From contig JAJCZA010000005.1 in assembly GCA_029262635.1 (NCBI GenBank), positions 535,135-599,134 on the forward strand: a stretch of 64,000 bases of DNA, in the 5' to 3' direction. Below the pieces are notes generated by a model, which saw nothing but the letters and a program-made list of their open reading frames with translations, ran no database searches and was not told the origin of the DNA. This document shows positions 1 to 64,000 of the stretch, in pieces (within the stretch, counting starts at the first letter, position 1; each line of letters opens with the position of its first letter). Origin of the DNA: Vampirovibrionales bacterium (GTDB lineage: Bacteria; Cyanobacteriota; Vampirovibrionia; Vampirovibrionales; Vampirovibrionaceae). The position numbers were made by a program, and so were the translations under genes.

Positions 1-63
1 CTAAAAAGGAAGCCTTATATTAATGATTCAATGGTTAGGTTTTAATGTTGGTGATTGGCCGTT

Positions 64-846
64 ATGGATGATAGAGAGTCGATTAATCATTTTTCGTCTT
101 TTATAGAACAGGCGAAAATTAAAGCGTCAGATCTGATGCCGTTTGAGGATTGGCTTGGAGGCCATGGCGCAAAAACGGTTGAACTCGGTGAGGGAAATTG
201 GCCTGAGAGGAATCGGGAAGGTAATCCTGTTTATATGCCGGACGTTTCTGGAGTGCTTCCTAAGAAACCTCTGGAATCTATGCAGGAACAGGTGGATGTT
301 CTCGCTGCGCATATGAAAAACCAGCTAGGCGAACACCAACAAGCGATTTCAAATACGGGCCGCCTTTTCGATCAGCTGCTTTGGGAGCTTGAAAACCTGT
401 GCATGTGCTTTCAGGAATCGTTATCATCGAAAGGAGTGCCGACGGACCAGATTTATTCCCGAATTGACCCGGATCGGTCTGTGGGGATTCTCAATGTGCT
501 ATGGCACACCGTGAGTTTTACGGCACGAGGGAACACAAGGCCGATGGCCATGTATCGCTTTGGACGAGAACCACTGTTTACCGGGCGTATTGTTGCATTA
601 AGGGGTGATTATCTTGAAATGACCAATGGTAATTTAATGCCCGAATTTTCAGAGTTGCTCTCCCAAGAAGTGGCATCACTTTATATTCCTTCCGAAGTAG
701 ATACACCAGCTGTTCTGAGTATTAAGCATCTTGGAGATGAGGAGCAGTACCTGAACCAAGGGGAAGCGGCTCGCCAGTTTTTGCTCAAGGTCATTGAGAT
801 GGTTTGCGCAGGCGGGTATTTTCACGAGAAAGAATATTACTCATAA
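64..846 (+). CDS. hypothetical protein (ORF track begins at TTG 55; first ATG at 64)
   Basis: long uninterrupted ORF with coding-like composition; no recognisable motif; start uncertain. Confidence 0.4.
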   Translation: MDDRESINHFSSFIEQAKIKASDLMPFEDWLGGHGAKTVELGEGNWPERNREGNPVYMPDVSGVLPKKPLESMQEQVDVLAAHMKNQLGEHQQAISNTGRLFDQLLWELENLCMCFQESLSSKGVPTDQIYSRIDPDRSVGILNVLWHTVSFTARGNTRPMAMYRFGREPLFTGRIVALRGDYLEMTNGNLMPEFSELLSQEVASLYIPSEVDTPAVLSIKHLGDEEQYLNQGEAARQFLLKVIEMVCAGGYFHEKEYYS

Positions 847-849
847 AAA

Positions 850-892
850 GACGAGCGGCTTGGCAAGGGGTTGGGCCGGTCTGCTTTTTAGA
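850..892. terminator. bidirectional rho-independent terminator between convergent genes
   Basis: imperfect GC stem gagcggc(853-859)/gccggtc(875-881) followed by TTTTT on + strand; A-run upstream gives a U-tract for the minus-strand transcript too. Confidence 0.4.
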
Positions 893-905
893 AACGAAGC
901 CCTTG

Positions 906-1850
906 CTATGCGGCAAAGAAACCTTGGTTAAAATTAAAGCTGGAATAAGCCGGGTTAGCGTAGTTAACAATCATTCCCGGGTTAATGGGGTTTAATACTA
1001 GGGCTGAGGCTTGACCTGCTGCTTGCGCGCCCAGGAAGCCAGCGTTGGCATTACCCCCTTGAGGGCCAATGGAGGTGATAAAAGTGCCAAATGGGCTAAC
1101 TAACCGACCACCGGCGCCACCTTGCCCTTGCATGTTGGTCATTTGTTGTTGGAATGGGTTAACGGGCCCAAATCCTGGCATACCGCCAGAGAGGGGCGAA
1201 TTTTGTTGTATACCCAGACCGGAGATAGCTTGTTGTGGATTTCGGCCTGTTAATTGATTCATGAGAAAGCTACCACCGCCGGTGGCGAGAAAATTCATGA
1301 AGTTGGATGTGTCGGGTCTGGCAACCGGGGCCGAAAAACCACCGGGCTGTCCGAAGCCAAAAGGTTGGGAAGGTTGAGCAAGGGCGGGTTGTCCGCCAAA
1401 CCCTTGAGTGGTGCCGTTAAGGCCGCCAAAGCCAAGTGGACTTGCTGTTCCTAAGCTTTGCCCCATACTGACTGGGTTTAGTAAGGAGTTACTAAAGGCC
1501 CCACCTTGCATCATGCTGGTTGGCGCTAATGGGTTGGGGTTTGGACCAAAGGAACCAAAAGGAGCCCCGTTAAAAGGATCATACGGTGTGACCTGAAGCG
1601 GGTTGAATGGATTGACCTGGCCAAACGAGTTCGGTTGGATTGGATTGAAGCGACCAAAGGGCTGAGCAAACGGTGAGGCAACACCCAAGCCATTGACGGT
1701 ATTTGCGGGTGTGATGGGTAAGGGACCTGCCAATGAGGTTGAAACACCCATGGGGCCGAGTGAGACATTGCCGTTGCCATTAACTGTTCCCGTGCCCATG
1801 CCAAACGGCGTTAATGAAAAGCCACTAGCGTTGTTGATAGGGAATGACAT
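906..1850 (-). CDS. Gly/Pro/Asn/Gln-rich low-complexity protein with FG-type motifs (PFG, GFG, FGQ), no signal peptide
   Basis: 945-nt ORF; SD GGAGGAG about 11 nt upstream of ATG at 1850; highly biased composition; antisense ORFs are Pro/Cys-rich artefacts. Confidence 0.6.
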   Translation of the reverse strand: MSFPINNASGFSLTPFGMGTGTVNGNGNVSLGPMGVSTSLAGPLPITPANTVNGLGVASPFAQPFGRFNPIQPNSFGQVNPFNPLQVTPYDPFNGAPFGSFGPNPNPLAPTSMMQGGAFSNSLLNPVSMGQSLGTASPLGFGGLNGTTQGFGGQPALAQPSQPFGFGQPGGFSAPVARPDTSNFMNFLATGGGSFLMNQLTGRNPQQAISGLGIQQNSPLSGGMPGFGPVNPFQQQMTNMQGQGGAGGRLVSPFGTFITSIGPQGGNANAGFLGAQAAGQASALVLNPINPGMIVNYANPAYSSFNFNQGFFAA

Positions 1851-2161
1851 AAATTGCTTACTCCTCCGACTCTAATCACACCTGATTACGGACAGATGTC
1901 GTCGCCTCTTTCTTTCTTTTCTTCTTCATCCATAGAAGGACGATCGAGCAGGGTCAATTAATTGTTTCACTTCTAACTCATATCTAACTAAAATAACAAT
2001 TCCACTGTTATTTCTTAGAATAATAAAAACAAAAGAATAGGGCAGATTGTCTTTTTCCCTGTTTTTATTAAATAAAAGTTACAAAGTACGGTTAAGCGAG
2101 AGTCTCTAAAAGACCCGGCTTGATTCGAGGAAGGATGGAAAGTGAGGGGTCAGGAGATTTT

Positions 2162-2524
2162 TTAATAATGTTCTTGTAAAGAAGATTCGATCATTTGAGC
2201 AATGGTTGGAATCAGGCTTTTTTGGAGATCGTCCGGAGTGTCCTGCAAGAGTTGCATGGCCGAATGAAGGGTTTCATTTAGGTCGTACCACCGGCGTCGC
2301 AGGATCTCGCTTTCAATGGACTCATGATGACACACGGCTTGGTTCAGGGTTTCAATGGGGTTTTGAGCTTCTGCTTCGGTTCGGTGCTCAATAACAATCT
2401 TAATAATATTGAGGGCGACCTGAGCCTGATATTTATCGGAGGCTTGGCGCAGTTGCTCTAACGCCTTACTCAAGGCAGGATCCTTGTCGTACCACCGTTG
2501 ATACTCTCCTGTATTTTCTGGCAT
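2162..2524 (-). CDS. hypothetical protein (120 aa)
   Basis: ORF with ATG; no motif recognised. Confidence 0.4.
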   Translation of the reverse strand: MPENTGEYQRWYDKDPALSKALEQLRQASDKYQAQVALNIIKIVIEHRTEAEAQNPIETLNQAVCHHESIESEILRRRWYDLNETLHSAMQLLQDTPDDLQKSLIPTIAQMIESSLQEHY

Positions 2525-2590
2525 TACTGAGTTTAACTCCCTCTTCAGCTTCTCTCCATTGGATTGAGTTTATTATAACAAGGCCACCCG

Positions 2591-2620
2591 TTGACAAGCA
2601 CCATCCATTGGGACCATAAT
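2591..2620 (+). promoter_or_regulatory. sigma70-like promoter for the tRNA gene (TTGACA-N18-CATAAT)
   Basis: TTGACA at 2591-2596, CATAAT at 2615-2620, 24 nt upstream of the mature tRNA 5' end. Confidence 0.5.
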
Positions 2621-2644
2621 AAAAAATTAAAAATTGTGGCATAT

Positions 2645-2718
2645 GGCATAGTAGCTCAGCTGGTTAGAGCACACGGTTCATACCCGTGCGGTCGGTGGTT
2701 CGAATCCACCCTATGCCA
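2645..2718 (+). tRNA. tRNA-Met (anticodon CAT; elongator-type or possibly tRNA-Ile2/lysidine; not initiator since 1:72 is G:C)
   Basis: manual cloverleaf: acceptor GGCATAG/CTATGCC, D-stem GCTC/GAGC, anticodon stem CACGG/CCGTG with loop TTCATAC, T-stem GGTGG/CCACC with TTCGAAT loop; 74 nt; CCA not encoded. Confidence 0.9.
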
Positions 2719-2759
2719 GTTTTTTATGACCCGTTTTATGAAAAGAAGAGGAGCCGATT

Positions 2760-3026
2760 TTGTCCACCCTACCACCACCTGCTTTAAAAACAGCGATTAT
2801 CCTGCTGTTTAAATCAGCACCTCCGTTTGTCCTTTATTCGGAACAGCCGGAGGCTCTTTATGAGGAATTGAAAGGTGTGATTCGTTCGGTCAATATGGCG
2901 TCACCCAAGCTGATTGAAAAACAGGGCCATGGTCCCATCAAGAAGGTGACGTTCCTCGATACCGAGTTATTGGGTGTGTCGCTCCAGATGGGGGTTGTTC
3001 CGCAGTTTCCGATGACCCAGGCCTAG
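2760..3026 (+). CDS. possible small hypothetical protein (88 aa, TTG start)
   Basis: ORF only; convergent with TPR gene; no SD or motif. Confidence 0.2.
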   Translation: MSTLPPPALKTAIILLFKSAPPFVLYSEQPEALYEELKGVIRSVNMASPKLIEKQGHGPIKKVTFLDTELLGVSLQMGVVPQFPMTQA

Positions 3027-3955
3027 ACTTCCAGTAATTTATTTTCAAGCAAGGTGATATGTTGTCGGATTTCATCGATTTCTGAAGGGTTGCTTGTTTG
3101 TTCTAGGTATTGCTTAAAGATCTCAAGGGCTTCCTGATAGCGCTCCAGTTTTTCGAAAGCGTAACCCAAATTGTTAAGGGCAGTGGCGTAATCTGGATCC
3201 AGTTCAATGGCCTTTTGGTACTTAGCAATGGCCTGTTCCGGTTCATTTTTACAATAGTAGGCCAGTCCTAGTTGGTTATAGGCTTTGGCGTAGTTGGCGT
3301 CAACTTCAATGGTCTTTTGGCAATATTCAATGGTGCGCTCCCATTGGCCGCTTTTAGCCAGTGAGATAGAGAGCTCATAGTTACCTTCCAGATGGTTGGG
3401 GTCGATTTCCAGTACTTTGAGATAGGCTTCAATGGCCTCTTCAAACTGTTGGTTGCGATCATACAGCTTGCCGAGAAATAGCCAGGCGTTTTTATTATAA
3501 GGATCAGATTCCACGGCACCTTTATAAGACTCAATGGCTTTGTCATTATCGCCCCGGTTTTCATGAATGAGTCCGATACAATAAAGAGAATCACTGTCAT
3601 CGGGCTTAATTTCCAGTGCCTGCTCAAAGTATTGTTGTGCCTGGTCATATTGTTCGTCCGTATAGTAAAGTCGTGCCCGGTTGTAGAGGGCGTCGGAATC
3701 CTGCGGATCGAGTTCGATGGTTTTCTCAAAATACTCAATGGCTTTTTTTATATCCCCTTGATGTTGGGCCACCAACCCCAGGGTATAATAAGCGGGAGTG
3801 TAGCCAGATGAGAGGGCTAGGGCCTTTAGAAGATCCTGTTGTGCTTTCTCCATCAGTCCGCTCCGATAAAAGTCCAATGCTCGATTGTAATACCATTCCG
3901 GTGACCGGGTGGCGATTTGGAAATAGAAATAAAGGCCGCCCGCAATGCCCGCCAA
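3023..3955 (-). CDS. TPR-repeat protein, probably membrane-anchored
   Basis: about 7 tetratricopeptide repeats (AxxYYxLGxxyxxxGxxxxAxxxyxKALEldP pattern); ORF track start is TTG; in-frame upstream extension encodes a hydrophobic helix (NFPIIIWIVIGLILLL) back to a TGA at about 4051 with no ATG/GTG, so the true start is unresolved. Confidence 0.7.
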   Translation of the reverse strand: MAGIAGGLYFYFQIATRSPEWYYNRALDFYRSGLMEKAQQDLLKALALSSGYTPAYYTLGLVAQHQGDIKKAIEYFEKTIELDPQDSDALYNRARLYYTDEQYDQAQQYFEQALEIKPDDSDSLYCIGLIHENRGDNDKAIESYKGAVESDPYNKNAWLFLGKLYDRNQQFEEAIEAYLKVLEIDPNHLEGNYELSISLAKSGQWERTIEYCQKTIEVDANYAKAYNQLGLAYYCKNEPEQAIAKYQKAIELDPDYATALNNLGYAFEKLERYQEALEIFKQYLEQTSNPSEIDEIRQHITLLENKLLEV

Positions 3956-4098
3956 AAGTAGGATAAGACCAATAACAATCCAGATAATAATGGGGAAGTT
4001 CTCCGCTTTATGGTTCTGTTTTTCCCGCTTTTTATAAAAAAGTATTTTTATAAAATAGTATCCCTGATCCCCGTGTATGGACGCATCCTCTGAACGTC

Positions 4099-4671
4099 TT
4101 AAAATGCAATTTCAGACCGGGCATTCCCAAGCAGAGAAACGGTTGAGAAGTCGAGTGAAAACTCGCAACGCTCCGCATGGGCCAGCGCATACCCACCCAT
4201 GTTCAGCTCGATGCCGCCACTGGCATAAACCTGATCTTTTTTTGTGGACCATGTAAGGGAAGGCGCTTTAAGAGAACTGCCAGACTGATCGATGCTGGTG
4301 ACGGTTACTCCGTCCGTCAGGACCACGGCTTTATCTTTATCCACATAGGTTCCTTTTGGGGCGGTAAACGTAACGACGGGTTCGCCAGCGTCATTATAAA
4401 AGGTGCCCGAAATGTTCGTCAGGTTAGCTCCCGATTGGTCTTTGTAGTAAACGGTTTCCCGAACCTGAAGTTCCCACTTTTTGTGTTCTTTTTCGGTCAC
4501 GGTGAAGGTAACGTTCTCACCGGTAATGTCGCCGATGGGTTTACCGTTATTAGTCGAGCTTTCTGGATCAGGGGCACCGTTCATATAATAGCCGGTAAAA
4601 AGGAGGGAAAAAAGGCCGCCCAGAAGAATCAGACCTAAAATAGTATAAATTAATGTTTTTTGAGGGGCCAT
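4099..4671 (-). CDS. LptC-like membrane-anchored periplasmic protein (N-terminal TM, beta-rich body)
   Basis: 190 aa, single N-terminal TM helix then beta-strand-rich domain with LptC-like size and pattern; assignment is tentative. Confidence 0.4.
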   Translation of the reverse strand: MAPQKTLIYTILGLILLGGLFSLLFTGYYMNGAPDPESSTNNGKPIGDITGENVTFTVTEKEHKKWELQVRETVYYKDQSGANLTNISGTFYNDAGEPVVTFTAPKGTYVDKDKAVVLTDGVTVTSIDQSGSSLKAPSLTWSTKKDQVYASGGIELNMGGYALAHAERCEFSLDFSTVSLLGNARSEIAF

Positions 4672-4691
4672 GGGGGTAAATGTCCTGTTGG

Positions 4692-5585
4692 TTAAACCCG
4701 GGAGAAAACGCTTTCATTATAGCGCAACCCGTTCGGAGGTGTGACAGAGAAATGAGAAGGTATGACCGAGTGGGTTGATTTGGAAATGTGGGGGCGAAGC
4801 AAGGGACGGTGCCCAAATCCGTCGGAAGCAGTCTGTTGGAATGCCTGATAGGCCTTGTTATAAAAGGGGATGGCCAGGGGGGTGATGTGTTGTCCAAGCT
4901 GTTCGTATTTGTAATGAATTCCGTTTAAAATTCGATTGATCCGTTGTTTTTCATCCGGCGTGCTGATTAGTCCCGCTGAAATCCAATTTTTAAGGGCCTG
5001 GAGTAGTGGGGTTTTTTGATCCAGTTGATGGATTTTGAGCAAATCCAGAGTGGGCCAGTGGTTCGAGTTTAGGTGGCGAGATAAATAAGGGTAAAACGGA
5101 ATTTGGAAACTCTTCCAGAGGGTGGGGTTGTTAATCAGGGCGGTGGATAACCGGGTTAATGCCTGGTCTCGTTGTTCAGGGGAAAGGTGGTAGTCGGTTA
5201 TGCGTCCGAAAAAACGGGAAAAACTTAGGTCGGCAAACTCATTATTTTCCATCAGCTGATGGAATAGAGTGGCCTCTTTGGCGTCTTCACGGCACTCGAA
5301 ACGCAAGGTTCCATTGATGTGCAATTGCCAATAGGGCTTGGTTTGCCAAGTTTCTTTTTTCCAAATAATCAGATATAGAGTGTTGTTATTGGGCGCCCAT
5401 CCCATGGTCCATTCATTGGCCGGTAAGTTGTCATATAATAGGTTAATGGGGTCGTCGTATTCAGGTTTTAATCGATGCCAGCCTTTTTCCATCAGCTGAT
5501 GAAGGCACGACCGGGCTTCTTCGGAAGAGAAAAGAGGAGGTGTCTGTTTTTCAGGTAGGGTCGGAGTGGGAAAAAGGGTCATCAT
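4692..5585 (-). CDS. hypothetical protein (297 aa)
   Basis: long ORF, no motif recognised. Confidence 0.45.
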   Translation of the reverse strand: MMTLFPTPTLPEKQTPPLFSSEEARSCLHQLMEKGWHRLKPEYDDPINLLYDNLPANEWTMGWAPNNNTLYLIIWKKETWQTKPYWQLHINGTLRFECREDAKEATLFHQLMENNEFADLSFSRFFGRITDYHLSPEQRDQALTRLSTALINNPTLWKSFQIPFYPYLSRHLNSNHWPTLDLLKIHQLDQKTPLLQALKNWISAGLISTPDEKQRINRILNGIHYKYEQLGQHITPLAIPFYNKAYQAFQQTASDGFGHRPLLRPHISKSTHSVIPSHFSVTPPNGLRYNESVFSRV

Positions 5586-5678
5586 AGAGGCTCATCGAGT
5601 TTTTTTTGGCTCATGGGTGTGTCATATAATACAAAAGCTTCTGAACATTTTTTTGTGCGAGGATAAGCGAGCTTCCGA

Positions 5679-6365
5679 TTAAAAGGATAGGGGATTGACG
5701 GATGGTGGCGGCTCGATTGGGAGGGTTAGTCCGATTAGAGTGAGCAGGGTGGTGGTGATCGCACCACTGATTTGCAAGAAAAGAATCATCGCAACAGGAA
5801 GGATCGCAATCAGGCTTCGTTGCCAGCTTGCGTTGGAGTAGGCTTGCGTACCTAATGTCATGAGGGTTAGACTCCAAAGGGTGATGACGATCAGGGTGAC
5901 GACTTGAGTTATCATTAGGGCTGTGGTGTTCTGAATGAAAAAAAGAAGGGGGAAAAGAATAAGGTTGATCATAAGCAGGGAGGGTAAGGTGAAAAACAAA
6001 CATAACATGAAGACTTGTCGCCAATGAAGTGGTGCTTTAACCACGTGGCTGGTTCCCCAGAGAAAGAGAAACAGAACTGAAGGCCCCAGAATAAGGAGTT
6101 GCCAGGAGTGGATCAGCGTTTGAAAGTAGGTTGCTATAACTGAAAGAGTTTTCTTCCAAAGGTTTTGAGCTGTTATTTCAAGCCCATGGGTGGCCATGAT
6201 CTCGTGAAGAACGCTGAGTAAGAAGGTGATACCCAACATGCCAATCCATAAAGTCGCCAGTGTCTGCTTATTCCAATGATTGTTTTTATCTTTCTGAAAA
6301 AAACGGGAAGGGGCGATGAATAAATCCCGATAACCTTCGAGAACGGTTTGGCGTTTAATACACAT
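5679..6365 (-). CDS. polytopic membrane protein, Yip1-like topology
   Basis: soluble N-terminus then about 5 TM helices; last gene of the paa-like operon direction. Confidence 0.4.
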   Translation of the reverse strand: MCIKRQTVLEGYRDLFIAPSRFFQKDKNNHWNKQTLATLWIGMLGITFLLSVLHEIMATHGLEITAQNLWKKTLSVIATYFQTLIHSWQLLILGPSVLFLFLWGTSHVVKAPLHWRQVFMLCLFFTLPSLLMINLILFPLLFFIQNTTALMITQVVTLIVITLWSLTLMTLGTQAYSNASWQRSLIAILPVAMILFLQISGAITTTLLTLIGLTLPIEPPPSVNPLSF

Positions 6366-6377
6366 GACGAACTCGAC

Positions 6378-7598
6378 TTAAACCTTTTCAACAATCGTGG
6401 CAATGCCTTGTCCGACGCCAATACACATGGTGGCTAGACCGTAGCGACAATTGTCCCGGCGCATCATCTCGTAAATTAGGGTGGTCATGATTCTTGCCCC
6501 ACTACATCCTAGTGGATGCCCGAGTGCGATAGCGCCTCCGTTGACATTAATTTTAGAGACGTCGGCACCCAGCTCCTGAATACAAGCTAATGATTGAGCG
6601 GCGAAGGCCTCGTTGAGCTCAATAAGGTCAATTTGTTCCAATGTTAGTCCTGCCCGTTTTAAGGCTTTACGGGTGGCGGGTACGGGCCCCAATCCCATGT
6701 AGGCTGGATTAACCCCAGCAACTGACGTTGATCGAATACGAACCTTTGGGGTTAGTCCAAGTTCAAGCGCTTTCGCTTCTGACATAACGAGCAAGGCGGC
6801 GGCGCCATCGTTAATGCCGGATGAGTTTCCTGCCGTAACGCTTCCTCCCTCTTTAAATGCCGGTTTTAACGTGTGTAGTTTTTCCAACAGGGTGTCTGGG
6901 CGGGGATGCTCATCCGTATCCACAATAATGGGATCTTTCTTTTTTTGAGGAATAGTGACTGGAATAATTTCGTCTTTAAACCGGCCTTCGCTCATGGCTT
7001 TGCCCGCTTTCTGCTGACTATCAAAGGCAAACTGATCCTGCGCTTCTTGGGAGAGTTGAAATTTTTCGGCCACGTTTTCGGCTGTTTCGCCCATGCCGTA
7101 AGGGTAGTGCAATTGAGCCAGCTTCGGGTTGGTGAACCGCCAGCCGATGGTCGTATCAAAGAGGTCTGTCTTCCGGGAAAAAGCGGTGGGTGCCTTGGCC
7201 AGAACAAACGGTGCGCGGGTCATGCTTTCTACACCACCTGCAATGTAACACTCCGCCTCACCGGCTATAATGGCGTGGCTGGCCTGATTAATGGCCATAA
7301 GGCCTGAGCCACAGAGTCGGTTTACAGTGCCGCCAGCAATGGTTTCCGGGAGTTCGGCGAGTAGGACCGCCATCCGGGCCACGTTTCGATTGTCTTCGCC
7401 TGCTTGATTGGCGGCACCTAGAATCACGTCTTCAATGAGCGTTGGGTCCAGTTGGGGGTTACGCCGAACCAGTTCTTTCAGGACCAGAGCCGCTAAATCG
7501 TCTGGACGAACCGAGGCCAAGCTACCGGAAAATCGACCGACCGGGGTTCGGATAGCGTCAACAATGACGGGCGTGGTTTCCGGGGTGGTCGGGTTCAT
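6378..7598 (-). CDS. 3-oxoadipyl-CoA/3-oxoacyl-CoA thiolase (PaaJ/PcaF-like)
   Basis: thiolase signatures NRLCGSGL (active Cys), GGVESM, C-terminal GLATMCIGVGQG; start overlaps upstream gene by 4 nt. Confidence 0.9.
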   Translation of the reverse strand: MNPTTPETTPVIVDAIRTPVGRFSGSLASVRPDDLAALVLKELVRRNPQLDPTLIEDVILGAANQAGEDNRNVARMAVLLAELPETIAGGTVNRLCGSGLMAINQASHAIIAGEAECYIAGGVESMTRAPFVLAKAPTAFSRKTDLFDTTIGWRFTNPKLAQLHYPYGMGETAENVAEKFQLSQEAQDQFAFDSQQKAGKAMSEGRFKDEIIPVTIPQKKKDPIIVDTDEHPRPDTLLEKLHTLKPAFKEGGSVTAGNSSGINDGAAALLVMSEAKALELGLTPKVRIRSTSVAGVNPAYMGLGPVPATRKALKRAGLTLEQIDLIELNEAFAAQSLACIQELGADVSKINVNGGAIALGHPLGCSGARIMTTLIYEMMRRDNCRYGLATMCIGVGQGIATIVEKV

Positions 7599-8401
7599 GA
7601 CGAGGTTTCCTCCAGTTCGGTCTTGCTACCTTCGTAAATATAGAAACCTTCGCCGGTTTTAACACCAAGCTTGCCGGAGCCAGCCATCTGCTTGAGTAGA
7701 AGCACCGGACGGTAACGGTCTTCAAAATATTCGTTGACTAATGTGTCGAGAATCTGACAGATAACGTCGATACCGATTTTATCGGCCCATGCCAGTGGAC
7801 CTTCCGGGTAGTTCGTACCCAGCTTCATGGCGGTGTCAATATCTTCAGGGCTCGCCACGCCTTCCATTACGGCAGAAGCCGCCTCATTAACGAGCATAGC
7901 AAGCACTCTAGGGAGAACCAGTCCGGGGGTGTCCGTAATTTCATAAGCCTTGACCTGAAGGGATTGGAACAGATTTTTAGCCTTGGCTAGCGCTTCAGGG
8001 TCGGTGGCCTTGGTGGGCGCGAACTCAATAACGTGACGGCCTTGATAAAAGGCCAGCGGAGAGTACATGATGAGCCGGGAGATTACTTCTCTGTCAAAGA
8101 AGGGAGTATCATAGGTGGTTGCATAGCCTGAGGTGCTAATGCCTGATAAGAGAACAATGGGATGATGCTCTTCAGATAGGGCTTCCAGAAATTCTGGAAG
8201 ACTATGGTAGTCCATCCAGCCGTGATGGCAAATAATAACAAAGTCGGGCAGTTCATGAGCCTCTAGGGGTTCTTCCGGGATACTTTCCACATCGTCAATG
8301 TCATCGTAAATATGAACCTGATGTCCTGCCGTGCGACAGAGACTGAAAAAGGTTTGGGTAATCACATCCTGGGGCTTGCCCAGCAGAAAAATTTTACTCA
8401 T
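7595..8401 (-). CDS. 3-hydroxyacyl-CoA dehydrogenase-like protein with degenerate NAD-binding and catalytic motifs
   Basis: C-terminal 3HCDH dimerisation domain intact (PGLVLPRVLAMLVNEA...), but N-terminal GxGxxG replaced by LLGKPQD and the HFFNP catalytic-His region replaced by MYSPLAF. Confidence 0.65.
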   Translation of the reverse strand: MSKIFLLGKPQDVITQTFFSLCRTAGHQVHIYDDIDDVESIPEEPLEAHELPDFVIICHHGWMDYHSLPEFLEALSEEHHPIVLLSGISTSGYATTYDTPFFDREVISRLIMYSPLAFYQGRHVIEFAPTKATDPEALAKAKNLFQSLQVKAYEITDTPGLVLPRVLAMLVNEAASAVMEGVASPEDIDTAMKLGTNYPEGPLAWADKIGIDVICQILDTLVNEYFEDRYRPVLLLKQMAGSGKLGVKTGEGFYIYEGSKTELEETSS

Positions 8402-8427
8402 GGTAAGGGCTGAACTTTCTCGATGGT

Positions 8428-9324
8428 CTAGGCTTTCTTTGAGTCGTAGGTGTAAAATCCCTGATTGGTTTTTCGTCCCAACAGGCCGGCATCAACCATG
8501 CGACGTTGAATAATATGGGGTTTATAACGAGGTTCGTGGAAATAAGCTTCATAAACAGACTGAGTTACGGCGAAGTTGACGTCCAGTCCGATGAGATCCA
8601 TTAGCTCGAAGGGTCCCATCTTAAAGCCACCAGCTTCTTTTAAGACTTCATCAATGGTCTCATGAGATGTCGCTTGTTCTCCCAGAAGTCGGAGAGCTTC
8701 ACCGTAAAAGGGTCGAGCCACTCGGTTCACAATAAAACCCGGTGTGTCTTTGGCGATAACCGGGGTTTTACCGACGGCCTGAGCGAATACTTTTAAGGTC
8801 TCAATGATACGGGGATCTGTTCGTTCGCCCCGGATAATTTCAACGAGTTTCATCAGAGGCACTGGGTTAAAGAAATGGAGACCTGCTATTCGATCCGGAT
8901 TTTTGGTTGCGCCCGCAATTTCAGTGACGGAGAGCGACGAGGTATTGGAGGATAAAATTGTCCCGTCGGGAGCTAAGGCATCTAGCTCTTGAAAGATCTC
9001 TTTTTTGAGAGCCATGTTTTCCGGCACGGCTTCAATCACCAAATCGCACTGAGCCGTCTCTTTAAGCTTTAGTGTGGTGATCAGGTTTTCGTTGACCCGC
9101 TGAAGGTCATCGTCCGTTAGCTTGCCTCGGGCCTTTCCTTTGGCTAGTGAGGTTTCAATCTGGGTACGGCCCCGTTTGAGGAAGTCTTCCTTAATATCAA
9201 ACAGAACCACCTGAAACCCCTTGAGAGCAGAAATTTGGCCAATCCCTGCTCCCATCGTACCGGCGCCAACAATCCCGACCCGTTTAATGGTTTCAACAGG
9301 AGGGGTATCAGTTTTTTTGCTCAT
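8428..9324 (-). CDS. 3-hydroxyacyl-CoA dehydrogenase (PaaH/Hbd-type)
   Basis: GIVGAGTMGAGI Rossmann motif, HFFNPVPLMKLVEI catalytic region, C-terminal 3HCDH domain. Confidence 0.9.
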   Translation of the reverse strand: MSKKTDTPPVETIKRVGIVGAGTMGAGIGQISALKGFQVVLFDIKEDFLKRGRTQIETSLAKGKARGKLTDDDLQRVNENLITTLKLKETAQCDLVIEAVPENMALKKEIFQELDALAPDGTILSSNTSSLSVTEIAGATKNPDRIAGLHFFNPVPLMKLVEIIRGERTDPRIIETLKVFAQAVGKTPVIAKDTPGFIVNRVARPFYGEALRLLGEQATSHETIDEVLKEAGGFKMGPFELMDLIGLDVNFAVTQSVYEAYFHEPRYKPHIIQRRMVDAGLLGRKTNQGFYTYDSKKA

Positions 9325-10099
9325 AGTAGGGGATCCATTCCGGCATGGTCAGTCCTGCGGCCAATACCTTTTCTTCAACTTCCTGACGGTATTCCATGCG
9401 AACCACGTGGTTATCGCGTTTTTTTAGGCCTAGTTTTACGTAGGTCTGGCATCCAGGGGCGTTAGGTCGACCAAAGATGTTCATGACCCGAGGGTACCAT
9501 TTATTGAGCCCTTCCTGAAGCTCAACTTTGGTGTCTGGACTAGCGGCCAGCCGTTTGAACCAGGTATCTCCATGGACGACGTGCATCATTTCTTCCTTGA
9601 AAATGCTTTTGAGGCCGCGCATCCAAGGGGCGTAGCTTGATTCCAGCGTGTCTTCCAGTTGATGTCCGGCTCCTCGGTCCATAAGGAAGTTAAATAGAAT
9701 AAAATCAGTCCAGCTTTCGATGGGATAATAAAAAATATTCACCCGTTTATCTTGGGTTAGCCTTTCACTGGTCAGCTCTTGGCCCGAAGGCATTCGGAAA
9801 TGGTAGTCATGTTGCTTAATATAGCTTTCCACGTCCATGCCAAGTTCGGCCAGTAGATTAAACATAGCGTAAGCATGACGAATTTCGTCCTTGACGATTT
9901 GGGCGACCAACACTTTCTCGTGGATATCCGGGGCTTTCTCAATCCATGGAATATAACCATAAGCACCAGCTAGTTCAGAGTCTGCTTGTTGAAGCAGGAG
10001 GTTTGTCAGCGCTGTTCGATACTCTTCAGACATGTCGTTATTGGCTTCAATTTTTTCACCTGCGTTGATTTTTTCTACAAATTCTTCTGCGGTTACCAT
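9308..10099 (-). CDS. PaaA/PaaC-family ferritin-like diiron protein (lone copy)
   Basis: aligns by eye to PaaA core (YRTALTNLLLQQADSELAG / KDEIRH / EEMMHVVHG, ExxH pairs conserved); 263 aa, shorter than PaaA; no paaB/C/D/E nearby. Confidence 0.65.
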   Translation of the reverse strand: MVTAEEFVEKINAGEKIEANNDMSEEYRTALTNLLLQQADSELAGAYGYIPWIEKAPDIHEKVLVAQIVKDEIRHAYAMFNLLAELGMDVESYIKQHDYHFRMPSGQELTSERLTQDKRVNIFYYPIESWTDFILFNFLMDRGAGHQLEDTLESSYAPWMRGLKSIFKEEMMHVVHGDTWFKRLAASPDTKVELQEGLNKWYPRVMNIFGRPNAPGCQTYVKLGLKKRDNHVVRMEYRQEVEEKVLAAGLTMPEWIPYYEQKN

Positions 10100-10122
10100 G
10101 GTTTGGTTCTCCTTACGTTTAA

Positions 10123-10962
10123 TTATTTTCCAGTGAACACGGCTTCCCGTTTATCGAGAAATGCAGAAACCCCTTCCTGGTAATCGGTGGTCTGGCCAGC
10201 GATCTCCTGGAGGTGGGCTTCATAGTCCAGATAGTTCTCTAAATCTGAGGTTAGTCCCTTATTCATGGCGCGTTTAATTAAGCCAATGGCTTTAGTGGGG
10301 CCTTTTCCAAGCGTCTGAGCTAACACATTAGTCTCTGTTTTTAGGGTTTCTGCCGGGTAAATCCTGTTGACTAGCCCGTAATCGAGGGCTACTTCTGCTG
10401 AAATCTTATTACCCAGTAAAGCCAGCTCCATGGCACGCCCCATACCAACGAGGCGAGGCAACGTCCAACAAGCGCCTGAATCAGGGATCAACCCTACTTT
10501 GACAAAGGCCTGAATAAAACTGGCTTTCTCCGAAGCAATGCGCAAATCGCAGGCGAAAGCGATACTGGCACCCGCACCAGCGGCCACCCCATTAACCATG
10601 GCAATGACGGGTTTTTCTAGGGTGCGCAGTTTTTGGATAATCGGGCTATAGCGCTTTCGAATAGAGTCGCCTAGATGAGGACTGTCTCCGTTACTGGCGG
10701 TAACGCTACGACTTTGAAGATCTTGTCCGGCACAAAAGCCTCGTCCGGCGCCCGTGAGGATAATACAGCGAACTGCTTGATTTCGCTCGGCGGATTTTAA
10801 TGCCTTTTGTAATTCGAAGCTGAGTTCGTCATTAAAAGCGTTCAGGCAGTCAGGGCGATTTAAGGTTAGGGTTAGCACACCCTCCGCATTGAGTTCTTCG
10901 AGTAACCACTGGGTTTCAGTTTTTGCTTGAGTCATTTCGATGCCTCCTATTGATGCTGCCAT
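10123..10962 (-). CDS. enoyl-CoA hydratase/isomerase, PaaG-like
   Basis: crotonase fold, LTLNRPDCLNAF, GFCAGQDL oxyanion-hole motif. Confidence 0.8.
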   Translation of the reverse strand: MAASIGGIEMTQAKTETQWLLEELNAEGVLTLTLNRPDCLNAFNDELSFELQKALKSAERNQAVRCIILTGAGRGFCAGQDLQSRSVTASNGDSPHLGDSIRKRYSPIIQKLRTLEKPVIAMVNGVAAGAGASIAFACDLRIASEKASFIQAFVKVGLIPDSGACWTLPRLVGMGRAMELALLGNKISAEVALDYGLVNRIYPAETLKTETNVLAQTLGKGPTKAIGLIKRAMNKGLTSDLENYLDYEAHLQEIAGQTTDYQEGVSAFLDKREAVFTGK

Positions 10963-11738
10963 TCGGCTGGACGCTTTTCCATGAAGGCGGTCATGCCCTC
11001 TTTCTGGTCTTGTGAGGCAAACAGCAGGTAGAACAGCTTGCGTTCGTAATCGAGTCCGCCTTCAATGGTGGTATCAAATGATTTTAAGATGGCTTCTTTC
11101 GCCAGTTTTACGGCGACACCGGGTTTGTTCGCAATGGTTTTAGCGAGGACTTTGGCTTCATCCAATACCACTTCATCGGGCACGACTTTCGTGATGAGTT
11201 CCATGTCGTAGGCTTCCTGGGCTCCAAACATGCGACCCGTAAGAATCAACTCCATAGCACGGGCTTTACCGATGGCGCGAGTCAATCGTTGGGTACCTCC
11301 CGCACCAGGAATAACACCAATACTGATTTCCGGCTGACCAAATTTAGCGCCTTCGCCGGCAATAATCATGTCGCACATCATGGCCAACTCACAGCCGCCA
11401 CCTAAGGCGAACCCATTAATAGCGGCAATGATCGGTTTCTTCAGTTTGCGGACTCGATCCCATCGAGCCAGTTGATCAATGAGCAACATGTCCACAGCGG
11501 ATTTATCAGCCATTCGCTTGATATCAGCCCCGGCGGCAAAGGCTTTGGCGTTGCCCGTCACAATCAGGCACCCGATGGTGTCATCGTTGTCAAACGTTTC
11601 CAGGGCGTCCACCAGTTCGACCATTAAGTCCGGGCTGATAGCATTCAGCACATCGGGCCGATTAAGCTGGACAATGCCGACCCGGCCGTCTTTTTGGGTC
11701 AAAATATATTGATATTCCGTTGTGGTAGTGGTTGCCAT
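10947..11738 (-). CDS. enoyl-CoA hydratase (crotonase/PaaF-like)
   Basis: GIVQLNRPDVLNA, AFAAGADIK, GGGCELAMMCD motifs. Confidence 0.85.
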   Translation of the reverse strand: MATTTTTEYQYILTQKDGRVGIVQLNRPDVLNAISPDLMVELVDALETFDNDDTIGCLIVTGNAKAFAAGADIKRMADKSAVDMLLIDQLARWDRVRKLKKPIIAAINGFALGGGCELAMMCDMIIAGEGAKFGQPEISIGVIPGAGGTQRLTRAIGKARAMELILTGRMFGAQEAYDMELITKVVPDEVVLDEAKVLAKTIANKPGVAVKLAKEAILKSFDTTIEGGLDYERKLFYLLFASQDQKEGMTAFMEKRPAEWQHQ

Positions 11739-11763
11739 CGTCTATACCCTCTTTCGGTAAATG

Positions 11764-12627
11764 CTATTCCAACAGTTCTTTTCTTAGCATGCGGTAGTCG
11801 GGCTTGCGTTTTTCGACAAATGCCCGGGTGCCTTCGCCGGTTTCCAGACTGCCGGAGTGGATGGTCAGCCAGTCTCGGGCATGACCAATGGTCATGCCCC
11901 AGGAAAAATCCCGCCAGAAGTTTAGTTGTTGTTTGGTGTAGCGGGTGCATTCCGGTAGTTTATTTAGAAGCCTATCGGCCATGGCTTCAACGGCTGTGTC
12001 CAGTTGTTCTCGTGGCACTACTTGATTCACTAGGCCCCACTCTAAAGCTGTTCCAATCGGGATTTCTTCACACAGAAGCAGGATTTCCCGTGCCCGACGA
12101 TCGCCCACAATTAAAGGCAACCATTGGGTAGCGCCACCGGCAGCAACCGACCCATGAGCCGAGCCCACCTGGCGGATGTAAGTGTCCTCCACGGCAATGG
12201 CTAAGTCACAAGCCATGTTCAGTTCGTTGCCGCCGCCGACGACGATGCCATTAATCCGGGCAATAGTTGGTTTGCCAACGTTTCGGAGCTTTTCGTGCAT
12301 GTCAATGAACCCGCCCATCCACTTCCAGTAGTCACGCGGACGGTCCAGAAAGTTGGCGGCTTGTTCTTTCAGATCGGCACCAGTACAAAAAGCTCGTTCC
12401 CCGGCTCCCGTATAAATTACCACACCGACTTCATCATCCCACGAGGCGTCTTCCGTGGCTCGAATGATTTCTCGAAAAGTGAGAAAGTCAAAGGCGTTTA
12501 GGCTTTTCGGGCGGTTTAGAGTAATTTTGGCTCGCCCATTGTATTTTTCATAAATAATATTCTGAAACCCCATTTCTTCAGGTTTTTCAGCACCTAACAT
12601 GGGGTGTGTCTTACGGGTTGTTGTCAT
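11764..12627 (-). CDS. crotonase-superfamily enzyme, MenB/BadI-like subgroup
   Basis: ITLNRPKSLNAF, AFCTGADLKEQ; longer, MenB-like C-terminus. Confidence 0.7.
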   Translation of the reverse strand: MTTTRKTHPMLGAEKPEEMGFQNIIYEKYNGRAKITLNRPKSLNAFDFLTFREIIRATEDASWDDEVGVVIYTGAGERAFCTGADLKEQAANFLDRPRDYWKWMGGFIDMHEKLRNVGKPTIARINGIVVGGGNELNMACDLAIAVEDTYIRQVGSAHGSVAAGGATQWLPLIVGDRRAREILLLCEEIPIGTALEWGLVNQVVPREQLDTAVEAMADRLLNKLPECTRYTKQQLNFWRDFSWGMTIGHARDWLTIHSGSLETGEGTRAFVEKRKPDYRMLRKELLE

Positions 12628-12632
12628 GAGCG

Positions 12633-12968
12633 TTAATAAACTCCTGCGCCTTCAATGGTGGATACTTCGGATGTCACCATGGTGACGTATTTTGAGGCAA
12701 AGCTCATAAGGTTATCCCCGGCAGCCTGACCTTCTGGTGATTTTAACGCGTTTTTTAGTGCGTCCATACTATCAAAGGTGAGTTCAGCGACCATATAATG
12801 AGGTAGGTCACCGCCCATCATGTTTTTAGTGAGCTTGGATACTTCAACACGAGCTAATCCTGGCATTTTTTGAGCTAATGGCAAGTGGGTCTCAAAGTAT
12901 TGGCGGTCAAAATCTTCCGGATTATCCGGTTGGGAGTAGAAAGCAAAGAGTTTTGCGGCTTTTGACAT
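12633..12968 (-). CDS. EthD/Dabb-like small alpha+beta barrel protein
   Basis: 111 aa; first gene of the operon; SD GGAGGG upstream of ATG 12968; tentative family call. Confidence 0.45.
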   Translation of the reverse strand: MSKAAKLFAFYSQPDNPEDFDRQYFETHLPLAQKMPGLARVEVSKLTKNMMGGDLPHYMVAELTFDSMDALKNALKSPEGQAAGDNLMSFASKYVTMVTSEVSTIEGAGVY

Positions 12969-13108
12969 GGTTTAAATACCCTCCAGGCCGACATAATCGG
13001 CTCTCTCTGATTGAATGACAAACCAGTATGACACCTGATTTGCGCCTATTTTGTCACAAACGAAACAGAGAATCAAAAGAAATACCCGTGGACAGGTAGG
13101 AGCGTTTT

Positions 13109-14416
13109 TTATTTGGAATAGCTTTCGGCCACCAGCTCAATGGGGTGTGCTATGCGCATGGGGTTGGCGTTTTCCTGAAGCCCTTTGGTAATTTGAAGAA
13201 GGCAACCAGGGTTACCCGTGACCAGTGTTTGAGCTTGAGTCGCTTCGATGTGCCGAATTTTTTCCGCCAAGATGTCATTACTCAGCTCCGGGTGTTCCAA
13301 ATTATAGATGCCCGCACTGCCGCAGCAAAAAGCAGCGTCTTTTAATGGGAGGAGGGTGAGTCCTTCGATCTGGTGGAGAACGTTTTCAGGTTCGTTAATA
13401 ATACCCTGAGCATGGTGTAGGTGGCAGGCGGCATGGTAAGCTACGGTTTGGGGTATGGGAAGGCGACAAGGCTTTAAGGGTTTTTTGGCTAATAGAGCCA
13501 TGATATCTACGGTTTTTTCTGAGAAAAGGCGAGATTTTTCAGCGTAGATTCCGTCATTGGCCAGTAGTTTCGTATAGTCTTTTAGCGTGGATCCGCATCC
13601 GGCCGAATTAGTGATAACCCAGTCGGGTTGGGATCTTAAAATGGAAAGCACGTTTTTCCGAGCCAGTTTTTTTGCAATGTCGTCTTCCCCGCCATGGTAG
13701 GCCAGTGCACCACAACAGGTTTGTTCTGGGAGTGTGACGTAATAACCGTTATTGACCAATGCCTTAATGGTCGCCCAATGGACAGAGTTATACATGACAT
13801 CCATGATACAGCCTGTGAATAAAGCGACACGTTCGTGTTCAGGGTTTCCAAACGACATGCCGATGTTAAATGGTTTGTGTTGGGGGATGGGAGGAATAAG
13901 CGCTTCGTAATGTTGAATTAGTGGGAGGAGGCTTAGGACATTTGAAAATCGGACAAGACGTTGAAGTCCGGCTTTTTGATACAGACGAAGCCAGAAGGCC
14001 CCAAACTGAAGTAAGTTGGAGTTGGGTAGAACTGTTTGAAAGAAAAAGCGCTTGAGATGGCGAATGAACGGATTTTTCTGGGTTAAGAACATCTTTTGGG
14101 ACTGATGAAGAATATCGCCGTAGGGCACCCCGGAAGGACAAGCTGTTTCACAGGCGAGGCAACCGAGGCACTGGCTCAGGTGAGGTTCTATTTGCTTTGG
14201 CTGGAGATGCTCGTTGGGCTCGTCTGATTCGTTTTTAGCGTCCTGTAACATGTGCTTTAACAGGTAAAGTCGGCCTCGAGGAGATTCTACCTCGGAGCCA
14301 GTTACCTTATAAGTGGGGCAAACGGGTAGGCAGAAACCACAGTGAATACACGATTTCAACGAATTCAGCAGACTGTTTGTGGAAGGTAGAGGTGTTGAGG
14401 GTTCAGAAAAGGTCAT
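13109..14416 (-). CDS. glcF: glycolate oxidase iron-sulfur subunit GlcF-type (2x[4Fe-4S] + two CCG domains)
   Basis: CIHCGFCLPVCP and CLGCLACETACP ferredoxin motifs; CCG-domain motifs TCCGALAYHGG and AFCCGSAG. Confidence 0.85.
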   Translation of the reverse strand: MTFSEPSTPLPSTNSLLNSLKSCIHCGFCLPVCPTYKVTGSEVESPRGRLYLLKHMLQDAKNESDEPNEHLQPKQIEPHLSQCLGCLACETACPSGVPYGDILHQSQKMFLTQKNPFIRHLKRFFFQTVLPNSNLLQFGAFWLRLYQKAGLQRLVRFSNVLSLLPLIQHYEALIPPIPQHKPFNIGMSFGNPEHERVALFTGCIMDVMYNSVHWATIKALVNNGYYVTLPEQTCCGALAYHGGEDDIAKKLARKNVLSILRSQPDWVITNSAGCGSTLKDYTKLLANDGIYAEKSRLFSEKTVDIMALLAKKPLKPCRLPIPQTVAYHAACHLHHAQGIINEPENVLHQIEGLTLLPLKDAAFCCGSAGIYNLEHPELSNDILAEKIRHIEATQAQTLVTGNPGCLLQITKGLQENANPMRIAHPIELVAESYSK

Positions 14417-15690
14417 GAGCTGGACGATTCCTTTGTGTGAGAAGGGCTTGAAAAGACCAGGTGACGAGAGTGTAAGATATTATGCGGATCATACAGGGCT
14501 TTTAGTTGGTACATCAAGGCTTGAGCGACTGGGTCGTTAGGCAGGTTTAGTTTTTGAGTTAGGCTGAGAAAATCGGAGGGAAAGTCCAGTAGCTGGAGAT
14601 GCCCGCCTTGGTTCTGGGCTAATTTAGCCAGTTGCTTTAAAGGTTGTTTGAGTTTGGTCAATTGGGGCATATTGTCGGGCTGCCATATCAGGTGTACAAA
14701 CCCAGCGGCAAGACGAAGCTGGATGGGGTAGCTTTTGACTTCCGGGAACAAGGACTCAATTTCTTTTAGTGTTTTTCGTAAGGCGGACAAACCTTTGGGT
14801 ATGGTCAGACGAAGGAGGTGGGACTGATCCAGATGTGTCCGCTTTAGAAAAGATCGGGTTGTCTGGCTTGAGGTCGGTTTTGGGTTGCCCAGACAAGCTT
14901 TCAGTTCAGCCTCCAGCGTGCTGAATGAGTTTTTGGTTCCCTGCGCTCGGATCCAGAGTGCCCAGGATTCTTTTTGAAATAGTTCGCAGGCCGTGAGTTG
15001 GTGTCGGTGTTGATGAAGCCAGGGGAGCAAATCTTCCAGCCACGGGTGATGGGGTGACGAAACATAAAAGCCCCAGTCTTGAGTGGCCTCGGGTAGTGGA
15101 GCTAGTTTGAGGGTGACAGCGGTAATGACTCCCAGCGTATGATGGCTCCCGGTGTAGAATTTATTGAGGTCATATCCGGTGACGTTTTTAACCACCTCGC
15201 CACCGTAATGGGTGATTTCTCCATCGGGTGTTACCATTTCCAGGCCCAGCACGTAATCTCGAGGGTAACCGCCTGAAAGCCCTGTTTCCGCCGCTGGGCG
15301 GTCCTGAGCGATGACATCGGCGAGTAAGAGATCGTCCGGGTAGCTTAAGGGGAACTGTTGGCCTTGACTCGCGAGGGTTTGTCTTAGTTCACCCATGGTA
15401 ATGCCGGTTTCTACGGTAATGATTAGGTCATTTATTCGGTGGTTTCTAATGGTTTTTAGGTGTTTCATGTTCATCCAGAGGGGGTGTTCCATTAGTAGAG
15501 CGTCGTTATAGTTTAGAGAGAGAGGCCTCTTTTGTTGAACGGATATATGGAGGAGCTGGGCAACTTGTTCCACCTTGTTGGGGGTGAGAATGAACCCTTC
15601 GGTCTGGATGTCACCAATGGATAATGGTTGAATGACGGATGAGCTTTCCAGGGCTTCCAGTTCTTGGGTTGAAAGATCCATTAAATCCAT
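14413..15690 (-). CDS. glcE: glycolate oxidase FAD-binding subunit GlcE-type (with about 150-aa C-terminal extension)
   Basis: PCMH-type FAD-binding domain; 4-nt overlap with glcF, 10-nt overlap with glcD. Confidence 0.75.
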   Translation of the reverse strand: MDLMDLSTQELEALESSSVIQPLSIGDIQTEGFILTPNKVEQVAQLLHISVQQKRPLSLNYNDALLMEHPLWMNMKHLKTIRNHRINDLIITVETGITMGELRQTLASQGQQFPLSYPDDLLLADVIAQDRPAAETGLSGGYPRDYVLGLEMVTPDGEITHYGGEVVKNVTGYDLNKFYTGSHHTLGVITAVTLKLAPLPEATQDWGFYVSSPHHPWLEDLLPWLHQHRHQLTACELFQKESWALWIRAQGTKNSFSTLEAELKACLGNPKPTSSQTTRSFLKRTHLDQSHLLRLTIPKGLSALRKTLKEIESLFPEVKSYPIQLRLAAGFVHLIWQPDNMPQLTKLKQPLKQLAKLAQNQGGHLQLLDFPSDFLSLTQKLNLPNDPVAQALMYQLKALYDPHNILHSRHLVFSSPSHTKESSSS

Positions 15691-17090
15691 GCGCCTCCTG
15701 TGGTTAATAAGGGATTGCTGATGGAAAGGTGTGTTTCACCACAACCAGCTCGGATAGGAAATATTTTAAGGGGGTTAGACAGTTGCTGAGGGTCGAAAGC
15801 GGCTTTAATTTGTTTCATCTTGTTCAAGTCGGCCTCGGAAAACAGACGGGACATATATTTGGATTTTTCAATGCCAATGCCGTGTTCGCCACTCAGGACA
15901 CCGCCTGCTTGAAGGCAAACGTCTAAAATCTCCTCACCTCCTTTTAAAATCCGTTGGAGCATATCAGCATCGTCCGGGTCGAACAGGATATTGGGGTGTA
16001 GGTTGCCGTCGCCGGCATGGAAGACATTGCCGATAAGGATTTGGTGCTTTTTGCCAATGGCCAAAATCTTTTTCAGTACAGAGGTGAGCTCACTGCGTGG
16101 AATCACCGTATCGTGAAGATAAAAGGCGGGTTGGAATCGTCCGTAAGCGGCAACTGCACCTTTTCGAGCGGCCCAAATGGCTTGCCGATCTTCGGCGGTC
16201 TGAGCGGAACGGGTCTGCTGGGCGTTATTCTCCGAGAGGATGGCCATGAGTCGGTCTTCCTGATCCAGAACAACATGGAGGGTTCCGTCCAGCTCAATGA
16301 GAAGAACGGCTTCGCTGTCTTCAGGAAAGCCAATGTCATAAGCCTGATTAACGGCTTTGACCGTAAAGGCATCCATAAATTCCAGTGCGGATGGGATAAG
16401 GCCGCTGGCGATAATCTGAGATACAGCGTTTCCTGCCGATTCAATGGTGGAAAACGTCGCGAGATAAGCACGAATTTCTGTGGGCTTGGGGGTTAGTTGA
16501 ACGGTGGCTTGGGTGATAATGCCCAGCGTGCCTTCGGATCCGACTAACAGACCAATTAAATTCAAACCATGAGAAGAACGGGTTTTTCCACCGAGTCGGG
16601 TTATTTTACCATCTGGAAGGACGACTTCCAGTGCCAGAATATGATCCGTGGTGACGCCGTATTTAATACAGTGGATGCCACCAGCATTTTCCGCGATATT
16701 CCCGCCGAGGGTGCAGGCAGACTGGCTCGAGGGGTCGGGGGCATAGAACAGCCCGGTTGCCTCTAATGCTTGATTTAGGTGGGCGTTAACGACGCCCACT
16801 TCCACCGTGGCGGTGTGGTTCTCCGTGTCGATTTCCAGAATCTGATCCATGCGGTTTAGGCTGATGAGAACGCCGCCCTTTAAGGGAAGCGCACCGCCGG
16901 ATAGCCCGGTTCCCGCACCCCGAGCTGTAAAAGGGATTTTATGGGTGTGGCAAAAGCTAACCACCTGACTGACTTCTTGTGTGGTCTTGGGGAGTACCAC
17001 AATTTCCGGGGCGTTTTTTATCAGCAGGCAGGCGTCACATTCGTAGGCAATAAGTTCTTCCGGGCCGTCAAGAACAAAGCGGTGACCCAC
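15681..17090 (-). CDS. glcD: glycolate oxidase subunit GlcD (FAD-linked oxidase)
   Basis: FAD_binding_4 plus FAD-oxidase C-terminal domain (GTLGIIT, HAGDGNLHPNI). Confidence 0.9.
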   Translation of the reverse strand: MGHRFVLDGPEELIAYECDACLLIKNAPEIVVLPKTTQEVSQVVSFCHTHKIPFTARGAGTGLSGGALPLKGGVLISLNRMDQILEIDTENHTATVEVGVVNAHLNQALEATGLFYAPDPSSQSACTLGGNIAENAGGIHCIKYGVTTDHILALEVVLPDGKITRLGGKTRSSHGLNLIGLLVGSEGTLGIITQATVQLTPKPTEIRAYLATFSTIESAGNAVSQIIASGLIPSALEFMDAFTVKAVNQAYDIGFPEDSEAVLLIELDGTLHVVLDQEDRLMAILSENNAQQTRSAQTAEDRQAIWAARKGAVAAYGRFQPAFYLHDTVIPRSELTSVLKKILAIGKKHQILIGNVFHAGDGNLHPNILFDPDDADMLQRILKGGEEILDVCLQAGGVLSGEHGIGIEKSKYMSRLFSEADLNKMKQIKAAFDPQQLSNPLKIFPIRAGCGETHLSISNPLLTTGGAWI

Positions 17091-17294
17091 GATTTTTCGG
17101 AGATGGGCAACGCTAGCTTTTAATGTAATGGTGATGATAAAACGCTCCAGGACAAAATGCGAAGGGGTGAATCTATTATAGAAGAAAACGCCGTGAGGAA
17201 AATACGAGGTGTAAGTGAGGTGTGTTGGAGGTCTCTGTTTGGTGATAAGATAAAGGCCAATCGTTGGAATGATAAAAATGGAGAGGGTATTAAT

Positions 17295-17849
17295 ATGACC
17301 ATGACAGGAAGTGAATTAAGCGATAAGCGAGTCCTGATTTTTGCGGGTCCTGACTATGAGGATTCCGAGTTAATGTATCCTTTGCTCCGTTTTAAAGAGG
17401 CGGGAGCTGAGGTAAAAGTGGCCGGGCTAGGTGAAAAGACCTACCAAGGCAAAAAAGGAACTACCGTGGATGTAGACGGTAGTGCGGAAGATTTTGTTGT
17501 CGGCTATTGGGATTTAGTCGTAATTCCCGGTGGTTGGGCGCCGGATAAGATGCGGATGAATGAAGCCGTGCTGAAAATTGTTCGAAAAGCGGTGGAGTCA
17601 GACAATCTGGTGGCGGCTATCTGTCATGCGGGTTGGGTTTTGGTTTCGGCGGATGTGGTTCAAGGCAAAAAAGTGACCAGCTATCGGGCGATTAAAGATG
17701 ATATGGTGAACGCCGGTGCCACATGGGTGGATGCGGAAGTGGTGGTGGACGGTAATCTAGTGACGTCTCGAACGCCGGCGGATTTACCGGCTTTTTGTCG
17801 TACGTTGGTTAGCCTGATGACTCAAACGCTTGCTGTACCGACTGCTTGA
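17295..17849 (+). CDS. DJ-1/PfpI-family protein
   Basis: AAICHAGWVL nucleophile-elbow Cys motif; start moved to ATG 17295 with SD GGAGAGGG upstream (ORF track starts at 17157). Confidence 0.85.
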   Translation: MTMTGSELSDKRVLIFAGPDYEDSELMYPLLRFKEAGAEVKVAGLGEKTYQGKKGTTVDVDGSAEDFVVGYWDLVVIPGGWAPDKMRMNEAVLKIVRKAVESDNLVAAICHAGWVLVSADVVQGKKVTSYRAIKDDMVNAGATWVDAEVVVDGNLVTSRTPADLPAFCRTLVSLMTQTLAVPTA

Positions 17850-17872
17850 GATTAGGGCGGTTAGTCAGGCAA

Positions 17873-18763
17873 TTATCGATTAAATGAAACAAACGGGCGG
17901 ATGAGCGTTTGTAGTAATTTTTCAGGGCTCTCCAGATCCAGGGTTTGTTTCCGTTTGTATTGGATCATGGCGAGGCGAGCCAATAATGCCGCATGCCATC
18001 CATAACGGTTCGCCTGAATGTAATCGAGCAACGCTTCATAACAGGCCAGGGTATTTTCCTGTGTGTGTGTATCCCGGGTGTATGTGCGGTGCATGTTGTT
18101 TCGGTGGATTCGGTAAGAGACCATGGGTTCTGGGTCATAGTAAACATCCCATCCCAATGAAAATTGCATCCACAGATGCCAATCGCCGGTATGCGTGAGC
18201 TTGGGGTTGTAATGGCCCGCTTTTTCGTAGCAGGCTTTTCGGGCCATGGCCGCCACAACGGGGACAAAATTCTCTTGTACGATTTTTTTGTAAAAGGCCC
18301 GGCCCGGATATACGGTAGGTGTTTCTGCCAGTTTCGGGTAATTTAGCCGGGGCACCCATTTTTCGACCGGTTGGCTCTCCTCATCCATCACTTGAGCTCG
18401 ACAAAACGCCAATCCGGTAGCCGGGCCTTGCTCAAATACGGTCATGTACCGCTGAAGAATATCGGGCGAAGTGAGGCAATCATCCGCTGACACACACCAA
18501 AGAAATTCGCCTTGGGCCATGGCGATGCCGTGATTGTAATTGGCCATATGGCCTTTATTCTTTTTATGGCGGATATATATAACCCGTGGGTCGTTTTTTG
18601 CAAGTTGATTGGCGACTTCGGGTGTTTGATCCCGAGAGCAGTCATCTAGAATCAAGATCTCGAAATCTTCATAAGACTGCTTTAAAATCGAATGGACACA
18701 CTCCGCTAAGTAGTGTCCATATTGATAGGTTGGAACGAAAAAAGTGACCCGTGGCTTTCTCAT
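17873..18763 (-). CDS. family-2 glycosyltransferase
   Basis: FFVPTYQYGHYLAECVHSILKQSY...ILILDDCSRD (GT-A DxD region); ORF track start 18835 is GTG, ATG at 18763 preferred. Confidence 0.8.
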   Translation of the reverse strand: MRKPRVTFFVPTYQYGHYLAECVHSILKQSYEDFEILILDDCSRDQTPEVANQLAKNDPRVIYIRHKKNKGHMANYNHGIAMAQGEFLWCVSADDCLTSPDILQRYMTVFEQGPATGLAFCRAQVMDEESQPVEKWVPRLNYPKLAETPTVYPGRAFYKKIVQENFVPVVAAMARKACYEKAGHYNPKLTHTGDWHLWMQFSLGWDVYYDPEPMVSYRIHRNNMHRTYTRDTHTQENTLACYEALLDYIQANRYGWHAALLARLAMIQYKRKQTLDLESPEKLLQTLIRPFVSFNR

Positions 18764-18874
18764 TAGAGGGTTATTATAACCGAACCTGAGAAAAAGGAGA
18801 GGGAATAAAAGAAGGTGATACGATGAAAAGTTCACCAGTCAATAAAACGATAGTAAAAAAGGAGTTTACGGGCG

Positions 18875-19360
18875 ATGACGATGGAAAAAGAACAAGCGTT
18901 ATTGGGAGCGGGATGCTTTTGGGGTGTTGAAGCCACATTTCGAAAGATTGAGGGGGTGTTGGAAACTGCCGTAGGCTACTCTGGCGGCGATGTGGTTAAT
19001 CCTACTTACGAAGACGTTTGCACGGGCATTACTGATCATGCTGAGGTTGTTCATATTGTCTTTGATCCGAAGGTGGTTTCTTATCGTATGCTGTTAACTG
19101 TTTTTTGGCAGGTTCATGATCCCACGACCCCGAATCGGCAAGGGCCGGATCAAGGGACCCAGTATCGTTCGGTTGTTTTTTGCTATAGCGATGCTCAACA
19201 TGCCGAAGCCCAGCAAATAAAACAAGAGTTTGAAGAAGCTAAAAAATTTTCACAGCCCATTGTGACCGAAATAACGCCGGCCTCTCTCTTTTATCGGGCA
19301 GAAGAATATCATCAGCGTTATTTTGAAAAACAAGGTCGTGGTCATTGTTATAGACCATAG
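18875..19360 (+). CDS. msrA: peptide-methionine (S)-S-oxide reductase MsrA
   Basis: GAGCFWGVE active-site motif, full-length 161 aa. Confidence 0.9.
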   Translation: MTMEKEQALLGAGCFWGVEATFRKIEGVLETAVGYSGGDVVNPTYEDVCTGITDHAEVVHIVFDPKVVSYRMLLTVFWQVHDPTTPNRQGPDQGTQYRSVVFCYSDAQHAEAQQIKQEFEEAKKFSQPIVTEITPASLFYRAEEYHQRYFEKQGRGHCYRP

Positions 19361-19470
19361 AACTTATTTTAAATGTAACAAAACTGCAATATTAACAAGC
19401 ACCAAGAGCAATCTTAATAAAATATTTGTTTTTATATAAATAGCATATGTAAAACAGGCAAAAAGAGAGC

Positions 19471-19493
19471 AAAGGTGCTTTTAAAAGGTGCTT
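19471..19493 (+). promoter_or_regulatory. 10-bp direct repeat AAAGGTGCTT x2 (3-bp spacer) in the long AT-rich region upstream of the repeat-protein gene
   Basis: exact repeat at 19471-19480 and 19484-19493 inside a 250-bp AT-rich non-coding region. Confidence 0.25.
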
Positions 19494-19634
19494 CTATTTG
19501 AGTGCCTAATCGATCATTAAAAAATGACAAATCAAACACAGACAAAAATGGTTTGTTTTGATAATCAGAAGAAGAATTTTAACGGATACAGATCCGTGTG
19601 CAGATAGAGATTGAGAGAGTTTAAGGGAAATACT

Positions 19635-21956
19635 ATGATTAATCCCCTTTTTAACAACTACCAAACAGCGAGATCCTTCCAGATGAATCCGGGAGTGTAT
19701 CAGCTTCCGACCCAGGCCCAGCCGCTCGCTTTTCAGCAGCCTCAGTTTCAAGGCCAACAGGCTGTGGGGCAACAAGCTTTAGGGCAGCCTCAAGGGGCTC
19801 AAATGATGAACATGATGCTCCAAATGATGAGCATGTTGCTTCAAGTGCTTCAACAACAATTTAATCCGGGAGGCCAAAAACCTTTAGGCCAACAGCCAAA
19901 TGCTGCTGCAGGCAATGCGGGTAATGCAGGTAATGCAGGTAATAGTGGCGCTCTTGGTGGAGCTCCTGCTGCTGCCGGTAATGCAGGTAACGCGGGCAAT
20001 AGTGGTGGTATTTATGGCACCCCTGCCGCTGCAGGCAATGCGGGTAATGCAGGTAACGCAGGTAATAGTGGTGCTCTTGGTGGAGCTCCTGCCGCTGCCG
20101 GTAATGCAGGTAACGCGGGCAATAGTGGTGGTATTTATGGCACCACTGCCGCTGCAGGCAATGCGGGTAACGCAGATAATGGTGGAGCTCCTGTTGATGC
20201 AGGTAACGCAGGTAATGGTGCTGGTGTTTATGATGCTCCCGGTGGTGCTTACGGTGCTCCCGGCGGAGCCCCTCCTGCAGGTGATGCAGGCAATGGTGTT
20301 GGTAATGACGGTACGCAACCTTATCTACAGACCGACGCCGAAGATGCCGTGGATTATATCTTAGCTCAGACCCAAGGTGGTACCAGTGGCGTAAACGAAG
20401 CCATTGAAGGTCGCTTTGCCCGGGACGGTTCCCGATTTGCAACGGCAGGTGCTAATGAGTTTGATGCGGCGATCGTGTCGAATTATGCGGCCCAATTTAA
20501 AGCGTTTGCTCTTGGAAAGGATCCTAAATTCGATCCGGGTGTTGATGATGTTAGAACCATTGCCAATAACATTACCGAAGCGCAACAAGTTCAATTTACA
20601 CCGGAAGCGGAACTCTTATCCAAGGTGGCTGCGGTTTACCGGGGCGAGATGACCGGTAGCGTAAACGAGTATGACAACAATGCCCTGAGAAATGTTCTAC
20701 TTCAGTTTAACCGGGGTGACATTGCCAATACAGACGGTGTCGGCCAGTTTGACGTTCAGTCAATTGGTGGTGTGGTCAAAATGCTCAATGAAGAGCAAGA
20801 CCCGGCGCTTCGTCAGCAAATGCTTCAGCAGGTTTTTGACTTCCAGGGGAACTCTCCCTCCAGTCCAAGTGGAGCGGTTCCTCAGCTCGGTGCTTATCAG
20901 CGAGCCGTTGATGTGGTTCGAAACGGTACCATTGATGGCTTATTGAATAACTATGCCAATGGTGTTCAGACCACCCAGCCTCTTTACAATGGCCCGGCAA
21001 ATCCAAATGGCGAGCCTGTTTCAGGGGCAGTTAACCGGAATATTGATTTTCAGGCCCTGAGTACGCAAGATCGAACTGCTCTTGGACTCAATGACCGTGA
21101 TCGAGCTGTTCTCCATCTATATGGTCGTCAAATGATTTCTCAAGGGTTTCAGGATGGCGGTATCTACACTAATATTCTGGATAACAACACGGGTACCGCT
21201 GCGGAACAACAATTAGTTGCGGAACTTCGGGCAAGAGATCAAGCCCAGTTTGGTGTGGATACTGGTGTTGCGTTGGATGAAGAGTTTTTTGCTCTCCATC
21301 AACGACTCACGGGTGAAGATTTATCGACCCGATATGCCAACCGGCAGGTCAATGCTTCACAAGGTGCCATTAATATTGTTAACGATCTGGATCAGCTCCA
21401 GCAAAAGACAGGTTTATCCACGTTTGAGCAGTCTATCTTAAGACTCTATGGCCACGAACCCTTAATGAACGGCGGAAAAATTGATGGCTCCAGTCTCGCT
21501 TATACCATTGCCAACAGTAATGCATTAGATAGTGACGCAAAATCGGGTGGAAATGGTATTGATACTCAAGCTCAGACGTTACTGGAGCTTGATCTTGCTC
21601 GGGATGGTGTTGTCAACGGCGATGCGTTAAGCATTGGTTTTACTGGCGCATTAGATAAGCTTTATCTGGGTACAGAGGGTGTGACCGAACAAGGTCTGCA
21701 GCAAACCGTTATGAATCAAGCCGCTCAACTTGGCCGGACCACTCAACAAATTGGTCAAGATGTGTCTCGGGGTGTCGATGCTGCCATTGGTCAAGCAACT
21801 CAACTCGTTAAGGATCACCCAGTCACTTCCGTTGCCGCTGCAGGTGGACTAGCCGCCGCTACAGCTGTATGCCCTTACCTTGGTGGGTTAGGCGCATCGG
21901 GTGTCGCCGCAACATTTGGTGGCCCTCAGGCCGGAGGTAATGGTATTCCAGTCTAA
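19635..21956 (+). CDS. large low-complexity protein: Q-rich N-terminus, (GNA)n tandem repeats, about 580-aa C-terminal region of unknown function; no signal peptide
   Basis: ATG 19635 with SD AAGGGA 6 nt upstream (ORF track start 19611 is TTG); long ORF; antisense His/Tyr-rich ORFs are artefacts. Confidence 0.7.
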   Translation: MINPLFNNYQTARSFQMNPGVYQLPTQAQPLAFQQPQFQGQQAVGQQALGQPQGAQMMNMMLQMMSMLLQVLQQQFNPGGQKPLGQQPNAAAGNAGNAGNAGNSGALGGAPAAAGNAGNAGNSGGIYGTPAAAGNAGNAGNAGNSGALGGAPAAAGNAGNAGNSGGIYGTTAAAGNAGNADNGGAPVDAGNAGNGAGVYDAPGGAYGAPGGAPPAGDAGNGVGNDGTQPYLQTDAEDAVDYILAQTQGGTSGVNEAIEGRFARDGSRFATAGANEFDAAIVSNYAAQFKAFALGKDPKFDPGVDDVRTIANNITEAQQVQFTPEAELLSKVAAVYRGEMTGSVNEYDNNALRNVLLQFNRGDIANTDGVGQFDVQSIGGVVKMLNEEQDPALRQQMLQQVFDFQGNSPSSPSGAVPQLGAYQRAVDVVRNGTIDGLLNNYANGVQTTQPLYNGPANPNGEPVSGAVNRNIDFQALSTQDRTALGLNDRDRAVLHLYGRQMISQGFQDGGIYTNILDNNTGTAAEQQLVAELRARDQAQFGVDTGVALDEEFFALHQRLTGEDLSTRYANRQVNASQGAINIVNDLDQLQQKTGLSTFEQSILRLYGHEPLMNGGKIDGSSLAYTIANSNALDSDAKSGGNGIDTQAQTLLELDLARDGVVNGDALSIGFTGALDKLYLGTEGVTEQGLQQTVMNQAAQLGRTTQQIGQDVSRGVDAAIGQATQLVKDHPVTSVAAAGGLAAATAVCPYLGGLGASGVAATFGGPQAGGNGIPV
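19902..20186 (+). repeat. in-frame tandem repeat, 123-bp unit (41 aa AAAGNAGNAGNAGNSGALGGAPAAAGNAGNAGNSGGIYGTP) x2.3, near-identical copies
   Basis: units 19902-20024, 20025-20147, partial 20148-about 20186; only a few synonymous/one T-to-P differences. Confidence 0.85.
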
Positions 21957-22020
21957 TAAAAAGAATGTCTAAAGGAAAAGAAGTAGGTAGAGAAATAAAA
22001 GAGGAATTATGATTAAAAAG

Positions 22021-22058
22021 CAGAATCTCCTGACTTGTCAGGGGGTTCTGTTTTAAAA
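22021..22058 (+). terminator. rho-independent terminator after the repeat-protein gene
   Basis: stem cagaatctcctgac/gtcagggggttctg (loop ttgt) followed by TTTTAAAAT. Confidence 0.55.
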
Positions 22059-22066
22059 TAGAGGGC

Positions 22067-22396
22067 ATGACCCGTATCAACGAACTGGAAGCAGAAGAAT
22101 ATGCCCGCCACCACCTTTTAAAGTCGGGTATTGTTGCTGAGTTGAAAAAGAATAAAATCTATATTTGGACTATCAAAGCGGAGCCTGATGCCCTGTTTAT
22201 TGCCATTGATTCTCGTCAAAATACTCGGGCGGATATGGAAACGGTTTACCGCATCATTCGTGATTTTTTGACGCCTTTGCAACGGAAAATCGAGTTCAAA
22301 GAATTGGCGATTAAAGAAAACTGTTGTTTTGGGGTCTGTCACGGTTGCCTTAATGGGGATCCTCAAAGCCAAGCGCTTTGGATTGATTCAGAATAA
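22067..22396 (+). CDS. hypothetical protein (109 aa) with C-terminal CCFGVCHGC Cys cluster
   Basis: ORF with ATG; no family recognised. Confidence 0.35.
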   Translation: MTRINELEAEEYARHHLLKSGIVAELKKNKIYIWTIKAEPDALFIAIDSRQNTRADMETVYRIIRDFLTPLQRKIEFKELAIKENCCFGVCHGCLNGDPQSQALWIDSE

Positions 22397-22408
22397 TCTA
22401 ACCAGATT

Positions 22409-22855
22409 TTAAAAGAGAATGGCGTTTTCTTGGGTTCGATACGCTTGACCTCTGAATAGAGCCACAATTTGTTCGTTTTGGTTGGTAACCGTAACGTCAT
22501 AAATCCCATGACGGCCTTTTAGAGTCTGTTCGGATCCAGTTGCAATCAACTGATCGTCAACATAGACCGGGTTTGTATAGTTGATTGAACAATGAAGAGC
22601 CACACTCTTTTCATTTCGAGCGTTACTCGCATAGGCGAAAGCGGTGTCGGCTAATGTATAGGTCACTCCACCATGACAAATACCATGACCGTTGACCATA
22701 TCCGGGCGTATCGTTATGCTGACTTGGGCATAGCCAGGGCGGATCTCTAATAGTCTTAACCCTAAATGCTTTCCGGCTAAATCCTTAGATTGCAGGGCTT
22801 CCCCTACTGCTTGCGCTTGGTTTTTTGAAGGTTGCATGGTCTTATCTTTCCTCAA
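22409..22855 (-). CDS. PaaI/4HBT-type hotdog-fold acyl-CoA thioesterase
   Basis: hotdog fold with HGG motif (GICHGGVTYTLADTAFA); 148 aa. Confidence 0.8.
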   Translation of the reverse strand: MRKDKTMQPSKNQAQAVGEALQSKDLAGKHLGLRLLEIRPGYAQVSITIRPDMVNGHGICHGGVTYTLADTAFAYASNARNEKSVALHCSINYTNPVYVDDQLIATGSEQTLKGRHGIYDVTVTNQNEQIVALFRGQAYRTQENAILF

Positions 22856-22884
22856 ACTGGGGGATTGATTTGATTTTCTTTTAT

Positions 22885-23301
22885 TTAAATGAGAAGAAGC
22901 ATTCCACCAAGGATGGTTAACAGGCCAAATACCTGTTTGATGCTCAGGGTCTCTTTTAAGATGAAAAAACTGAGCAGTGTGACAAGGGCAAAGTTGGCAT
23001 TGAGCAGTGCCGTTGCGATGCCTGTTTTAGCTCCCGGTTGACTAAAAGCGGCATTTAGGCACACGACCATGCCGCTTAGAAATACACCGGCCAAGAGTGA
23101 GGTGAGCAGTCCTTTGGGTGAGACTAGTAAGTTCGGCTTGTTTAAAGCCCACAGAGTTGCGCCGAAGATAAAATTTGTTAAAAAAATGACTGTAACAACC
23201 GATAAAGACGACTGCCCCTGAGTATGGGCGAGGCGGGTCATAAAATTGCCGAGGCCGCCTAAAAGCAGTGCCAATAACGAATAGAAAACCCAGGTCGCCA
23301 C
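22885..23301 (-). CDS. EamA-like (single-domain, 4-TM) small membrane transporter
   Basis: 138 aa, 4 predicted TM helices, EamA-type pattern. Confidence 0.55.
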   Translation of the reverse strand: MATWVFYSLLALLLGGLGNFMTRLAHTQGQSSLSVVTVIFLTNFIFGATLWALNKPNLLVSPKGLLTSLLAGVFLSGMVVCLNAAFSQPGAKTGIATALLNANFALVTLLSFFILKETLSIKQVFGLLTILGGMLLLI

Positions 23302-23482
23302 AAATTAGATGCTCCGTTCTCAAATTAAGGTTGTTTTTCATTGTAACAAAAGTATAGGCGTCTTTCGGGTTTTAATCTGTTATTTTTAACCTTTTTAGGA
23401 TAAAATGCGACTGCTGTTCACGAACTTATGGAAGAGAAGAGGGGTGGTACGGCATCAAAGGTTGATAGACGGATAAAGCAAG

Positions 23483-24079
23483 ATGGATTTTAAAGAGCAT
23501 GATGTGCCCATGACACTGGAAGAAGCGCAGCAAACGTTGTGGATACATCAACAGGATACACCTAAAACAACTCAAGAAGCGCTTGCACGGGCGTCTCAGG
23601 CCATGATTGAATGTATTGGTGCTTTTCAGAATGATGAACTTATCATGGTACAGACCCGGCTTGAAGATACACTGGTTCAAATTCTTATGGTCATGAAAAC
23701 CCTGAACGTTTCTCCGGATTGTGCGCTGGAACGTGCGATTACTCGGGGAGTACAAACAACGGTCCAGCAACAACGGGCTTTTCATATTTATGGTGACCGA
23801 GTTGACATTCAGGTGGGGGGTGAGCTTCGGGGAGGGTGGCCGTTGTACACTCATGAAGACTATGAAGCGGTTGTTGCGCTGGCCCGCACCTTCGGGTGTG
23901 AGGTGACGCATCACGACTCGCAACAGTTGGCGCTGTTTAAGGCGACGTCCTCGTCTCGAACCGGTCCGACCATTCGTAATCGGGTTCCCAACTATTACAC
24001 CAACCCGTCTTCGAAAAAAGCGAATGCCAGCACGCCACGCCCTCAATTCACTCTGGTTTCTAATGACTGTTCGTCTTAA
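23483..24079 (+). CDS. hypothetical protein; N-terminal region weakly MazG-like (all-alpha NTP pyrophosphohydrolase)
   Basis: ExxE...E..D-like acidic pattern (LEEAQQ...IECIGAFQNDEL...LEDTLVQIL); tentative. Confidence 0.4.
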   Translation: MDFKEHDVPMTLEEAQQTLWIHQQDTPKTTQEALARASQAMIECIGAFQNDELIMVQTRLEDTLVQILMVMKTLNVSPDCALERAITRGVQTTVQQQRAFHIYGDRVDIQVGGELRGGWPLYTHEDYEAVVALARTFGCEVTHHDSQQLALFKATSSSRTGPTIRNRVPNYYTNPSSKKANASTPRPQFTLVSNDCSS

Positions 24080-24830
24080 CAAACTGATTGCTGATAGTGG
24101 TTTATGTTCTCGCCGGGAAGCGGATCGCCTGATTGAATCGGGCTGGGTGACGGTTAATAAGGAGAAAGTGACCACCCTGGGCTGTCAGGTGAATCCAAAA
24201 AACGATCAGATTCGAGTAAAAGGCAGGCTCCTACCAAAGCGTCAAAAAATATACGTGTTGTTTCATAAGCCTAAAGGGGCGATTACGACGAAGAAAGACG
24301 AAAAAAAGGATGCCAAACGCCAGACCATCTATGATGTTCTGCCTAAGAAATATGCTGCTTGTGATCCTGCGGGTCGGTTAGATAGAGACAGCACAGGGGC
24401 TTTGATTTTAACTAACGATGGTGATTTTATTTATCAAATCACCCATCCCCGTTTTCAGATGGAAAAAGTTTATCGGATTCGAGTTAACCGGGACATCCAA
24501 CCCGATTTAACCGCCCACCTTCTTTCCGGGGTCCCGTTTGAAGAGGAGGCTAAGACAGCTAAAGCTTCCAGTGTAAAGATTCTGGATGAACGCACTCTTC
24601 TTATAACGCTGGTCACCGGGATGAATCGACAAATTCGGCGGATGCTCATGTTACTCGGCTATAAGGTCACTAGCCTCAAGCGTATCCAATTTGGCCCTGT
24701 TCAGTTGGGCGATCTACCCCCCGGCAAGGTTCGTCCTCTCTCCGTTCCTGAAATTAAAGCTCTTACTCAGAAAGGCCCGGCAAAAGAAATAGGGAAAAAG
24801 CCGACTTCAAAACGACGGACTCAAAAATAA
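24063..24830 (+). CDS. pseudouridine synthase, RsuA/RluB family (S4 domain + catalytic domain)
   Basis: S4 RNA-binding N-terminus (RLNKLIADSGLCSRREADRLI), catalytic Asp motif GRLDRDSTGALILTNDG; start at ATG 24063 (ORF track 24024). Confidence 0.85.
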   Translation: MTVRLNKLIADSGLCSRREADRLIESGWVTVNKEKVTTLGCQVNPKNDQIRVKGRLLPKRQKIYVLFHKPKGAITTKKDEKKDAKRQTIYDVLPKKYAACDPAGRLDRDSTGALILTNDGDFIYQITHPRFQMEKVYRIRVNRDIQPDLTAHLLSGVPFEEEAKTAKASSVKILDERTLLITLVTGMNRQIRRMLMLLGYKVTSLKRIQFGPVQLGDLPPGKVRPLSVPEIKALTQKGPAKEIGKKPTSKRRTQK

Positions 24831-25020
24831 ACCTGACTATAAAATCAGGGAGAGACGTGGTAGCAGGGAAAATCTCCCAGCGAGATAACTGTAGGTGTCA
24901 CAGCTTGGTCTCGATAATCACGAAAATAAATCCGTCATTTGGAGGGCTTCAGAAGTAGATGAGGACTTTTGGCAGTGGTTTTGTTATACTATTAGGGTCT
25001 ATTAAACTGTCGAGGCACCT

Positions 25021-27525
25021 ATGTTTGAACGATTTACCGAGAAGGCCATTAAGGTCATCATGCTGGCTCAAGAAGAAGCACGCCGTTTAGGTCATAACTT
25101 TGTCGGAACGGAACAGATTTTGCTAGGGTTGATTGGCGAAGGAACAGGCATTGCCGCAAAAACCCTAAAAGGCATGGGGGTTAATCTCAAAGAAGCCCGC
25201 GCCGAAGTGGAAAAAATTATAGGCCGAGGATCCGGCTTTGTGGCGGTGGAAATCCCGTTCACCCCACGTGCTAAAAGGGTTTTAGAGCTTTCATGGGATG
25301 AGGCTCGACAGTTAGGGCATAATTATATCGGTACAGAGCATCTTTTGTTGGGGCTGATTCGAGAAGGTGAGGGCGTGGCCGCTCGTGTCCTGGAGAATCT
25401 CGGTGTGGATCTTACCAAGGTCCGTAGTAACGTTATTCGTATGCTGGGAGAAACCCGAGGCAGTGCGGTTTCTTCTTCTTCACCAGGACGAAGTAAAACC
25501 CCAACCCTTGACGAGTTCTCTATTGATCTTACTTTGGCCGCTCAGGAACTGCGTTTGGATCCTGTGGTGGGTCGAGAAAAAGAGATCAGCCGGGTCATTC
25601 AGATTTTAGGTCGCCGTTCGAAAAATAACCCGGTTCTTATTGGCGAGCCTGGTGTGGGTAAAACTGCTATTGCAGAAGGGCTCGCGCAACAAATTTATAC
25701 CGGTGATGTGCCGGAGACCTTAACAGAAAAGAAAATCGTCCAGTTGGATATTGGCCTATTAGTGGCCGGTACCAAATATCGGGGTGAATTTGAAGAGCGT
25801 CTGAAGAAGGTTATGGATGAAATTCGCCAAGCGGGTAACATTATTCTCGTGATTGACGAACTCCATACTTTGATTGGCGCGGGGGCTGCCGAAGGCGCTA
25901 TTGACGCAGCGAACATTTTAAAACCAGCCTTGTCTCGGGGTGAAATTCAGTGTATTGGCGCAACGACCATTAGCGAATACCGGAAGCACATAGAAAAGGA
26001 CGCGGCCTTGGAGCGTCGTTTTCAGCCGGTTATGATTGAAGAGCCCTCTATTGAAGAAACCATTGAAATCTTGAAAGGCTTGCGAGAAAAATACGAACAG
26101 CATCATAAGCTCATTATTACTGATGATGCGTTGGTTGCAGCTGCCAATCTATCTTCACGCTATATCGCCGACCGCTTTTTGCCCGATAAGGCCGTGGATT
26201 TGATTGATGAAGCAGGTTCAAAGGTTCGTTTGTCTACCAGTGCCCTACCGCCTGAAGGTAAAGAGCTGGAACAGGAACTTAAAGGGATTATTCGTCAAAA
26301 AGAAGAATCCATTCGGAATCAGGAATTTGAGACAGCCAGCGACCTTCGGGATCAGGAAGCGGAGTTACGAGAAAAAATTCGTGAGATTAGCGCGGAATGG
26401 AAGAAAACACTGGAAAACGAAAAGATTGAAGTGACCGAAGAGCATATCGCTGAAGTGGTCAGTGGCTGGACGGGTATTCCCGTTTCAAAACTCACCGAGA
26501 GTGAGTCTGAAAAACTGCTGAAGATGGAAGAAGTGATGCATGAGCGGGTGATTGGCCAACATGATGCGGTTGTATCTATTTGTAAGGCTATTCGCCGTGC
26601 TAGAGTTGGTTTAAAGAGTCCTGCTCGACCTATTGGTAGCTTTATTTTTAGTGGCCCCACCGGTGTGGGTAAAACGGAGCTAGCTAAAACGCTGGCTGAT
26701 TACCTGTTTGGCTCCGAGGACAACGTGATTCGGGTAGATATGTCCGAATTCATGGAGCGTCATACCGTTAGTAAGCTTATTGGGTCGCCTCCCGGTTATG
26801 TCGGCTTTAATGATGGTGGGCAGTTAACCGAAATGGTCCGACGCAAACCCTACTCGGTTGTCCTGTTTGATGAAATTGAAAAAGCCCATCCCGATGTGTT
26901 TAACGTCTTGCTCCAAATCCTGGATGATGGCCGGTTAACCGATTCCAAGGGACGTAATATTGACTTTAAAAATACCATTATTATTATGACCAGCAATGTC
27001 GGTGCGCGTGGTATCGAAAACCCATCGCCTCTAGGCTTCTCATCCCAGGGTGATGACTCGGCGGCTCGCTACGACAAGATGAAAGAAACCGTCATGGACG
27101 AGATGAAGAAAACGTTCCGTCCCGAGTTCTTGAACCGACTGGATGACATTATCATTTTCCATCAGCTGAAGAAAGAAGAAATCCGAGAAATTGTCGATAT
27201 TATGATGAACGACGTGATGAAGCGTATGGAACAGCAAGAAATGACACTCCTGCTCAACGATGACGTGAAAGACTTTATGGCCGACGAAGGGTACAGTCCG
27301 GCATATGGTGCTCGTCCGTTACGACGAGTTATTCAACGACGCATTGAGGATGAACTGACCGACCAACTGCTTACAGGTAAGTTTAAAGCCGGGGATGTGG
27401 TTGAGGCCAAGTTGAAGGAGAAGGCTATCGTTTTTGAAAAATCCCGAAAAAAAGGGACGGCGAAAAGCCAGAGTAAATCTGGAAAAGTGGAAAAAGTAGA
27501 AAAAGTCGAAAAACAGGAAGCCTAA
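25021..27525 (+). CDS. clpC: ATP-dependent Clp protease ATP-binding subunit ClpC
   Basis: double Clp_N repeat, Walker A GEPGVGKT and GPTGVGKT in two AAA+ modules, UVR-like middle domain, 834 aa. Confidence 0.95.
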
Positions 27526-27537
27526 GTTTGAGGTGGT

Positions 27538-28560
27538 ATGTCTGAAGAAATAATGCCGTCATCTGGACAACCCTCAGCGTCATTGTCGGCTCCTGCTCCT
27601 TACAGGGCAGGGGGGAAGGCTACTATTTTCGATATGTTCCTGCCGCCTCAAGCCTTTATTCTGTTGGTCATTTTACTGGCCATCCTTCCCGTAACCCTGT
27701 TAGCGGCTCAGAGCTTGTTTGTCCCACTATTTGAGGCGATTCGCTCCTTAATCTTGCCTGAAATGAGGGGGATGCAAACTATTTTACCGTGGGTCTTTTA
27801 TGTTCGACTGGGCATCTTTTTACTGCTGGCTTTTCTCGGTGTCTTTCAATTGATTCTCCGAATTCGATTGATCTATTATCAGGCTTGGGCTAAAAATTTT
27901 CCGCGATCGGATGTCTTGCATGTGGACTATCAACCGGATATACAACAATCTATCGTATCGGTTCAGAGTTGGAATCTTTATCGATTATTTGCTATTTGTC
28001 TGCCTCCCCTGATTATCGGGTCGACGTTTGTGGGCGTTTGTTTTTTGGAATTGTATTTATTTAATCAATTTATCGATATGCCCGCAACTAGCTTGCCGGC
28101 CGTGATTATCTCTTTTCTGTTTATCTCATTACTGCTTTTGATGTTTACTATTTTTGCCATCGGTAACAGTCTTTGGGTTATGATGATTACCCTGTTTGGT
28201 GACGTGGTAGCGATTACGGAGCCTGACTTGACAACGAAAACTATCTACGAGCGATGTCGTCGGGTTGCCTTTAGCTCGCCATTAGTTTATTTACTGTATC
28301 CTGCTTATTTCCTGTTTCTGGTCGGACTTTTTGCTGAAGTGGCTTGGTTCGTTATGACCTATGATTTGCAGGATTTACTTCAGTTTAAAATTAATTTTTT
28401 CTGGGTTTTTATTTTGGAAACGGTGACGTTGGCAGTTTATCTTGGGCTGAACTTCCTTAAGTTTTACACGTATCATTATGCTTTAAAGTGGTATTATCGA
28501 CGTTTACCCGAAGCCTTCCGAAAACGGTTTGCTCCCCCTGCCGTACTGACCCAAGTATAG
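27538..28560 (+). CDS. polytopic membrane protein of unknown function, co-transcribed with clpC (12-bp gap)
   Basis: about 8 hydrophobic helices; no family recognised. Confidence 0.55.
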   Translation: MSEEIMPSSGQPSASLSAPAPYRAGGKATIFDMFLPPQAFILLVILLAILPVTLLAAQSLFVPLFEAIRSLILPEMRGMQTILPWVFYVRLGIFLLLAFLGVFQLILRIRLIYYQAWAKNFPRSDVLHVDYQPDIQQSIVSVQSWNLYRLFAICLPPLIIGSTFVGVCFLELYLFNQFIDMPATSLPAVIISFLFISLLLLMFTIFAIGNSLWVMMITLFGDVVAITEPDLTTKTIYERCRRVAFSSPLVYLLYPAYFLFLVGLFAEVAWFVMTYDLQDLLQFKINFFWVFILETVTLAVYLGLNFLKFYTYHYALKWYYRRLPEAFRKRFAPPAVLTQV

Positions 28561-28775
28561 CTTTCATTAGTTATGTTCTTGAATTCTGGATAAACCTAAT
28601 TACTCTTGTAATAAAAGAGAAAGCCCATGGAATCACCCTACAGGGTGTCCGCTATTTAATGTAACTTCGGGCTTTCGCTGTTCAGGTTGCGATTGAACCG
28701 CCGAAGCCACAAGAAGAAGTTGAGTTTTGTGTTTTTCTAAGGCTTGCTATTCTGGAATGTTGAGGCTAAATCAAA

Positions 28776-30044
28776 ATGGTTACAAGGGTTTACAACAGCT
28801 ATATGCCCAATATTGTTCGCCCTCAAAAGGAGGCGGAACAAAAGCTGACCCCAGACGCGGGAAATCAAGGGTTCGACACTCGACAGCAGTCTCAAGGACT
28901 AGCGACTGTTGTTGAAGAGGCCCAACATCATAAAATTCATTTGAACACCATTCTCCATGATTTTAAAAGTACCATGGACGCCCTTGGTGCTGACGACACC
29001 ATTCGGGGTGAAGTGGATGCTTACCTTAATGTGGTTTCTCTTCAAGCGGAAAAGACATCTCCTTCGGTTCCCTTTATTCGGCAAACCCTAAAAACTGCCG
29101 CCGATTCACTAGATGGGTTCATTGCTAAAGCCCTTGATCAGCCCTCTCGAGTGGTTCGTGATTGGGTAGAAGCGTTGTTGCTCCAAAAAATTGAATACCG
29201 GGATAGTACTTCTCCGGTTCCCACCCAGTTAAACCGACCCTCTTGGCAAGGTGGTGATTCTGATGCCATTCCAGAAAAAGAAGCCGACTCTCTTTTAAGT
29301 CCACTTTCTCTTGAAGAGAAAAAAACGTTTAAAGCACAGGTTCAACAGGGAAAAACCCTGGTTAGCCAAGGGGATATTCTTGAGGGTGCCATGCCTGTTT
29401 TCCAATCGGCTTTGGAGTACATTCAGGGTAAAGATCAGCCTTTGTTGGAAGGGCAATTGTTGACGCTCATGGGGCGAACCCTGACAAAAGCTAATCAGAA
29501 AGATCAGGCCATAACTTATTTCAAGCAAGCCGAACGCCTGCTTGGTCAAGCCAACCAATGGGAAAGGCAAGCCACCCTCCGCTATAAACTAGGTACCTAT
29601 TATGATGAACGAGGTGAACTTGAGGTTGCCCAACACTATTACGAAGGAGCCTTGTCTTTGAGGAAAGCGAACCAAAGTCATCAAGAAGGGTTTGAAGGTA
29701 TCTTAAACGACTTGGGTGTACTGTACCTTCGACAAGGTGATAGTCAAAAAGCGCTTGTGACACTAAGTGAGGCGACTCATATGGCTTCAGTGCAACAAAC
29801 CACGCAAGTCAGCCCTTTCTTACCGGATATTCACAGTAACTTGGGGGCACTGCATCGGCTGAACCAGGATTATGCCGCTTCGGCGACTGCCTACCGGCAA
29901 TCTCTAAAAATGGCGCAAGCCCTAAAAGATAAAGCCAGCTACACTCGAAGCCTGAATAATCTGATGGAACTCTATCGTGAAAGCGGTCAAACGGAAAAAA
30001 TCCCTTCCCTCCAACAACGTCTTAATAAGCTCCAGAGCCAATAA
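28776..30044 (+). CDS. TPR-like repeat protein (hypothetical)
   Basis: C-terminal half shows TPR-like periodicity (AITYFKQAERLLGQANQWERQA..., AQHYYEGALSLRK...). Confidence 0.55.
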   Translation: MVTRVYNSYMPNIVRPQKEAEQKLTPDAGNQGFDTRQQSQGLATVVEEAQHHKIHLNTILHDFKSTMDALGADDTIRGEVDAYLNVVSLQAEKTSPSVPFIRQTLKTAADSLDGFIAKALDQPSRVVRDWVEALLLQKIEYRDSTSPVPTQLNRPSWQGGDSDAIPEKEADSLLSPLSLEEKKTFKAQVQQGKTLVSQGDILEGAMPVFQSALEYIQGKDQPLLEGQLLTLMGRTLTKANQKDQAITYFKQAERLLGQANQWERQATLRYKLGTYYDERGELEVAQHYYEGALSLRKANQSHQEGFEGILNDLGVLYLRQGDSQKALVTLSEATHMASVQQTTQVSPFLPDIHSNLGALHRLNQDYAASATAYRQSLKMAQALKDKASYTRSLNNLMELYRESGQTEKIPSLQQRLNKLQSQ

Positions 30045-30045
30045 G

Positions 30046-31413
30046 CTAGAACCCTAGCACTGTCAATAGTTCCTGTGTACTGTAAGCATCGTAAATGACT
30101 TTAAAAGGGAGTCCCAGATCTGCTGATAGGGTCTCCAGCGTGTCGCCATCCAAAAACAGGTGAGTGTCCTCTTTCAGCATAATACCGGGAACCACAGCAA
30201 AGTCGTACCCTTTACTTTCCTCGACCTGCCCTGATAGGTCATGGTTGGATAACGTATGACGAATGTCTCGACCGGTTACCAGGCCAGCGACCCCGATAGA
30301 TCTTCCCCAAATCTGGCTTTCGACAGCTAGACACTGAATCGATAACCCTTCAATTTTGTTGAGCCGCTCGACAATGGGTTCTAGTGAGGGTAGGGCCAGT
30401 TTTCCGGTTAAAATGAGAATACGCTTTGGCTTCGGTAATCTCTTTGGTAGAACGGTTGCCCGCTCATCGAAATCATTTAGCAACATTCGAGCGGCCCCGA
30501 CCCCGTCATCGAGTTGGGGGAAATCGCCATAGGTCTGATAATCGGGAAGTGGCAGTCCGGCTTTGTAATAAAACTCATCGGAAATAAAGACAAAATCCTC
30601 AATATCGTCTTCAGAAATTGGGCGGTACTTATCCTTAAACGCTTGAACCCGTTGAACCACCGAGCGGGCTGATGTTTCATCCACAGGCGTTAGGTCTGGC
30701 AGGTGGGAGCGAACCTCTGTCAATCCCACAGGAATAACGGCCACTGACATAGTCTCGGGCGAAAGAGAATGTAGATCTTCCAGTGTCTGGGTTAAGGACT
30801 CACCATCATTAATCCCTGGACATACCACGACCTGACAATGGAACGGCACGCCCAACCCGCTCAACCATCGGAGTTCCTTCATGATGTGTCCGCCAAATTT
30901 AGGGTTTTTGAGCAGACGGACTCGGATTTCGGGTATGGTGGAGTGGACGGAGACATACAACGGTCCTGGGCGTATCTGCTCAATGCGCTGTCGGTCACGC
31001 GGTGTTAAGTTGGTTAAGGTGATGTAAGTGTTGTTGAAATAAGATAGGCGCCAATCGTCGTCCTTTACGTACAGGCTTGGGCGAAGGCCGGGAGGTTGTT
31101 GATCAATAAAGCAGAAAGGACAGGCATTGTTACACGTTTTAATGGGGGTGAACACGGGTGAGGTAAAAACCAGACCAGGATCCTCAAAGGGAGCTTTTTC
31201 CAAGGTAAAAACCTTGATGGATGAAATCTCCTCTAAACTATTGGTGCGTTTGACCGTAAACTCAAGGTATGCTGAGTCAGCGGTCTCAAATTGATAGTCG
31301 AACATATCTTCCAAGTCGTCCCGACCGTTAATAGCCACCACCTGATCCCCCGGTTGCAACCCAATGCGTGCCGCCGGAGAGTCGGAAACAACAGAATGGA
31401 TGAAAATCTCCAT
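30046..31413 (-). CDS. PDZ-domain Fe-S protein of the DUF512 / radical-SAM-like family
   Basis: N-terminal PDZ (GLQPGDQVVAINGR), CxxxCxxC motif TCNNACPFCF, DUF512-like C-terminus. Confidence 0.7.
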   Translation of the reverse strand: MEIFIHSVVSDSPAARIGLQPGDQVVAINGRDDLEDMFDYQFETADSAYLEFTVKRTNSLEEISSIKVFTLEKAPFEDPGLVFTSPVFTPIKTCNNACPFCFIDQQPPGLRPSLYVKDDDWRLSYFNNTYITLTNLTPRDRQRIEQIRPGPLYVSVHSTIPEIRVRLLKNPKFGGHIMKELRWLSGLGVPFHCQVVVCPGINDGESLTQTLEDLHSLSPETMSVAVIPVGLTEVRSHLPDLTPVDETSARSVVQRVQAFKDKYRPISEDDIEDFVFISDEFYYKAGLPLPDYQTYGDFPQLDDGVGAARMLLNDFDERATVLPKRLPKPKRILILTGKLALPSLEPIVERLNKIEGLSIQCLAVESQIWGRSIGVAGLVTGRDIRHTLSNHDLSGQVEESKGYDFAVVPGIMLKEDTHLFLDGDTLETLSADLGLPFKVIYDAYSTQELLTVLGF

Positions 31414-31434
31414 ACCTGCTATAGTAGCTTAACT

Positions 31435-33132
31435 ATGAGTCAATCTCCATCACCGCCTTCAAAACTGTTTATCCGAAGCGAAGTGCTTGCGGTTATTGAA
31501 TACCTCTGCGTTGTTGAAGCACCTTCTAAGCAGGACCGTGCCAAACAAATTCGTCGTCTCAATGATATTCCCGATCGAAAAACCGTGCTGGATATTCTTT
31601 TAAAAGAACTCAAACGCACCACCACTCAATCGACACTTCAGGCTATTACAGAGCTGTGTATGGAATTGGGTACCATTGAACTGCTTCAGGAGCCTTTGTG
31701 GGTTATTATTCAAAACCCCAATACATTGGATGAGAACAAGGATGCGGCTAATTTAATCTTGCGTCATTTGGGCGACGAAACGGATCCTGATCTCTATCTT
31801 GAGTATCTGGAAGATCCTCAGGGCCTAATTAACCGGGAAACCGAGCGTATGCTGGAAGTGGCGGCTCGTAACCCGGAAGCGCTTATCGATTTTATCGATT
31901 TTATTTTTTCTCTTCCGATGGAAGAGCAGGTGAATCTTCTCAGTTCACTTCAGGCTGATTACTCCATGGACCACTTGCTTAATATTTATATTCCCATGTT
32001 TTTGGCCGAACCTCCGTTGGAGGTGAAAGAACTTATTATCAAAAGTTTAGGCACTATTCGCCATATGCAATCGGCTGTTTTTCTTGATGATATTCAGGAT
32101 GAGTACGAAACTGATTCCAATCTCTCCAAGCTGATTAAACATGCTATTAACGAGCTTCGCATTGCCGGCATCTATAAGTCGGAATTGTTAGAGGGCTATC
32201 GAAAGGAGCTGGCTAAACCTCACACCATTCTCGATGACAGTGTCCTTTATCAGTGTTACGTTACCCTGACCGATGGTATTGGTAATCAGGGACTCATTGT
32301 CAGCCGAAAGCAGAACAATGGGGATATTAGCATGATGAGCGTGGCCATTAACGACCTTCATGGACTTATCGACTGTTTTGGTTTCTACCAGCTTAGCCAT
32401 GATGATTTTGAACGTATTTCTGACAAATTCCATGAAGAATCATGCAAAATTGAAGTATCGCCTTCGTATGCCCGTCGAAAACTGGATCAGGCAGAAGCCC
32501 TGTCTCGAAAGAACAAAAACCGTATTCCTTACGAATACACTTGTTGGAAAGTTCTCATTGAAGATTTTCCCAATGAGCCTATCGATACCATGAGTCTTTG
32601 CCGGGATTTGGCTAAGCCTGAGTGGGTGGTTGAATGTGCTAATTTATACCGCCATCCGGATTTTGAGACCTGGTTCCTTGAAGAGGGAGATCATCCGGTG
32701 GTCACGGAAGTTTTGGGCGATATTGTTCAAATTACTCAGCAAGCCATTGCGGATCATTTGCCCGTTGAAGAGTTTATAACCATTATGAATCGGTATGCCT
32801 TGGGCTTAGCCATGGCGCTGATGACCACGGAATGGCGCGATATTATCATTTATCGTTTGGCGGACACGGCCTACCTGCTCAATCGGGAAGAAAGCAAAAC
32901 CTTTTCGGCCTTGGCCGCTACGGAAGTGATGAAACTGGTGTCTTACGAGCCGGAAGATGAAGAAAAAGTTTTGAATATTGGTTTTATTCGCCAATTTGGT
33001 CGCCGATGTATTGAGGAACAATTGCTTCGATTGAAAAGCGAAGTGGGTACAAAAAACCCAACCCCCATTCAGGATATCCGAACGCTGGAAGCGCTGGTGG
33101 ATTATGTGATCACGACATGGGAGCTACAGTGA
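31435..33132 (+). CDS. hypothetical protein (about 565 aa)
   Basis: start moved to ATG 31435 (ORF track 31291 would overlap the divergent gene by about 120 nt); no motif recognised. Confidence 0.55.
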   Translation: MSQSPSPPSKLFIRSEVLAVIEYLCVVEAPSKQDRAKQIRRLNDIPDRKTVLDILLKELKRTTTQSTLQAITELCMELGTIELLQEPLWVIIQNPNTLDENKDAANLILRHLGDETDPDLYLEYLEDPQGLINRETERMLEVAARNPEALIDFIDFIFSLPMEEQVNLLSSLQADYSMDHLLNIYIPMFLAEPPLEVKELIIKSLGTIRHMQSAVFLDDIQDEYETDSNLSKLIKHAINELRIAGIYKSELLEGYRKELAKPHTILDDSVLYQCYVTLTDGIGNQGLIVSRKQNNGDISMMSVAINDLHGLIDCFGFYQLSHDDFERISDKFHEESCKIEVSPSYARRKLDQAEALSRKNKNRIPYEYTCWKVLIEDFPNEPIDTMSLCRDLAKPEWVVECANLYRHPDFETWFLEEGDHPVVTEVLGDIVQITQQAIADHLPVEEFITIMNRYALGLAMALMTTEWRDIIIYRLADTAYLLNREESKTFSALAATEVMKLVSYEPEDEEKVLNIGFIRQFGRRCIEEQLLRLKSEVGTKNPTPIQDIRTLEALVDYVITTWELQ

Positions 33133-33140
33133 GCCGCCCG

Positions 33141-33587
33141 ATGGATGCTCCGAAACAAGGTCGTATATTAGCCATTGATTTAGGTAAAAAACGGGTCGGG
33201 TTAGCGGTTAGTGATCCCTTGGGACATTTTGCTGTCGGATTAGAAACCCTCACTTGCAGCAAAAATACCGATCTACTCACCCAGTTACAGCCCATTTTTG
33301 AAACGTACAACGTCCATACCGTGGTGCTTGGGTTGCCCATGAACATGAACGGAAGCGAAGGCTTTAAAGCGCAAGAGTCCCGTGAGTTTGGCGAAGTGCT
33401 TACGCAAGAAACCGGTCTACCTGTTGAGTTTATTGACGAGCGACTGACCTCGGTTATTGCTCATCAAACGTTGCAAGCTCAGGGAATTAGCTCCAGACAA
33501 TCCCGAAAAAAAGGGCTGGTGGATGAAACGGCCGCTAAGTTGATTCTGCAAAGTTATCTGGACGGGCAGGAAAATAGGCGTCTTTAA
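33141..33587 (+). CDS. ruvX: Holliday-junction resolvase-like YqgF/RuvX
   Basis: GRILAIDLGKKRVGLAVSD RNase-H-like motif; alternative ATG at 33117. Confidence 0.85.
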   Translation: MDAPKQGRILAIDLGKKRVGLAVSDPLGHFAVGLETLTCSKNTDLLTQLQPIFETYNVHTVVLGLPMNMNGSEGFKAQESREFGEVLTQETGLPVEFIDERLTSVIAHQTLQAQGISSRQSRKKGLVDETAAKLILQSYLDGQENRRL

Positions 33588-33593
33588 ACTTCT

Positions 33594-33634
33594 AAAAACC
33601 CGTCTTCTGATTCAGAAGACGGGTTTTTATTTTT
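33594..33634. terminator. bidirectional rho-independent terminator between ruvX(+) and glnA(-)
   Basis: perfect hairpin aaaaacccgtcttctga/ttcagaagacgggttttt flanked by A-run and T-run. Confidence 0.85.
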
Positions 33635-33656
33635 AGTTTGAGAGGTGGGCTTGTTT

Positions 33657-35009
33657 TTAGAAACGCCCCATATAGCGGTTGAGTTCCCAAGGGGTTATGT
33701 TGGTTCTAAAGTCATCCCATTCGTTTTCTTTCACTTTAATAAATTGGGTGAAGATATGTTCACCCAATGCTTCTTTAGCCACTTCACTGGCTTTGAACTC
33801 TTCCATCGCCTCAAACAGATTCCCTGGAAGTGAGGCAATACCCATCTCTTTACGCTGAGCTTTAGAGAGTTGATAGATATTCGTGGTCATGGCGGCTGGC
33901 GATTCCGTCTCATTTTTTACGCCATGCATTCCGGCGGTCAATAATGCCGCAAACGCAAGGTAGGGGTTGGCTGCCGGATCCGGTGAACGAAGTTCCACTC
34001 GGGTGGCGTTGCCCCGCTTGGCCGGGATCCGCAAAAGGGCGCTTCGATTGGCCGCAGACCAGGCCACGTAAACCGGTGCCTCGTAACCGGGAACCAACCG
34101 TTTGTAGCTATTAATCAACGGGTTTAAAATGGCGGTGATGCCTCGAACATTGCTCAGTAAACCACCGATGAAGTGGTGTGAAGTCGCACTTAACTGGTAA
34201 TCGCCCTTTTCATCGAAGAAAGCATTTTTGCCATCCAGATGAGCCAGCGATTGGTTGCAGTGCATCCCGGAACCATTGGCGCCAAAGACGGGCTTGGGGA
34301 TAAACGTGGCGTGGAGGCCATGGTTGGCGGCAATTTTTCGAGTGATGATTTTGGCTGTGGTTACCCGATCCGCCTGAGTTAAGGCATCGGCGTATTTAAA
34401 ATCAATCTCATGCTGGCCTTGAGCAACCTCATGATGATCGGCTTCCATCTCGAAACCAAGGGTTTCAAGGGCTTCCACGATCTCACTTCGCACGATTTCA
34501 CCTTGATCATCCGGGCCTAAATCGTAGTAACCTCCTGTGTCATGAGTCCGGGTAGAAATGGAACCATCCGGGTCTTTCTCAAAGAGGAAAAATTCCAACT
34601 CCGGCCCGACGTTGAAAATAAAGCCCTGTTTTTTGACATCGGCCAACACCCGCTTCAGGTTATTTCGGGGGCATCCGTCAAAAGGAGTGCCATCCGGGTT
34701 ATAAATATCACAAATCACCCGAGCCACGCCTCGGTCACCTTCTTTCCAGGGCATTACCTGAAAAGTGTTTCGGTCCGGGTGAAAAACCATGTCCGAGGTT
34801 TCAATGGTTCGGAAACCCTCAATGGAGGAACCGTCCAGCATATTCTCATTGTTCAGCGCTTTTTCCAGCTGATCCACATGGATATTCATATTTTTAGGCA
34901 AACCATGGATATCCACAAACTGGAGGCGTACCATTTTGACCTGTTCCGTCTTTGCCAGCTTCAAAATTTCGGCGATGGAGGGAGCAGAGGAAACATCGGT
35001 AGTCGGCAT
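33657..35009 (-). CDS. glnA: glutamine synthetase type I (GSI-alpha-like, 450 aa)
   Basis: N-terminal beta-grasp (VRLQFVDIHGLPKN...DGSSIEGF) and catalytic domain closely parallel to B. subtilis-type GlnA; no adenylylation-loop insertion. Confidence 0.9.
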   Translation of the reverse strand: MPTTDVSSAPSIAEILKLAKTEQVKMVRLQFVDIHGLPKNMNIHVDQLEKALNNENMLDGSSIEGFRTIETSDMVFHPDRNTFQVMPWKEGDRGVARVICDIYNPDGTPFDGCPRNNLKRVLADVKKQGFIFNVGPELEFFLFEKDPDGSISTRTHDTGGYYDLGPDDQGEIVRSEIVEALETLGFEMEADHHEVAQGQHEIDFKYADALTQADRVTTAKIITRKIAANHGLHATFIPKPVFGANGSGMHCNQSLAHLDGKNAFFDEKGDYQLSATSHHFIGGLLSNVRGITAILNPLINSYKRLVPGYEAPVYVAWSAANRSALLRIPAKRGNATRVELRSPDPAANPYLAFAALLTAGMHGVKNETESPAAMTTNIYQLSKAQRKEMGIASLPGNLFEAMEEFKASEVAKEALGEHIFTQFIKVKENEWDDFRTNITPWELNRYMGRF

Positions 35010-35171
35010 GAGGTTTTCCTTTCAACATTCAGGGCTAACAAGCAAGTGATGATGCATTCTATTTTATCTGAAAGATGATGGGTTTGATATTTTTTGTGTA
35101 AACCCTCATCCCATTTGTGATAAGTTAACGTTAACGTAAAGGTTAATAAAATTTGAACGCTATTTTACCCT

Positions 35172-35489
35172 ATGGCATTAACTCACATTAATTCAAAAGC
35201 GTTGACTCGGCTTCTGCAAAGCGATGAGCAGGTTTGTCTGTTGGATGTTCGAACGCTGGAAGAGTATCTCCATTTAGGACACCTGGCCGAGAGTCTTTTG
35301 ATTCCTATTCATGAAATACCGGCTCGTGTGGAGGAACTAGACCCGAAGGTTCCAACCGTGGTAATCTGTCAACACGGTGTGCGCAGTGCGCAAGTGGCCT
35401 ATTACCTTGATGAACTTGGGTTTGAAGATGTCCAAAACTTTGAGCCCGGCATGGCAGAATGGACAGGCCCTCTTGAAGGTATTAAATAA
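35172..35489 (+). CDS. rhodanese-domain protein (single domain)
   Basis: CQHGVRS active-site loop. Confidence 0.8.
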   Translation: MALTHINSKALTRLLQSDEQVCLLDVRTLEEYLHLGHLAESLLIPIHEIPARVEELDPKVPTVVICQHGVRSAQVAYYLDELGFEDVQNFEPGMAEWTGPLEGIK

Positions 35490-35506
35490 AAAAGGATAAC
35501 CACTCC

Positions 35507-36598
35507 ATGGTACAAGTTTCAAAAGAAGCAGTTCTTAAAGCCCTATCCACAGTAGATGACCCCGATTTGAAACGTCCTTTGACAGAATTGGGCATGATTG
35601 ATAAGCTGACTATTTGCGAAGGCAACGTGGCATTTGATTTGAAATTGACCACGACCGCTTGTCCGCTCAAGGAAAAGATGCGAGAAGATGCCATGGCGGC
35701 TGTTAAGCAAGTCTCCGGTGTGGAAAACGTGACCGTGAATATTTCCAAGGATACGGTCACCCTTCAGGCTAAAGTGAAAGAGCGGCAAGCCGTTCCGGGG
35801 ATTAAGAATATTATTGCTGTTTCTAGCGGTAAGGGTGGTGTTGGTAAAAGTACCGTTGCTGTTAATTTGGCTTGTTCTATGGTCAAGCAGGGAGCAAACG
35901 TTGGAATCCTTGATGCGGATATCTATGGCCCGAATGTCCCTCTGATGATGGGACTGGGTGGCCGAACCCTGAAGGAAACTAACGCCGACGGCAAGCTTAT
36001 CGCTCCAGAAAACCATGGGGTGAAGGTCATGAGCATGGCTTTTTTAGTGAAAGACGATCAGCCGGTTGTCTGGCGTGGACCGATGCTGGATAAAGTGATC
36101 CGCCAATTTTTAAATGATACCGATTGGGGCGAGCTGGATTATCTGATTATTGATTTACCGCCCGGCACGGGTGACGCTCAGCTTACGATTGTTCAGGCGA
36201 CACCCGTTGTAGGTGCTGTTATTGTGACCACCCCGCAAGATGTGGCCCTGCTGGATAGCCGAAAAGGGTTGGCCATGTTTACCAATGCTAATATTCCGGT
36301 TATCGGCATTGTGGAAAATATGAGCTATCACGTATGCCAGCATTGCAATGAGCGGGATGACATTTTTGGTCATGATGGCGGGCGTTTGGCGGCGGAAAAA
36401 TTGGCCGTTCCCTTCCTGGGAGCTGTGCCCTTAATCTCGAAAGTTCGGGAACAAGCCGACAAAGGTCATCCTGTGGTTCTCTCAGAACCGGATTCGGAAG
36501 TGGCTAAGCAATTAAGCGAGATCTCCCATCGAGTGGTTGCCAAAGTCTGCGAATTGGGCATCGAGTCCCATCAGACACCCGAAGCGCTTCCTGTTTAG
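35507..36598 (+). CDS. apbC: Fe-S cluster carrier ATPase ApbC/Mrp with N-terminal DUF59/MIP18 domain
   Basis: deviant Walker A SGKGGVGKST, CQHC motif, N-terminal DUF59. Confidence 0.9.
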   Translation: MVQVSKEAVLKALSTVDDPDLKRPLTELGMIDKLTICEGNVAFDLKLTTTACPLKEKMREDAMAAVKQVSGVENVTVNISKDTVTLQAKVKERQAVPGIKNIIAVSSGKGGVGKSTVAVNLACSMVKQGANVGILDADIYGPNVPLMMGLGGRTLKETNADGKLIAPENHGVKVMSMAFLVKDDQPVVWRGPMLDKVIRQFLNDTDWGELDYLIIDLPPGTGDAQLTIVQATPVVGAVIVTTPQDVALLDSRKGLAMFTNANIPVIGIVENMSYHVCQHCNERDDIFGHDGGRLAAEKLAVPFLGAVPLISKVREQADKGHPVVLSEPDSEVAKQLSEISHRVVAKVCELGIESHQTPEALPV

Positions 36599-36601
36599 CC
36601 T

Positions 36602-36781
36602 ATGCAAGTTCAGATTGCTGATGGCTGTATTGCTTGCAACGTCTGTGAATCTATTTGTCCTGAGGTGTTTGCGGTTCATGATGTGTGTGAGGCTGATAAC
36701 AGCGCGATACAAGGCCATGAAGCCGCCTGCCGTCAAGCCGCTCAGGAATGCCCGGTTTTCGTCATTCTTATTGAAGAATAA
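36602..36781 (+). CDS. small monocluster ferredoxin (59 aa; below the ORF-track size cutoff)
   Basis: ATG 3 nt after apbC stop; CIACNVCESICP plus distal ...ECP Cys, as in single [3Fe/4Fe-4S] ferredoxins. Confidence 0.6.
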   Translation: MQVQIADGCIACNVCESICPEVFAVHDVCEADNSAIQGHEAACRQAAQECPVFVILIEE

Positions 36782-36801
36782 CACGGTTTGAGGTGTAAAA
36801 A

Positions 36802-37488
36802 ATGACGACGGGTCTTTCGGTTGAAGAAAAAACTATATCAGCTCAGGGAAAGGCTTTTCAGCTATTTCAGGAAGCTAAAAAGCAAAAATTGATTCAGCCG
36901 GGAAAGACAGAAAAACAATTGAGTGATGAGGTTTATCAATTAGCCGATGAACTTTTTGGGGTTAAAAAATATTGGCACAAACGGATTGTTCGTTCAGGTT
37001 TGAATACACTTGAAACGTATTCAGGTAATCCGCCCAATTTAATCATTCAAGATGATGACATTGTGTTCTTTGATTTTGGTCCTATTTTTGATTCTTATGA
37101 AGCGGATCTCGGTCGTACGTATGTGCTGGGTCAGGATTCGAATAAATTAAGACTACAGAAAGACTTGGAATGTATTTTTATAGAAGGAAAACAGTTTTAT
37201 AAAGAAAACCCAGAGCTTAGTGGTCATGATTTCTACGGAAAAATTGTTTCTTTATCCGAGGAGCGTGGGTGGCAATATGGAAATTCTCATTGTGGCCATT
37301 TAATTGGTGAATTTTCCCATGAAAGGCGTTGTGGCGAGTTGCCAGAGAATTATATTTGTACGGATAACTTAAAGTCAATGGATACACTGGATCGACATGG
37401 CGAGTTTCGTCACTGGATTCTAGAAATACATTTGGTTGACCCGACCAATCAATGGGGCGGGTTTTATGAGGATTTATTGACACTCTAA
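36802..37488 (+). CDS. short M24-family (pita-bread fold) metallopeptidase-like protein; AT-rich gene
   Basis: D..x11..D (FFDFGPIFDSYEADLGRT), HLIGEFSHE and ILEIH metal-ligand pattern; about 38% GC versus about 50% flanks; SD GAGGTG. Confidence 0.55.
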   Translation: MTTGLSVEEKTISAQGKAFQLFQEAKKQKLIQPGKTEKQLSDEVYQLADELFGVKKYWHKRIVRSGLNTLETYSGNPPNLIIQDDDIVFFDFGPIFDSYEADLGRTYVLGQDSNKLRLQKDLECIFIEGKQFYKENPELSGHDFYGKIVSLSEERGWQYGNSHCGHLIGEFSHERRCGELPENYICTDNLKSMDTLDRHGEFRHWILEIHLVDPTNQWGGFYEDLLTL

Positions 37489-38690
37489 CCTGAAACCGGT
37501 TCCATAATGAGTTCGTCGCTGTCTAATGGTTTTTCGATTTCTTCGATGTCTTTGGCGTGGAGGGCGTTTTTTAGGCTGGTGTCGCCTTGGTAACTTTTAA
37601 TGAGTTCCGCTTCAAAAAAGGTCAGGGCTTCGACTTCGGTTTCGATTCGGGCGATTTTCTCTTCGCCTTTAAAGACGAAAAATTTTCCTTTACCCCCGGC
37701 AATACCAATATCCGCTCGCTCACATTCGCCGGGGCCGTTGACGAAACAACCCATGACGGCCACATGAAGCGGGCTTTTACCGTAGATGCGATCATACTTA
37801 GCCACCATGGCCTCGACTTGGCGGGTCAGGCCGTGAAGATCAATTTCGCACCGCCCGCAGGCCGGGCAACTGACAATATCCGAGCCGGTTTTTCGCAGGC
37901 CGAGGCTTTTCAAAATCTCATGCCCCGCAAAGACCTCTTCGATGGAATCCGCCGTGAGCGAAATACGGATGGTGTCGCCAATGCCTTCGCTGAGCAGAAT
38001 CCCTAGGGCTACGGAACTTTTAATAATACCCCGTTTCAGCGTTCCGGCTTCGGTCACGCCGAGATGGAGTGGGTAAGGTACCTCACTGGCCAGTCGCTGG
38101 TAAGCGGCCACGGCATCCATGGGGTCGCTGGCTTTAACGGAAATTTTCATTTGGTCAAAGTCTTCTGCTTCCAGCAGGCGCACGTTCAATTGGGCGCTTT
38201 CCACCAGTTGGGTCACCAGATTGTCCGGGTACTTTTCTTTGACGCTTTTTTCAACGGAACCACTATTGACACCGATTCGAATGGGGAGGTCCCGTTCTTT
38301 GGCCTTGGCCACCACCGCCCGGGTAAATTCGGCCCGGCCAATATTTCCGGGATTAATGCGCAGGCCGTGGACGCCATTATCCGCCGCTTGTAGGGCGAGA
38401 CGGTAATCAAAATGAATATCGGCAATTACCGGAATAGGCGAGGCGGGGACAATCTGCTTTAGGGCATCGGCAGCTTCTTTATCCGGAACGGCCACCCGGA
38501 TAATCTCGCACCCGGCGTCCGCCAGCCGCTGAATTTGATACACACTGGTTTTCACATCCCGCGTGTCATTCACTAACATGGATTGAACCGCAATGGGCGC
38601 ATCGCCACCGATTTCGACGGGACCCACATGGATTTTTTTAGAGGCACGTCGTTGGTTTTGTTTTTTATTATTGGTTAGGTCAGTAGTCAT
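37485..38690 (-). CDS. ispG: 4-hydroxy-3-methylbut-2-enyl diphosphate synthase IspG
   Basis: GcpE TIM-barrel N-domain and C-terminal Cys motifs (CPACGRC...GCFVNGPGE); 401 aa. Confidence 0.9.
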   Translation of the reverse strand: MTTDLTNNKKQNQRRASKKIHVGPVEIGGDAPIAVQSMLVNDTRDVKTSVYQIQRLADAGCEIIRVAVPDKEAADALKQIVPASPIPVIADIHFDYRLALQAADNGVHGLRINPGNIGRAEFTRAVVAKAKERDLPIRIGVNSGSVEKSVKEKYPDNLVTQLVESAQLNVRLLEAEDFDQMKISVKASDPMDAVAAYQRLASEVPYPLHLGVTEAGTLKRGIIKSSVALGILLSEGIGDTIRISLTADSIEEVFAGHEILKSLGLRKTGSDIVSCPACGRCEIDLHGLTRQVEAMVAKYDRIYGKSPLHVAVMGCFVNGPGECERADIGIAGGKGKFFVFKGEEKIARIETEVEALTFFEAELIKSYQGDTSLKNALHAKDIEEIEKPLDSDELIMEPVSG

Positions 38691-38737
38691 AATTGAAGTT
38701 TTTATCTGAATTAAAGTAGGTAATTAAAGCAGAAAGA

Positions 38738-39469
38738 TCATTTAGTTTCTTCAGGACTGCGAAAGTCTAAGGGAGAAAAGTTTTGTGAATAGTGACAGGG
38801 TAAGGTTAAAGGTATGGAATCACTTTTATCATAGTCGTATTCATGAAGCCAGTGTGTGACATTAAATGCGTCAACTGACTGATCATCAAAAAGTAATATC
38901 CAACCAACTGGCCACCAAGATACCTCTGCAACTATTTGGCTATAACTTGTTTTGAAATTTATAGGAGATGTTATGCCTGTTGTATAGCGACCACTCCTTT
39001 GGCATTTTAAATAAAGGTAAATATGTAGCGGGTCAATAGATCCGGTTTTTTCTCTATTTAGTATTAATTCTCGGAGAATTTGTTGTTTGTCTGAGAAATC
39101 AGTGCCACAAGTACAACAGAACATAGCGAGTACTTGCTTTATAATCCTTAGAGGAAAAACATCCCGTACAGTGATTGGAAGGTCTTTTTGAGCATTTCCT
39201 TCGTGAGCAAGATCGACAAGTTGTTTGATAAATTCTATGTAGGGTCTTGCATACCAGCTTCCTGTGTCATTGTTGCATTTTCGACAAGAAACCCGTTCGG
39301 CACTACCCCCCTGTCGCTGTTTGCCTTGCCAAGTTAGTTCTCCACTGTGCAGCTCAAGGGCTTGAAGTAATACGGTATCTTCGTTAAAAGCTCTTCTTGG
39401 AGGAACATGTTCTCTAGAGAGGGGGCCAATACGGCCACAGATACAACACTTACCTTCGGTGTTTGGCAT
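38738..39469 (-). CDS. HNH-endonuclease-domain protein with unknown about 160-aa C-terminal domain; AT-rich single-gene insertion
   Basis: CCICG...SREHVPP...N...SCRKCNNDTG matches the HNH CxxC/H/N/CxxCN architecture; about 38% GC. Confidence 0.5.
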   Translation of the reverse strand: MPNTEGKCCICGRIGPLSREHVPPRRAFNEDTVLLQALELHSGELTWQGKQRQGGSAERVSCRKCNNDTGSWYARPYIEFIKQLVDLAHEGNAQKDLPITVRDVFPLRIIKQVLAMFCCTCGTDFSDKQQILRELILNREKTGSIDPLHIYLYLKCQRSGRYTTGITSPINFKTSYSQIVAEVSWWPVGWILLFDDQSVDAFNVTHWLHEYDYDKSDSIPLTLPCHYSQNFSPLDFRSPEETK

Positions 39470-39472
39470 TAT

Positions 39473-41176
39473 CTAGACCATTGGCTCTTTTTCCGGGTAG
39501 TATTCTTTGAGATAGCCGGGGGTGGGGAGGCTTTCTTTGTAGAGGATGTCTCGGGGGACGCCGAGGTTAATGGTGTCCCACGGGAGGATTTCCGATTCCG
39601 GGCGTTCCCGCAGGGCGTACCAATCGAGTTCGGGGAAATCGAGTTCGCCTTCAGCCCTGAGTTCTTTCATGGCGCGATTAATATGACCCAGCGAACCGCC
39701 GTGTTCGTAGAACCGGACAAGAAGCTTGGAGAGTCGTCGATCACCTCGGGACAAAAACGCCTGAAAGTAATCCCACTTGGCGCTGGTGGCCCGAACATCA
39801 CAGGTTTTAGCGAGGCCCTTTTTTAGGCGCTTAAATCGCGCGTCCACGTCTTTATTATCTGGGCGACTCATCCACTGGAAGGGGGTGCCACCTTTGGGCA
39901 CGAAGGAACTGGAGCCCAAAATAATTTCTAAACCCGGCGCCGCCTGCTTTACTTCTTTCATTAGGGCTACGGTTTCGTCAATATCTTCAGGTGTTTCGTC
40001 GGGAAGAGCTACCATGCCGTAAAATTTCAGTGATTTTAGTCCGCCCGCTTTGGCGATTTCAGCGCACTGAATGATTTGTTCATGTTTCAGGTTTTTATTA
40101 ATGCGACGACGAAGTTTTTCCGAACCGGTCTCAATGGCCACCGTGAGCTGGCGCTGATTGCCCCGGACAAACGTTTTAACAATATCCTCGGTGATGGTAT
40201 CCACCCGCAAAGACGAGGCGGAAATATCCAAGTCCGGGTTTTCATCGAGTTTTTTGTGGAGGTGAGCGCAGATATCGTCAAAATTCGGGTGATTGGAAAT
40301 CAGCGCCCCTAAAAGCCCGAGCTTGTTGGTGTGTTGCAGGCCTTGGTCAATGATTTGAATAATACGATCCGCACTGGGTCCACGAGCCGGGAGCATAGAA
40401 TAGCTGGCGAGGCAGAAGCGGCACCGGTGGGCGCACCCTCGCATGACTTCCACCAGAAATTTATTGGCAAAAATAGCCTTGTCCGAAATAATGGGGCTGG
40501 AGGCGACAAAGTTATCCATGTTTTCGATCAGGCGTTTTTGCACAACGGTGGGAATGTCATCGTATTTGGGGGTGATGCTTTTAATGGGGCCGTCCGGGCT
40601 TTCGTATTCAACCTCATACAGTCCGGGAGCGTAAAGACCGGGAACTTCCGCCGCGATGCGTCGAATGAGTTCTTCTCGATCTGTCAGGTGTTCGTATTTT
40701 TTATAGGCTTGGGTTAGTTCGCTCATCATCTCTTCGCCTTCGCCGACGAGGAAAAAATCAAAAAAGTCGGCAAAGGGCTCTGGATTACTCATGGGTACCG
40801 GGCCACCGGCAAAAATTAGGGGATGACTTCGGTTCCGGTCTTTGGCGAAAAACGGGATGTTGTATGTCTCGAATGTTTTAAGAATCGCGATGACATCCAG
40901 CTCAAAGGAAAACGAAAAGCCCATGAGTTCAAACTGGCGAGGGTCGTAATCGGTCAGCGTATCCATATAGACCCGGCTGACATTAACATCCGGATTTTGA
41001 TCCATGTCTTTAAAGAGAATGAGATAGCCCAATGATGACAGGGCAATCTGATAGCTTGCGGGATACATAAATCCGAGATTGACCGCATCGGGGTTGGGCG
41101 GGACAGGATCGTAAAGATAGATCTCTTGTGCCTCGTCCTTGCGGTAGACGGCGTCTTTTCGGGTGGTTTGAGCCAT
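39473..41176 (-). CDS. B12-binding-domain radical SAM protein (class B), function unknown
   Basis: N-terminal cobalamin-binding-like domain, CAHRCRFC CxxxCxxC motif, long C-terminal extension; 567 aa. Confidence 0.8.
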   Translation of the reverse strand: MAQTTRKDAVYRKDEAQEIYLYDPVPPNPDAVNLGFMYPASYQIALSSLGYLILFKDMDQNPDVNVSRVYMDTLTDYDPRQFELMGFSFSFELDVIAILKTFETYNIPFFAKDRNRSHPLIFAGGPVPMSNPEPFADFFDFFLVGEGEEMMSELTQAYKKYEHLTDREELIRRIAAEVPGLYAPGLYEVEYESPDGPIKSITPKYDDIPTVVQKRLIENMDNFVASSPIISDKAIFANKFLVEVMRGCAHRCRFCLASYSMLPARGPSADRIIQIIDQGLQHTNKLGLLGALISNHPNFDDICAHLHKKLDENPDLDISASSLRVDTITEDIVKTFVRGNQRQLTVAIETGSEKLRRRINKNLKHEQIIQCAEIAKAGGLKSLKFYGMVALPDETPEDIDETVALMKEVKQAAPGLEIILGSSSFVPKGGTPFQWMSRPDNKDVDARFKRLKKGLAKTCDVRATSAKWDYFQAFLSRGDRRLSKLLVRFYEHGGSLGHINRAMKELRAEGELDFPELDWYALRERPESEILPWDTINLGVPRDILYKESLPTPGYLKEYYPEKEPMV

Positions 41177-41229
41177 GGGGTTGGGTTACCTAATTACAAT
41201 TTCGTCACATTCGTTTTAATATATGGGCA

Positions 41230-41256
41230 TTCTATTTATTATTTTTCGAAATAGAA
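41230..41256. promoter_or_regulatory. inverted repeat TTCTATTT-N11-AAATAGAA in divergent promoter region between the two radical SAM genes
   Basis: 8-bp perfect arms at 41230-41237 and 41249-41256. Confidence 0.3.
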
Positions 41257-41313
41257 CAGGCTAATTCTAGTGTAGAAGCCACTATAACACCGACGAAAAG
41301 GGAACACAAAACC

Positions 41314-42411
41314 ATGACCACTTTGGCCCCCGAAATTAAAGAAACACTGCCGACGAACCGCTTGGAGCGAAACGAGGCGTTGCGCCTGTTTCAAGAAGCG
41401 GATTTGTTTACCTTGGGCATTATGGCCGAAGAGGTAAAATATCGCTTTCACGGGGCGAATCCAGCATATACGTTTGTGATTGACCGAAATGTGAACTACA
41501 CCAATGTGTGTAATGTGGATTGTCTATTCTGCGCCTTTTATCGTCCGGCAGACCACCCGGAAGCTTATACCCTGACTTTTGAGCAAATTAAAGAGAAGGT
41601 GGAAGAGCTGATGCTTGCGGGTGGAACCCAGCTATTGCTTCAAGGCGGCGTGAACCCGGATTTGCCGTTTGAGTATTACACGGATCTGGTGCGAAATATT
41701 CGAAATGAATTCCCGGAGCTGACCATTCATGCTTTTTCGCCGACAGAAGTCTCTTTTATGGCAGAGCAGACGGGGCAATCTGTCAAATGGATTTTAGAGC
41801 AGTTGATTGATGCCGGTATGTCGTCCTTGCCGGGCGCCGGCGGTGAAATTCTCCACGATGATATCCGGCGCAAGGTTAGTCATAAAAAAGTGAAGACTGA
41901 AGACTGGATGGGTGTGATGGATACGGCGCACAAGCTTGGCATGAAAACCTCATCGACGATGATGTTTGGCATGATGGAAGAGGATTGGCACATTATCGAT
42001 CATCTGTTCCGCATCCGAGAACAGCAGGATAAAACCGGCGGATTCCTGTCCTTTATTCCGTGGACTTTTCAACGAGCCAACACCAAGTTAGAACGCTTGC
42101 CCAATCAGGCCGCTACCGGACTAGAATATTTGCGAGTCAGTGCCATGGCCCGGATTATTCTGGATAACGTCCCTAATATCGGTGCATCGTGGATTACCCA
42201 AGGCGTTAAGCTCGGTCAAACCGCTCTGACGATGGGCGCTAATGATATGGGCGGACTGCTCCTCGAAGAAAACGTGGTGACCCAAGCCGGAATCAACCCC
42301 ACGAGAAAAAGCGTCGAAGAAATGGTTAAAGCCATCCACGACACCGGCCACGACGCCGCCCAACGCGATACGGCGTATAATATCTTGAAGGTCTTTCCGG
42401 TGGGAGTGTAA
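41314..42411 (+). CDS. radical SAM enzyme of the MqnC/MqnE (futalosine-pathway) / CofH-like family
   Basis: CNVDCLFCAF CxxxCxxC motif and family-typical length/pattern; cannot discriminate MqnC versus MqnE. Confidence 0.7.
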   Translation: MTTLAPEIKETLPTNRLERNEALRLFQEADLFTLGIMAEEVKYRFHGANPAYTFVIDRNVNYTNVCNVDCLFCAFYRPADHPEAYTLTFEQIKEKVEELMLAGGTQLLLQGGVNPDLPFEYYTDLVRNIRNEFPELTIHAFSPTEVSFMAEQTGQSVKWILEQLIDAGMSSLPGAGGEILHDDIRRKVSHKKVKTEDWMGVMDTAHKLGMKTSSTMMFGMMEEDWHIIDHLFRIREQQDKTGGFLSFIPWTFQRANTKLERLPNQAATGLEYLRVSAMARIILDNVPNIGASWITQGVKLGQTALTMGANDMGGLLLEENVVTQAGINPTRKSVEEMVKAIHDTGHDAAQRDTAYNILKVFPVGV

Positions 42412-42414
42412 ACA

Positions 42415-43143
42415 TTATTGATTTTTCTTGCTTCTCAATTCTTCTAATAGTCGTTCAGACAAATCAAGAATAGTATTCCAGTCGGCTAATATTTGTGCGT
42501 GAAATTGAATCATGGGTGGATCGGTTTCAGAGTCAGCTACAATAAAGGGCTTAAAATTTTCTGACTGAGTTTGGTTAATGTTGCTTTTAAAGTCTGCCCT
42601 TTCATTGGTTCTCTTCTTATAATCTTCCGCCTTCTTTGGGGTTAAACAAAAGGGTGGAATATAAGGAGGCATTCTATGTGCGAGAGAGTGGCGGAATTGC
42701 TCTAAATTTTCTTTCCACTTTGTAAGCCGCTCAGAATTTAGATACTCTCTGAATTCCTCAGATAACTTCCTTTGAATTTTTTTATTAAATAGACTTACCT
42801 CATGCTTTCTTTTAGACTCAAATTGGGTTTCTGTAACCCATATCCAAGCAAGGTTATCAATGCAGCCATAAGTATTGAAAGAAAATGCTTGCAGGTTAAT
42901 AGTAATATCAGTGAGAGTCTTATCAGACGGTCCTTCTGCTTGATTTAGAGGGCAAAGCATATAAGTATTTTGAATACACCTTTTTAAAGTAGACATTCTA
43001 CGAAGTAACCCGTTATATACGTAATTGGGGTATTCCTGAGTGTCGAAAAAAAGAGTATATTTAGATACTAGGTCTTGATGGGTTTCTTCTACAGAGTTGT
43101 AGCCTGTTGTAAGCTTCTTGATGTTTTCTTGAGAATAAAACAT
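42415..43143 (-). CDS. hypothetical protein with HEPN-like RxxxxAH motif (Abi_2/AbiD-like candidate); AT-rich single-gene insertion
   Basis: about 33% GC; FRHSLAHR resembles the Rx4-6H HEPN motif; otherwise no match. Confidence 0.4.
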   Translation of the reverse strand: MFYSQENIKKLTTGYNSVEETHQDLVSKYTLFFDTQEYPNYVYNGLLRRMSTLKRCIQNTYMLCPLNQAEGPSDKTLTDITINLQAFSFNTYGCIDNLAWIWVTETQFESKRKHEVSLFNKKIQRKLSEEFREYLNSERLTKWKENLEQFRHSLAHRMPPYIPPFCLTPKKAEDYKKRTNERADFKSNINQTQSENFKPFIVADSETDPPMIQFHAQILADWNTILDLSERLLEELRSKKNQ

Positions 43144-43186
43144 TTTCTCTTGTTTCTTACTTATTTAAACACTTGCTCTATAGTAA

Positions 43187-43233
43187 CAAAAAAGCTGTTC
43201 TCAAAGTCTTCCAACTTTAGGAACAGCTTTTTA
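43187..43233. terminator. bidirectional rho-independent terminator downstream of the YceI-like gene
   Basis: stem agctgttc/gaacagct with A-run before and T-run after. Confidence 0.6.
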
Positions 43234-43248
43234 AATAATGGATTCGGG

Positions 43249-43908
43249 TTACTTTAGTGATTCGGGGTCATCGGTGGCGAAGGCGTCAATGGTTACATTC
43301 ACGGTTTCAGATAATTTGACGAACAGGGCTTCCGGTCGGGGAATGCCGTGTTCGGTCAGAGTGACGGGAAACGTTCCTCGAATACGAATCATATTACCGG
43401 ATTTGAATCGTTTATGGGTGGTGAGCGACTCTTCAAAATAAGTAACCTTCATAGAAGCCGATTTCGGCACGCTCACACCATGAATGGTAAAGGGGCCGGT
43501 GGCGTTGATGGTGACCACATCACCGGTTTTAAACGGAGCTTTGGCCTTGGTTTTAATGCGAGTGGCCTTAAATGTCGCTTTTGGGAATTTTGCGGTATGT
43601 AAAAAGTTATCCCGCATGTGCTGGTTTCGCAGTGGGATACCCGTATCAATGCTGGCTAAATCCACATTAAAGGTTACTTCAAACGGGTGCTTTTTATCAA
43701 ACGTGAATGAATCATCGTAGCAAACTTTGCCTTTGATTTTATTGGTGACCCCTTCAATTAGTTCTACCGGAGCATCGGACGAGAAGCGGACCACATCCCG
43801 GTTTGAATGGTCGTCAATATAAAAACATTTGGCTTCGGCACCTGAGGGCAAAAAGCTAACCATCCCTAAAAGAGCGGCGAGTACGACTAAAAATTTAATT
43901 TGTTTCAT
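43249..43908 (-). CDS. YceI-like periplasmic protein (signal peptide)
   Basis: Sec signal MKQIKFLVVLAALLGMVSFLPSGAEA; YceI-like beta-barrel pattern; SD AAGGA 25 bp after the upstream gene. Confidence 0.7.
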   Translation of the reverse strand: MKQIKFLVVLAALLGMVSFLPSGAEAKCFYIDDHSNRDVVRFSSDAPVELIEGVTNKIKGKVCYDDSFTFDKKHPFEVTFNVDLASIDTGIPLRNQHMRDNFLHTAKFPKATFKATRIKTKAKAPFKTGDVVTINATGPFTIHGVSVPKSASMKVTYFEESLTTHKRFKSGNMIRIRGTFPVTLTEHGIPRPEALFVKLSETVNVTIDAFATDDPESLK

Positions 43909-43933
43909 TGATGTTGATTCCTTTATTCTGATT

Positions 43934-44830
43934 CTAAATGACTGTTACGGAGCCGGATAAAACTCCCAAAGAATAGCACTGGTTAAGAAGTTTAAGCCCT
44001 TCTTCAAATAGCTTTTCTTTAGGAATCGCTTCCAATTCTGGCATGGTTTTTTGTAGCGTTTCCAAGGTTTTCAAATAAGATGATGATTTTTCTGACGTCG
44101 ACATAAACGCTGAGGTCAGCGGATTTAATCGGAAAAACCGAGCCTTTAATGTTTCGGGATCCCGATAAATTAAGATATCACTGGGCGCCGGTTTTACCTT
44201 TGAAAAAATAGTGAGTTGCTCATCCTCTGTCATATCCATTTGCCTTAAAATTTCGGGCACCGGATAGATAAATGACTTTAAGTGCCGAGCTGAATTCCAG
44301 ACGGGTTTCCACTGGCCTAACTCATTAGCAGAGTCAGGAACACCTGGCTCGAATGACTGAGGGAAGACGATGTCAGGCGCATTCTGAACGGTTACTTCAA
44401 TGCCTTCGTACCATGCTAAGTCAGCAAGAAAAGGAAATTTATCTCCTACTTCATTCAAGTTATGACGACAAGTAACAGCAGGGTTAGACGCCATGGTTTC
44501 TAAAAACTCAGGGAAAGCTTCCATGGAGCGATAAAGCTGAAATGAGGTATTGGGATAGATTCGCCGGTAAACTTCGGCCAGATGAACCCATTGAGCATTG
44601 CTAAAAAATCGAGCCGTGTAGGGGAAGATATTGTTCATTGTCGAAAAAATACCGCCTCGCAGTAGTTCTTCGTACAAATACAAGCCTTCTCTTGGAATAC
44701 CAGCTAAATGCTGCCCTTGAGGCGTTTGAGTAAATGCGGTCCACGAGGCTTCATCATTCAGAACGTTATGGCCGTCCATGGTTAGTAAGGCGGTGCCCAA
44801 TTGTTGTTGAAGTTCTTTAACGCTTGCCAT
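43934..44830 (-). CDS. DUF2063-family protein (MbnC/BufC-like partner of DUF692 enzymes)
   Basis: N-terminal region fits the DUF2063 pattern (..YRRIYPNTSFQLYRSMEAFPEFL..); start overlaps the DUF692 stop (ATGA). Confidence 0.6.
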   Translation of the reverse strand: MASVKELQQQLGTALLTMDGHNVLNDEASWTAFTQTPQGQHLAGIPREGLYLYEELLRGGIFSTMNNIFPYTARFFSNAQWVHLAEVYRRIYPNTSFQLYRSMEAFPEFLETMASNPAVTCRHNLNEVGDKFPFLADLAWYEGIEVTVQNAPDIVFPQSFEPGVPDSANELGQWKPVWNSARHLKSFIYPVPEILRQMDMTEDEQLTIFSKVKPAPSDILIYRDPETLKARFFRLNPLTSAFMSTSEKSSSYLKTLETLQKTMPELEAIPKEKLFEEGLKLLNQCYSLGVLSGSVTVI

Positions 44831-45723
44831 TATCCTGCCAGCTCCTTTCGCTTTCTAGGAGCCGTTTTTCTTATGACGCCATAATGCTTTTCCCAAAGGG
44901 CTTTAATTCGTTCAATTTCGGGTCTAAGTTCGCTGAAAGGTGGGATATTAAGATCTCGCTCCAGCATCACTCCGCTGGGCTGACATTGTTTTAAGACATA
45001 ATCCAGCAGCTCCCACACCGCCTCTTTAACCGGTGCACCATGGGTATCCACCAAGCCTTCGGGATACTCTGTGTGGCCAGCCATATGAATTTGAACCACT
45101 CGCTCTAAAGGCAACGCATCAAAATAGGCTTTGACATCCCAATGGTGATTCGTGGCGTTCACAAACACATTGTTTACATCCAGCAACAGGCCGCAGTCAG
45201 CTTGTTCTAAAATACTAGCCAGATAGACTTCATCGCTCATCTCATTGTCGGGGTAATTCACATAAAATGAAGGGTTTTCAATCAAGACCGGAATTTGAAA
45301 GGTGTCTTGTAAGTATTTGATTCGCTCGGCCACATGGTTTACCGATGCTTGATGACGAGGCATGGGGATCAAATCGTTAAAATACAAACTGTTAATCCCG
45401 CTAAAGGTCAGGTGGTCGCTAAACCAAGCTGGTTTAACGATGTCGAAAAGTTCTTTAAGCTGTTGAATATAAAGGGGATCCCACGGGTCGGTACTGCCGA
45501 TAGAAAGGCTCACGCCGTGAGAGACAAGAGGGTAGACTGCCATGGCTTTTTCCAGACGTTGACGAGCCAATCCGCCTTTACCCATATAATTTTCAGGGGT
45601 GATTTCCACCCAGTCTAAAATATCGGTGGCTTCCAGTGTCTCCTGCAGGAGGGAATCACGAAGACCCAAGCCGACACCAAGTATCGGCGTTCCTTGGAAC
45701 CCGGCTTGATGTCTCTGTGTCAT
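44830..45723 (-). CDS. DUF692-family (MbnB/BufB-like, xylose-isomerase-like TIM barrel) peptide-modifying enzyme candidate
   Basis: UPF0276 signatures incl. IENPSFY; start placed at second ATG 45723 with SD GGAGG 8 nt upstream (ORF track 45738). Confidence 0.75.
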   Translation of the reverse strand: MTQRHQAGFQGTPILGVGLGLRDSLLQETLEATDILDWVEITPENYMGKGGLARQRLEKAMAVYPLVSHGVSLSIGSTDPWDPLYIQQLKELFDIVKPAWFSDHLTFSGINSLYFNDLIPMPRHQASVNHVAERIKYLQDTFQIPVLIENPSFYVNYPDNEMSDEVYLASILEQADCGLLLDVNNVFVNATNHHWDVKAYFDALPLERVVQIHMAGHTEYPEGLVDTHGAPVKEAVWELLDYVLKQCQPSGVMLERDLNIPPFSELRPEIERIKALWEKHYGVIRKTAPRKRKELAG

Positions 45724-45801
45724 TTGATTCGCCTCCATTGCAGAAAACTCTGGATTATTTGTTTGTTATTAGTTTAGAGTTAAAAGCTATTAGTTACTTA
45801 C

Positions 45802-45837
45802 GAAAAAAGCCTAATAATTAACACCAGCTGTGCTGGT
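45802..45837 (-). terminator. weak hairpin (possible attenuator) between the precursor gene and the modification genes
   Basis: stem accagc/gctggt overlapping the precursor stop codon, U-tract 14 nt downstream on the transcript. Confidence 0.25.
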
Positions 45838-46124
45838 TATTTGTCGGAACCGCAGGTGCCGGCACCGCATTTATCTCCGCCGCCTTTATCGCCGTGGTCT
45901 TTATCTTTACCGCATTTATCAGAACCGCATTTATGCTCGCCTTTGTCTTTGCCACATTTATCGGAACCACATTTGTCGCCTTCAGCGATGAGGGTGCCGT
46001 TTCCGGTAAATTCGGTCATACCAAAAAGGCCATCGTTAGCTTGAGCTTGTTGATCAACAGCCGCAACACTAGCAACAACACCAAGGGCAAGGGCAACAGC
46101 CGATAATTTATTTTTATAGTTCAT
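45837..46124 (-). CDS. secreted 6-Cys low-complexity peptide (RiPP/bufferin-like precursor candidate)
   Basis: Sec signal with AQA cleavage site; mature part GDKCGSDKCGKDKGEHKCGSDKCGKDKDHGDKGGGDKCGAGTCGSDK with all six Cys in x-C-G context; SD AAGGAG upstream. Confidence 0.7.
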   Translation of the reverse strand: MNYKNKLSAVALALGVVASVAAVDQQAQANDGLFGMTEFTGNGTLIAEGDKCGSDKCGKDKGEHKCGSDKCGKDKDHGDKGGGDKCGAGTCGSDK

Positions 46125-46145
46125 TGAGGTTAAACTCCTTACTTA

Positions 46146-46159
46146 TTAATTCGAATTAA
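46146..46159. promoter_or_regulatory. perfect 14-bp palindrome TTAATTCGAATTAA just upstream of the precursor gene's RBS (candidate operator)
   Basis: self-complementary; partly duplicated (ATTAATTCG x2); a second 16-bp A/T palindrome TCTTTTTTAAAAAAGA lies at 46192-46207. Confidence 0.35.
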
Positions 46160-46339
46160 TTCGTTTTTTACCAATTATCCAGTTTAAATATCTTTTTTAA
46201 AAAAGAAGATACTCTAGTGTAGACGATACACCCCTCAAATGTTCCAAAGTTCACTCAGGGAGTTGATTACCGTTCAGTAACCAATAGAAACCCACCGGCT
46301 TTTCAGCTTTACATTTCCTGACATATAACCAAGTTACCT

Positions 46340-49300
46340 TTAAGTAACCGGAGCCTCTCGAGGCATTTCGCTCACCGCCCCATGGCACCGCTCACAAATG
46401 TCAGGATGATCAGCGAAAGTCCCAACCGACTCCCGATAATTCCAACAACGCTCACATTTTGAGTAACTAGAAACGCTACATTTTATTGAATATTGCTCAC
46501 CCACTAAACTATTATTTCCATAATGACCAAAATATCCTGACAAATCTAAGTCCTCTTCGAAATTCAGGTTAACTTCTGAACAAAGAAAAAGCATTTCTAA
46601 ATCTGTCTTATTCATATCTATTCTATTGATTGGTTCTAATCCATTCTGAACAACCGCACCAATAGTTGCAACTATTTCTGTAAGTTGCTCAATCTTTTTA
46701 TCAGAAGCAGACGTTAGATTATAGGATATTTCTTTAAATCTTTCCATCGAGCGATTTACATCATATTTCAAAGCTAAAATAGCTTCAAATTGTTCTCGTT
46801 CATCATATTTATAATATTTTTGGTTAAGCTCAGGCCAAGGTGCCATCGTAATACTTACGGGAGGCATATCAAACCCATAATTTGGTTTTTGCTCCTCTTG
46901 AAGATGTGACCAGATGTCTTCGGCCAAGTGAGGGGCGACGGGGACGAGCATGGGGAGCATGGTTGTGAATACTTCGTAGAGGACGGTTTGCATGGCTCGG
47001 CGACGAGGGGCGTTTTCAGGATCGCAGTAGAGGACGTCTTTGGCGACATCAAAATAGAGAGATGACAATTCAGTCACACAAAAGTTCTGGAGGACTTGAT
47101 AGTAGTGATGGAATTGGTAATGATCAAACGCTTCAGTTAATTTGCTCACCACTTCTTGCATGCGGTGCAGGGTGTATTTATCCAGGTCTGAAAGATTCTC
47201 ATACGGTTCCGTATGAGAATCGGGATCAAACCCGGCTAAATTGCCGAGCATAAAGCGCATGGTGTTTCTTACTTTTTTGTAGACTTCCACCAACTGTTTG
47301 ATAATCTCGTCGCCAATACGCACATCCACCGAATAATCCACACTAGCGACCCACAAACGAAGCACGTCGGCGCCGTATTGATTCATGATTTTATTGGGGT
47401 CAATCACGTTGCCCAGGGATTTACTCATTTTGCGCCCGTTGCCATCCAATACAAAGCCATGGGTCAAAACGCTTTTAAACGGTGCTTTCTGATGGAGCAT
47501 CACCGAGGTGAGCAACGATGACTGGAACCAGCCCCGGTGCTGGTCAGAACCTTCCAGATATAGCTCTACGGGTATTTCACCCAATTCGTCTTTTCGGGCT
47601 TCCACCACGGCGGTGTGGGTAATACCACTATCAAACCAGACATCCATGATGTCGGTTTCTTTGGTAAATTCTTTACTTCCACAGGCGCAAGTCGTGTCAT
47701 CGCTTAATAGCTCTGCGGCAGATTTAGCCCACCATGCATCAGAAGATTCTTTGCAGAATAAGTCATATAAATCTTCCGTGGTTTTTTCGTTGATTAGAGG
47801 TTTATCGCAGGCTTTGCAATAGAAAACCGGAATGGGAACGCCCCACACTCGTTGACGACTTATACACCAATCGCCTCGACCTTCCACCATGCTAGCAATC
47901 CGAGCTTCGCCTCGTTCCGGAATCCACTTGGCTTGCTTAATTTCGCCGAGAGCTTCGTTTCGAATTTTATCAATGCTAATAAACCACTGTTCCGTGGCCC
48001 GATAAATCACCGGTTGGTGACAACGCCAACAATGGGGATAACTGTGATCAATCTTGCGATGTCCGAGCAGGGCACCTTTTTCCTTGAGGATCTCAATGAC
48101 GATTTCGTTGCCCTTGCTGTAATGTTGACCGATTAGCCGAGGTTCTTGCGCTTTGTCTGTAAACACGCCCTTAGCATCCACCGGCGACACAATGCCAATG
48201 GGATTGTTTTTTAAGGGGCCATTATCATACTGCTGGCAAATCACATAATCTTCCATCCCGTGGCCGGGCGCCGTATGTACGACCCCGGTACCTGCTTCAA
48301 GAGTTACATGGCGGCCCGTTAAAATAGGAACTACCCGATCATTTATAAACGGATGATGTGCATTGAGAAATTCTAAATCCTTCCCTTTAATCTTTGCCAA
48401 CGTGGGAAATGTTGATTCATTCAAGGGCTTGATCATTGACATCATAGCAGCCTGAATATTAAGTAGTTTCATTCCCTTATTTGGAGCCTCATTTGACGCT
48501 GTAACCTTTCCAGAGGCACCTTCCAAGGTGGGTTCCAATTGTTTGCCGATTTTAGCAAGCTCTTTTACCAAACATTCAATAACCTGTTCCTTAAGTTCCG
48601 AAGCAACAAGATACTTTTGCCCTGATATTTTTTCTTCAAAAACTTCATACTCATATTCGGGATGCACCGATAATGCTAAGTTGGCCGGAATGGTCCAGGG
48701 GGTGGTGGTCCAGATGACCACGGACGCATCTTTCAGCATCTCCTGACCGGGTTTGAGCGAGCTGTTATCAATGGCAAACTTCACATAAATGCTATCGCTT
48801 GTATGGTTATCGTATTCGACTTCGGCATCGGCTAGGGCGGTTTCGCAGTGGGAACACCAGTAGACGGGTTTTAGGCCTTTGTAGACGTAATCTTTTTTGT
48901 GCATTTCGTAGAAGGCTTTAATTTGAGTGGCTTCAAATTTAGGATCCGTGGTGATGTAGGGGTGTTCCCAATCGCCCCAGACGCCGAGGCGTTTAAAATT
49001 GGTTTCTTGTCCTTTGAGGTTTTTCGCCCCGAAGTCTCGACATTTTTGGCGCAGTTCCACGTCAGAAATGGCCTTTCGTCCGCCTTTAATACTTTTGACC
49101 ACCGCATTTTCAATGGGCAGGCCATGGCCATCATATCCGGGAACGTAAGGCGCATAATGCCCTCGTTGATATTGATAGCGGGTGACAATATCCTTGAGAA
49201 TTTTATTTAAAGCCGTTCCAATGTGGATTTTATCCGAACTCAGGTACGGCGGGCCATCATGGAGAATAAATTTTTCGGCACCACTCGCTTTTCGTTGTTC

Positions 49301-49459
49301 TTGCGCTTTAAAATAAATCTGCTGATCGTCCCAAAACTGCTCAATTTCTGGCTCTCGTGTGGCGGCGCCGGCCTTCATTTTAAAGGTCGTCTCAGGCAAG
49401 AGTAGGGTCTCTTTGTAGTTGATTTTAGAATTTTCAGAAGTGTTTTCAGCAGAAGTCAT
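46340..49459 (-). CDS. ileS: isoleucine--tRNA ligase (bacterial type with C-terminal Zn finger)
   Basis: HIGH-variant IHIGTALNK, KMSKS (GRKMSKSLGN), CP1 editing domain, C-terminal CxxC...CxxC; start at ATG 49459. Confidence 0.95.
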   Translation of the reverse strand: MTSAENTSENSKINYKETLLLPETTFKMKAGAATREPEIEQFWDDQQIYFKAQEQRKASGAEKFILHDGPPYLSSDKIHIGTALNKILKDIVTRYQYQRGHYAPYVPGYDGHGLPIENAVVKSIKGGRKAISDVELRQKCRDFGAKNLKGQETNFKRLGVWGDWEHPYITTDPKFEATQIKAFYEMHKKDYVYKGLKPVYWCSHCETALADAEVEYDNHTSDSIYVKFAIDNSSLKPGQEMLKDASVVIWTTTPWTIPANLALSVHPEYEYEVFEEKISGQKYLVASELKEQVIECLVKELAKIGKQLEPTLEGASGKVTASNEAPNKGMKLLNIQAAMMSMIKPLNESTFPTLAKIKGKDLEFLNAHHPFINDRVVPILTGRHVTLEAGTGVVHTAPGHGMEDYVICQQYDNGPLKNNPIGIVSPVDAKGVFTDKAQEPRLIGQHYSKGNEIVIEILKEKGALLGHRKIDHSYPHCWRCHQPVIYRATEQWFISIDKIRNEALGEIKQAKWIPERGEARIASMVEGRGDWCISRQRVWGVPIPVFYCKACDKPLINEKTTEDLYDLFCKESSDAWWAKSAAELLSDDTTCACGSKEFTKETDIMDVWFDSGITHTAVVEARKDELGEIPVELYLEGSDQHRGWFQSSLLTSVMLHQKAPFKSVLTHGFVLDGNGRKMSKSLGNVIDPNKIMNQYGADVLRLWVASVDYSVDVRIGDEIIKQLVEVYKKVRNTMRFMLGNLAGFDPDSHTEPYENLSDLDKYTLHRMQEVVSKLTEAFDHYQFHHYYQVLQNFCVTELSSLYFDVAKDVLYCDPENAPRRRAMQTVLYEVFTTMLPMLVPVAPHLAEDIWSHLQEEQKPNYGFDMPPVSITMAPWPELNQKYYKYDEREQFEAILALKYDVNRSMERFKEISYNLTSASDKKIEQLTEIVATIGAVVQNGLEPINRIDMNKTDLEMLFLCSEVNLNFEEDLDLSGYFGHYGNNSLVGEQYSIKCSVSSYSKCERCWNYRESVGTFADHPDICERCHGAVSEMPREAPVT

Positions 49460-49538
49460 CGTAATTCCTGACGTATTTAATAACAAGGCAACATGGCCTC
49501 ATAGTCTACCAGAAAAGCGGTTATGATTTAAGTTTTGG

Positions 49539-51476
49539 TTAGGAAACTGACGAATGATCCAACGTCGTTAAAGCTGAACTGCTCGCATCCATCAGACGTT
49601 TACCCACGTCGTCAAAGGTGATATTCAGGGTCACTCGGTCTTCACCCGGAATCACTTTTGCGACGACGCCTTCGCCATATTTCTCGTGAGAGACTCGATC
49701 GCCGGCTTGATAGCCTGCTTTTTCTATCAAATCCTGACTTTCTGGGTCCATGGTTGATAAAATTGGGATCGGCTCGGAAGCCCTGTTTTGGAGCTTAGGG
49801 GTTGTCGCAACGCTGGCATCCACATGGGTATCGTCGCTACCGATGGCTGTGCTAGAGGTCACTTCCGAATCAAAGTCAAAATCGAACTCATCGTCCATAT
49901 CGGATACCGTTGACGTTTGGTCGTCAAGAGACGACGGGAAGAGTTCATCCAGTGCCGCTTCCTGATCGGCGTCCAGTACCGGAGGTGTGTCATCAGTCGG
50001 TTCAAGTGGAGGGGCTATATCGGGATGGCGATCAGGAAGCGGTTCGTCCAGCCGGGTATCAAAATCAAAATCCAGATCGTCATCTTCTTCTATGTCCGCT
50101 TTTGCTTCTGCTTCCACCTCTTCTGGCAACGAGTCGGTTGATGCTTCTGTTAATAAAGATTCTGCCGATTGTAAGGTTAGATTAGACGCTTCTAAAACAA
50201 GAGTCTCCGCTTTTTGTTCGGTGTTAGCAGTTGTAGTCTCTGGAAACGGTGTAAAGCACTCCTCGGCCTCGTCAGTATCTCCATCTATTAGCGAAGCTGA
50301 TTCCGCTTCCAGCTGCTCTATTTCATCCAGTTCATCTCCATCAAGCCCTTTGAGAGTGGCTTTCATTGGCAAGCCCAGGGTCATTTCGCCGCAAAGGTGT
50401 ACATGAACCTCATCACCGCCCAATTCGTATTCCGCTTCAAAATAGTGAGCAACAGCGTCTGTATAAGTTGCTTCCGACTGACGAGACGATAACACGAGCA
50501 CGTTGTATTCTGCTTCATCCCACTTTTGAATGTAGTGGGGTAAGTTATCCAAATAATTTTCGGGATAAACCAAGACCGGAATCAGGCCGTGTTCTTTATG
50601 ACGGATCAACTCATGGCACACATAATCGTAAAAAACGCCTCGCCATGGGTTTTCAATACCTGATAAGTCCAGCACATTCATTTGATCGGATACCGTGGCG
50701 TCCATGGCAAAAACCTTTTCTGGACTGGTAGCAAAGACTTGTTGTGCATGCATGGTATGGAGCACGTGAATCAGGGCACCTTTGGCGGGACACTCATCGT
50801 AAAGTTGGGTGTTGAGAAAATACTTGAAAGGGATAAAATCCAGTGTTAAGGGCAATGCGCGGGATAAAAGTGCCAGTCCCTCGTCTTGGAACGCTTCAGG
50901 CAGGGCTTCACCCACTTTAGATAAAAACGTGGCAACCCCAATGCCTTGTAAAGAAAGTTGGACTTCTTGTCCGGCCGTCATGACATGATAACCTTCCGCA
51001 AAGGCAAACAATCCTAAGGGATCCATGACCAATAACCGTTGATCCACCTGAAGCCCGTCCATGATTTCTACCAGGGCCTGGTGTTTGGCTTCTAGTGAAT
51101 CACCACTAACGACACTTAATGTTCCGAGTCTTTTTAGGTCGCCCATAAAGGAGCCCCCAAGAAACAAAGGTGAGCGTACATGCCCTAACAGTGTTTGGAG
51201 TTCACCCCCCAATTCTGTGGCATTTAAAAGGGTTGCCTGAGAAAACCCCATGCCCGGTTCCCCGAAAAGAACCGTCATTGAAGCCAGGCACTCAGCGTTT
51301 GTCGTTAAGTGGTCTACCGAGCTCAACGTTTGTAGAGAGGTCACTTCGGTATAGACGGGGGCATCGCCCTCCAGTCTTAATAATTGTCCCACAACCAGTG
51401 GTGTTGAGGCATCAATAAACGCTTCGATCTCGGAGGAGGTAACACGTTTTGGACGAATGGAAAGGGGCACAGCCAC
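49539..51476 (-). CDS. hypothetical protein: N-terminal degenerate P-loop-like domain, long acidic DFDFD-containing linker, C-terminal UvrD/PcrA-type Tudor-like domain
   Basis: GEPGMGFS in place of a Walker A GxxGxGKT; C-terminus GDRVSHEKYGEGVVAKVIPGEDRVTLNITFDDVGKRLM parallels the UvrD C-terminal domain. Confidence 0.5.
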   Translation of the reverse strand: MAVPLSIRPKRVTSSEIEAFIDASTPLVVGQLLRLEGDAPVYTEVTSLQTLSSVDHLTTNAECLASMTVLFGEPGMGFSQATLLNATELGGELQTLLGHVRSPLFLGGSFMGDLKRLGTLSVVSGDSLEAKHQALVEIMDGLQVDQRLLVMDPLGLFAFAEGYHVMTAGQEVQLSLQGIGVATFLSKVGEALPEAFQDEGLALLSRALPLTLDFIPFKYFLNTQLYDECPAKGALIHVLHTMHAQQVFATSPEKVFAMDATVSDQMNVLDLSGIENPWRGVFYDYVCHELIRHKEHGLIPVLVYPENYLDNLPHYIQKWDEAEYNVLVLSSRQSEATYTDAVAHYFEAEYELGGDEVHVHLCGEMTLGLPMKATLKGLDGDELDEIEQLEAESASLIDGDTDEAEECFTPFPETTTANTEQKAETLVLEASNLTLQSAESLLTEASTDSLPEEVEAEAKADIEEDDDLDFDFDTRLDEPLPDRHPDIAPPLEPTDDTPPVLDADQEAALDELFPSSLDDQTSTVSDMDDEFDFDFDSEVTSSTAIGSDDTHVDASVATTPKLQNRASEPIPILSTMDPESQDLIEKAGYQAGDRVSHEKYGEGVVAKVIPGEDRVTLNITFDDVGKRLMDASSSALTTLDHSSVS

Positions 51477-51660
51477 AACTCCTTTTTATTCTGTCAATAG
51501 CAATAGAAAACGGACAGGGTATCGTCTCATGTCCGTTTCCTCTTGTTCTATTCTATCCTCAAAAACGCATTGAATTAACCCTTTCATTGGTTTCACTTAC
51601 AATAGGCAACATAATCCGATATAATGCAACGGATACAACCGTTGCAGAAAGTCCATTTCC

Positions 51661-52917
51661 ATGAGCTCATCGCCTAACCTACTGGATATACTGGCCGATC
51701 AAAATCGGAAATCCCCGTTGGCCGATCGCCTGCGCCCCAAAACGCTGGACGATTATTTGGGACAAGACAGCGTTGTCGGAGAAAATACGCCGCTTCGCAA
51801 CTTAATTCTGGCTAAAGAATTGACCTCCCTTATTTTCTGGGGGCCGCCGGGGGTGGGTAAAACCACGCTGGCTCGCATTATCGCCAATAACTCCAATGCC
51901 CGTTTTATTGAGCTTAGTGCCGTTAATTCCGGTATTAAGGAACTCCGACAGGCTGTTACCGATGCGGAAGAGACACTTCGAAGCTCTGGCAGCCAAACTG
52001 TGGTTTTTATTGATGAGATTCACCGATACAGTAAAACCCAACAAGACGCGATTCTACCTTACGTGGAAAACGGCACCATCGTCCTGATGGGTGCCACCAC
52101 CGAGAACCCTTCTTTTCAAGTGGTCTCTGCCTTGTTATCCCGAGTGTTAATTGTGCGCCTTGGTTATCTAGAACGGGAGCAAATGAAAGCACTGGTCAAA
52201 CGAGGCATGGATCACCTTGGCTCGTTAACACTTTCCGAAGAAGCGGCTGGCTTTATTGTGGATTATGCTAACGGTGACGGACGAAGTGCTTTAGGTTTAT
52301 TAGAAAATGCCGCTAAATGCGCTCCCAAAAAGGAGGGTCAGCGTACCGTAGACCTACCCCTTTTGGAGCAACTCGCTCAGCAAAACCGCCTGAATTATGA
52401 TCGCCATGGCGATGAACATTACGACCATGCCTCCGCCTTCCAGAAGAGTCTTCGGGGCAGTGACCCGGACGCGGCTTTATATTGGCTTGCTAAAATGATT
52501 GCCGGTGGTGAGGACCCCCGGTTTATTGCCCGCCGACTTATTGTCACAGCCTCGGAAGACGTGGGCCTTGCCCGACCGACCGCTTTATTATTAGCTAACG
52601 CCGCTGCCGACTCGGTTGAACGTATTGGACTACCGGAAGGGCGCATCCCTTTGGCCATGGCTACCGCTTACATTGCCCGGGCCCCAAAATCGAATCATGC
52701 TTACCGAGCCGTTGATGCGGCCTTGTATGATATTCAGCATGGGGGTAAAAATTATCCGGTTCCTGCCCATCTGCGAGATGCTCATTACGCCGCCGCCAAG
52801 GAAAAATATGGTCATGGTGCGGATTATGTTTACACTCACGCCAACCCGGAAGCCTCCCAAACCTTTTTGCCTGATGAACTCATCGGCACCCGTTACCTTG
52901 ACCCGGAGACGCCTTGA
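51661..52917 (+). CDS. rarA: replication-associated recombination protein A (RarA/MgsA AAA+ ATPase)
   Basis: GPPGVGKTTLA Walker A, VFIDEIHR Walker B, MgsA C-terminal domains. Confidence 0.9.
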   Translation: MSSSPNLLDILADQNRKSPLADRLRPKTLDDYLGQDSVVGENTPLRNLILAKELTSLIFWGPPGVGKTTLARIIANNSNARFIELSAVNSGIKELRQAVTDAEETLRSSGSQTVVFIDEIHRYSKTQQDAILPYVENGTIVLMGATTENPSFQVVSALLSRVLIVRLGYLEREQMKALVKRGMDHLGSLTLSEEAAGFIVDYANGDGRSALGLLENAAKCAPKKEGQRTVDLPLLEQLAQQNRLNYDRHGDEHYDHASAFQKSLRGSDPDAALYWLAKMIAGGEDPRFIARRLIVTASEDVGLARPTALLLANAAADSVERIGLPEGRIPLAMATAYIARAPKSNHAYRAVDAALYDIQHGGKNYPVPAHLRDAHYAAAKEKYGHGADYVYTHANPEASQTFLPDELIGTRYLDPETP

Positions 52918-52924
52918 ATAGAGT

Positions 52925-53512
52925 ATGCATAACTTTCCTCGAAACGTTCCGATTATTCTAGCTTCCGGCTCCCCTCGACGGCAAGAGCTTTTGACCTCTA
53001 TTGGTGTTGAGTTTAGTATCATCAAACCTGATGTGGATGAGGAAGGTTTCGATGTGGCCCATCTGACGCCTTATCAGCTGGTTGAATTCCTGGCAGAGAA
53101 AAAGGCCGGGTCTGTTGCTAATAGCCACCCCCAAGCATTTGTTATTGGCTCAGACACGGTGGTCAGCTTAGAAAACCAGGTTTTGGGCAAGCCTCACGAT
53201 GAAGCTGAGGCTTTTACCATGCTCAGGCAACTTCAGGGTAATTGCCATCATGTTATTTCTGGTATTTCAGTCTGCTACAACGGACAATGCATCTCAAGTC
53301 ATGCCGTGACAGAAGTTACAATGGATCCCATGAACGATGAGCTTATTCGGCAATACATTGCCACGGGAGAACCCATGGATAAAGCGGGTGCTTACGCGAT
53401 TCAGGGGTACACAAGTCTATTTATCCCTCGGATTAACGGATGTTACTTTAACGTGGTGGGCATGTCCTTGAACCTTTTGAATCGACTGGTTCGACAAGTT
53501 AAAATCGCTTAA
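52925..53512 (+). CDS. maf: Maf-like nucleoside triphosphate pyrophosphatase
   Basis: ILASGSPRRQELL N-terminal motif, 195 aa. Confidence 0.85.
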   Translation: MHNFPRNVPIILASGSPRRQELLTSIGVEFSIIKPDVDEEGFDVAHLTPYQLVEFLAEKKAGSVANSHPQAFVIGSDTVVSLENQVLGKPHDEAEAFTMLRQLQGNCHHVISGISVCYNGQCISSHAVTEVTMDPMNDELIRQYIATGEPMDKAGAYAIQGYTSLFIPRINGCYFNVVGMSLNLLNRLVRQVKIA

Positions 53513-53527
53513 TATTGCTAGCTTAAG

Positions 53528-54070
53528 TTAATTTGGCTGCCAAAGTCCCTGTTGAGCCATTCGTGCTTGTGTTTCAATTCTCTCGAAACGTTTCTGAAAC
53601 CGTTTATTGGGATGAATAAACAGGGTGGTTACCAACCCTTGTTCTAGTAGTTGTTCATTAATGGATTGTGGTGCATCGGGTTGTTCGTAGATAAATGCCA
53701 GAGTCCGTCCAAAGGGGTCCTGTTTTTCCTGATCGAACATTAAATAGACCTTTTTTTTGAGGAGTTTATTTTGCACAAACGTTCTGGCCTCAACCGAAAA
53801 AGGTTCGTCTCGACCTTCCATGTCGGGATTATTGCGCCGCCTTCTTGAATAACGGGTTTCCGGTGCGTCGATGCCTAAAAACCGGATGTATTCCCGAGGT
53901 TTTTCAATTTGGGCATTGCCATTCAAATCACAGGCGATGGTATCCCCATCAAACACCTTTAATACATGGCAGGGTATCCGTTCACTTTCAGTCGATACTG
54001 GCGGTTTTTGAGTATAACCGGAGTCGCAGGCGGTAAAAGTAATTATAGCGGCTAATACGAAGAGTCCCAT
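53528..54070 (-). CDS. secreted thermonuclease (SNase-like) lipoprotein
   Basis: lipobox LAAIITFTAC; SNase motifs (FDGDT, RFLGIDAPE, GRTLAFIY); start at ATG 54070 to avoid overlap with hbd. Confidence 0.75.
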   Translation of the reverse strand: MGLFVLAAIITFTACDSGYTQKPPVSTESERIPCHVLKVFDGDTIACDLNGNAQIEKPREYIRFLGIDAPETRYSRRRRNNPDMEGRDEPFSVEARTFVQNKLLKKKVYLMFDQEKQDPFGRTLAFIYEQPDAPQSINEQLLEQGLVTTLFIHPNKRFQKRFERIETQARMAQQGLWQPN

Positions 54071-54098
54071 TAAAGTCGGGCTCGGCCTAAAAGAAAGG

Positions 54099-54995
54099 CT
54101 AATCGTAAACAAAGAAACCGCGTCCCGATTTTCGTCCCAGATAACCGGCGTCCACATATTGTTTTAGCAACGGACATGGGCGGAACCGGGCGTCGTTAAA
54201 TCCTTCGTAAAGCACGTTAATCACTGACAGGCATGTATCCAGCCCAATAAAATCAGCCAGTGTTAACGGACCCATGGGGTGGTTCATGCCGAGCTTCATC
54301 ACCGTATCAATATCTTCTGGCGAGCCGATACCCTCGTATACGGCGAACATGGCTTCATTTAATAGAGGCATTAAAATACGGTTCGAGATGAATCCTGGAA
54401 AATCCCGAGCCACGACCGTGGTTTTGCCCATGTTTTGCGACAAGGCGTTAATGGTTTGATAGGTCGTGTCCGAAGTTTGGGCTCCACGGATAATCTCCAC
54501 CAGTTTCATTAGTGGTACCGGATTCATGAAATGCATGCCAATCACTTGAGAGGGCCGTTTTGTGGCCGCCGCTAAACGGGTAATAGAAATACTGGAGGTG
54601 TTACTGGCCAGAATGGCCTCTGGCTTAAGTAAGGCATCCAGCTTTTTAAACACGTCTATTTTCACGGCCTCGCTCTCCACAATGGCCTCGACTACTACGT
54701 CTGCGTTATTTAGGGCATTAAAATCCTGCTCAAAATGAATATGAGCTAAGGCTTTTTCTTTATCGGAAGCCGTGATTTTTTCTTTTTCTACAAACTTGGC
54801 TAAACTTTTCTCAATGGTCTTTTCCGCTCGGCCTAAAGCGTCGGCGGACATATCATGGATGATTACATTTAGACCGGCAGATGCCGCCGCTACCTGGGCA
54901 ATGCCATTTCCCATCTGACCACCGCCAATAACACCAATGGTTTTAATGTCTTGTACCGAAAGCACGTTGGTTTCCGATAAAACTGCGTTGCTCAT
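54099..54995 (-). CDS. hbd: 3-hydroxybutyryl-CoA dehydrogenase
   Basis: GVIGGGQMGNGIA, HFMNPVPLMKLVEI. Confidence 0.9.
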   Translation of the reverse strand: MSNAVLSETNVLSVQDIKTIGVIGGGQMGNGIAQVAAASAGLNVIIHDMSADALGRAEKTIEKSLAKFVEKEKITASDKEKALAHIHFEQDFNALNNADVVVEAIVESEAVKIDVFKKLDALLKPEAILASNTSSISITRLAAATKRPSQVIGMHFMNPVPLMKLVEIIRGAQTSDTTYQTINALSQNMGKTTVVARDFPGFISNRILMPLLNEAMFAVYEGIGSPEDIDTVMKLGMNHPMGPLTLADFIGLDTCLSVINVLYEGFNDARFRPCPLLKQYVDAGYLGRKSGRGFFVYD

Positions 54996-55051
54996 CTATT
55001 CAGCCCTCTTTTAATTATTGCCTAATTTTCTGCGAGTCCTGTTTATAAGGT

Positions 55052-56233
55052 TTAAACCATTTCAACCACCACCGCTACGGCCTCACCACCGCCAATACAC
55101 AGGGTAACCACCCCCCGTTTCTTGTTTTGGTCCTTTAAGGCATGAAGCAGGGTTACCAGCAATCGATTGCCCGACGCACCAATGGGGTGACCCAAGGCAA
55201 CGGCGCCCCCTCGGACATTCACTTTCTCAAGCGGGATATCTAAATCTGCCATGGCGGCCATGGTGACCACAGAAAATGCTTCGTTAATCTCAAAGAGGTC
55301 AATATCGGAGACCGTCAAGCTCAGCTTCGCCAATATTTTTTTGATGGCACCCACCGGGGCGGTGGTAAACCATTCGGGGTCTTGGCTGAACGTGGCCGAA
55401 CCCAGGATTTTCGCCATGGGCTTTAACCCATGAGCTTCAATGGCTTTTCCTGAAGCAACGAGAACGGTTGAAGCTCCATCGTTAATGGTTGAGGCGTTCC
55501 CGGCTGTAATAGTACCTTCCTTGGCAAACGCTGCACGTAACTTACCCAGTTTATCAGGGTCGCCTTTGAACGGCTCTTCATCAGTATCCACAATAATCGG
55601 GTCTTTCCGTCGTTGCGGCACTTCCACTGGCACAATCTCCGCTTTAAACGCACCAGACTCGATGGCTTTACGGGCACGCTCATAACTGGTTTTAGCAAAA
55701 TCGTCCTGAGCTTCTCGAGTGAAGTGGTATTTTTCAGCGCACATCTCACCCGCGTTTCCCATATGGAAATCGTGATAGGGATCCCATAGGCCGTCCAGAA
55801 TCATGCTGTCTTTAATTTCTCGGTGCCCCATTCGGTAGCCGTTGCGTGCATCCATCAAGTAATGAGGACTTTGGCTCATGGACTCCATACCGCCCGCAAT
55901 CACCAAGTCCGCCTCGCCAGCTTTGATCTCTGCGGCGGCCATCATCACGGTTTTAAGGCCCGAACCGCATACTTTATTCACGGTTACCGCACCGGTGGAT
56001 GTGGGGATGCCTGCCTTAATCATGGCTTGTCGTGCAGGAGCTTGTCCCTGGCCTGCGGGTAGTACGCAACCCATTAATACTTCATCAACCTCTCCCGGCG
56101 AAACACCGGCGCGTTCTAAAACCGCTTTAATAACAACGCTACCCAAGACCGGAGCAGGCACACTGGACAACGACCCTAGAAAGCTACCCATTGCTGTTCG
56201 GGCACCACTGATAATGTATACATCGTTACTCAA
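55052..56233 (-). CDS. acetyl-CoA C-acetyltransferase (biosynthetic thiolase)
   Basis: NKVCGSGL, GGMESMS, C-terminal CIGGGEAVA. Confidence 0.9.
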   Translation of the reverse strand: MSNDVYIISGARTAMGSFLGSLSSVPAPVLGSVVIKAVLERAGVSPGEVDEVLMGCVLPAGQGQAPARQAMIKAGIPTSTGAVTVNKVCGSGLKTVMMAAAEIKAGEADLVIAGGMESMSQSPHYLMDARNGYRMGHREIKDSMILDGLWDPYHDFHMGNAGEMCAEKYHFTREAQDDFAKTSYERARKAIESGAFKAEIVPVEVPQRRKDPIIVDTDEEPFKGDPDKLGKLRAAFAKEGTITAGNASTINDGASTVLVASGKAIEAHGLKPMAKILGSATFSQDPEWFTTAPVGAIKKILAKLSLTVSDIDLFEINEAFSVVTMAAMADLDIPLEKVNVRGGAVALGHPIGASGNRLLVTLLHALKDQNKKRGVVTLCIGGGEAVAVVVEMV

Positions 56234-56422
56234 TCTGCTTACCCCTATATTAATTTGTCTTTAATTATAACCAAAAAGCCTGATATAAAAACTTCTCGAC
56301 TCTATCATTTCGATTAGTCTACTCCAAACCGATACGCCGCTATATTCGAATGCTCATACAAAACGCTTCCGGTTTAATTTTTCTATGAATCGAGCTATAT
56401 TGCTGTGGATGGGTAATATGAT

Positions 56423-57340
56423 ATGACGAATGTAAGGATAAAAATGACCATGGGACTCTTCACACCTTTTAAACGTTTTTGGCGTTTCTGCTGTTTTTTT
56501 GATGACCAACGGGTCGCTTATCTTGAACTCAATGGAATGATTGCAGAGCAACGTGAATTGTCATCAGTGCCTGAGTTTTTAGACCACCTTGATAAAGTCG
56601 AGGAAGAGGGATTTTCAGCTATTTTGCTGCATATTAACAGCCCCGGCGGAACGGTCGGAGCGTCTCAGGCAGTCTATGAACGCCTGATGGAACTGCGCAA
56701 TGAAAAAGGCGTTAAAATCGTCGTTACTTTGGGTGATGTTTCGGCGAGCGGTGGAGTTTATGTGGCTATGGCTGCCCATAAAATTATCAGCCATGGGGGG
56801 ACCATTACCGGGTCGATTGGGGTCATTATTAAATCGGGCAATTTCCGGGAACTGTTGGACAAAATCGGTATTCAGTCCGAGGTAGTTAAATCGGGTGAAT
56901 TTAAAGATATCCTGAGTACGGATCGTGCTTTGACGGCGATGGAAAAAGGACTCTTGCAAAGTACAATTGATGATACGTATGAGCAATTTATCAGTGTGGT
57001 GGCCCAAGGGCGAAACCTTGACCCGGAGACTGTAAAAACCTTTGCGGACGGCCGCATTTTCACAGGCCGTCAAGCTCTTGAATATCAGTTGGTTGATGAG
57101 TTAGGTGGAAAAGCCAAAGGGGTTGAGGTGTTGAAAAAATTAATGGGTCTTCCTGAGAAAAGTGAACCCAAACTCGTGACCTTCCAGAAGAGAAAATCCA
57201 TCCTGAACCGTCTGATTGCAGGCGAATCCCTGCAAGGTCGTCATACCTCTGGTCAGCATATTAGCGTCTTCTTACGTCAGTGGCTTGATCATCAAAACAC
57301 ATTCAGTCATATTCCTCTGTGGTTGATGCCCAAGTCGTAG
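56423..57340 (+). CDS. sppA: signal peptide peptidase SppA (36K type, S49)
   Basis: S49/ClpP-fold motifs (INSPGGTV, SASGGVYVA, Ser-Lys dyad region). Confidence 0.85.
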   Translation: MTNVRIKMTMGLFTPFKRFWRFCCFFDDQRVAYLELNGMIAEQRELSSVPEFLDHLDKVEEEGFSAILLHINSPGGTVGASQAVYERLMELRNEKGVKIVVTLGDVSASGGVYVAMAAHKIISHGGTITGSIGVIIKSGNFRELLDKIGIQSEVVKSGEFKDILSTDRALTAMEKGLLQSTIDDTYEQFISVVAQGRNLDPETVKTFADGRIFTGRQALEYQLVDELGGKAKGVEVLKKLMGLPEKSEPKLVTFQKRKSILNRLIAGESLQGRHTSGQHISVFLRQWLDHQNTFSHIPLWLMPKS

Positions 57341-57543
57341 CTTATTCCGGAAGGGAGGAGAAATAGATACACGCAAACGCCTCTTCATCCATGGCACGTT
57401 CCCACTTCTCACAGTAATTTTTGTCTTTAAGGTGATAACATCCGCCGCACCGGTTCTTTCGACGGTCATATTTTCCTTGTCGCTCTTTAGAGCGACGATG
57501 GAGCCCTAGCATTCGTCTTTCCTCGTGTGGTTCCTGCATCGGT

Positions 57544-58674
57544 TTAATTCTCCGAGTCCTGTTTTGAGGATTGCCATACGGTCTTTCCTGAGCGGTTGAC
57601 ATACGCCCATGTGCTACTCGTCTTTTGATGGTGATTGCCCTGTAGCCCCGTCATTCCAGTATCTTCCATCGTGCTGTGTTTAACCAGCGCTAGCCCTCGG
57701 GAAAAATTCCAGGCCATTTTAAATACGGGCTCAATGACCCACTGTCCTTTTTTATCGAAGAATCCCCACCTTTTATTGAGCTTAAAGGCGGCTCGACCTT
57801 CTTTAAAAGCGCCAATTCGGTCATAAGTGGGTTGAATGACTATTTTGCCTTTTTGGTTAATCACACCCCATTTCCCATCGGTTTTGACACTGGCGAGTGT
57901 CTCGCTGAAGGAGCGAACTAACTCAAATTCAGGCTGAACAACCCACTCACCGTTTAAATTGATAAACCCCCATTGCCCGTTTTGCTTTACTCCCGCCAGC
58001 GATTCTGAAAACGGCATTGCCCATTCAAATGACGGGGCGATAACGGGGGTTCCGGTTTTGTCCATATAACCCCAATAGTTGTTTTCACCCTTAAAGGCCG
58101 AAAGTCCTTCCGAAAAAGCCTCTTGCTGGTCACTTTTTGGGCGAACCACTAATGCGCCTTGACGATCAATAAACACCCAGCGCCCACTGTTTTTCACCCG
58201 AGCCATTCCTTCGACAAAGGGAAAGGCCCGCTCAAAAAGAGGAGGAATTACCATGGTTCCTTTTTGATCGATATAGCCCCATCGATCGCCTTTATTGATC
58301 ATGATGGCGGCTAATCCGTCAGAAAAATCAGTGGCTTTGACAAACCAGGGGGTGATGGCGACTTTTCCTGACTCGTTCAGGTATCCCCAACGTCCACGTT
58401 GACGTACCCGAATTAAACCTTCGGAAAACTCACCTGCTAACTCATATTGTGGATCAATTTTTATCTTACCCTTTGCGTTAATGAACCCCCAGCCCTCTTG
58501 TTCCTGAATCGCAAATAAATCAGAGCCTGTCCATCCGGTTAGACTGAAAAACGTTAATATCACTAGGCAACAAAGCCCTGAGGCTTGTCGGGCTAGACTC
58601 TTCTTAAGCAGAGAGCGGGTTATATCCTCCATAGAACAGCATTGAGCCATGGCTAATCTCTGATTCCCTATCAA
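57544..58674 (-). CDS. WG-containing (KWG-type) repeat protein, probably secreted
   Basis: about 9 repeats of ..G(K/R)WG(F/Y)I(D/N)..G..VI.P.F; hydrophobic N-terminal segment; likely start at ATG 58632. Confidence 0.7.
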   Translation of the reverse strand: MIGNQRLAMAQCCSMEDITRSLLKKSLARQASGLCCLVILTFFSLTGWTGSDLFAIQEQEGWGFINAKGKIKIDPQYELAGEFSEGLIRVRQRGRWGYLNESGKVAITPWFVKATDFSDGLAAIMINKGDRWGYIDQKGTMVIPPLFERAFPFVEGMARVKNSGRWVFIDRQGALVVRPKSDQQEAFSEGLSAFKGENNYWGYMDKTGTPVIAPSFEWAMPFSESLAGVKQNGQWGFINLNGEWVVQPEFELVRSFSETLASVKTDGKWGVINQKGKIVIQPTYDRIGAFKEGRAAFKLNKRWGFFDKKGQWVIEPVFKMAWNFSRGLALVKHSTMEDTGMTGLQGNHHQKTSSTWAYVNRSGKTVWQSSKQDSEN

Positions 58675-58734
58675 CGTGATTTGCTTATTATAGGATAAAA
58701 GAAGGATGACTTAAAAGAAAGCCTGTGAGTTGGT

Positions 58735-59892
58735 TCAAACGACTTTTGCTTTCCCCAGACGTACCATTGTTTCGGTATAAAAATCCTCAAAACGACTATC
58801 TAAAACGGCCTGCCGAGCAGATTGAGTCGTCTCTATCAAGAATTGAATATTATGAATGCTCATTAACATGGACGCGGTCCATTCTTTCTGGCGGAATAAA
58901 TGACGAATGTATGCTCGACTATGGTTTTGGCAGGTAAAACACGAACAACCTTCTACCAGTGGGCCAAAATCTTCTTTGAATTCGGCGTTTTTAATAATCC
59001 GCCGTCCATCTGGAGAAAAAAATGAGCCATGGCGGGCGATCCGGGTGGGCATGACGCAATCAAACATATCCATCCCACGTCGGATGCAGTCCAGCAAGTC
59101 CTCCGGTGTACCTACGCCCATAAGATATCGGGGTTTATCCTTTGGTAAAAACGGTGCCGTCAGTTCCACAATCCGATTAATTTCCTCTCGGGGTTCGCCC
59201 ACACTGACACCCCCAATGGCAAACCCGTAGGCAGGAAAGTCTTGAACAAACTGGGCGCTTTTTTCCCGTAAATCTGGATAAGTAGAGCCCTGGACAATGG
59301 GGAAAAGAGCTTGGTCATGTGGTCTAGCGTGGTGCTGAAAGCATTCGTCCAGCCAACGGTGGGTTTTTTCCAGTGATTGGCTGGCATAGTCTCGTGTGGC
59401 TGGATAGGGCGGGCATTCATCAAACGCCATGATTACATCGGGTCCCAGACTGTTTTGAATGGTCATGGACTCTTTGGGACCAATAAAATGGTAATTTCCA
59501 GAGATCGGATCCTTGAACCGCACGCCATCTTCTCGAATATCCCGAAGTTGGGACAGGCTAAACACCTGGAATCCACCGGAATCCGTTAGGATTGGCCCAT
59601 TCCAATTCATCCATTGGTGTAGTCCACCGGCTTTTTCAATAAGCTCCGGGCCTGGCCGTAAGTACAAGTGATATGAATTGCACAAGACCATGGACGCGCC
59701 TGTGTCCTTTACCTGAGACCAGCTCATGGTTTTTACGGTTGAGTGGGTCCCTACGGGCATAAACATCGGGGTTTTTACCTCGCCGTGGGGTGTTTTAAAA
59801 GTTCCGGCCCGAGCCGTGCCCTTCTCTGTTTTTTCAGACGCTTCGAGTTGAAACGAAAACGGGGGAGATGAAGCCGAGGTCATAAAAGCCAT
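58735..59892 (-). CDS. tgt: queuine tRNA-ribosyltransferase
   Basis: FMPVGT, LTDSGGFQV, Zn site CSCFTCQNHSRAYIRH. Confidence 0.9.
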   Translation of the reverse strand: MAFMTSASSPPFSFQLEASEKTEKGTARAGTFKTPHGEVKTPMFMPVGTHSTVKTMSWSQVKDTGASMVLCNSYHLYLRPGPELIEKAGGLHQWMNWNGPILTDSGGFQVFSLSQLRDIREDGVRFKDPISGNYHFIGPKESMTIQNSLGPDVIMAFDECPPYPATRDYASQSLEKTHRWLDECFQHHARPHDQALFPIVQGSTYPDLREKSAQFVQDFPAYGFAIGGVSVGEPREEINRIVELTAPFLPKDKPRYLMGVGTPEDLLDCIRRGMDMFDCVMPTRIARHGSFFSPDGRRIIKNAEFKEDFGPLVEGCSCFTCQNHSRAYIRHLFRQKEWTASMLMSIHNIQFLIETTQSARQAVLDSRFEDFYTETMVRLGKAKVV

Positions 59893-60427
59893 TCCTATTC
59901 TTATGATTTTAAGATTATCTTAACGCAAACCAGACGATCCCTCTGGACCGAAGAGAAAAGGCTGCCGAAGAGGCTCGGTTTTAAGTGTATAAAAACAGTT
60001 AAATTAATAGTTGGTCATATCCTGTCATCAACTCACTGAAAAATGACTTTATATAGTTGAGAGCACACGAATCTAAAAACGATCGACCAACCTGAGAACA
60101 ACCGAAGTATCAGTAAGAAATTGAGCTGATGCATAACAGGCATAAAAAAGCATTCGGAAAATTATGGGGATATTGTATTGATGGCACATTGTGAACAGAA
60201 AAAAGAGATCGCCTACTCTGAGTACGAACCACACTCCGTCACCGCAAAACGCTACCGCACTTCCAACTATTTTTTAAACGATCAGCTTAAATGCTCGGAA
60301 GCGATTCATGACTTCCAGTCGGTTAAAACGCTGGTGAACGGACTGCCACAATTCAGTCTGCGTTCCAAATTTGAGTTTATCGAACAACCGGTTGTCGCTT
60401 CTAAAAAATAAACTGGAGCGCGCGCTT

Positions 60428-62896
60428 CTATCGGAAGGTTATTGAGCATTGGGATGACAGGGCCTCTTTTACTCGAGTCACCACGTCATCAATCACGGCA
60501 TCGGTCAAGGTGGTTTCGTTTGATTGCAAGGTCAGGCGATAGGCTAGGCTTCGTTCGTTTTTGGCTAACTGTTCACCCCGGTACTCATCAAACACATCAA
60601 TCGAGGTGAGTAGAGGTTCTTTCAAGGCGGTAACCATAGCCACAATCTCTTTGTGTGAAACGGTTTCCGCTGCGGAAAAAGCGATGTCCCTTTTAACAGA
60701 AGGGTAGCTGGATACAACAATCTCTCTTGTCGTTTGCGTTTGCTGCTTAACACCCTTGTAAATGGCTTCAAAATCCAGCTCAAAAACAAACACCGGTTGA
60801 CGGAATTTTAAGCGTGCCTCAAACATGGGGTGGATTTGTCCGAGGATGCCGACCGTTTTTTTGCCCAATAGCAGTCGGGCGGTTTTTCCCGGATGCATGT
60901 AGGGCGTTCCTGTTTCAGGTTCGAAGGAGCACACACTGTCCAGCTTTAAGGTGATGAGCAGTTGTTCTACGACGCCTTTCGCTTCGTAAAAATCCACCGG
61001 TTGAATCGCCGAAGGCACATGCCATTGGCCGGAATAACCAGAACCTGTTAACACACCGGACACATAGAGTTTTTCCACGACACCGGATGATTTTTCGTTG
61101 GCCTGGCCCAGTTTAAAAAACGTACGACCCACTTCGAACAGCCAGATATCTTCTACACCCTGACTCAGGTTGTATTTGGCAATTTCAATCAGGTTAGGTA
61201 ACAGGCTTTGCCGCATTAGTGTGTGTTCTTTGGAATGAGAGTTAATGACCTGAACTAATTGATCCCGGTTGACTTCAAAGCCGGTTTTTTTGAGTAAAGA
61301 TTCGCCAATCAGCGAGTTGGTCATGACTTCCTGAAGTCCAGAGCCGCTTAAGGCGGTTCGAGTTTGCCGCAATAAATCTTGCCGTAGAGAATAAGCCGCT
61401 GAACGAGTCTTTCGGGGCAGGGTATACGGCACGTTGTCGTAACCATAAATTCGAACGACTTCCTCAATGAGATCCACTTCCCGATAGACGTCGTGCTGAC
61501 GGTAAGAGGGCACAGAAAATTCGAGTGTGTCACTGGATTCGCTTAAAGGGGTAAAGCCCAATTTATCTAAAATATCGAGGGTGGTCTTTTTATCAATGGC
61601 CACACCTAATAATTTCTCAATACGAGACAAACGCAAAGGCACTCGGACTTCTTGAGTTTTAAGTGGAGGCGACTCCACGAAGCCGATAAATTCAGCGCCA
61701 GCTAATTCTTCGTATAGCTGAACCGCTCGAAACAGCGCTTTTTTACAGGCGCCTCGATCCACACCACGTTCAAACCGGGCTGAGGCTTCACTTCGTAAGC
61801 CTACACTTTTGGCACTGCGCCGATTACTTTGAGGGAAAAAATAAGCGGATTCTAAAAACAGGTTTTTTGAATCATCGCCAATTTCTGTTTCCTCGCCTCC
61901 CATCAAGCCGGCCAAAGCTACGGGCTGATCGTCTTTTGTAATGAGTACAGCTTCAGAAGAAAGGGTCCGTTCTTCGCCATCCAATGTGGTTATTGTTTCG
62001 CCGTCTTTGCTGCGACGCACCCCAATCAAACCGGCGCCTAATTTATCAGAATCGAAGGCATGCAAGGGCTGCCCTGTTTCTAACATGACATAATTCGTAA
62101 TATCTACCACATTATTAATGGAGCGCACCCCGGCGGCTTCCAGCCGACGAGCCATCCAGGCCGGTGAGGGGGCAATTTTTAGCCCTTTCATCACAGCACC
62201 GGCATAATATTCACAAATATCGGGGTCGTCCAACTTAATCGTAAAGCCCTCGCAAACAGGAGAGGCTGTTCTTTCTTTTATCTCCGGCAAGGTTACAGGT
62301 AGATTATGTAAGGCCGCTACTTCCCGTGCGACACCGATCATGGCCATGTGATCGCCCCGGTTTGCTGTCGGTGCGGAATCCAGCACTTGATCCGATGACA
62401 GGTTGAGTACCTTCGTCAAATCATCTCCCAGCGGACTCTCGTTTGCCAGCCCGTCCAAGACCCAAATACCTCCTTCTTCCGCCGGTGTGTAGCGCTCGGA
62501 TAGGCCCAGTTCGTCTAGTGAACAAATCATGCCGCAGGACTCCACGCCCCGAATCTTGGCCCGTTCCAGCGTAAAGGTTGTGTTGTCTTTTCGGCTGAGT
62601 ACGGTTGCCCCAATGGAGGCATAGGCGATTAAAATCCCTTCTCGAACATTACTTGCACCGCATACCACTTTGTTTTGTGCGGTGCCAATATCGACGGTTA
62701 CCAGATTCAGTCGATCCGCGTTAGGGTGTTTTTCAACGGTCAGCACCTTGCCGAGACAAACGCCAGAAAAGGCGGCGCCAACGGATTCAATGCCTTCCAC
62801 TTCCAACCCGGAGTTGGTCAAATCCTCGGATAAATCCGCCGGGTTAATCCCGTCTACATTGACATATTCGCTTAACCAGTCTAAAGAAATTTTCAT
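60428..62896 (-). CDS. pheT: phenylalanine--tRNA ligase beta subunit
   Basis: N-terminal tRNA-binding domain (GKVLTVEKHPNADRLNLVTVDIG), B3/4, B5, FDX-ACB C-terminus; 822 aa. Confidence 0.95.
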   Translation of the reverse strand: MKISLDWLSEYVNVDGINPADLSEDLTNSGLEVEGIESVGAAFSGVCLGKVLTVEKHPNADRLNLVTVDIGTAQNKVVCGASNVREGILIAYASIGATVLSRKDNTTFTLERAKIRGVESCGMICSLDELGLSERYTPAEEGGIWVLDGLANESPLGDDLTKVLNLSSDQVLDSAPTANRGDHMAMIGVAREVAALHNLPVTLPEIKERTASPVCEGFTIKLDDPDICEYYAGAVMKGLKIAPSPAWMARRLEAAGVRSINNVVDITNYVMLETGQPLHAFDSDKLGAGLIGVRRSKDGETITTLDGEERTLSSEAVLITKDDQPVALAGLMGGEETEIGDDSKNLFLESAYFFPQSNRRSAKSVGLRSEASARFERGVDRGACKKALFRAVQLYEELAGAEFIGFVESPPLKTQEVRVPLRLSRIEKLLGVAIDKKTTLDILDKLGFTPLSESSDTLEFSVPSYRQHDVYREVDLIEEVVRIYGYDNVPYTLPRKTRSAAYSLRQDLLRQTRTALSGSGLQEVMTNSLIGESLLKKTGFEVNRDQLVQVINSHSKEHTLMRQSLLPNLIEIAKYNLSQGVEDIWLFEVGRTFFKLGQANEKSSGVVEKLYVSGVLTGSGYSGQWHVPSAIQPVDFYEAKGVVEQLLITLKLDSVCSFEPETGTPYMHPGKTARLLLGKKTVGILGQIHPMFEARLKFRQPVFVFELDFEAIYKGVKQQTQTTREIVVSSYPSVKRDIAFSAAETVSHKEIVAMVTALKEPLLTSIDVFDEYRGEQLAKNERSLAYRLTLQSNETTLTDAVIDDVVTRVKEALSSQCSITFR

Positions 62897-62931
62897 GATG
62901 TGTCGTTTTACCTATCTACTTTTCTCTTTGT

Positions 62932-63336
62932 CTATTTTTTTTCGATATTAATATAACTGATGACTTTCGTTGTCCCTAAGTCCTCGAGACGAATGTCTTC
63001 AATTTGGTATCCAAGTAATTTGAGAAGTCGTCCTCCGCTTAAATAATTTAATTGGTTACGGGTCTCTGTTCGCTGTTTTCTATTTTTAAATTCATAGGTC
63101 AACAAAACACCTTCTTGATAGGGGCGTTTAAAGAGTAAATTTTTCAATAAACGGAAATTATCTTTGAGTATGGAAAATTTACTTGGGTTTTTATAATCAA
63201 CCATTAAATAATTCTCGTCGGGGACGGATTGAATTTGGTCTGCGGGCAAATGAAGGTATCTCTGGGCTCGCTGCCGCATAGTTTTTCGTTGTTCTTCATT
63301 GGCGAGCCCTCGAAAGCGTACCGTGTTTAGATTCAT
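62932..63336 (-). CDS. hypothetical AT-rich ORF inserted between pheS and pheT
   Basis: 134-aa ORF with ATG, about 39% GC versus about 50% in pheT/pheS; no motif recognised. Confidence 0.4.
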   Translation of the reverse strand: MNLNTVRFRGLANEEQRKTMRQRAQRYLHLPADQIQSVPDENYLMVDYKNPSKFSILKDNFRLLKNLLFKRPYQEGVLLTYEFKNRKQRTETRNQLNYLSGGRLLKLLGYQIEDIRLEDLGTTKVISYINIEKK

Positions 63337-63376
63337 CGTGTGGGTTCCTTCTGATTCAATCTTTGAGAAAGGTGGA

Positions 63377-64000
63377 TTAGCCTTTAAAGTCGTTTAAAAA
63401 ACGTAAATCGTTTTGGTAGAAGTCTCGGATGTTATGGATGTTGTATTTCAGCATGGCTAATCGCTCGATGCCCATGCCAAAAGCAAAGCCCGTGTATTTC
63501 TCGGCGTCGATACCGCAGTTTTCCAGCACGTTGGGGTCCACCATCCCACAACCCATAATTTCTAGCCACTCCTCTTTAACTTGACCATTCACCGTGCGTT
63601 TATACAGTACGTCCATTTCCATACTGGGTTCGGTAAATGGGAAATAACTGGTTCGAAACCGAGTGGGGCGCTCTTCGCCAAACAGCCGTTTGATAAATTC
63701 CTGGAGAATTCCCTTTAAATCGGATACCGTTACGTCTTCATCCACCAATAAGCCTTCCAGTTGGTGGAACAACACGTTTTTCTTACTGCTCACGTCTTCG
63801 TTTCGATACACGCGCCCTGGTGAAATGACTCGAACCGGTAGCGGGTTTTTTTCCATGTAGCGAATCTGAGAGTTAGAGGTCTGGCTTCGAAGCAGAACAT
63901 GGCTATCCACGTCGGTGTAAAACGTATCCTGCATGTCTCGTGCCGGATGATTTGGCGGAAAGTTCAGGGCGTCAAAATTATAGTAATCTGTTTCGACTTC
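63377..64000 (-). CDS. pheS: phenylalanine--tRNA ligase alpha subunit (3' part; gene continues beyond window end)
   Basis: class II motifs 2/3 ([26 protein letters not shown]); ORF stays open to position 64000. Confidence 0.9.

Follow-up and report, generated by a model that had tools for sequence, protein, structure and literature searches.

FG nucleoporins are disordered proteins that are expected to cohere via phenylalanine contacts, and these general traits were used for comparison in this study. In one account, harpins are defined as glycine-rich, cysteine-free proteins that lack a signal peptide (PMC12854069). [quoted passage not shown] For Vampirovibrio chlorellavorus, an attachment "pad of unknown composition" has been described together with a flagellum, type IV pili, and a T4SS, and the composition of Vampirovibrio-type pads has been unexplained since the 1970s (PMC4451040).

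The window examined here was a stretch of 64,000 nucleotides from a member of the Vampirovibrionales. The original prediction had considered contact with a host or prey in case the organism had such a lifestyle, and the source does belong to a predatory lineage. One ORF of this window and the features associated with it were analyzed, and their coordinates are collected in Table 1.

Table 1. Coordinates of the target gene, its modules and expression signals, and the putative partner gene
Feature	Position	Strand	Basis or details
Coding sequence, 314 aa, nearly uncharged, G/P/N/F/S/Q-rich	906..1850	minus	ORF and translation; stop codon 906..908
N-terminal beta module, aa 8-40 (TPFG..GxGxV..GPMGVSTS)	1731..1829	minus	AF2 pLDDT ~81; conserved block in alignments A1 and A3
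Pro/Asn/Phe-rich conserved segment, aa 46-105	1536..1715	minus	TPANTVNxLGxASPFA..NSFGQxNPFxP..TPxD..FGSFG
Hypervariable low-complexity loop, aa 106-235, F/G/Q/P/M-rich	1146..1535	minus	AF2 pLDDT 32-45
C-terminal beta module, aa 236-314	909..1145	minus	SPFGTFITSIGPxGGNANAGFLGAQAxGQAxA..NPINPGMIVxYANPxYSSFNFNQGFFAA
Shine-Dalgarno sequence GGAGGAG	1861..1867	minus	10 nt before ATG; read directly from sequence
Probable long AT-rich 5' leader	1851..2022	minus	Inferred from element position
Promoter/operator-like element CAATCT-N11-TTGTTTTTAT	2023..2049	minus	~175 nt upstream of ATG; PWM and conservation
Short convergent intergenic region; terminator-like hairpins, weak for the minus-strand gene	856..919		Pattern scan and RNA fold
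Second element copy CAATCT-N11-TTGTTTTTAT	19409..19435	plus	~200 nt upstream of the 19635 low-complexity gene
Putatively co-regulated partner, 773-aa signal-less protein	19635..21956	plus	Translation

Composition and expression signals

The translation of the 314-residue ORF was exactly as originally quoted. The product matched P0001 at 100%, and ~30 homologues were also found. There was no in-frame start codon upstream, because ORFs were opened at the earliest start codon that follows a stop. Glycine (17.5%), proline (11.8%), asparagine (10.2%), phenylalanine (9.2%), serine (8.6%), alanine (8.6%), and glutamine (8.0%) were the prominent residues, while only six residues were charged (four R and two D) and K, E, H, C, and W were absent. 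With 1.9% charged residues compared to a median of 23%, the product was the most extreme outlier of the 49 window ORFs, the second lowest being a Yip1 membrane protein at 7.9%; across family members, the proportion ranged from 0.8 to 9%. The motif counts (11 FG, 5 PFG, 4 GFG, 2 FGQ, and 2 NPF) confirmed the FG/G/N/Q-rich composition that had been predicted, which is similar to that of the uncharged GLFG-type domains of nucleoporins. The FG dipeptide was 2.2-fold enriched over composition-matched shuffles (11 observed versus 5.1 expected; P = 0.0065). These dipeptides were not in tandem, and several of them fell within conserved modules. In agreement with the earlier claim that the protein lacked a hydrophobic segment or Sec signal, no hydrophobic segment was detected, because the highest 19-residue Kyte-Doolittle mean was 0.99, and the N terminus, by inspection, had neither a basic n-region nor a hydrophobic h-region.

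The Shine-Dalgarno sequence that had been claimed was located (Table 1). Long AT-rich flanks had also been proposed, and this description suited the upstream side (311 nt; GC, ~0.36) but not the downstream side, where a gap of just 59 nt separates the gene from a convergent gene. The proposal that the gene has its own intrinsic terminator had to be dropped as unconvincing: the pattern scan detected a 7-bp hairpin that overlaps the stop codon, the minus-strand RNA fold of the intergenic region was no better than that of shuffles (z = -0.8), and the better hairpin, which carries a T-run, belongs to the convergent plus-strand gene.

Conservation and selection

Comparison of the C-terminal module with the orthologue at L010 gave a pN of 0.022 and a pS of 0.68, and the corresponding values for L003 were 0.056 and 0.86. 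Among orthologues, synonymous sites were saturated while nonsynonymous change amounted to 2 to 6%, and the frame and both end modules were kept down to ~40% identity. These results indicated that 906..1850 is a real gene under strong purifying selection on both end modules. The odd composition could by itself point to a chance ORF in a compositionally skewed noncoding region, a reading that the original prediction had attached to a lack of conservation in relatives. Against it stand the ~30 relatives, the pN values far below pS, the retained frame and end modules, the Shine-Dalgarno sequence, and the conserved element farther upstream, and its probability is negligible.

The family is tiny, with ~30 sequences among billions, and the named sources were all Vampirovibrionales. 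Scans of the target and two neighbors against Pfam, NCBIfam, and PHROGs gave no match, and no Pfam family was detected at E <= 5 when all 15 members were scanned. Neither a sequence nor a fold match for the 314-residue protein was present in the PDB, a profile search with the C module returned four fragments only, and a literature search on the protein found nothing. Scans for the family detected two loci in GTDB genomes, one in metagenomes, and none in viral sequences. The protein is an orphan with no known relatives outside its family, which is restricted to the Vampirovibrionales and near relatives.

Module architecture

The product had been described as almost entirely of low complexity. 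This description did not survive alignment and modeling, since both ends show conservation and have a predicted beta structure (aa 8 to 40 and 246 to 298; AF2 pLDDT, 76 to 88) and only aa ~106 to 235 are hypervariable. The conserved modules (aa 1 to 105 and 236 to 314) represent ~45% of the chain. An AF2 model built on 15 sequences had a mean pLDDT of 51.5 and a pTM of 0.40. Four short strands were predicted in the N module (E8-14, E17-23, E27-32, and E35-40) and four in the C module (E246-252, E255-271, E274-286, and E294-298), the latter with pLDDT values of 76 to 88. The C module is the most conserved part of the family, and the distance from its [ST]P[FLY]G anchor to the C terminus is always exactly 63 residues. 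The pTM of 0.40 is above what the C module could reach by itself (~60 of 314 residues), which suggests that the model treats the N and C modules as a single body. An origin of the two modules by internal duplication, hinted at by tblastn, was not supported by hhalign (probability, 1.7%; P = 0.029).

The segment of aa 46 to 105 had no confident model (pLDDT < 50). Its identity was 92 to 93% to the near-identical P0002 and P0003, 48 to 73% to the divergent homologues P0004 to P0015, and 43% to P0012, compared to 14 to 28% for the linker; aa 46 to 105 and 236 to 314 were 48 to 58% identical in relatives with a linker that was just 14 to 21% identical. An NP(F/Y) motif within this segment is found family-wide, and the close clade also retains a second NPF.

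Within the loop, a semiconserved FMNFLATGGGSFLMNQL element was present at aa 184 to 200. Depending on the family member, the N and C anchors lie 174 to 347 aa apart, and tandem repeats with units of 48 and 54 nt (16 and 18 aa) were detected in the loops of relatives and none in that of the window copy. From these sequences, the loop appears to be expandable, lengthening through tandem repeats in relatives. At L003 the gene is split inside the loop, in the order N-half, stop codon, AAGGAG, ATG, C-half, an arrangement that reads as two translationally coupled genes. Natural halves are represented by P0006 and P0008, and halves from a second organism by P0016 and P0007.

This architecture bears on two alternatives. 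The first is a functional amyloid or beta-fibril subunit, a narrower variant of the structural reading that we prefer below, in which the Gly/Asn/Ala/Gln-rich C module (GGNANAG..GAQAAGQASA) and the N module would stack in a cross-beta arrangement and the loop would decorate the fiber. The long predicted beta hairpins of small residues (E255-271 and E274-286), the invariant C-terminal length, and a composition poor in charges and free of cysteine, like that of curli and Fap subunits, are consistent with such a subunit. However, neither Curlin_rpt nor any other Pfam match was obtained (E <= 5; 15 members), the protein has no imperfect repeat series and no supported N/C duplication (hhalign, 1.7%), and both a Sec signal and neighbors similar to csgB/E/F/G or fap genes are absent, which makes this variant unlikely.

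The second, already raised in the original prediction, is a translocated effector that mimics eukaryotic motifs inside algal prey, with FG motifs addressing nuclear transport receptors of the prey and NPF motifs addressing endocytic proteins with EH domains. An uncharged composition like that of GLFG nucleoporins, the FG enrichment, the conservation of NP(F/Y) motifs, and the predatory lineage with its T4SS would fit this proposal. Nevertheless, we regard it as very unlikely: conservation is strongest in the beta modules and not in the FG or NPF motifs, FG occurs about once every 28 aa and shows no enrichment in several members (e.g., P0012, P0007, and P0008), NPF occurs only twice, a basic C-terminal signal of the T4SS type is absent (four Arg in the whole protein), and eukaryotic prey is not evidenced for the distant-clade organisms.

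A shared upstream element

An element with the family consensus CAATYN-N11-TTGTTTTTAT was found 5' of the orthologue in 8/8 other loci, including those of the distant clade, in which it is only ~40 to 50 nt from the ATG. With a PWM built without the window, the target site scored 25.3 to 27.5 bits, compared to maxima of 7 to 17 bits in shuffled windows. The leaders of the orthologues were between 46 and 194 nt long, and no conserved structure was detected in them. GGA motifs in the leader, considered as a link to CsrA/FliW, were not conserved and were dropped.

The site upstream of the 19635 gene was the top PWM match on both strands of the window, with 34.6 bits for a 6-site matrix and 33.9 bits for a 7-site matrix, and the next unrelated match scored 13 to 15 bits. 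Over 128 kb, a PWM from other genomes ranked the 19635 site first (34.6 bits) and the target site second (25.3 bits), the rest scoring <=14.8 bits. The element also precedes homologues of the 19635 gene (24.7 bits at L013 and 30.3 bits at L019) and the gene for a 567-aa (GNA)n-repeat protein at L019 (25.7 bits). Weaker matches were present upstream of an aspartokinase gene in L006. On this sequence evidence, the element appears to mark out a small regulon in which orphan low-complexity proteins are putatively co-regulated; it could also be the consensus strong promoter of the lineage and not the mark of a specific regulon.

The 19635 protein belongs to an orphan family of its own. Its N-terminal 230 aa are Q-rich/GNAGNAGN with 3% charged residues, an all-alpha domain occupies aa 230 to 728 (AF2 pLDDT, ~90) and has no fold match in the PDB, and the tail is Gly/Ala hydrophobic with a conserved CPFLGG. 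A weak SclB-like match was observed for this protein, and a 621-aa (GNA)n protein at L015 matched Pfam Collagen (1.3e-7). No secretion system was detected near partner homologues in Myxococcaceae and another MAG. A link between the two genes of the window had originally been drawn from their N termini; the link now rests on the shared element, while the N-terminal likeness was weak and anecdotal. A shared N-terminal export motif of both families ([FI]NP[VL]; FPIN versus [NQ]P[LI]) recurs but is weak in proteins that are N/P-rich anyway, and it was rejected.

Genomic neighborhood

In five Vampirovibrionales loci, one to three flagellin genes were located 3 to 4 kb from the target. These flagellins match Flagellin_N/C and are preceded by TAAAG-N16-CGATA-like (sigma-28-like) promoters; the target is not, and sigma-28/flagellar co-regulation was rejected. 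Small ORFs beside the flagellins gave no match to CsrA, FliW, FlaG, or FliS. A 120-aa acidic helical protein and a 263-aa convergent neighbor were rejected as dedicated partners, since their synteny is restricted to the close clade and neither accompanies the distant-clade genes. Genes for secretion systems, chaperones, or assembly were not consistently adjacent at the loci examined.

The conserved position near flagellin genes, together with conserved termini, a variable center, and the absence of cysteine and of a Sec signal, as in flagellins, raised the prospect of an accessory structural component of the flagellum or of another lineage-specific motility or attachment organelle. This role is quite unlikely, as the protein has no flagellar Pfam domain, its termini are beta and not coiled-coil, and sigma-28-like promoters are found on the flagellins and not on the target; moreover, a convergent gene lies in between, as does that of an unrelated UDP-glucose dehydrogenase, and the linkage is lost in the distant clade, where the target is not near flagellar genes.

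The absence of adjacent secretion genes and of a signal peptide or recognizable export signal is also what would be expected of a cytoplasmic scaffold. Here the cohesive loop, whose composition is of the sticker-and-spacer kind, would form a condensate or gel inside the cell, such as a polar or storage body, with the beta modules as an oligomerization or client-binding domain. Several observations make this scaffold doubtful. A charged-residue content of 1.9% is far below that of the window's soluble proteins (median, 23%) and would favor irreversible aggregation in the cytoplasm, conserved ends around a hypervariable, repeat-expanding middle are more typical of surface-exposed polymers, and the promoter element is common to collagen-like (GNA)n repeat proteins.

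Possible function

Our preferred reading, to which we assign a probability of roughly one in three, is that of a self-associating cohesive structural or adhesive protein that leaves the cell by a non-Sec route and is possibly part of the predator's attachment pad. The gene would be driven by a dedicated conserved promoter/operator common to the 19635 family and the (GNA)n collagen-like proteins. The protein would exit the cytoplasm without Sec, and a candidate export route is the type III apparatus of the flagellum, which this lineage encodes close by. The beta-rich N and C modules would, by prediction, either fold together as a single small unit or associate across molecules, and the Pro/Asn/Phe-rich segment probably becomes ordered only upon assembly or binding. 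The nearly uncharged Phe/Gly/Gln/Pro/Met loop would supply aromatic "stickers" and flexible spacers, with a cohesion likened to that of GLFG nucleoporin domains, elastomeric proteins, and glycine-rich animal cements. Once exported, the protein may self-associate into a cohesive extracellular or surface material, for example, a pad with a putative role in attachment of predator to prey.

A more specific version, drawn by analogy and quite improbable, proposes an extracellular FG/Q-type hydrogel or cement in which the split-capable beta modules cross-link molecules and the uncharged Phe/Gly/Gln loops form a meshwork. Together with (GNA)n proteins, this material might build the pad or feeding junction on algal prey, or else its FG/NPF motifs might act on transport receptors of the prey. 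Such a loop meshwork would be a bacterial analogue of the permeability barrier of the nuclear pore or of the glycine-rich cement of arthropods.

Should the structural or adhesive reading hold, the family and the putatively co-regulated signal-less repeat proteins would supply the first molecular candidates for the attachment pad of Vampirovibrio-type epibiotic predators, would offer candidate targets or markers for the protection of algal cultures, and would provide a prokaryotic example of a nearly charge-free, cohesive protein with Phe stickers under very strong selection. The naturally split two-gene version represents a ready-made complementation system. Whatever the function, genome-wide mapping of the putative regulon defined by the element, with its orphan low-complexity proteins, is now feasible.

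Comparison with known systems

The target resembles GLFG nucleoporin domains of the Nup98/Nup100/Nup116 class in being nearly charge-free, disordered, rich in G/N/Q/F/S, and enriched in FG. It differs from them in being bacterial, without detectable homology or a nucleoporin domain, in its lower FG density (11 in 314 aa) without tandem repeats in the window copy, in an FG enrichment that does not extend to the whole family, and in the fact that selection acts mainly on two beta modules, which nucleoporin FG domains lack. Neither a nuclear-pore anchoring domain nor nucleoporin homology was detected by Pfam (E <= 5; 15 members) or by PDB sequence and fold searches. Nucleoporin mimicry was not supported beyond composition.

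With harpins of plant pathogens (HrpN/HrpZ class), the target shares a glycine-rich (17.5%), cysteine-free (0 Cys), and signal-less character, and both come from Gram-negative bacteria that attack walled photosynthetic eukaryotes. However, sequence, Pfam, and NCBIfam similarity to HrpN, HrpZ, Hpa1, and other harpin families is absent, and harpins are acidic and partly helical whereas the target is uncharged with beta ends. An injectisome T3SS was not seen at the loci examined. Two further classes were rejected: a substrate of RTX/type I secretion (typically acidic, with GGxGxD nonapeptide repeats and a C-terminal signal), the whole target having only two Asp, no RTX Pfam match, and no adjacent ABC/MFP genes, and a flagellar axial protein or flagellin, with Flagellin_N/C and Flg_bb_rod matches absent and termini predicted to be beta.

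Curli and Fap subunits (CsgA and FapC) are similar in their G/N/Q/A/S-rich strand-turn-strand character, few charges, and absence of cysteine, and one stretch of the target, QGGNANAGFLGAQ, is loosely like the Curlin repeat (SX5QXGXGNXAX3Q). The target nevertheless has no Curlin_rpt or Fap match, Sec signal, repeat series, or nearby secretion or nucleator genes. The likeness to bacterial collagen-like proteins of the Scl and BclA class lies in the (GNA)n Gly-X-Y proteins of the element-bearing genes and not in the target, whose sequence has no run of Gly-X-Y triplets; these (GNA)n proteins differ from that class in lacking LPXTG, a signal peptide, and proline in the repeats.

For spidroins, abductin, resilin, and the tick-cement GRP, the analogy is one of architecture and composition only, the target being much shorter, prokaryotic, and nonhomologous. 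In these elastomeric or adhesive proteins, as in the target, conserved terminal modules flank an expandable core rich in G/Q/P/F/M, and abductin-like GGxNFGMMGG repeats are present in some relatives of the target (P0027).

RESULTS

The ORF of the 314-aa protein begins at the earliest start codon available after a stop, and the product matched the sequence described in the original prediction exactly. The predicted FG/G/N/Q-rich composition was confirmed (G, 17.5%; P, 11.8%; N, 10.2%; F, 9.2%; S, 8.6%; A, 8.6%; Q, 8.0%), with 11 FG dipeptides (5 PFG, 4 GFG, and 2 FGQ) and 2 NPF motifs. FG was 2.2-fold more frequent than in shuffled sequences of the same composition (p=0.0065). Only six residues were charged (4 R and 2 D), and K, E, H, C, and W were all missing, making the protein an extreme outlier among the 49 ORFs of the window (1.9% charged residues versus a median of 23%). 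As the highest 19-residue hydropathy mean was 0.99 and inspection of the N terminus revealed no basic stretch and no hydrophobic one, the protein was considered to lack a membrane segment or Sec-type signal, as had been claimed. The reported strong Shine-Dalgarno sequence was also present. An AT-rich flank was found upstream (311 nt; GC, about 0.36), but the downstream gap was only 59 nt, and terminator-like hairpins within it were unconvincing for the minus strand, so that a long downstream flank and a dedicated terminator were not upheld.

In the suggested search for homologues, a word index covering 5.8 billion proteins yielded 15 relatives, and 1.84 billion cluster representatives searched exhaustively with HMMER yielded 21; with two further fragments included, about 30 distinct sequences were obtained. 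Named sources were one Vampirovibrio sp. MAG and one Vampirovibrionales MAG; JGI metagenome contigs yielded one relative only, and the viral contigs searched yielded none. A distant clade exhibited about 40% identity, and its genomes probably belong to the same class as the window's organism, since their PheT was 50% identical to that of the window. Comparison of the C-terminal module with orthologues detected synonymous differences near saturation (pS, 0.68 to 0.86) but only 2 to 6% nonsynonymous differences, indicating strong purifying selection on the frame. The proposed alternative of a noncoding region was thus refuted and has negligible likelihood; judged by its sequence, this is a real, strongly selected, lineage-restricted gene.

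Alignment and region-wise identities divided the protein into four parts (see the table). The distance from the [ST]P[FLY]G anchor of the C module to the C terminus is invariably 63 residues, and that from the N anchor to the C anchor ranges from 174 to 347 residues across the family. Loops of relatives contained tandem repeats of 48 nt and 54 nt, with QQQAFGxPGGFAQQPI-type and LPQQALAGGMxGLAGNT-type units, and further members had Met/Gly/Phe-rich or GGxPGFGG repeats; the window copy had no tandem repeats at the DNA level. An AlphaFold2 model built on a 15-sequence alignment predicted beta strands at aa 8 to 40 and 246 to 298 (pLDDT, 76 to 88), with pLDDT values of <50 throughout residues 46 to 230. 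With these strands and the conserved end modules, the description of an entirely disordered protein did not hold. The overall pTM of 0.40 was more than the C module could contribute by itself, and the N and C strands were therefore taken to be placed together, an indication that they may form one body. An internal duplication of the two modules was unsupported (hhalign probability, 1.7%).

In one Vampirovibrionales MAG (loci L003, L004, and L005), the orthologue was divided inside the loop into a 177-aa N half and a 187-aa C half. The halves share a frame and are separated by TAA, AAGGAG, and then ATG, a layout of translational coupling and not of sequencing error. One conserved module was left in each half, as was a copy of a semiconserved F(M/I)SFLQxGGGSFLMNQ element, and corresponding halves are known from a second organism (proteins P0016 and P0007). 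On sequence grounds, this split shows that the two modules can work as separate polypeptides, as expected if they associate noncovalently.

An element, CAAT(T/C)N-N11-TTGTTTTTAT, was present upstream of the orthologue in 8/8 other loci, including both distant-clade loci. It was located 46 to 49 nt from the ATG in the distant clade and 83 to 194 nt from it in the close clade, a spread in keeping with a promoter and a variable leader. The exact decamer occurred three times in the window, with the third copy located within a gene. Both strands were then scanned with a weight matrix derived from six other genomes only, the window being excluded. The site at 19426 scored 34.6 bits, and that of the 314-aa gene scored 25.3 bits; no score exceeded 14.8 bits in the rest of the window on either strand, and maxima in shuffled windows were 7 to 17 bits. 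The suggested link between this gene and that at 19635 was therefore substantiated through a common upstream element. In L013 (24.7 bits) and L019 (30.3 bits), the element preceded homologues of the latter, and in L019 it was also located (25.7 bits) ahead of the gene of a (GNA)n Gly-X-Y repeat protein. In L015, the element was either weak or missing, and a Myxococcaceae locus with a homologue of the gene at 19635 lacked it. In L007, another copy (9693, minus strand; 28.3 bits) preceded a basic, GTG-initiated 79-aa ORF (9385..9624) divergent from the orthologue; this copy may be a divergent promoter, or the 79-aa product may be a small regulator. The element may represent a specific regulon signal, as suggested by operator-like ACAAT..ATTGT arms in several loci, or a near-consensus strong promoter of the lineage, consistent with a weaker match upstream of an aspartokinase gene in L006. 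Under both readings, the two genes stand out jointly among about 55 window genes.

The 773-aa product of the gene at 19635 has three parts. Its first 230 residues are Q-rich, contain GNAGNAGN runs, and are 3% charged. An all-alpha domain predicted with confidence (aa 230 to 728; pLDDT, about 90) contains an internal repeat (DRDRAVLHLWGRQ.. / FENxVLRLWGH..), and the hydrophobic Gly/Ala tail carries a conserved CPFLGG. The protein had no Pfam match and no PDB fold match and is a member of a further orphan family, with Myxococcota MAGs among the sources of homologues. The 621-aa (GNA)n protein of L015 matched Pfam Collagen at 1.3e-7. Upstream of a homologue of the 773-aa protein, a G/N/S-rich signal-less protein (L016 1015..1959, plus strand; L015 9008..9661) exhibited an HELVH metallopeptidase-like motif and a weak DUF6782 match, and a CesT-type chaperone gene was located about 5 kb downstream of the homologue in the same locus.

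The gene order in five Vampirovibrionales loci was thiolase, Yip1, hypothetical, LptC, TPR, tRNA-Met, a 112- to 127-aa acidic helical protein, the 314-aa orthologue, a convergent 219- to 263-aa protein, UDP-glucose dehydrogenase, and then one to three flagellins. As not one of these neighbors was beside the gene in distant-clade loci, they were read as synteny and not as functional partners. The 120-aa and 263-aa flanking proteins had no family match; the conserved core of the latter was GILNxLWHTxSFTARGN..REPLFTGRIVA..FLLKxIEMVCxGGxFHEK. The tRNA-Met gene (CAT; 2644..2719, plus strand), between the TPR and 120-aa genes, is followed by a conserved 84- to 88-aa ORF (2760..3026) also found in relatives. 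Three genes at 13109..17090 (minus strand) with FAD_binding_4/FAD-oxidase_C and CCG/4Fe-4S domains were glycolate-oxidase GlcDEF-like, and the remaining window genes were housekeeping (ClpB/C-type ATPase, GlnA, IleRS, PheT, GcpE, and radical-SAM enzymes).

Flagellin promoters were sigma-28-like (TAAAG-N16-CGATA), but no such promoter was present upstream of the 314-aa gene, which argues against a flagellum- or organelle-associated accessory, an improbable explanation. The sigma-28-like promoter of the first flagellin gene (L009, about 6990-7100; L010, about 10270-10379; L003, about 10980-11090) corresponds to DNA just beyond the left edge of the window, and in the conserved leader, ACGGA is presented on a hairpin that is followed by an AAGGAG Shine-Dalgarno sequence (CsrA-site-like). 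Flagellins two and three have another motif in common, TTTTGTTGATCAGGCAWAGAGAG. Among the small ORFs adjoining the flagellins, neither a CsrA gene nor a FliW gene was identified.

Features of the 314-aa protein, its gene, and associated loci (window coordinates unless a locus or aa is given)
Feature	Position	Strand	Description
314-aa CDS	906..1850	minus	Uninterrupted ORF, 314 codons
Shine-Dalgarno	1861..1867	minus	GGAGGAG, 10 nt upstream of start
Decamer copy 1	2032..2023	minus	At 314-aa gene
Decamer copy 2	19426..19435 (element 19409..19435)	plus	About 200 nt upstream of gene at 19635
773-aa CDS	19635..21956	plus	Signal-less, three parts
120-aa protein	2162..2524	minus	Acidic, apparently helical, duplicated RWYD motif; flanks in close clade only
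263-aa protein	55..846	plus	Flanks in close clade only
Region 1	aa 1-45		Moderate conservation
Region 2	aa 46-105		Very conserved, 48-58% identity to distant clade; TPANTVNxLGxASPFA..NSFGQxNPFxP..TPxD..FGSFG
Region 3	aa 106-235		Hypervariable loop, 14-21% identity
Region 4	aa 236-314		Very conserved; SPFGTFITSIGPxGGNANAGFLGAQAxGQAxA..NPINPGMIVxYANPxYSSFNFNQGFFAA
Split orthologue halves	L003 7455..7988 and 8001..8564		L004 and L005 likewise
(GNA)n Gly-X-Y protein	L019 13548..15251	minus	567 aa, largely triplets, signal-less; element upstream
(GNA)n Gly-X-Y protein	L015 12886..14751	plus	621 aa, largely triplets, signal-less; directly downstream of homologue of 773-aa protein

DISCUSSION

The layout of two conserved beta-rich ends, a conserved unmodelled segment, and an expandable uncharged Phe/Gly/Gln/Pro loop is solid, as is the co-marking of this protein with further signal-less repeat proteins, which include collagen-like ones. 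Exported polymer-forming or matrix proteins typically have almost no charge, lack Cys, and have conserved ends around a middle that expands by repeats, and their genes have a strong ribosome-binding site and a dedicated promoter, as in this case; aggregation would be expected of a cytoplasmic protein with so few charged residues. On these grounds, we tentatively propose (probability, about 0.35) that this is a cohesive protein with a structural or adhesive role, which self-associates and exits the cell through a non-Sec route. A scaffold of cytoplasmic condensates is unlikely, and an amyloid-type fibre subunit, which overlaps with the cohesive structural reading, is rather more doubtful. A cohesive protein of this type could be exported by the flagellar export apparatus, which is available in the Vampirovibrio lineage, and an obvious candidate place for it would be the "pad of unknown composition" by which V. 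chlorellavorus attaches (PMC4451040). A tick-cement glycine-rich protein is described as phase separating (PMC11794139), which would offer a mechanistic analogy. The 314-aa protein is unusual and well defined, and it provides testable candidates for the niche question of attachment-pad composition.

Among known families, the uncharged GLFG nucleoporin domains were nearest to the loop in composition, but no testable feature of membership was clearly found; the likeness is one of composition, the eukaryote-like function originally suggested was not borne out, and a eukaryote-mimicking effector is highly improbable. Curli, RTX, collagen-like, and flagellar axial proteins were rejected as identities. 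Harpins are described as Gly-rich, Cys-free, and signal-less (PMC12854069), hallmarks that the protein shares without a sequence relationship. The arrangement of ends and repetitive core recalls elastomers such as spidroins, but only as an analogy. Low-complexity structural proteins whose end modules are folded are a familiar kind, to which this uncharacterised orphan family belongs in general terms; its sequence, fold, and apparent regulon are unfamiliar.

Follow-up and report, generated by a model that had tools for sequence, protein, structure and literature searches.

The operon analysed here is probably a streamlined route for ring oxidation and beta-oxidation of phenylacetyl-CoA (arylacetyl-CoA), in which a stand-alone epoxidase encoded by a single gene takes the place of the multicomponent PaaABC(D)E. 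This best explanation is based on gene content and order, on conserved ligands and a conserved substrate motif, on the protein fold and on the pattern across genomes; from it we infer the substrate, oligomeric state, electron donor and catalytic activity of the PaaA-like protein. Each of the genes paaA-E is needed in vivo in E. coli (PMC4498308), and a lone subunit is therefore a large departure. The same one-protein replacement in at least nine bacterial groups points to an undescribed minimal form of the oxygenase. No literature on a stand-alone PaaA-like phenylacetyl-CoA epoxidase was found.

Organization of the operon

Analysis of the window (the whole 64-kb stretch of Vampirovibrionales DNA) with Pfam and NCBIfam models revealed eight tightly packed, intact minus-strand ORFs at 6378-12968 (Table 1), the same eight gene families that the original prediction had named. 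The range given there, 5679-12968, also contains a ninth ORF with a Yip1 domain, and the three crotonases, all present, follow the corrected order BadI-like, PaaF-like, PaaG-like. The complete order is: EthD, BadI/MenB-like crotonase, PaaF-like hydratase, PaaG-like crotonase, PaaA_PaaC protein, PaaH as two ORFs, and PaaJ/PcaF-like thiolase. The successive intergenic distances are 5, 25, -16, 23, -17, 26 and -4 nt; the start of the N-terminal PaaH half overlaps the stop of the PaaA-like gene by 17 nt, and the thiolase gene overlaps the gene before it by 4 nt (ATGA). An identical cluster was recovered on an independent Logan contig and the gene order is repeated in 18 Vampirovibrionales genomes, so the arrangement is not due to chance.

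Table 1. Features of the operon and its surroundings (window positions; bit scores with curated cutoffs where available)
Feature	Position	Strand	Model evidence
EthD-family dimeric alpha/beta-barrel protein, 111 aa	12633-12968	minus	TIGR02118 91 bits (cutoff 30.5)
BadI/MenB-like crotonase	11764-12627	minus	NCBIfam badI 199.8 (cutoff 467.6); menB 180.5 (cutoff 342.7)
PaaF-like enoyl-CoA hydratase	10947-11738	minus	NF007239 PaaF 307 (cutoff 371); PRK05862 354 (cutoff 396)
PaaG-like crotonase, 1,2-epoxyphenylacetyl-CoA isomerase type	10123-10962	minus	TIGR02280 334.9 (cutoff 345.15)
PaaA-like ferritin-type di-iron protein, 263 aa	9308-10099	minus	PF05138 PaaA_PaaC 131.5 bits
PaaH N-terminal catalytic half, 3-hydroxyadipyl-CoA dehydrogenase type	8428-9324	minus	3HCDH_N and 3HCDH domains
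PaaH C-terminal half, reduced Rossmann domain and second 3HCDH C domain	7595-8401	minus	3HCDH C domain only
PaaJ/PcaF-type 3-oxoadipyl-CoA thiolase	6378-7598	minus	pcaF TIGR02430 579 (cutoff 597)
Yip1-domain membrane protein, final gene of the tight run	5679-6365	minus	PF04893 33.6 bits
PaaI (hydroxy)phenylacetyl-CoA thioesterase, unlinked	22409-22855	minus	TIGR02286 141.9 (cutoff 118.9)
GlcD/GlcE/GlcF-like 2-hydroxyacid dehydrogenase genes	13109-17090	minus	glcD 509 (568), GlcF 262 (333), GlcE 102 (284); cutoffs in brackets

The thiolase is 59% identical to E. coli PaaJ, the PaaG-like crotonase (270 aa from an alternative start at 10935) 52% identical to E. coli PaaG, and the hydratase 43% identical to E. 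coli PaaF. The PaaG and PcaF/PaaJ models scored just below their curated cutoffs. The first HCDH ORF matches residues 4-289 of E. coli PaaH (46% identity) and the second residues 351-467 (44% identity); the two ORFs had been described as a genuine and a degenerate dehydrogenase, and the latter is in fact the C-terminal half of a split PaaH. The thioesterase noted about 10 kb away lies 9.4 kb from the operon; it is 38% identical to E. coli PaaI and passes the curated PaaI model.

The BadI/MenB-like crotonase is a candidate ring hydrolase, with either oxepin-CoA or a cyclic beta-keto side product as its possible substrate; in 19/80 related loci it occurs together with EthD. MenB is excluded as its identity, since an MqnC equivalog is encoded in the genome. 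None of the three crotonases reached the cutoff of 300 of the "oxepin_alt" model (scores 114, 177 and 206). The EthD protein (AF2 model, pLDDT 92) is an accessory protein. Its closest fold is BH0200 (2ftr), followed by 4-methylmuconolactone methylisomerase, SnoaB and olivetolic acid cyclase; PaaB was not found among the top 50 fold matches. An obligate partnership of EthD with the di-iron protein was rejected, as the FlK-EthD-crotonase module also occurs without the PaaA-like gene.

The Yip1 ORF lies 12 nt past the thiolase gene; only the nearest relative, L010, has a counterpart in the same place (37% identity). The Glc-like genes directly upstream of the operon, syntenic in 10/18 Vampirovibrionales loci and 0/62 others, are probably a separate unit. 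The GlcF-EthD interval contains a terminator-like hairpin (13098-13083) and a promoter-like site (13021-12993), in a scan that was as a whole no richer than shuffled sequence.

The lone PaaA-like protein

The protein scores 118 against the NCBIfam PaaA model TIGR02156 (cutoff 280), 57 against PaaC (cutoff 133) and 41 against BoxB (cutoff 499), and is 29% identical to E. coli PaaA. All six di-iron ligands are kept: E42, E72, H75, D141, E170 and H173, including both ExxH pairs noted earlier (E72/H75 and E170/H173). The AF2 model (pLDDT 93.7) has PaaA as its best PDB fold match, with a TM score of 0.82-0.84. Assignment to PaaC was rejected on the basis of a PaaA score twice the PaaC score and of a complete ligand set, unlike E. 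coli PaaC; BoxB was rejected on the basis of 41 bits only. The protein is a ligand-complete PaaA relative and forms a clade of its own. Some clade members carry the NCBI name "PaaI", which is an old name for PaaC.

In PaaA, the Glu49-Lys68 "lysine bridge" is the proposed electron path from PaaE. These residues are replaced by Y49 and I68, both invariant, in the PaaA-like protein, and no alternative electron route is evident there. The C-terminal extension of PaaA, about 50 aa, is missing, a 15-residue insertion precedes the Lys/Phe motif, and R142, H146, Q147 and D150 are extra invariant residues. The motif itself, K118...F123, is the equivalent of K103/F108 of PaaA, which position the phenylacetyl group (PMC4498308). 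These two residues and the six ligand positions are fully or almost fully invariant throughout the clade, and many residues lining the active site are also invariant across phyla.

Missing partners and distribution of the clade

Searches with tblastn using E. coli K-12 PaaB, C, D, E, K, X, Y and Z gave no match in the whole 64-kb window at E<=0.01, and no aldehyde dehydrogenase gene is present within it. For the window, this bears out the claim that the PaaB, C, D and E partners, the CoA ligase and the ring-opening aldehyde dehydrogenase are missing. The nearest relative has an aldehyde dehydrogenase gene at the matching position, where the window lacks it; the window also lacks the ligase. 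Since relatives do have the dehydrogenase, the pathway must be scattered to some extent at least, and paaBCDE, paaK or the aldehyde dehydrogenase may lie elsewhere in the genome.

Relatives of the PaaA-like protein were found in 428 stretches of a collection of species-representative genomes and form one tight clade. The neighbourhood counts refer to the best 80 loci of these 428 matches, with at least 53% identity and from at least nine bacterial groups. In the comparison with related genomes that the original prediction had proposed, the gene sits in paa-type clusters in 80/80 of these loci, and PaaB, C, D and E were found within 10 kb of it in 0/80. Deinococcus and a haloarchaeon served as positive control, and there the same queries recovered even distant PaaB, C and D (E<=1e-10). 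A PaaG-like gene lies immediately upstream in 57/80 loci and a PaaH homolog immediately downstream in 47/80; the C-terminal PaaH half was found in 45/80, a PaaF-like gene in 53/80, an aldehyde dehydrogenase in 43/80 and a thiolase in 32/80. The conserved neighbours of the clade include neither a reductase nor a ferredoxin gene.

Further paa functions accompany particular relatives. A PaaK-type ligase is encoded immediately upstream in seven Rokubacteria-type loci, with a score of 522 below the PaaK cutoff of 646; six of the seven ligases are 48-52% identical to the E. coli enzyme. The Tumebacillus lacus cluster is headed by a PaaX that passes TIGR02277 and runs on into an aromatic-amino-acid-dehydrogenase-like gene and a 2-oxoacid dehydrogenase complex, which could make arylacetyl-CoA without a ligase. 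PaaI-type thioesterases also lie nearby. The aldehyde dehydrogenases are closest to phenylacetaldehyde, betaine-aldehyde and HpaE-type enzymes, not to PaaZ. Two Acidobacteria carry the gene in an aromatic cluster of another kind, which also encodes LigB, a ferredoxin and a further ferritin-like protein, and many of the Elusimicrobia carriers may be anaerobes.

Proposed pathway and alternative explanations

In the proposed pathway, the 263-aa protein would bind a carboxylate/histidine di-iron centre and would probably act as a homodimer, the second copy taking the place of PaaC in the PaaA-PaaC pair. Two electrons would be supplied by a housekeeping ferredoxin/flavodoxin system instead of a dedicated PaaE, and with O2 the enzyme would form the epoxide at the 1,2 bond of phenylacetyl-CoA. 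The adjacent PaaG-like isomerase would convert the epoxide to oxepin-CoA, one of the other crotonases would open the ring hydrolytically, and the semialdehyde would be oxidised by an aldehyde dehydrogenase, encoded beside the cluster in most relatives and not in the window. PaaI would act as a safety valve hydrolysing excess phenylacetyl-CoA. Against this reading weigh the Y49/I68 replacement, the lack of a conserved reductase or ferredoxin neighbour, the ligase and aldehyde dehydrogenase missing from the window, the low PaaA model score, the deviating Acidobacteria context and the possibly anaerobic Elusimicrobia carriers. The earlier label of a "lower" pathway understates the operon, as PaaG and a third crotonase represent the ring-opening part. 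Comparative evidence supports the earlier suggestion of a novel single-component di-iron enzyme that oxygenates a CoA thioester: the protein is a ligand-complete PaaA relative in its own clade, which occurs in paa-type clusters lacking PaaBCDE within 10 kb in 80/80 loci.

The di-iron protein could instead oxygenate, hydroxylate or desaturate a benzoyl-, hydroxyphenylacetyl-, alicyclic or aliphatic acyl-CoA, whose product the crotonases, dehydrogenase and thiolase then process. This is unlikely, although all paa-type models except PaaI stay below their curated cutoffs, one crotonase is of the BadI/MenB-like type that cleaves cyclic beta-ketoacyl-CoAs, and the aldehyde dehydrogenases of relatives, the Acidobacteria context and the Rokubacteria ligase score also speak for it. 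Against it stand the 46-59% identity of the PaaG-, PaaJ- and PaaH-like proteins to the E. coli enzymes, the equivalog thresholds passed by PaaX in Tumebacillus and PaaI in the window, the conservation of the Lys/Phe pair with which PaaA orients the phenylacetyl group, and the weak similarity to BoxB. The alicyclic or other aromatic substrate suggested in the original prediction is likewise disfavoured by the PaaK, PaaX, PaaI and PaaG neighbours and by the conserved Lys103/Phe108 motif.

A split pathway, with paaABCDE, paaK and a PaaZ-type opener elsewhere and the lone protein as an accessory, for example for substituted phenylacetyl-CoAs or epoxide handling, is improbable. In its favour, the visible DNA is only 64 kb of the genome, PaaI and the aldehyde dehydrogenase already show dispersal, and a plasmid of Rhizobium sp. 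T136 carries an extra PF05138 protein between paaE and paaZ beside a full paaABCDE; that protein, however, belongs to a different clade, in which K replaces the ligand E72 and G replaces the ligand D141. Also against it, in all 80 loci the lone gene fills the usual paaABCDE slot by PaaG, PaaK or PaaX, never with PaaB, C, D or E, and identity of at least 53% across phyla fits a core function. Very little speaks for a non-catalytic, PaaC-like structural, iron-handling or regulatory ferritin-like protein in a cluster that degrades only aliphatic dicarboxyl-CoAs such as adipyl-CoA: PaaC-type proteins are non-catalytic members of PF05138, no reductase is found nearby, and NCBI applies the old PaaC name to some clade members. 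Unlike in E. coli PaaC, the six metal ligands and many active-site residues are (nearly) invariant across phyla; the PaaA score is double that for PaaC, and the association with PaaG, whose first pathway substrate is the epoxide product of PaaA, is near-universal.

Comparison with known systems

With PaaABC(D)E of E. coli and Pseudomonas (PDB 3PW1, 4IIT), the lone protein shares PF05138, the fold, the six ligand positions and the Lys/Phe motif, as well as the genomic partners PaaG, F, H, J and I, with K and X in relatives. However, identity is 26-30%, the PaaA model score remains well below its cutoff, and the genes for PaaB, C, D and E are missing nearby, both in the window and in the 80 related loci. 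The Glu49-Lys68 bridge and about 50 C-terminal residues are found only in PaaA, in contrast to Tyr49/Ile68 and the 15-residue insertion of the lone protein.

Known variants without PaaZ use the aldehyde dehydrogenase PacL and an oxepin-CoA hydrolase of the crotonase type (Teufel 2011, as cited in PMC9007349, Price 2022). They resemble the relatives of the lone gene in having three crotonases and a separate aldehyde dehydrogenase instead of a PaaZ fusion, but retain paaABCDE. At 235 aa, SSO1313 of Sulfolobus solfataricus (PDB 4MUD; a structural-genomics "PAA degradation-like protein") is a short and apparently stand-alone PF05138 protein, which ranks second behind PaaA as a match in both fold and sequence; it is, however, only 22-23% identical and falls outside the clade.

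Acyl-ACP desaturase and the cyanobacterial aldehyde-deformylating oxygenase (ADO) are ferritin-like di-iron enzymes that stand alone and draw on general ferredoxin. These small four-helix-bundle proteins likewise lack dedicated partner subunits, and both illustrate how a lone subunit might receive its electrons; ADO is among the fold matches of the lone protein. They differ in substrates and reactions, with TM 0.5-0.6 and no detectable sequence relationship. The benzoyl-CoA 2,3-epoxidase BoxAB has one di-iron subunit, BoxB, which forms the epoxide of an aromatic CoA thioester; the next enzymes are a ring-cleaving member of the crotonase family and an aldehyde dehydrogenase. BoxB (about 470 aa) is distant from the lone protein in sequence and fold (TM 0.66), and is accompanied by a dedicated Fe-S flavoprotein reductase, BoxA, of a kind not conserved near the lone gene. 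Because BoxB is itself a single-subunit CoA-ester epoxidase, a one-subunit oxygenase is feasible for this chemistry.

Organization of the paa-like cluster

In silico analysis of the window revealed nine intact ORFs on the minus strand at positions 5679-12968, closely spaced or overlapping, with successive gaps from EthD to Yip1 of 5, 25, -16, 23, -17, 26, -4 and 12 nt. The same cluster is present on an independent public contig. The genes have been assigned with Pfam and NCBIfam models and are listed in transcription order at the head of the table. All eight genes named in the original prediction have been recovered, but the same range also holds a ninth ORF, coding for a Yip1 membrane protein. 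The dehydrogenase described there as degenerate does exist as an ORF with a C domain only; tblastn to E. coli PaaH identifies it, however, as the C-terminal half of PaaH (PaaH'). This split of the gene accounts for the PaaH model score of 362 against a cutoff of 669.

Features of the window, with model scores in bits (cutoffs in brackets) and identities to E. coli proteins
Feature	Position	Strand	Evidence
EthD	12633-12968	-	PF07110 46.5 (22) and TIGR02118 91.1 (30.5), both passed
BadI/MenB-like crotonase	11764-12627	-	badI 200 (468); menB 180 (343)
PaaF-like hydratase	10947-11738	-	PaaF model 307 (371); 43% to PaaF
PaaG-like isomerase	10123-10962	-	334.9 (345.15); 52% to PaaG
PF05138 PaaA_PaaC protein, 263 aa (X)	9308-10099	-	131.5 (Pfam gathering cutoff 28.5)
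3-Hydroxyacyl-CoA dehydrogenase, N and C domains	8428-9324	-	46% to PaaH residues 4-289
ORF with dehydrogenase C domain only	7595-8401	-	44% to PaaH residues 351-467
PcaF/PaaJ-type thiolase	6378-7598	-	pcaF 579 (597); 59% to PaaJ
Yip1 membrane protein	5679-6365	-	ninth ORF
ORF297, 297 aa	4692-5585		no Pfam or NCBIfam match
GlcD/E/F-like and DJ-1/PfpI genes	13109-17849		DJ-1/PfpI gene at 17157-17849
781-aa ORF	19611-21956	+	no Pfam or NCBIfam match
PaaI thioesterase	22409-22855		PaaI model 141.9 (118.9); 38% to PaaI, tblastn span 22436-22822
MqnC equivalog	41314-42411	+	NCBIfam 467 (428)
RiPP metallophore-like cluster, four genes	43249-46124	-	every score below curated cutoff
3-Hydroxybutyryl-CoA dehydrogenase and acetyl-CoA acetyltransferase	54099-56233	-	dehydrogenase 428 (408)

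A role of the MenB-like crotonase in menaquinone synthesis was considered and rejected, its score being far below the cutoff and the MqnC equivalog indicating the futalosine route to menaquinone. The dehydrogenase and acetyltransferase in the last line of the table form a second pair, separate from the cluster. The RiPP metallophore-like genes encode (i) a precursor of 95 aa that carries a signal peptide and CGSDKCGKDK-type repeats, for which HvfA is the best match; (ii) an MNIO/DUF692 maturase (BufB model 303, cutoff 310); (iii) an HvfC-like partner; and (iv) a YceI protein. A 781-aa ORF without model matches has also been found. From our own reading of the translations, we take the rest of the window to be housekeeping (ClpC, GlnA, IspG, IleRS, PheST).

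Search for partner proteins

The Paa proteins of E. coli K-12, taken from the annotated genome, were compared with the 64-kb window by tblastn (E<=0.01). PaaA matches X, the lone di-iron protein of the cluster, at 29% identity, while PaaB, C, D, E, K, X, Y and Z have no match anywhere in the window. Aldehyde dehydrogenases (ALDH) of any kind and CoA ligases are likewise missing from the 64 kb. Neither PaaB, PaaC, PaaD nor PaaE was detected by tblastn within +/-10 kb in any of 80 related loci. These negatives are meaningful because the same E. coli queries find PaaB, C and D in Deinococcus and haloarchaeal plasmids with E values of 1e-10 to 1e-39. Within the window, the predicted absence of PaaB-E, PaaK and PaaZ is thus borne out, and the PaaI-like thioesterase expected apart from the cluster passes the curated PaaI threshold.

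Other candidates for a partner have been rejected. For a hidden small ORF in the window, the largest gap in the run from EthD to thiolase is 26 nt, and a DUF1858-like HMM finds nothing in the window. No domain fusion points to a reductase, the longer PF05138 proteins being PaaA-PaaB, PaaX-PaaA or nucleotidyltransferase fusions. Among the 80 loci no reductase is conserved near the clade formed by X and its close relatives, and neither are ferredoxin, Rieske or rubredoxin ORFs, two Acidobacteria loci being the only exceptions. In those two, X occurs with a 2x[4Fe-4S] ferredoxin, a second ferritin-like protein, LigB and an ABM protein. One of them, from a metagenome-assembled genome (L028, 9995-18490), places X in a different aromatic cluster with a LysR regulator, a DHDPS-family protein, an ALDH, the Phenol_Hydrox-like second ferritin-like protein, the 2x[4Fe-4S] ferredoxin, LigB dioxygenase, ABM, a thiolase and a second ALDH.

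ORF297 is kept after the thiolase in eight Vampirovibrionales loci, and in six of them it sits between thiolase and ALDH. The nearest relative of the window has the order thiolase-Yip1-ORF297-ALDH-LptC. In the window, just 20 nt (4672-4691) separate ORF297 from LptC, which indicates that the ALDH has been lost from that position.

Sequence, fold and phylogeny of the di-iron protein

The protein scores below the curated equivalog cutoffs of PaaA (TIGR02156, 118.1 bits against 280), PaaC (TIGR02158, 57 against 133) and BoxB (TIGR03225, 41 against 499). All six di-iron ligands of E. coli PaaA (E42, E72, H75, D126, E155, H158) are nevertheless matched in X by E42, E72, H75, D141, E170 and H173, which are invariant in 22 clade members; R142, H146, Q147 and D150 are further invariant residues. 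K103 and F108, which position the phenylacetyl group in E. coli PaaA (PMC4498308), align to K118 and F123 of X, the phenylalanine being invariant and the lysine nearly invariant in the clade. In contrast, the Glu49-Lys68 lysine bridge of PaaA, a proposed electron path from PaaE (PMC4498308), is replaced in X by Tyr49 and Ile68, both clade-invariant. Every canonical PaaA sequence sampled retains the bridge, with E-E-K at positions 42, 49 and 68. Judged from alignment gaps, X also lacks the last ~50 residues of PaaA and carries a 15-residue insertion ahead of the Lys/Phe motif. X keeps all six ligands, in contrast to E. coli PaaC, where C, L, Q and A occupy ligand positions; BoxB is a protein of ~470 aa, compared to 263 aa for X, and matches its fold at a TM of 0.66.

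The AlphaFold model of X, built with a 22-sequence alignment (pLDDT 93.7), is closest to PaaA (TM 0.82-0.84), followed by SSO1313 (4MUD), PaaC, BoxB and aldehyde-deformylating oxygenase. A neighbour-joining tree without support values was calculated from a trimmed alignment of 119 PF05138 proteins, comprising 50%-identity representatives, selected clade members and E. coli PaaA and PaaC. In this tree X groups in a tight clade marked by the site signature EYIEHDRHQDEEHH, apart from canonical PaaA (signature EEKEHDG...) and from the ligand-less E. coli PaaC. Clustering within ordinary PaaC, which would have counted against the original prediction, is therefore not seen. Judged by sequence, X fails as a PaaA on curated score, lysine bridge and nearby partner genes, and it also fails as a PaaC or BoxB.

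Distribution and gene neighbourhoods

A word-indexed search listed 120 close homologs with 53-91% identity, mostly metagenomic, and searching a single genome for each GTDB species gave 428 stretches encoding relatives. The best 80 of these 428 loci (53-78% identity) come from at least nine groups: Vampirovibrionales, Sericytochromatia/Tanganyikabacteria, Elusimicrobiota, Rokubacteria/Methylomirabilota, Bacteroidota, Kryptoniota, Kapaibacteria, Acidobacteria and Chloroflexota. One isolate, Tumebacillus lacus DT12, is also among the 80. Neighbouring genes were counted by tblastn of a limited set of reference proteins within +/-10 kb.

Genes found within +/-10 kb of X relatives in the best 80 of 428 loci
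Gene	Loci	Directly adjacent to X
PaaG-like	60/80	upstream, 57/80
PaaH N-half	63/80	downstream, 47/80
PaaF-like	53/80	
ALDH	43/80	
Thiolase	32/80	
EthD	22/80	
BadI-like crotonase	19/80	
PaaK-like ligase	7/80	

Three layouts have been recognized: (i) (GlcDEF-FlK-)EthD-BadI-like-PaaF-PaaG-X-PaaH-PaaH'-thiolase(-ORF-ALDH), where FlK is a thioesterase, in Vampirovibrionales, Sericytochromatia and some Bacteroidota; (ii) ALDH-PaaF-PaaG-X-...-PaaH in Elusimicrobiota; (iii) PaaK-X-PaaI in Rokubacteria, with a secretin-domain ORF after X in one locus (L056). For six of the seven loci, the ligase of the third layout shows 48-52% identity to E. coli PaaK.

The Tumebacillus operon reads PaaX-FlK-EthD-PaaG-X-DUF1858-PaaH-PaaH'-thiolase, and the PaaX at its head exceeds the curated equivalog cutoff (268 against 265). 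It is followed (13995-19968 of locus L087) by an aromatic-amino-acid-dehydrogenase-like gene, with tryptophan dehydrogenase ScyB as best match, below cutoff, and by a 2-oxoacid dehydrogenase complex (E1a/E1b/E2/E3). These genes could provide a ligase-independent route from phenylalanine to phenylacetyl-CoA; they could equally be an adjacent branched-chain operon.

The plasmid collection contains no close relative of X, the best match being 33% identical. The Rhizobium sp. T136 plasmid pT136a carries a complete paaX-J-A-B-C-D-E...Z-Y cluster in which an additional PF05138 gene lies in the interval from paaE to paaZ (8001-8729 of locus L092). This gene was considered as a case against replacement and set aside, as the ligands are degenerate in its clade (E72 to K, D141 to G).

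Accessory genes

The EthD model, a dimeric alpha/beta-barrel, matches 2ftr (TM 0.85); its nearest folds are BH0200, then methylmuconolactone methylisomerase, SnoaB and olivetolic acid cyclase. EthD was considered as a PaaB analogue or obligate partner of X and rejected: the fold is that of DABB isomerases, cyclases and cofactor-free oxygenases, not of PaaB, and the gene is present in a minority of the loci. Two further loci carry FlK-EthD-crotonase (L095, 7593-9174) or EthD-crotonase-crotonase-thiolase-ALDH-ELFV dehydrogenase (L093, 8001-13698) with no PaaA-like gene within 8 kb. Because of the non-PaaB fold and the occurrence of the FlK-EthD-crotonase trio without X, EthD is not the missing partner. 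Speculatively, the opening of the oxepin ring or the removal of cyclised side products may be the task of the module made up of EthD, the BadI-like crotonase and the thioesterase.

An ORF of ~75 aa with a DUF1858/ScdA_N domain follows PaaH or X in 21 of the 24 Elusimicrobia loci and in Tumebacillus (for example 10825-11055 in L003 and 10877-11101 in L087). In some loci its start codon overlaps the preceding stop codon; elsewhere it continues in frame after PaaH with no stop between. The Cys pair is missing from about half of these ORFs, and an HMM search for a DUF1858-like partner is negative for the window and for all Vampirovibrionales loci. Since ScdA_N domains are found alongside di-iron repair proteins, the DUF1858/ScdA_N protein may be a lineage-specific helper of X in some lineages.

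GlcDEF-like genes lie beside the clade in 10 of the 18 Vampirovibrionales loci but in none of the 62 others, and the proteins score near glycolate oxidase. On both grounds they have been rejected as a general missing reductase. Terminator-like and promoter-like sites occur between these genes and EthD, in a scan that performs no better than on shuffled sequence. In the window the GlcD/E/F-like genes are divergent from a DJ-1/PfpI gene, and the pairing recurs on the independent contig. They are better explained together with this gene, the glyoxalase products being the would-be substrates; glyoxal or methylglyoxal detoxification followed by glycolate or D-lactate oxidation would fit.

Proposed function and comparison with known systems

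On balance, and with modest confidence, we favour the reading that the cluster serves phenylacetyl-CoA catabolism, with X performing the first oxidative step as a single-subunit di-iron epoxidase. Beside the observed gene content, residue conservation, fold and comparative context, we infer the substrate, oligomeric state, electron donor and activity of the protein. PaaX responds to phenylacetyl-CoA, and the first substrate of PaaG in the canonical pathway is the product of PaaA (PMC4498308, PMC9007349); the association of the clade with PaaX and PaaG thus points to phenylacetyl-CoA as the substrate of X. By analogy with the pseudo-symmetric PaaA-PaaC pair, X would act as a homodimer, and its electrons would come from a general ferredoxin or flavodoxin, as in acyl-ACP desaturase and aldehyde-deformylating oxygenase. 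As in the known pathway (PMC9007349), the PaaG-like enzyme would isomerise the epoxide to oxepin-CoA, one of the crotonases would open the ring hydrolytically, and an ALDH encoded elsewhere in this genome would oxidise the semialdehyde.

Three other readings have been weighed. An acyl-CoA other than phenylacetyl-CoA may be the substrate, and a BadI-like crotonase is among the cluster genes; with the Lys/Phe motif retained and PaaG so often adjacent, we regard this as unlikely. A split pathway, with a canonical epoxidase encoded elsewhere in the genome, has in its favour a window that holds neither ligase nor ALDH, and against it the 80 loci free of PaaB-E; we give it a low probability. A non-catalytic role would suit the lack of a reductase gene nearby, and is very improbable for a protein whose six ligands are invariant.

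Extended from this cluster to the clade, the single-subunit epoxidase reading becomes more tentative, and we consider it possible rather than probable. The clade would then be a self-contained minimal CoA-ester epoxidase, homodimeric and independent of bridging or structural subunits and of a dedicated reductase. Within the PaaA/PaaC branch of the bacterial multicomponent monooxygenases it would represent the simplest, possibly ancestral-like, form. In Vampirovibrionales, Sericytochromatia, Elusimicrobiota, Rokubacteria, some Bacteroidota and further groups, it would be the principal means by which the ring of phenylacetyl-CoA is attacked.

Canonical PaaA epoxidises phenylacetyl-CoA using O2 and electrons derived from NADPH. 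In E. coli this step depends on every one of the genes paaA-E (PMC4498308). Pathway versions without PaaZ are already known (PMC9007349), and the partial modules described in recent surveys are "PaaA-PaaC only" (PMC13186573). In a literature search with most subscription journals outside its scope, we found no description of a lone PaaA-type enzyme and no account of EthD with PaaA or phenylacetate catabolism in the carrier phyla. If the proposed reading is true, a one-gene enzyme would reveal which parts of the PaaABCE complex are dispensable, and would offer a tractable model of electron delivery to di-iron centres and a compact catalyst for dearomatising epoxidation. PaaA and PaaC together serve as conserved markers by which phenylacetate degradation is recognized in genomes (PMC13186573). 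Carriers of the lone form would score as incomplete by these markers, so that aromatic-acid catabolism would be overlooked in groups that are mostly uncultured, among them non-photosynthetic relatives of cyanobacteria. Tumebacillus lacus DT12, a cultured carrier, opens the question to experiment. Among the known systems, PaaA is the one that X would work most like in the proposed reading, and BoxB the one that it resembles in subunit economy.

Follow-up and report, generated by a model that had tools for sequence, protein, structure and literature searches.

The 64-kb window, that is, the whole stretch of DNA that was analysed, contains a real gene, a monocistronic unit of a Vampirovibrionales chromosome that is terminated separately (Table 1). 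The open reading frame carries a TTG at 19611 and ends at 21956 on the forward strand, and translation likely starts at the ATG at 19635, because the Shine-Dalgarno-like AAGGGA lies 7 nt 5' of this codon and the resulting N-terminus, MINPLF, is like those of homologues (MINPLTT, MLINP and MVNPIAF). Orthologues show AGAGAG purine-rich tracts at the position of AAGGGA, and one public gene call uses an alternative start at 19683. The encoded 773-aa protein is acidic, with few Lys and Arg residues and one Cys. We regard the gene as monocistronic because it has its own intrinsic terminator (z -3.3; 0 of 200 shuffled sequences equally stable), which also separates it from a downstream 109-aa orphan ORF. 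The neighbours (msrA, a thioesterase gene, clpB and tRNA synthetase genes) constitute a core housekeeping context, and none of them shows conserved synteny: no other ORF of the window was found at matching positions in 25 related loci. The sequence features listed in the preliminary description are all present, with some details corrected below.

Table 1. Features of the locus, in window coordinates.
Feature	Position	Strand	Support
Promoter-like composite motif TGTAAC-GCAAT-TTGTTTTTAT	19374..19435	+	kept upstream of orthologues
Tandem 13-nt direct repeat AAAGGTGCTTTTA/AAAGGTGCTTCTA, in ~200-nt leader	19471..19496	+	12/13 identical
Shine-Dalgarno-like AAGGGA, 7 nt 5' of ATG	19623..19628	+	read from sequence
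Coding sequence (likely start), 773 aa, pI 4.36, single Cys	19635..21956	+	sequence and homologues to E 7e-160
Residues 1-53, conserved N-terminal peptide (MINPLF...) and Q/P-rich disordered segment	19635..19793	+	pLDDT <50
Residues 54-75, Met/Gln/Leu-rich amphipathic helix, GAQMMNMMLQMMSMLLQVLQQQ	19794..19859	+	AlphaFold2 prediction
Residues 76-228, Gly/Ala/Asn-rich spacer, interrupted (GNA)n, recent 123-nt duplication	19860..20318	+	disordered in AlphaFold2 model
Domain A, residues ~230-450, all-alpha	20322..20984	+	pLDDT mostly >88; HMM match 20328-20981, E 7e-104
Domain B, residues ~475-728, all-alpha	21057..21818	+	AlphaFold2 model
Residues 729-773, disordered Ala/Gly-rich tail; CPYL at codons 21870-21881	21819..21953	+	AlphaFold2 model, sequence
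Intrinsic terminator, 17-bp stem then U-run	22017..22058	+	MFE -24.7 kcal/mol

The protein consists, in order, of a Q/P-rich start, a Met/Gln-rich helix, an interrupted (GNA)n region, domains A and B, and an Ala/Gly-rich tail. A Q/M-rich, prion-like start followed by Gly-Asn-Ala repeats had been described previously, and the composition agrees with this: Gln makes up 28% of residues 1-53, and residues 76-228, which bear the (GNA)n runs, contain 31% Gly, 27% Ala and 15% Asn. The pattern [QN]P[LIF] occurs within the first 7 residues of 21 of 118 family proteins (partial sequences counted), and N-termini similar to the MINPLF type are found in other proteins encoded behind the same upstream motif. 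Residues 54-75 form the sole predicted helix within the N-terminal 228 residues, and an equivalent helix recurs throughout the family, in A-type (also stand-alone) as well as B-type proteins. Repetition in the GNA region is far beyond chance; Tandem Repeats Finder reports a 123-nt unit present 2.3 times at 95% identity (19901-20179) as well as 9-nt GNA units. The GNA runs are short (3-4 triplets) and Pro-free, with the Gly-X-Y register broken every 3-5 triplets, and a collagen-like helix is thus unlikely for this protein. Among homologues, the low-complexity region ranges from ~0 to 350 aa and varies in chemistry (GNA, GGYGPGG, PGQIPG) while the heads, domains A and B, stay conserved, which argues for a spacer role.

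The preliminary description treated the sequence beyond the repeats as a single, unique C-terminal domain of ~580 aa. Instead, the AlphaFold2 model contains two confidently predicted domains and a disordered tail, and uniqueness was not borne out, as there are 18 close relatives and ~105 cluster representatives among 1.84 billion. The family was found mainly in Vampirovibrionales, to which the window itself belongs, and in Myxococcota and Vulcanimicrobiota. Domain B, which occurs in all family members, is composed of two homologous ~100-aa modules, both bearing an L(W/Y)G motif, with more helices after them; the internal duplication is detected by hhalign with a probability of 96.4% (E 1.2e-9). 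Domain A was considered as a relative of these modules and is not related to them; elsewhere it also occurs as a separate (GNA)n-rich protein. The A-B fusion is shared by the 773-aa protein and many other loci, one locus (L008) encodes the fusion in B-A order, Myxococcaceae encode A and B as separate adjacent genes, and in two further loci (L005 and L007) A and B are divergent neighbouring genes. Because they are found fused, permuted or as adjacent separate genes, domains A and B probably act together, and this history of gene fusion and fission suggests that they may bind each other.

The earlier statement that the protein belongs to no recognisable family held up in Pfam and NCBIfam searches; together with PADLOC and PHROGs, these assigned no family to the 773-aa protein (E<=1 for Pfam). 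A Pfam scan of 100 family members returned only add-on EF-hand, Collagen and AAA_16 matches in a few relatives. Foldseek comparison of two AlphaFold2 models with the PDB gave no match (best E 0.36 and 0.25), and PDB sequences searched with whole-family, domain B and domain A profiles yielded only nucleobindin (E 0.37). The A and B heads are therefore without a detectable relative or matching solved structure. By sequence comparison, the 773-aa protein is the fused (A-B) form of a rare two-component family, and any novelty concerns the family and fold only. A full-text literature search for the repeat peptide returned nothing relevant.

A mundane origin, either in a known family such as phage tail fibres or bacterial collagen-like adhesins or as a mis-assembled repeat artefact, is very improbable. 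NCBIfam returns the Scl2/SclB collagen-like adhesin as a weak match (E 0.003; 16.6 bits, where the cut-off is 325), A-type relatives match Pfam Collagen (E 5e-11), and one public short-read assembly breaks inside the GNA repeats. However, no sequence or fold similarity to phage structural proteins was detected (0 matches in PHROGs, no relative in IMG/VR, best E 0.84 in a Foldseek search of BFVD with the 773-aa protein model), nor is there a prophage context in this core housekeeping neighbourhood, and the interrupted Gly-X-Y runs do not favour a collagen. Conserved domains outside the repeats and the 105 relatives imply that the gene is real. Since the homology searches found no mundane family, for example a phage tail fibre, they do not refute the preliminary reading.

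The collagen-like proteins Scl1/Scl2 of Streptococcus and BclA of Bacillus nevertheless share with the 773-aa protein a common plan of globular head, tracts with Gly at every third position and a short helical element by the repeats. BclA has no Sec signal and carries an N-terminal targeting peptide. The 773-aa protein is likewise without a Sec signal, and its stand-alone A-type relatives are the ones that match the collagen model. On the other hand, the 773-aa protein itself has no PF01391 match and scores far below the NF038329 cut-off given above, its short GNA runs are free of Pro, its all-alpha heads do not match V or C1q-like domains, LPXTG is absent, and no NCBIfam anchor model matched.

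Domain B has 27 invariant residues, including H494, H607, D548, D617, D653 and D657. With so many invariant His, Asp, Glu and Arg residues, it could have a catalytic or ligand-binding site instead of a structural role. Each module is predicted to fold as helix, short loop, helix, twice, and domain B might be a divergent EF-hand/dockerin-like protein, with four degenerate helix-loop-helix units binding Ca2+ or a calcium-dependent partner. Paired helix-loop-helix elements and loops that keep the DG-x-(I/V) signature are common to both, the fourth loop aligns with an EF-hand of nucleobindin-1 (aDlasDGvvnGdsle), the only PDB sequence matched by the domain B profile, and genuine EF-hands are appended in some relatives (canonical loops in 7, by pattern scan of the retrieved family proteins). 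Yet the nucleobindin match lacks significance (E 0.37), positions 3 and 12 of the loop are non-ligand (Ala; Ala/Ser), and the modules are ~100 aa long as opposed to ~35-70. The 773-aa protein has no Pfam EF-hand match, Foldseek returns no EF-hand protein, and the canonical loop D-x-[DNS]-x-[DNSTG]-G-x-[ILV]-x-x-x-[DE] is absent from it, DLARDGVVNGDA being closest. We therefore consider calcium binding by domain B decidedly improbable.

The sole Cys of the protein is C746, within CPYL in the tail. The pattern CP[FYVLIM][LM] is present in 55 of 70 complete-looking members, and close variants in 7 more bring the total to 62/70; only F, V, Y or M were observed at the third position. Exactly one Cys is found in 58 of the 70, and an ATAVCPFLGG context around it is conserved. 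The Gly/Ala-rich tail had been likened to secretion or sorting tags. It is indeed present and conserved; however, it fits no known sorting tag. Like LPXTG, PEP-CTERM, GlyGly-CTERM and MYXO-CTERM tags, the last of which has an invariant Cys, it combines a short conserved motif near the C-terminus with a small-residue hydrophobic stretch. In contrast to these, it ends in ...GGNGIPV without basic residues (most members likewise have no terminal basic cluster), and its hydropathy is below the transmembrane threshold. The highest 19-residue Kyte-Doolittle mean of the protein, located in this tail, is 1.36, so no classical transmembrane segment is present, and Myxococcota members do not have the hydrophobic stretch. 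By eye, the Q/P-rich N-terminus has no hydrophobic core and no hydrophobic signal. No NCBIfam tag model matched, and the combination of a Sec signal with a tripartite sortase, exosortase, rhombosortase or myxosortase tag was not found in the 773-aa protein. A confident docking of the tail onto domain B was not found in a Myxococcota homologue.

The tail also recalls a regulatory motif of known heme-responsive proteins, one of which, ALAS1, carries CPFL. CP-type heme-regulatory motifs consist of Cys-Pro and a hydrophobic residue in a flexible segment (PMC11442138). The same sequence signature is seen here, as C746-P-Y-L has flanks with pLDDT <50 and the motif occurs in 62/70 complete members. 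As in ALAS1, HO-2, IRP2 and bacterial Irr, it would be a single, disordered, short and movable Cys-Pro motif, although here the surroundings are Ala/Gly-rich and the ATAVCPFLGG context is more strictly conserved than in known examples; the assignment is putative. This resemblance contributes to a possible but tentative alternative, in which the protein is an intracellular scaffold or condensate former: the prion-like low-complexity region and the A and B heads would build a cytoplasmic or membrane-apposed assembly, the weakly hydrophobic Ala/Gly tail would touch the membrane, and the Cys-Pro would serve as a heme-regulatory-type or redox switch. Consistent with this are the missing signal peptide and classical transmembrane segment, the tail pLDDT <50 in both AlphaFold2 models, and the N-terminal instead of C-terminal position of CPF in two members, as expected of a movable short motif. 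In six related genomes of Vulcanimicrobiota a B-only gene adjoins minCDE, a hint of a cytoplasmic role, and at one locus a Fur-family regulator gene lies 730 nt upstream. However, only one clade of close relatives shows the minCDE synteny, and only that single locus has the Fur neighbour; neither hut-gene nor Fur neighbours are general. The Lys/Arg-poor composition is atypical of cytoplasmic proteins, and both the EF-hand add-ons of some relatives and a VWD-type protein that shares the upstream motif and the N-terminal module (see below) argue against a scaffold.

The preliminary description noted an AT-rich non-coding stretch upstream, and the intergenic region (19361-19634) is indeed 274 nt long with a GC content of 29.6%, compared to 47.1% for the window. 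Within it, the reported 10-bp direct repeat (AAAGGTGCTT, twice) exists as part of a tandem 13-mer, but inspection of upstream regions at related loci did not reveal it, and the leader (19445-19640) has no significant structure (z -1.4). A composite motif is conserved instead, with TGTAAC at 19374-19379, 28 nt, GCAAT at 19408-12, 13 nt and TTGTTTTTAT at 19426-35. Of the 12 examined loci of Vampirovibrionales type, 8 have it upstream of the orthologue; for TGTAAC by itself the count is 9/12 (0.04 expected per 300 nt), and 262 kb of these loci contain 10 matches where 0.03 are expected. A second copy occurs in the window at 2083-2023 (reverse strand), and metagenome contigs contain 84 unique exact matches, with spacing peaks at 17 and 27/28 nt. 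We infer a promoter role for this element. The instances inspected have spacings unlike those of a sigma-54, NtcA or plain -35/-10 promoter; the motif does not act as an RNA hairpin or attenuator either (mean z -0.3, hairpins only in a subset), and no Rfam family was found downstream of it. In a Myxococcaceae locus, homologous genes have sigma-54-type promoters and lie beside a gene for an FHA-domain sigma-54 activator. The over-representation of the motif upstream of orthologues, these sigma-54 promoters and activator, and the gene's own terminator point to dedicated regulation. The earlier suggestion that the gene is regulated is thus supported, although not by way of the AAAGGTGCTT repeat.

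The composite motif also precedes genes for other low-complexity proteins without signal peptides. For example, one of these has a VWD/GDPH domain (FCGBP, E 6e-8) and another is LysM-like (weak, E 0.4); both are without a signal peptide and share the same kind of N-terminal module, a low-complexity stretch and a Met-rich helix. VWD-type domains are extracellular where characterised. Calpain-like and subtilase-like readings of two motif-sharing proteins were unsupported.

Indirect indications may point to the secreted, surface or effector role that the preliminary description proposed for the 773-aa protein: its acidic, Lys/Arg-poor, one-Cys composition, the EF-hand add-ons of relatives, and the motif-sharing proteins without signal peptides, including the VWD type. 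Arguing against export are the conserved free Cys, unusual in extracellular proteins, and the fact that no secretion-system gene was found in the 64-kb window or beside any homologue. Taken together, we favour, with a probability of roughly 35%, a tightly regulated, self-assembling structural or adhesive protein that is exported independently of Sec. Such a protein would be non-enzymatic and follow a sticker-and-spacer plan, in which head A would bind head B of the same or another chain, oligomerisation would be driven by the Met/Gln helix, the (GNA)n tracts would act as elastic or polyproline-II-like spacers, and the lone Cys could be a site for cross-linking or for a ligand. Expression would be switched on by a dedicated factor at TGTAAC...GCAAT...TTGTTTTTAT, and a Sec-independent export system would read the N-terminal module, placing the protein on or outside the cell. 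The many invariant polar and charged residues of domain B could argue against a non-enzymatic structural role.

These same residues could form an active site if the protein were a secreted effector or toxin directed against prey or host, with the disordered N-terminus recognised by a type III (flagellar-type or other) or type IV system and A and B acting in or on the target cell. Vampirovibrionales and Myxococcota, where most of the family is found, include known predators, the disordered N-terminus has no Sec signal, several N-termini (MSFPINNASG..., MVGINSIS...) resemble those of flagellar axial proteins, and the Ala/Gly-rich two-arm tail loosely recalls the hydrophobic hairpins of pore formers. 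Nonetheless, we consider this unlikely, given that the vicinity has no conserved gene for a secretion apparatus, chaperone or immunity protein, that Myxococcota members have no hydrophobic tail, that sequence searches detected no toxin or enzyme family, and that we know of no predators among Vulcanimicrobiota. The only chaperone-like neighbours are fliS at one locus (L004) and a CesT-like gene 5 kb off at another (L026), and neither is conserved; the fliS link was rejected, as a tRNA gene lies in between and housekeeping genes such as rpoBC and rplJ surround the locus. Colicins have a Gly-rich unstructured N-terminal domain and helical C-terminal domains, and are acidic, Cys-poor and without a signal peptide. 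The 773-aa protein shares these traits, with a Gly/Asn/Ala-rich disordered N-terminus and a short conserved peptide; in contrast to colicin-type bacteriocins, it lies in a chromosomal housekeeping context with no immunity or lysis gene and no Colicin, pyocin or toxin Pfam domain. Searches of Pfam, PADLOC, the PDB and the window ORFs found neither a toxin domain nor an adjacent immunity gene. For type I secretion of the RTX kind, there was no HemolysinCabind match, the GNA repeats contain no Asp, and the neighbours examined are housekeeping genes.

A wider form of the favoured structural or adhesive reading, which we regard as doubtful, is that the A/B repeat proteins and those motif-sharing low-complexity proteins without signal peptides that also have the N-terminal module (peptide and Met/Gln helix) might serve as cargo or as building blocks for a Sec-independent export or assembly pathway, not described so far, in Melainabacteria, with a sigma-54-controlled counterpart in Myxococcota. 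The product would be an elastic matrix outside the cell or a structure for attachment; both head domains would represent new folds, and the Cys of CPFL a new type of anchoring or ligand motif.

Vampirovibrionales are a non-photosynthetic, partly predatory sister lineage of cyanobacteria, and to our knowledge almost nothing is known of their surface and attack machinery. With its unmatched heads, single-Cys motif and own cis-regulatory element, the family offers a concrete entry point to their biology. Even if the protein were a cytoplasmic scaffold, the catalogue would gain two domains of unknown function as well as a Rosetta-stone pair. Proteins without signal peptides across Melainabacteria, human-gut members among them, may form a regulon that is defined by the upstream motif; if true, this would indicate either a novel way of exporting proteins or a novel class of structural proteins of low complexity.

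The target gene, a single long ORF opening with TTG, encodes a modular protein with two co-evolving heads (domains A and B), one conserved amphipathic helix and a freely variable spacer. We place its start at an internal ATG, which would give a 773-aa product, because AAGGGA lies 7 nt upstream and the resulting N-terminus (MINPLF) matches those of homologues (MINPLTT, MLINPNMSLF, MVNPIAF). One public gene call begins at a later ATG, on a short-read contig that stops within the repeats. Residue counts agree with the composition given in the preliminary description (a Q/M-rich start, GNA repeats and a Gly/Ala-rich end): Gln makes up 28% of residues 1-53; Gly, Ala and Asn account for 31%, 27% and 15% of residues 76-228; and Ala and Gly each contribute 24% of the last 45 residues. 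Residues 54-75 are GAQMMNMMLQMMSMLLQVLQQQ, and the predicted pI is 4.36. The highest 19-residue hydropathy mean, located in the tail, is only 1.36, so that the protein indeed lacks a classical transmembrane helix. Tandem Repeats Finder detected 9-nt GNA units and a 123-nt unit present 2.3 times; since its copies are 95% identical, the repeat count may vary or depend on the assembly. L036, a public Logan short-read contig, ends within the GNA repeats, and the 682-kb NCBI contig spans them.

Coordinates of the features discussed, in the window or in related or motif-bearing loci (L numbers) from other genomes and metagenome contigs
Sequence	Feature	Position	Strand	Remarks
Window	Long ORF from TTG	19611-21956	+	
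Window	Target gene from the ATG placed here	19635-21956	+	
Window	Alternative ATG	19683	+	
Window	msrA	18875-19360	+	
Window	Composite motif	19374-19435		
Window	Tandem 13-mer	19471-19496		
Window	123-nt repeat unit	19901-20179		
Window	GNA repeats where L036 ends	19900-20320		
Window	CP motif codons	21870-21881		C746-P-Y-L
Window	Terminator	22017-22058		17-bp hairpin then U-run, z -3.3
Window	109-aa ORF	22067-22396	+	
Window	310-aa ORF	3023-3955	-	
Window	Second composite motif	2083-2023	-	TGTAAC-N28-(A)CAAT-N-TTGTTTTTAT
Window	ORF behind second motif	906-1850	-	314 aa
L005	Stand-alone A-type gene	7091-8716	-	
L026	Stand-alone A-type gene	12886-14751		
L031	Stand-alone A-type gene	13548-15251	-	
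L032	Stand-alone A-type gene	11794-13173		
L034	Stand-alone A-type gene	4638-6242		
L034	Activator, 379-aa, A and B genes	1132-8067		Myxococcaceae DASRBA010000055.1
L034	Sigma-54-type promoters	3093, 4545, 6450		Near-consensus
L076	Composite motif	676-737		

The surroundings are housekeeping genes. Upstream lie msrA, then a DJ-1/PfpI-family protein, glycolate-oxidase-like genes and enoyl-CoA hydratases; downstream are a 109-aa orphan, a thioesterase, an EamA transporter, a pseudouridine synthase and clpB, and more distantly IleRS, PheT, GlnA (sharing 72-79% identity with proteins assigned to Vampirovibrionales, Vampirovibrio sp. and Candidatus Melainabacteria), IspG and radical-SAM enzymes. 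The hairpin and U-run that part the target gene from the next ORF form a dedicated terminator, which makes the gene monocistronic. A peptide methionine sulfoxide reductase gene (msrA) directly precedes, on the same strand, a gene for a protein with a Met-rich helix; msrA is absent among annotated neighbours at other loci, and the adjacency is probably a coincidence. The 109-aa ORF 3' of the terminator forms a cluster of its own in a collection of 15 billion proteins, has a C-terminal Cys cluster (CCFGVCHGC) and matches nothing in Pfam, NCBIfam or PADLOC. Elsewhere in the window, a 310-aa ORF weakly and repeatedly resembles ORFs in L016 (766 aa), L024 and one more related locus (22-29% identity); it is a shared repeat protein unrelated to the target.

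As had been noted from the sequence, the protein belongs to no family recognised by Pfam, NCBIfam, PADLOC or PHROGs, and a whole-family profile matched no PDB sequence. The preliminary description had called its C-terminal domain unique, but the protein is not: a set of 5.8 billion sequences contains 18 close relatives, which share 40-52% identity with it at E values as low as 7e-160. Of 1.84 billion clusters, a profile of the most conserved part retrieved 105 representatives, 71 with E below 1e-30. Species-representative genomes with matches belong to Vampirovibrionales/Vampirovibrio (the closest), Myxococcaceae, Archangiaceae and other Myxococcota, and Vulcanimicrobiota, together with two MAGs labelled Burkholderiales. 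IMG/VR viral contigs contained no family members.

AlphaFold2 with the family alignment predicted two confident all-alpha domains, A (~230-450) and B (~475-728), with pLDDT of 88-97 for most 10-residue blocks inside them; the tail and the residues before 229, save helix 54-75, are disordered. A Met/Gln/Leu-rich helix of ~20 residues and a short N-terminal peptide, M-x-[QN]-P-[LI]-x-[FL], recur across the family, and homologues differ freely in the length and chemistry of their spacer (GNA, GGYGPGG, PGQIPG). Domain B is an internal duplication: its halves align over 91 columns (hhalign probability 96.4%, E 1.2e-9) with matching motifs (RAVLHLWGRQ...DGGIY vs xVLRLWGHEP...DGSIL), and 27 positions are invariant, including R480, R490, H494, Q499, E524, D548, H607, D617, D653, D657 and Y677. 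Domain A was ruled out as a relative of these modules. The sole PDB sequence match of the domain B profile, the nucleobindin-1 EF-hand on aDlasDGvvnGdsle, is not significant (E 0.37). Canonical EF-hand loops occur downstream of B in seven relatives, two of which reach Pfam EF-hand models; the window protein itself has no canonical loop. Domain B is possibly built from degenerate helix-loop-helix units, a lead and not a finding, and an EF-hand-like role in Ca2+ binding is improbable.

Domain-specific HMMs applied to six-frame translations of all fetched loci revealed several arrangements of the two heads. They are fused as A-B in the window, L001-L004, L006, L019 and L025-L030 and as B-A in L008 (Vulcanimicrobiota, 1057 aa), are adjacent same-strand genes in the Myxococcaceae loci L010, L011/L034 and L013, and are divergent neighbours in L005 and L007. 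By eye and by full-length alignment (20-26% identity, conserved motifs), the B-only genes of L031 and L032 also adjoin an A-type gene, and an extra A-type gene follows the A-B fusion gene in L026. This fusion, fission and permutation is classic Rosetta-stone evidence, from gene arrangement, suggesting a joint role for A and B, which the window protein carries in fused form. Stand-alone A-type proteins consist largely of long perfect (GNA)n tracts (up to ~60 consecutive triplets) and have their own Met/Gln helix and a GGGY end. A GGY, GSGY or GGGY end, and with it a C-terminal Tyr, is conserved in Vampirovibrionales-type and Myxococcaceae A-type proteins alike, that of L005 excepted. One stand-alone A-type protein matches Pfam Collagen (E 5e-11); the window protein lacks the defining features of bacterial collagen-like proteins and of phage proteins, and its being a tail fibre, a collagen adhesin or an artefact is essentially excluded. 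Apart from the A/B pairing, no neighbour gene is conserved across phyla. In six related genomes (L016, L017, L018, L021, L022, L024), mostly Vulcanimicrobiota with some named just "bacterium" or Burkholderiales, a divergent B-only gene adjoins minC-minD-minE, an adjacency that is either functional or merely inherited synteny.

The flexible tail carries a hallmark Cys-Pro (CP) motif. Exactly one Cys is present in 58 of 70 complete-looking members; in 55 the final 110 residues contain CP[FYVLIM][LM], whose third position is only ever F, V, Y or M, and seven more have close variants (CPFF, CPFV, CPYF, CPMF). Outside the family, ALAS1 carries CPFL. Two members have CPF near the N-terminus instead. 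A hydrophobic Ala/Gly stretch flanks the motif in Vampirovibrionales-type members; Myxococcota members, which end ...GASSCPFLNGGGA..., are without it. The motif is disordered in both AlphaFold2 models. By sequence, a CP-type heme-regulatory motif is defined as CP with a hydrophobic residue next to it, within a disordered region (PMC11442138), and the window protein agrees with this definition. Its motif could sense heme or redox state within an intracellular scaffold, which is the main rival reading and a rather doubtful one.

The 274-nt intergenic region upstream of the target gene is 29.6% GC, against 47.1% for the window. The preliminary description had suggested regulation through a direct repeat there. 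The repeat exists, as a tandem 13-mer, but inspection of upstream regions at other loci did not reveal it, and the leader holding it is not significantly structured (z -1.4). Regulation is supported instead by a dedicated upstream element, a conserved composite motif (TGTAAC, ~17-18 or 27-28 nt, GCAAT, ~13 nt, TTGTTTTTAT) found upstream of the orthologue in 8 of 12 Vampirovibrionales-type loci examined. These loci hold 10 occurrences against 0.03 expected, and TGTAAC alone is present in nine (0.04 expected per 300 nt). A-type genes are also preceded by the full motif (L005) or by its GCAAT...TTGTTTTTAT part only (L031). A second window copy lies ~170 nt upstream of an ORF that may belong to the same regulon; its Gly/Pro/Phe/Asn-rich product starts MSFPINN, with no signal peptide or PHROGs match.

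An exact-match scan of metagenome contigs recovered 103 motif stretches (L037-L139), 84 of them unique; the contigs are low-GC and include human-gut assemblies. The first spacer has two pronounced length peaks (17 nt, n=20; 27 nt, n=16; 28 nt, n=11; 2-8 per other length) one helical turn apart, which fits an upstream protein-binding site and a core promoter. An RNA hairpin was ruled out (mean z -0.3), and no Rfam families lie downstream of the motif. ORFs found close to it usually start 20-60 nt past it, by eye with no obvious signal peptide, and the motif seems to be a lineage-specific class of promoter in Melainabacteria. At the Myxococcaceae locus L034, the A gene, the B gene and a 379-aa low-complexity gene each follow a near-consensus sigma-54-type promoter (TGGCAA-N5-TTGCT, TGGCAT-N5-GTGCT and TGGCAC-N5-GTGCT), and directly upstream of all three is a gene encoding an FHA-domain sigma-54 activator. 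Together with the composite motif data, this gives good support in two phyla for control by a dedicated factor.

Several proteins behind the motif (L076, L138 and L084, the last a family B member) share the target's N-terminal plan of a low-complexity stretch and a Met-rich helix. That of L076 resembles the target in its Q/N-rich N-terminus and two Met-rich helices, and its C-terminal part matches the GDPH/VWD region of FCGBP (E 6e-8); a similar GDPHF segment follows Gly/Ser/Asn and Pro/Thr repeats in L137. To our knowledge, VWD domains are extracellular wherever characterised. In six human-gut contigs the motif precedes a LysM-like protein, whose sole PDB match is the MltD LysM domain (E 0.4).

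We propose, with an overall probability of about 0.35, that the window protein is a sticker-and-spacer structural protein exported by a Sec-independent route. In this model, cross-links between chains would come from A:B binding and from helix oligomerisation, and elasticity from the Gly-rich tracts. Such export is favoured, as a prediction from sequence, by composition, by the EF-hand add-ons in relatives and by the proteins of VWD (possibly LysM) type that share the motif and N-terminal module and have no signal peptide. No secretion apparatus genes occur within the 64-kb window and no export apparatus is linked to the target gene. Bacterial collagen-like proteins, CP-type heme-regulatory motifs, EF-hand/dockerin modules, C-terminal sorting tags and colicin-type architectures offer the closest parallels; the protein lacks the defining features of sorting tags, RTX substrates and colicins, and an effector or toxin role is unlikely. 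With its mechanism proposed only, the target is a clean, conserved and testable case from a little-studied lineage, and the regulon-like motif that comes with it was unexpected.
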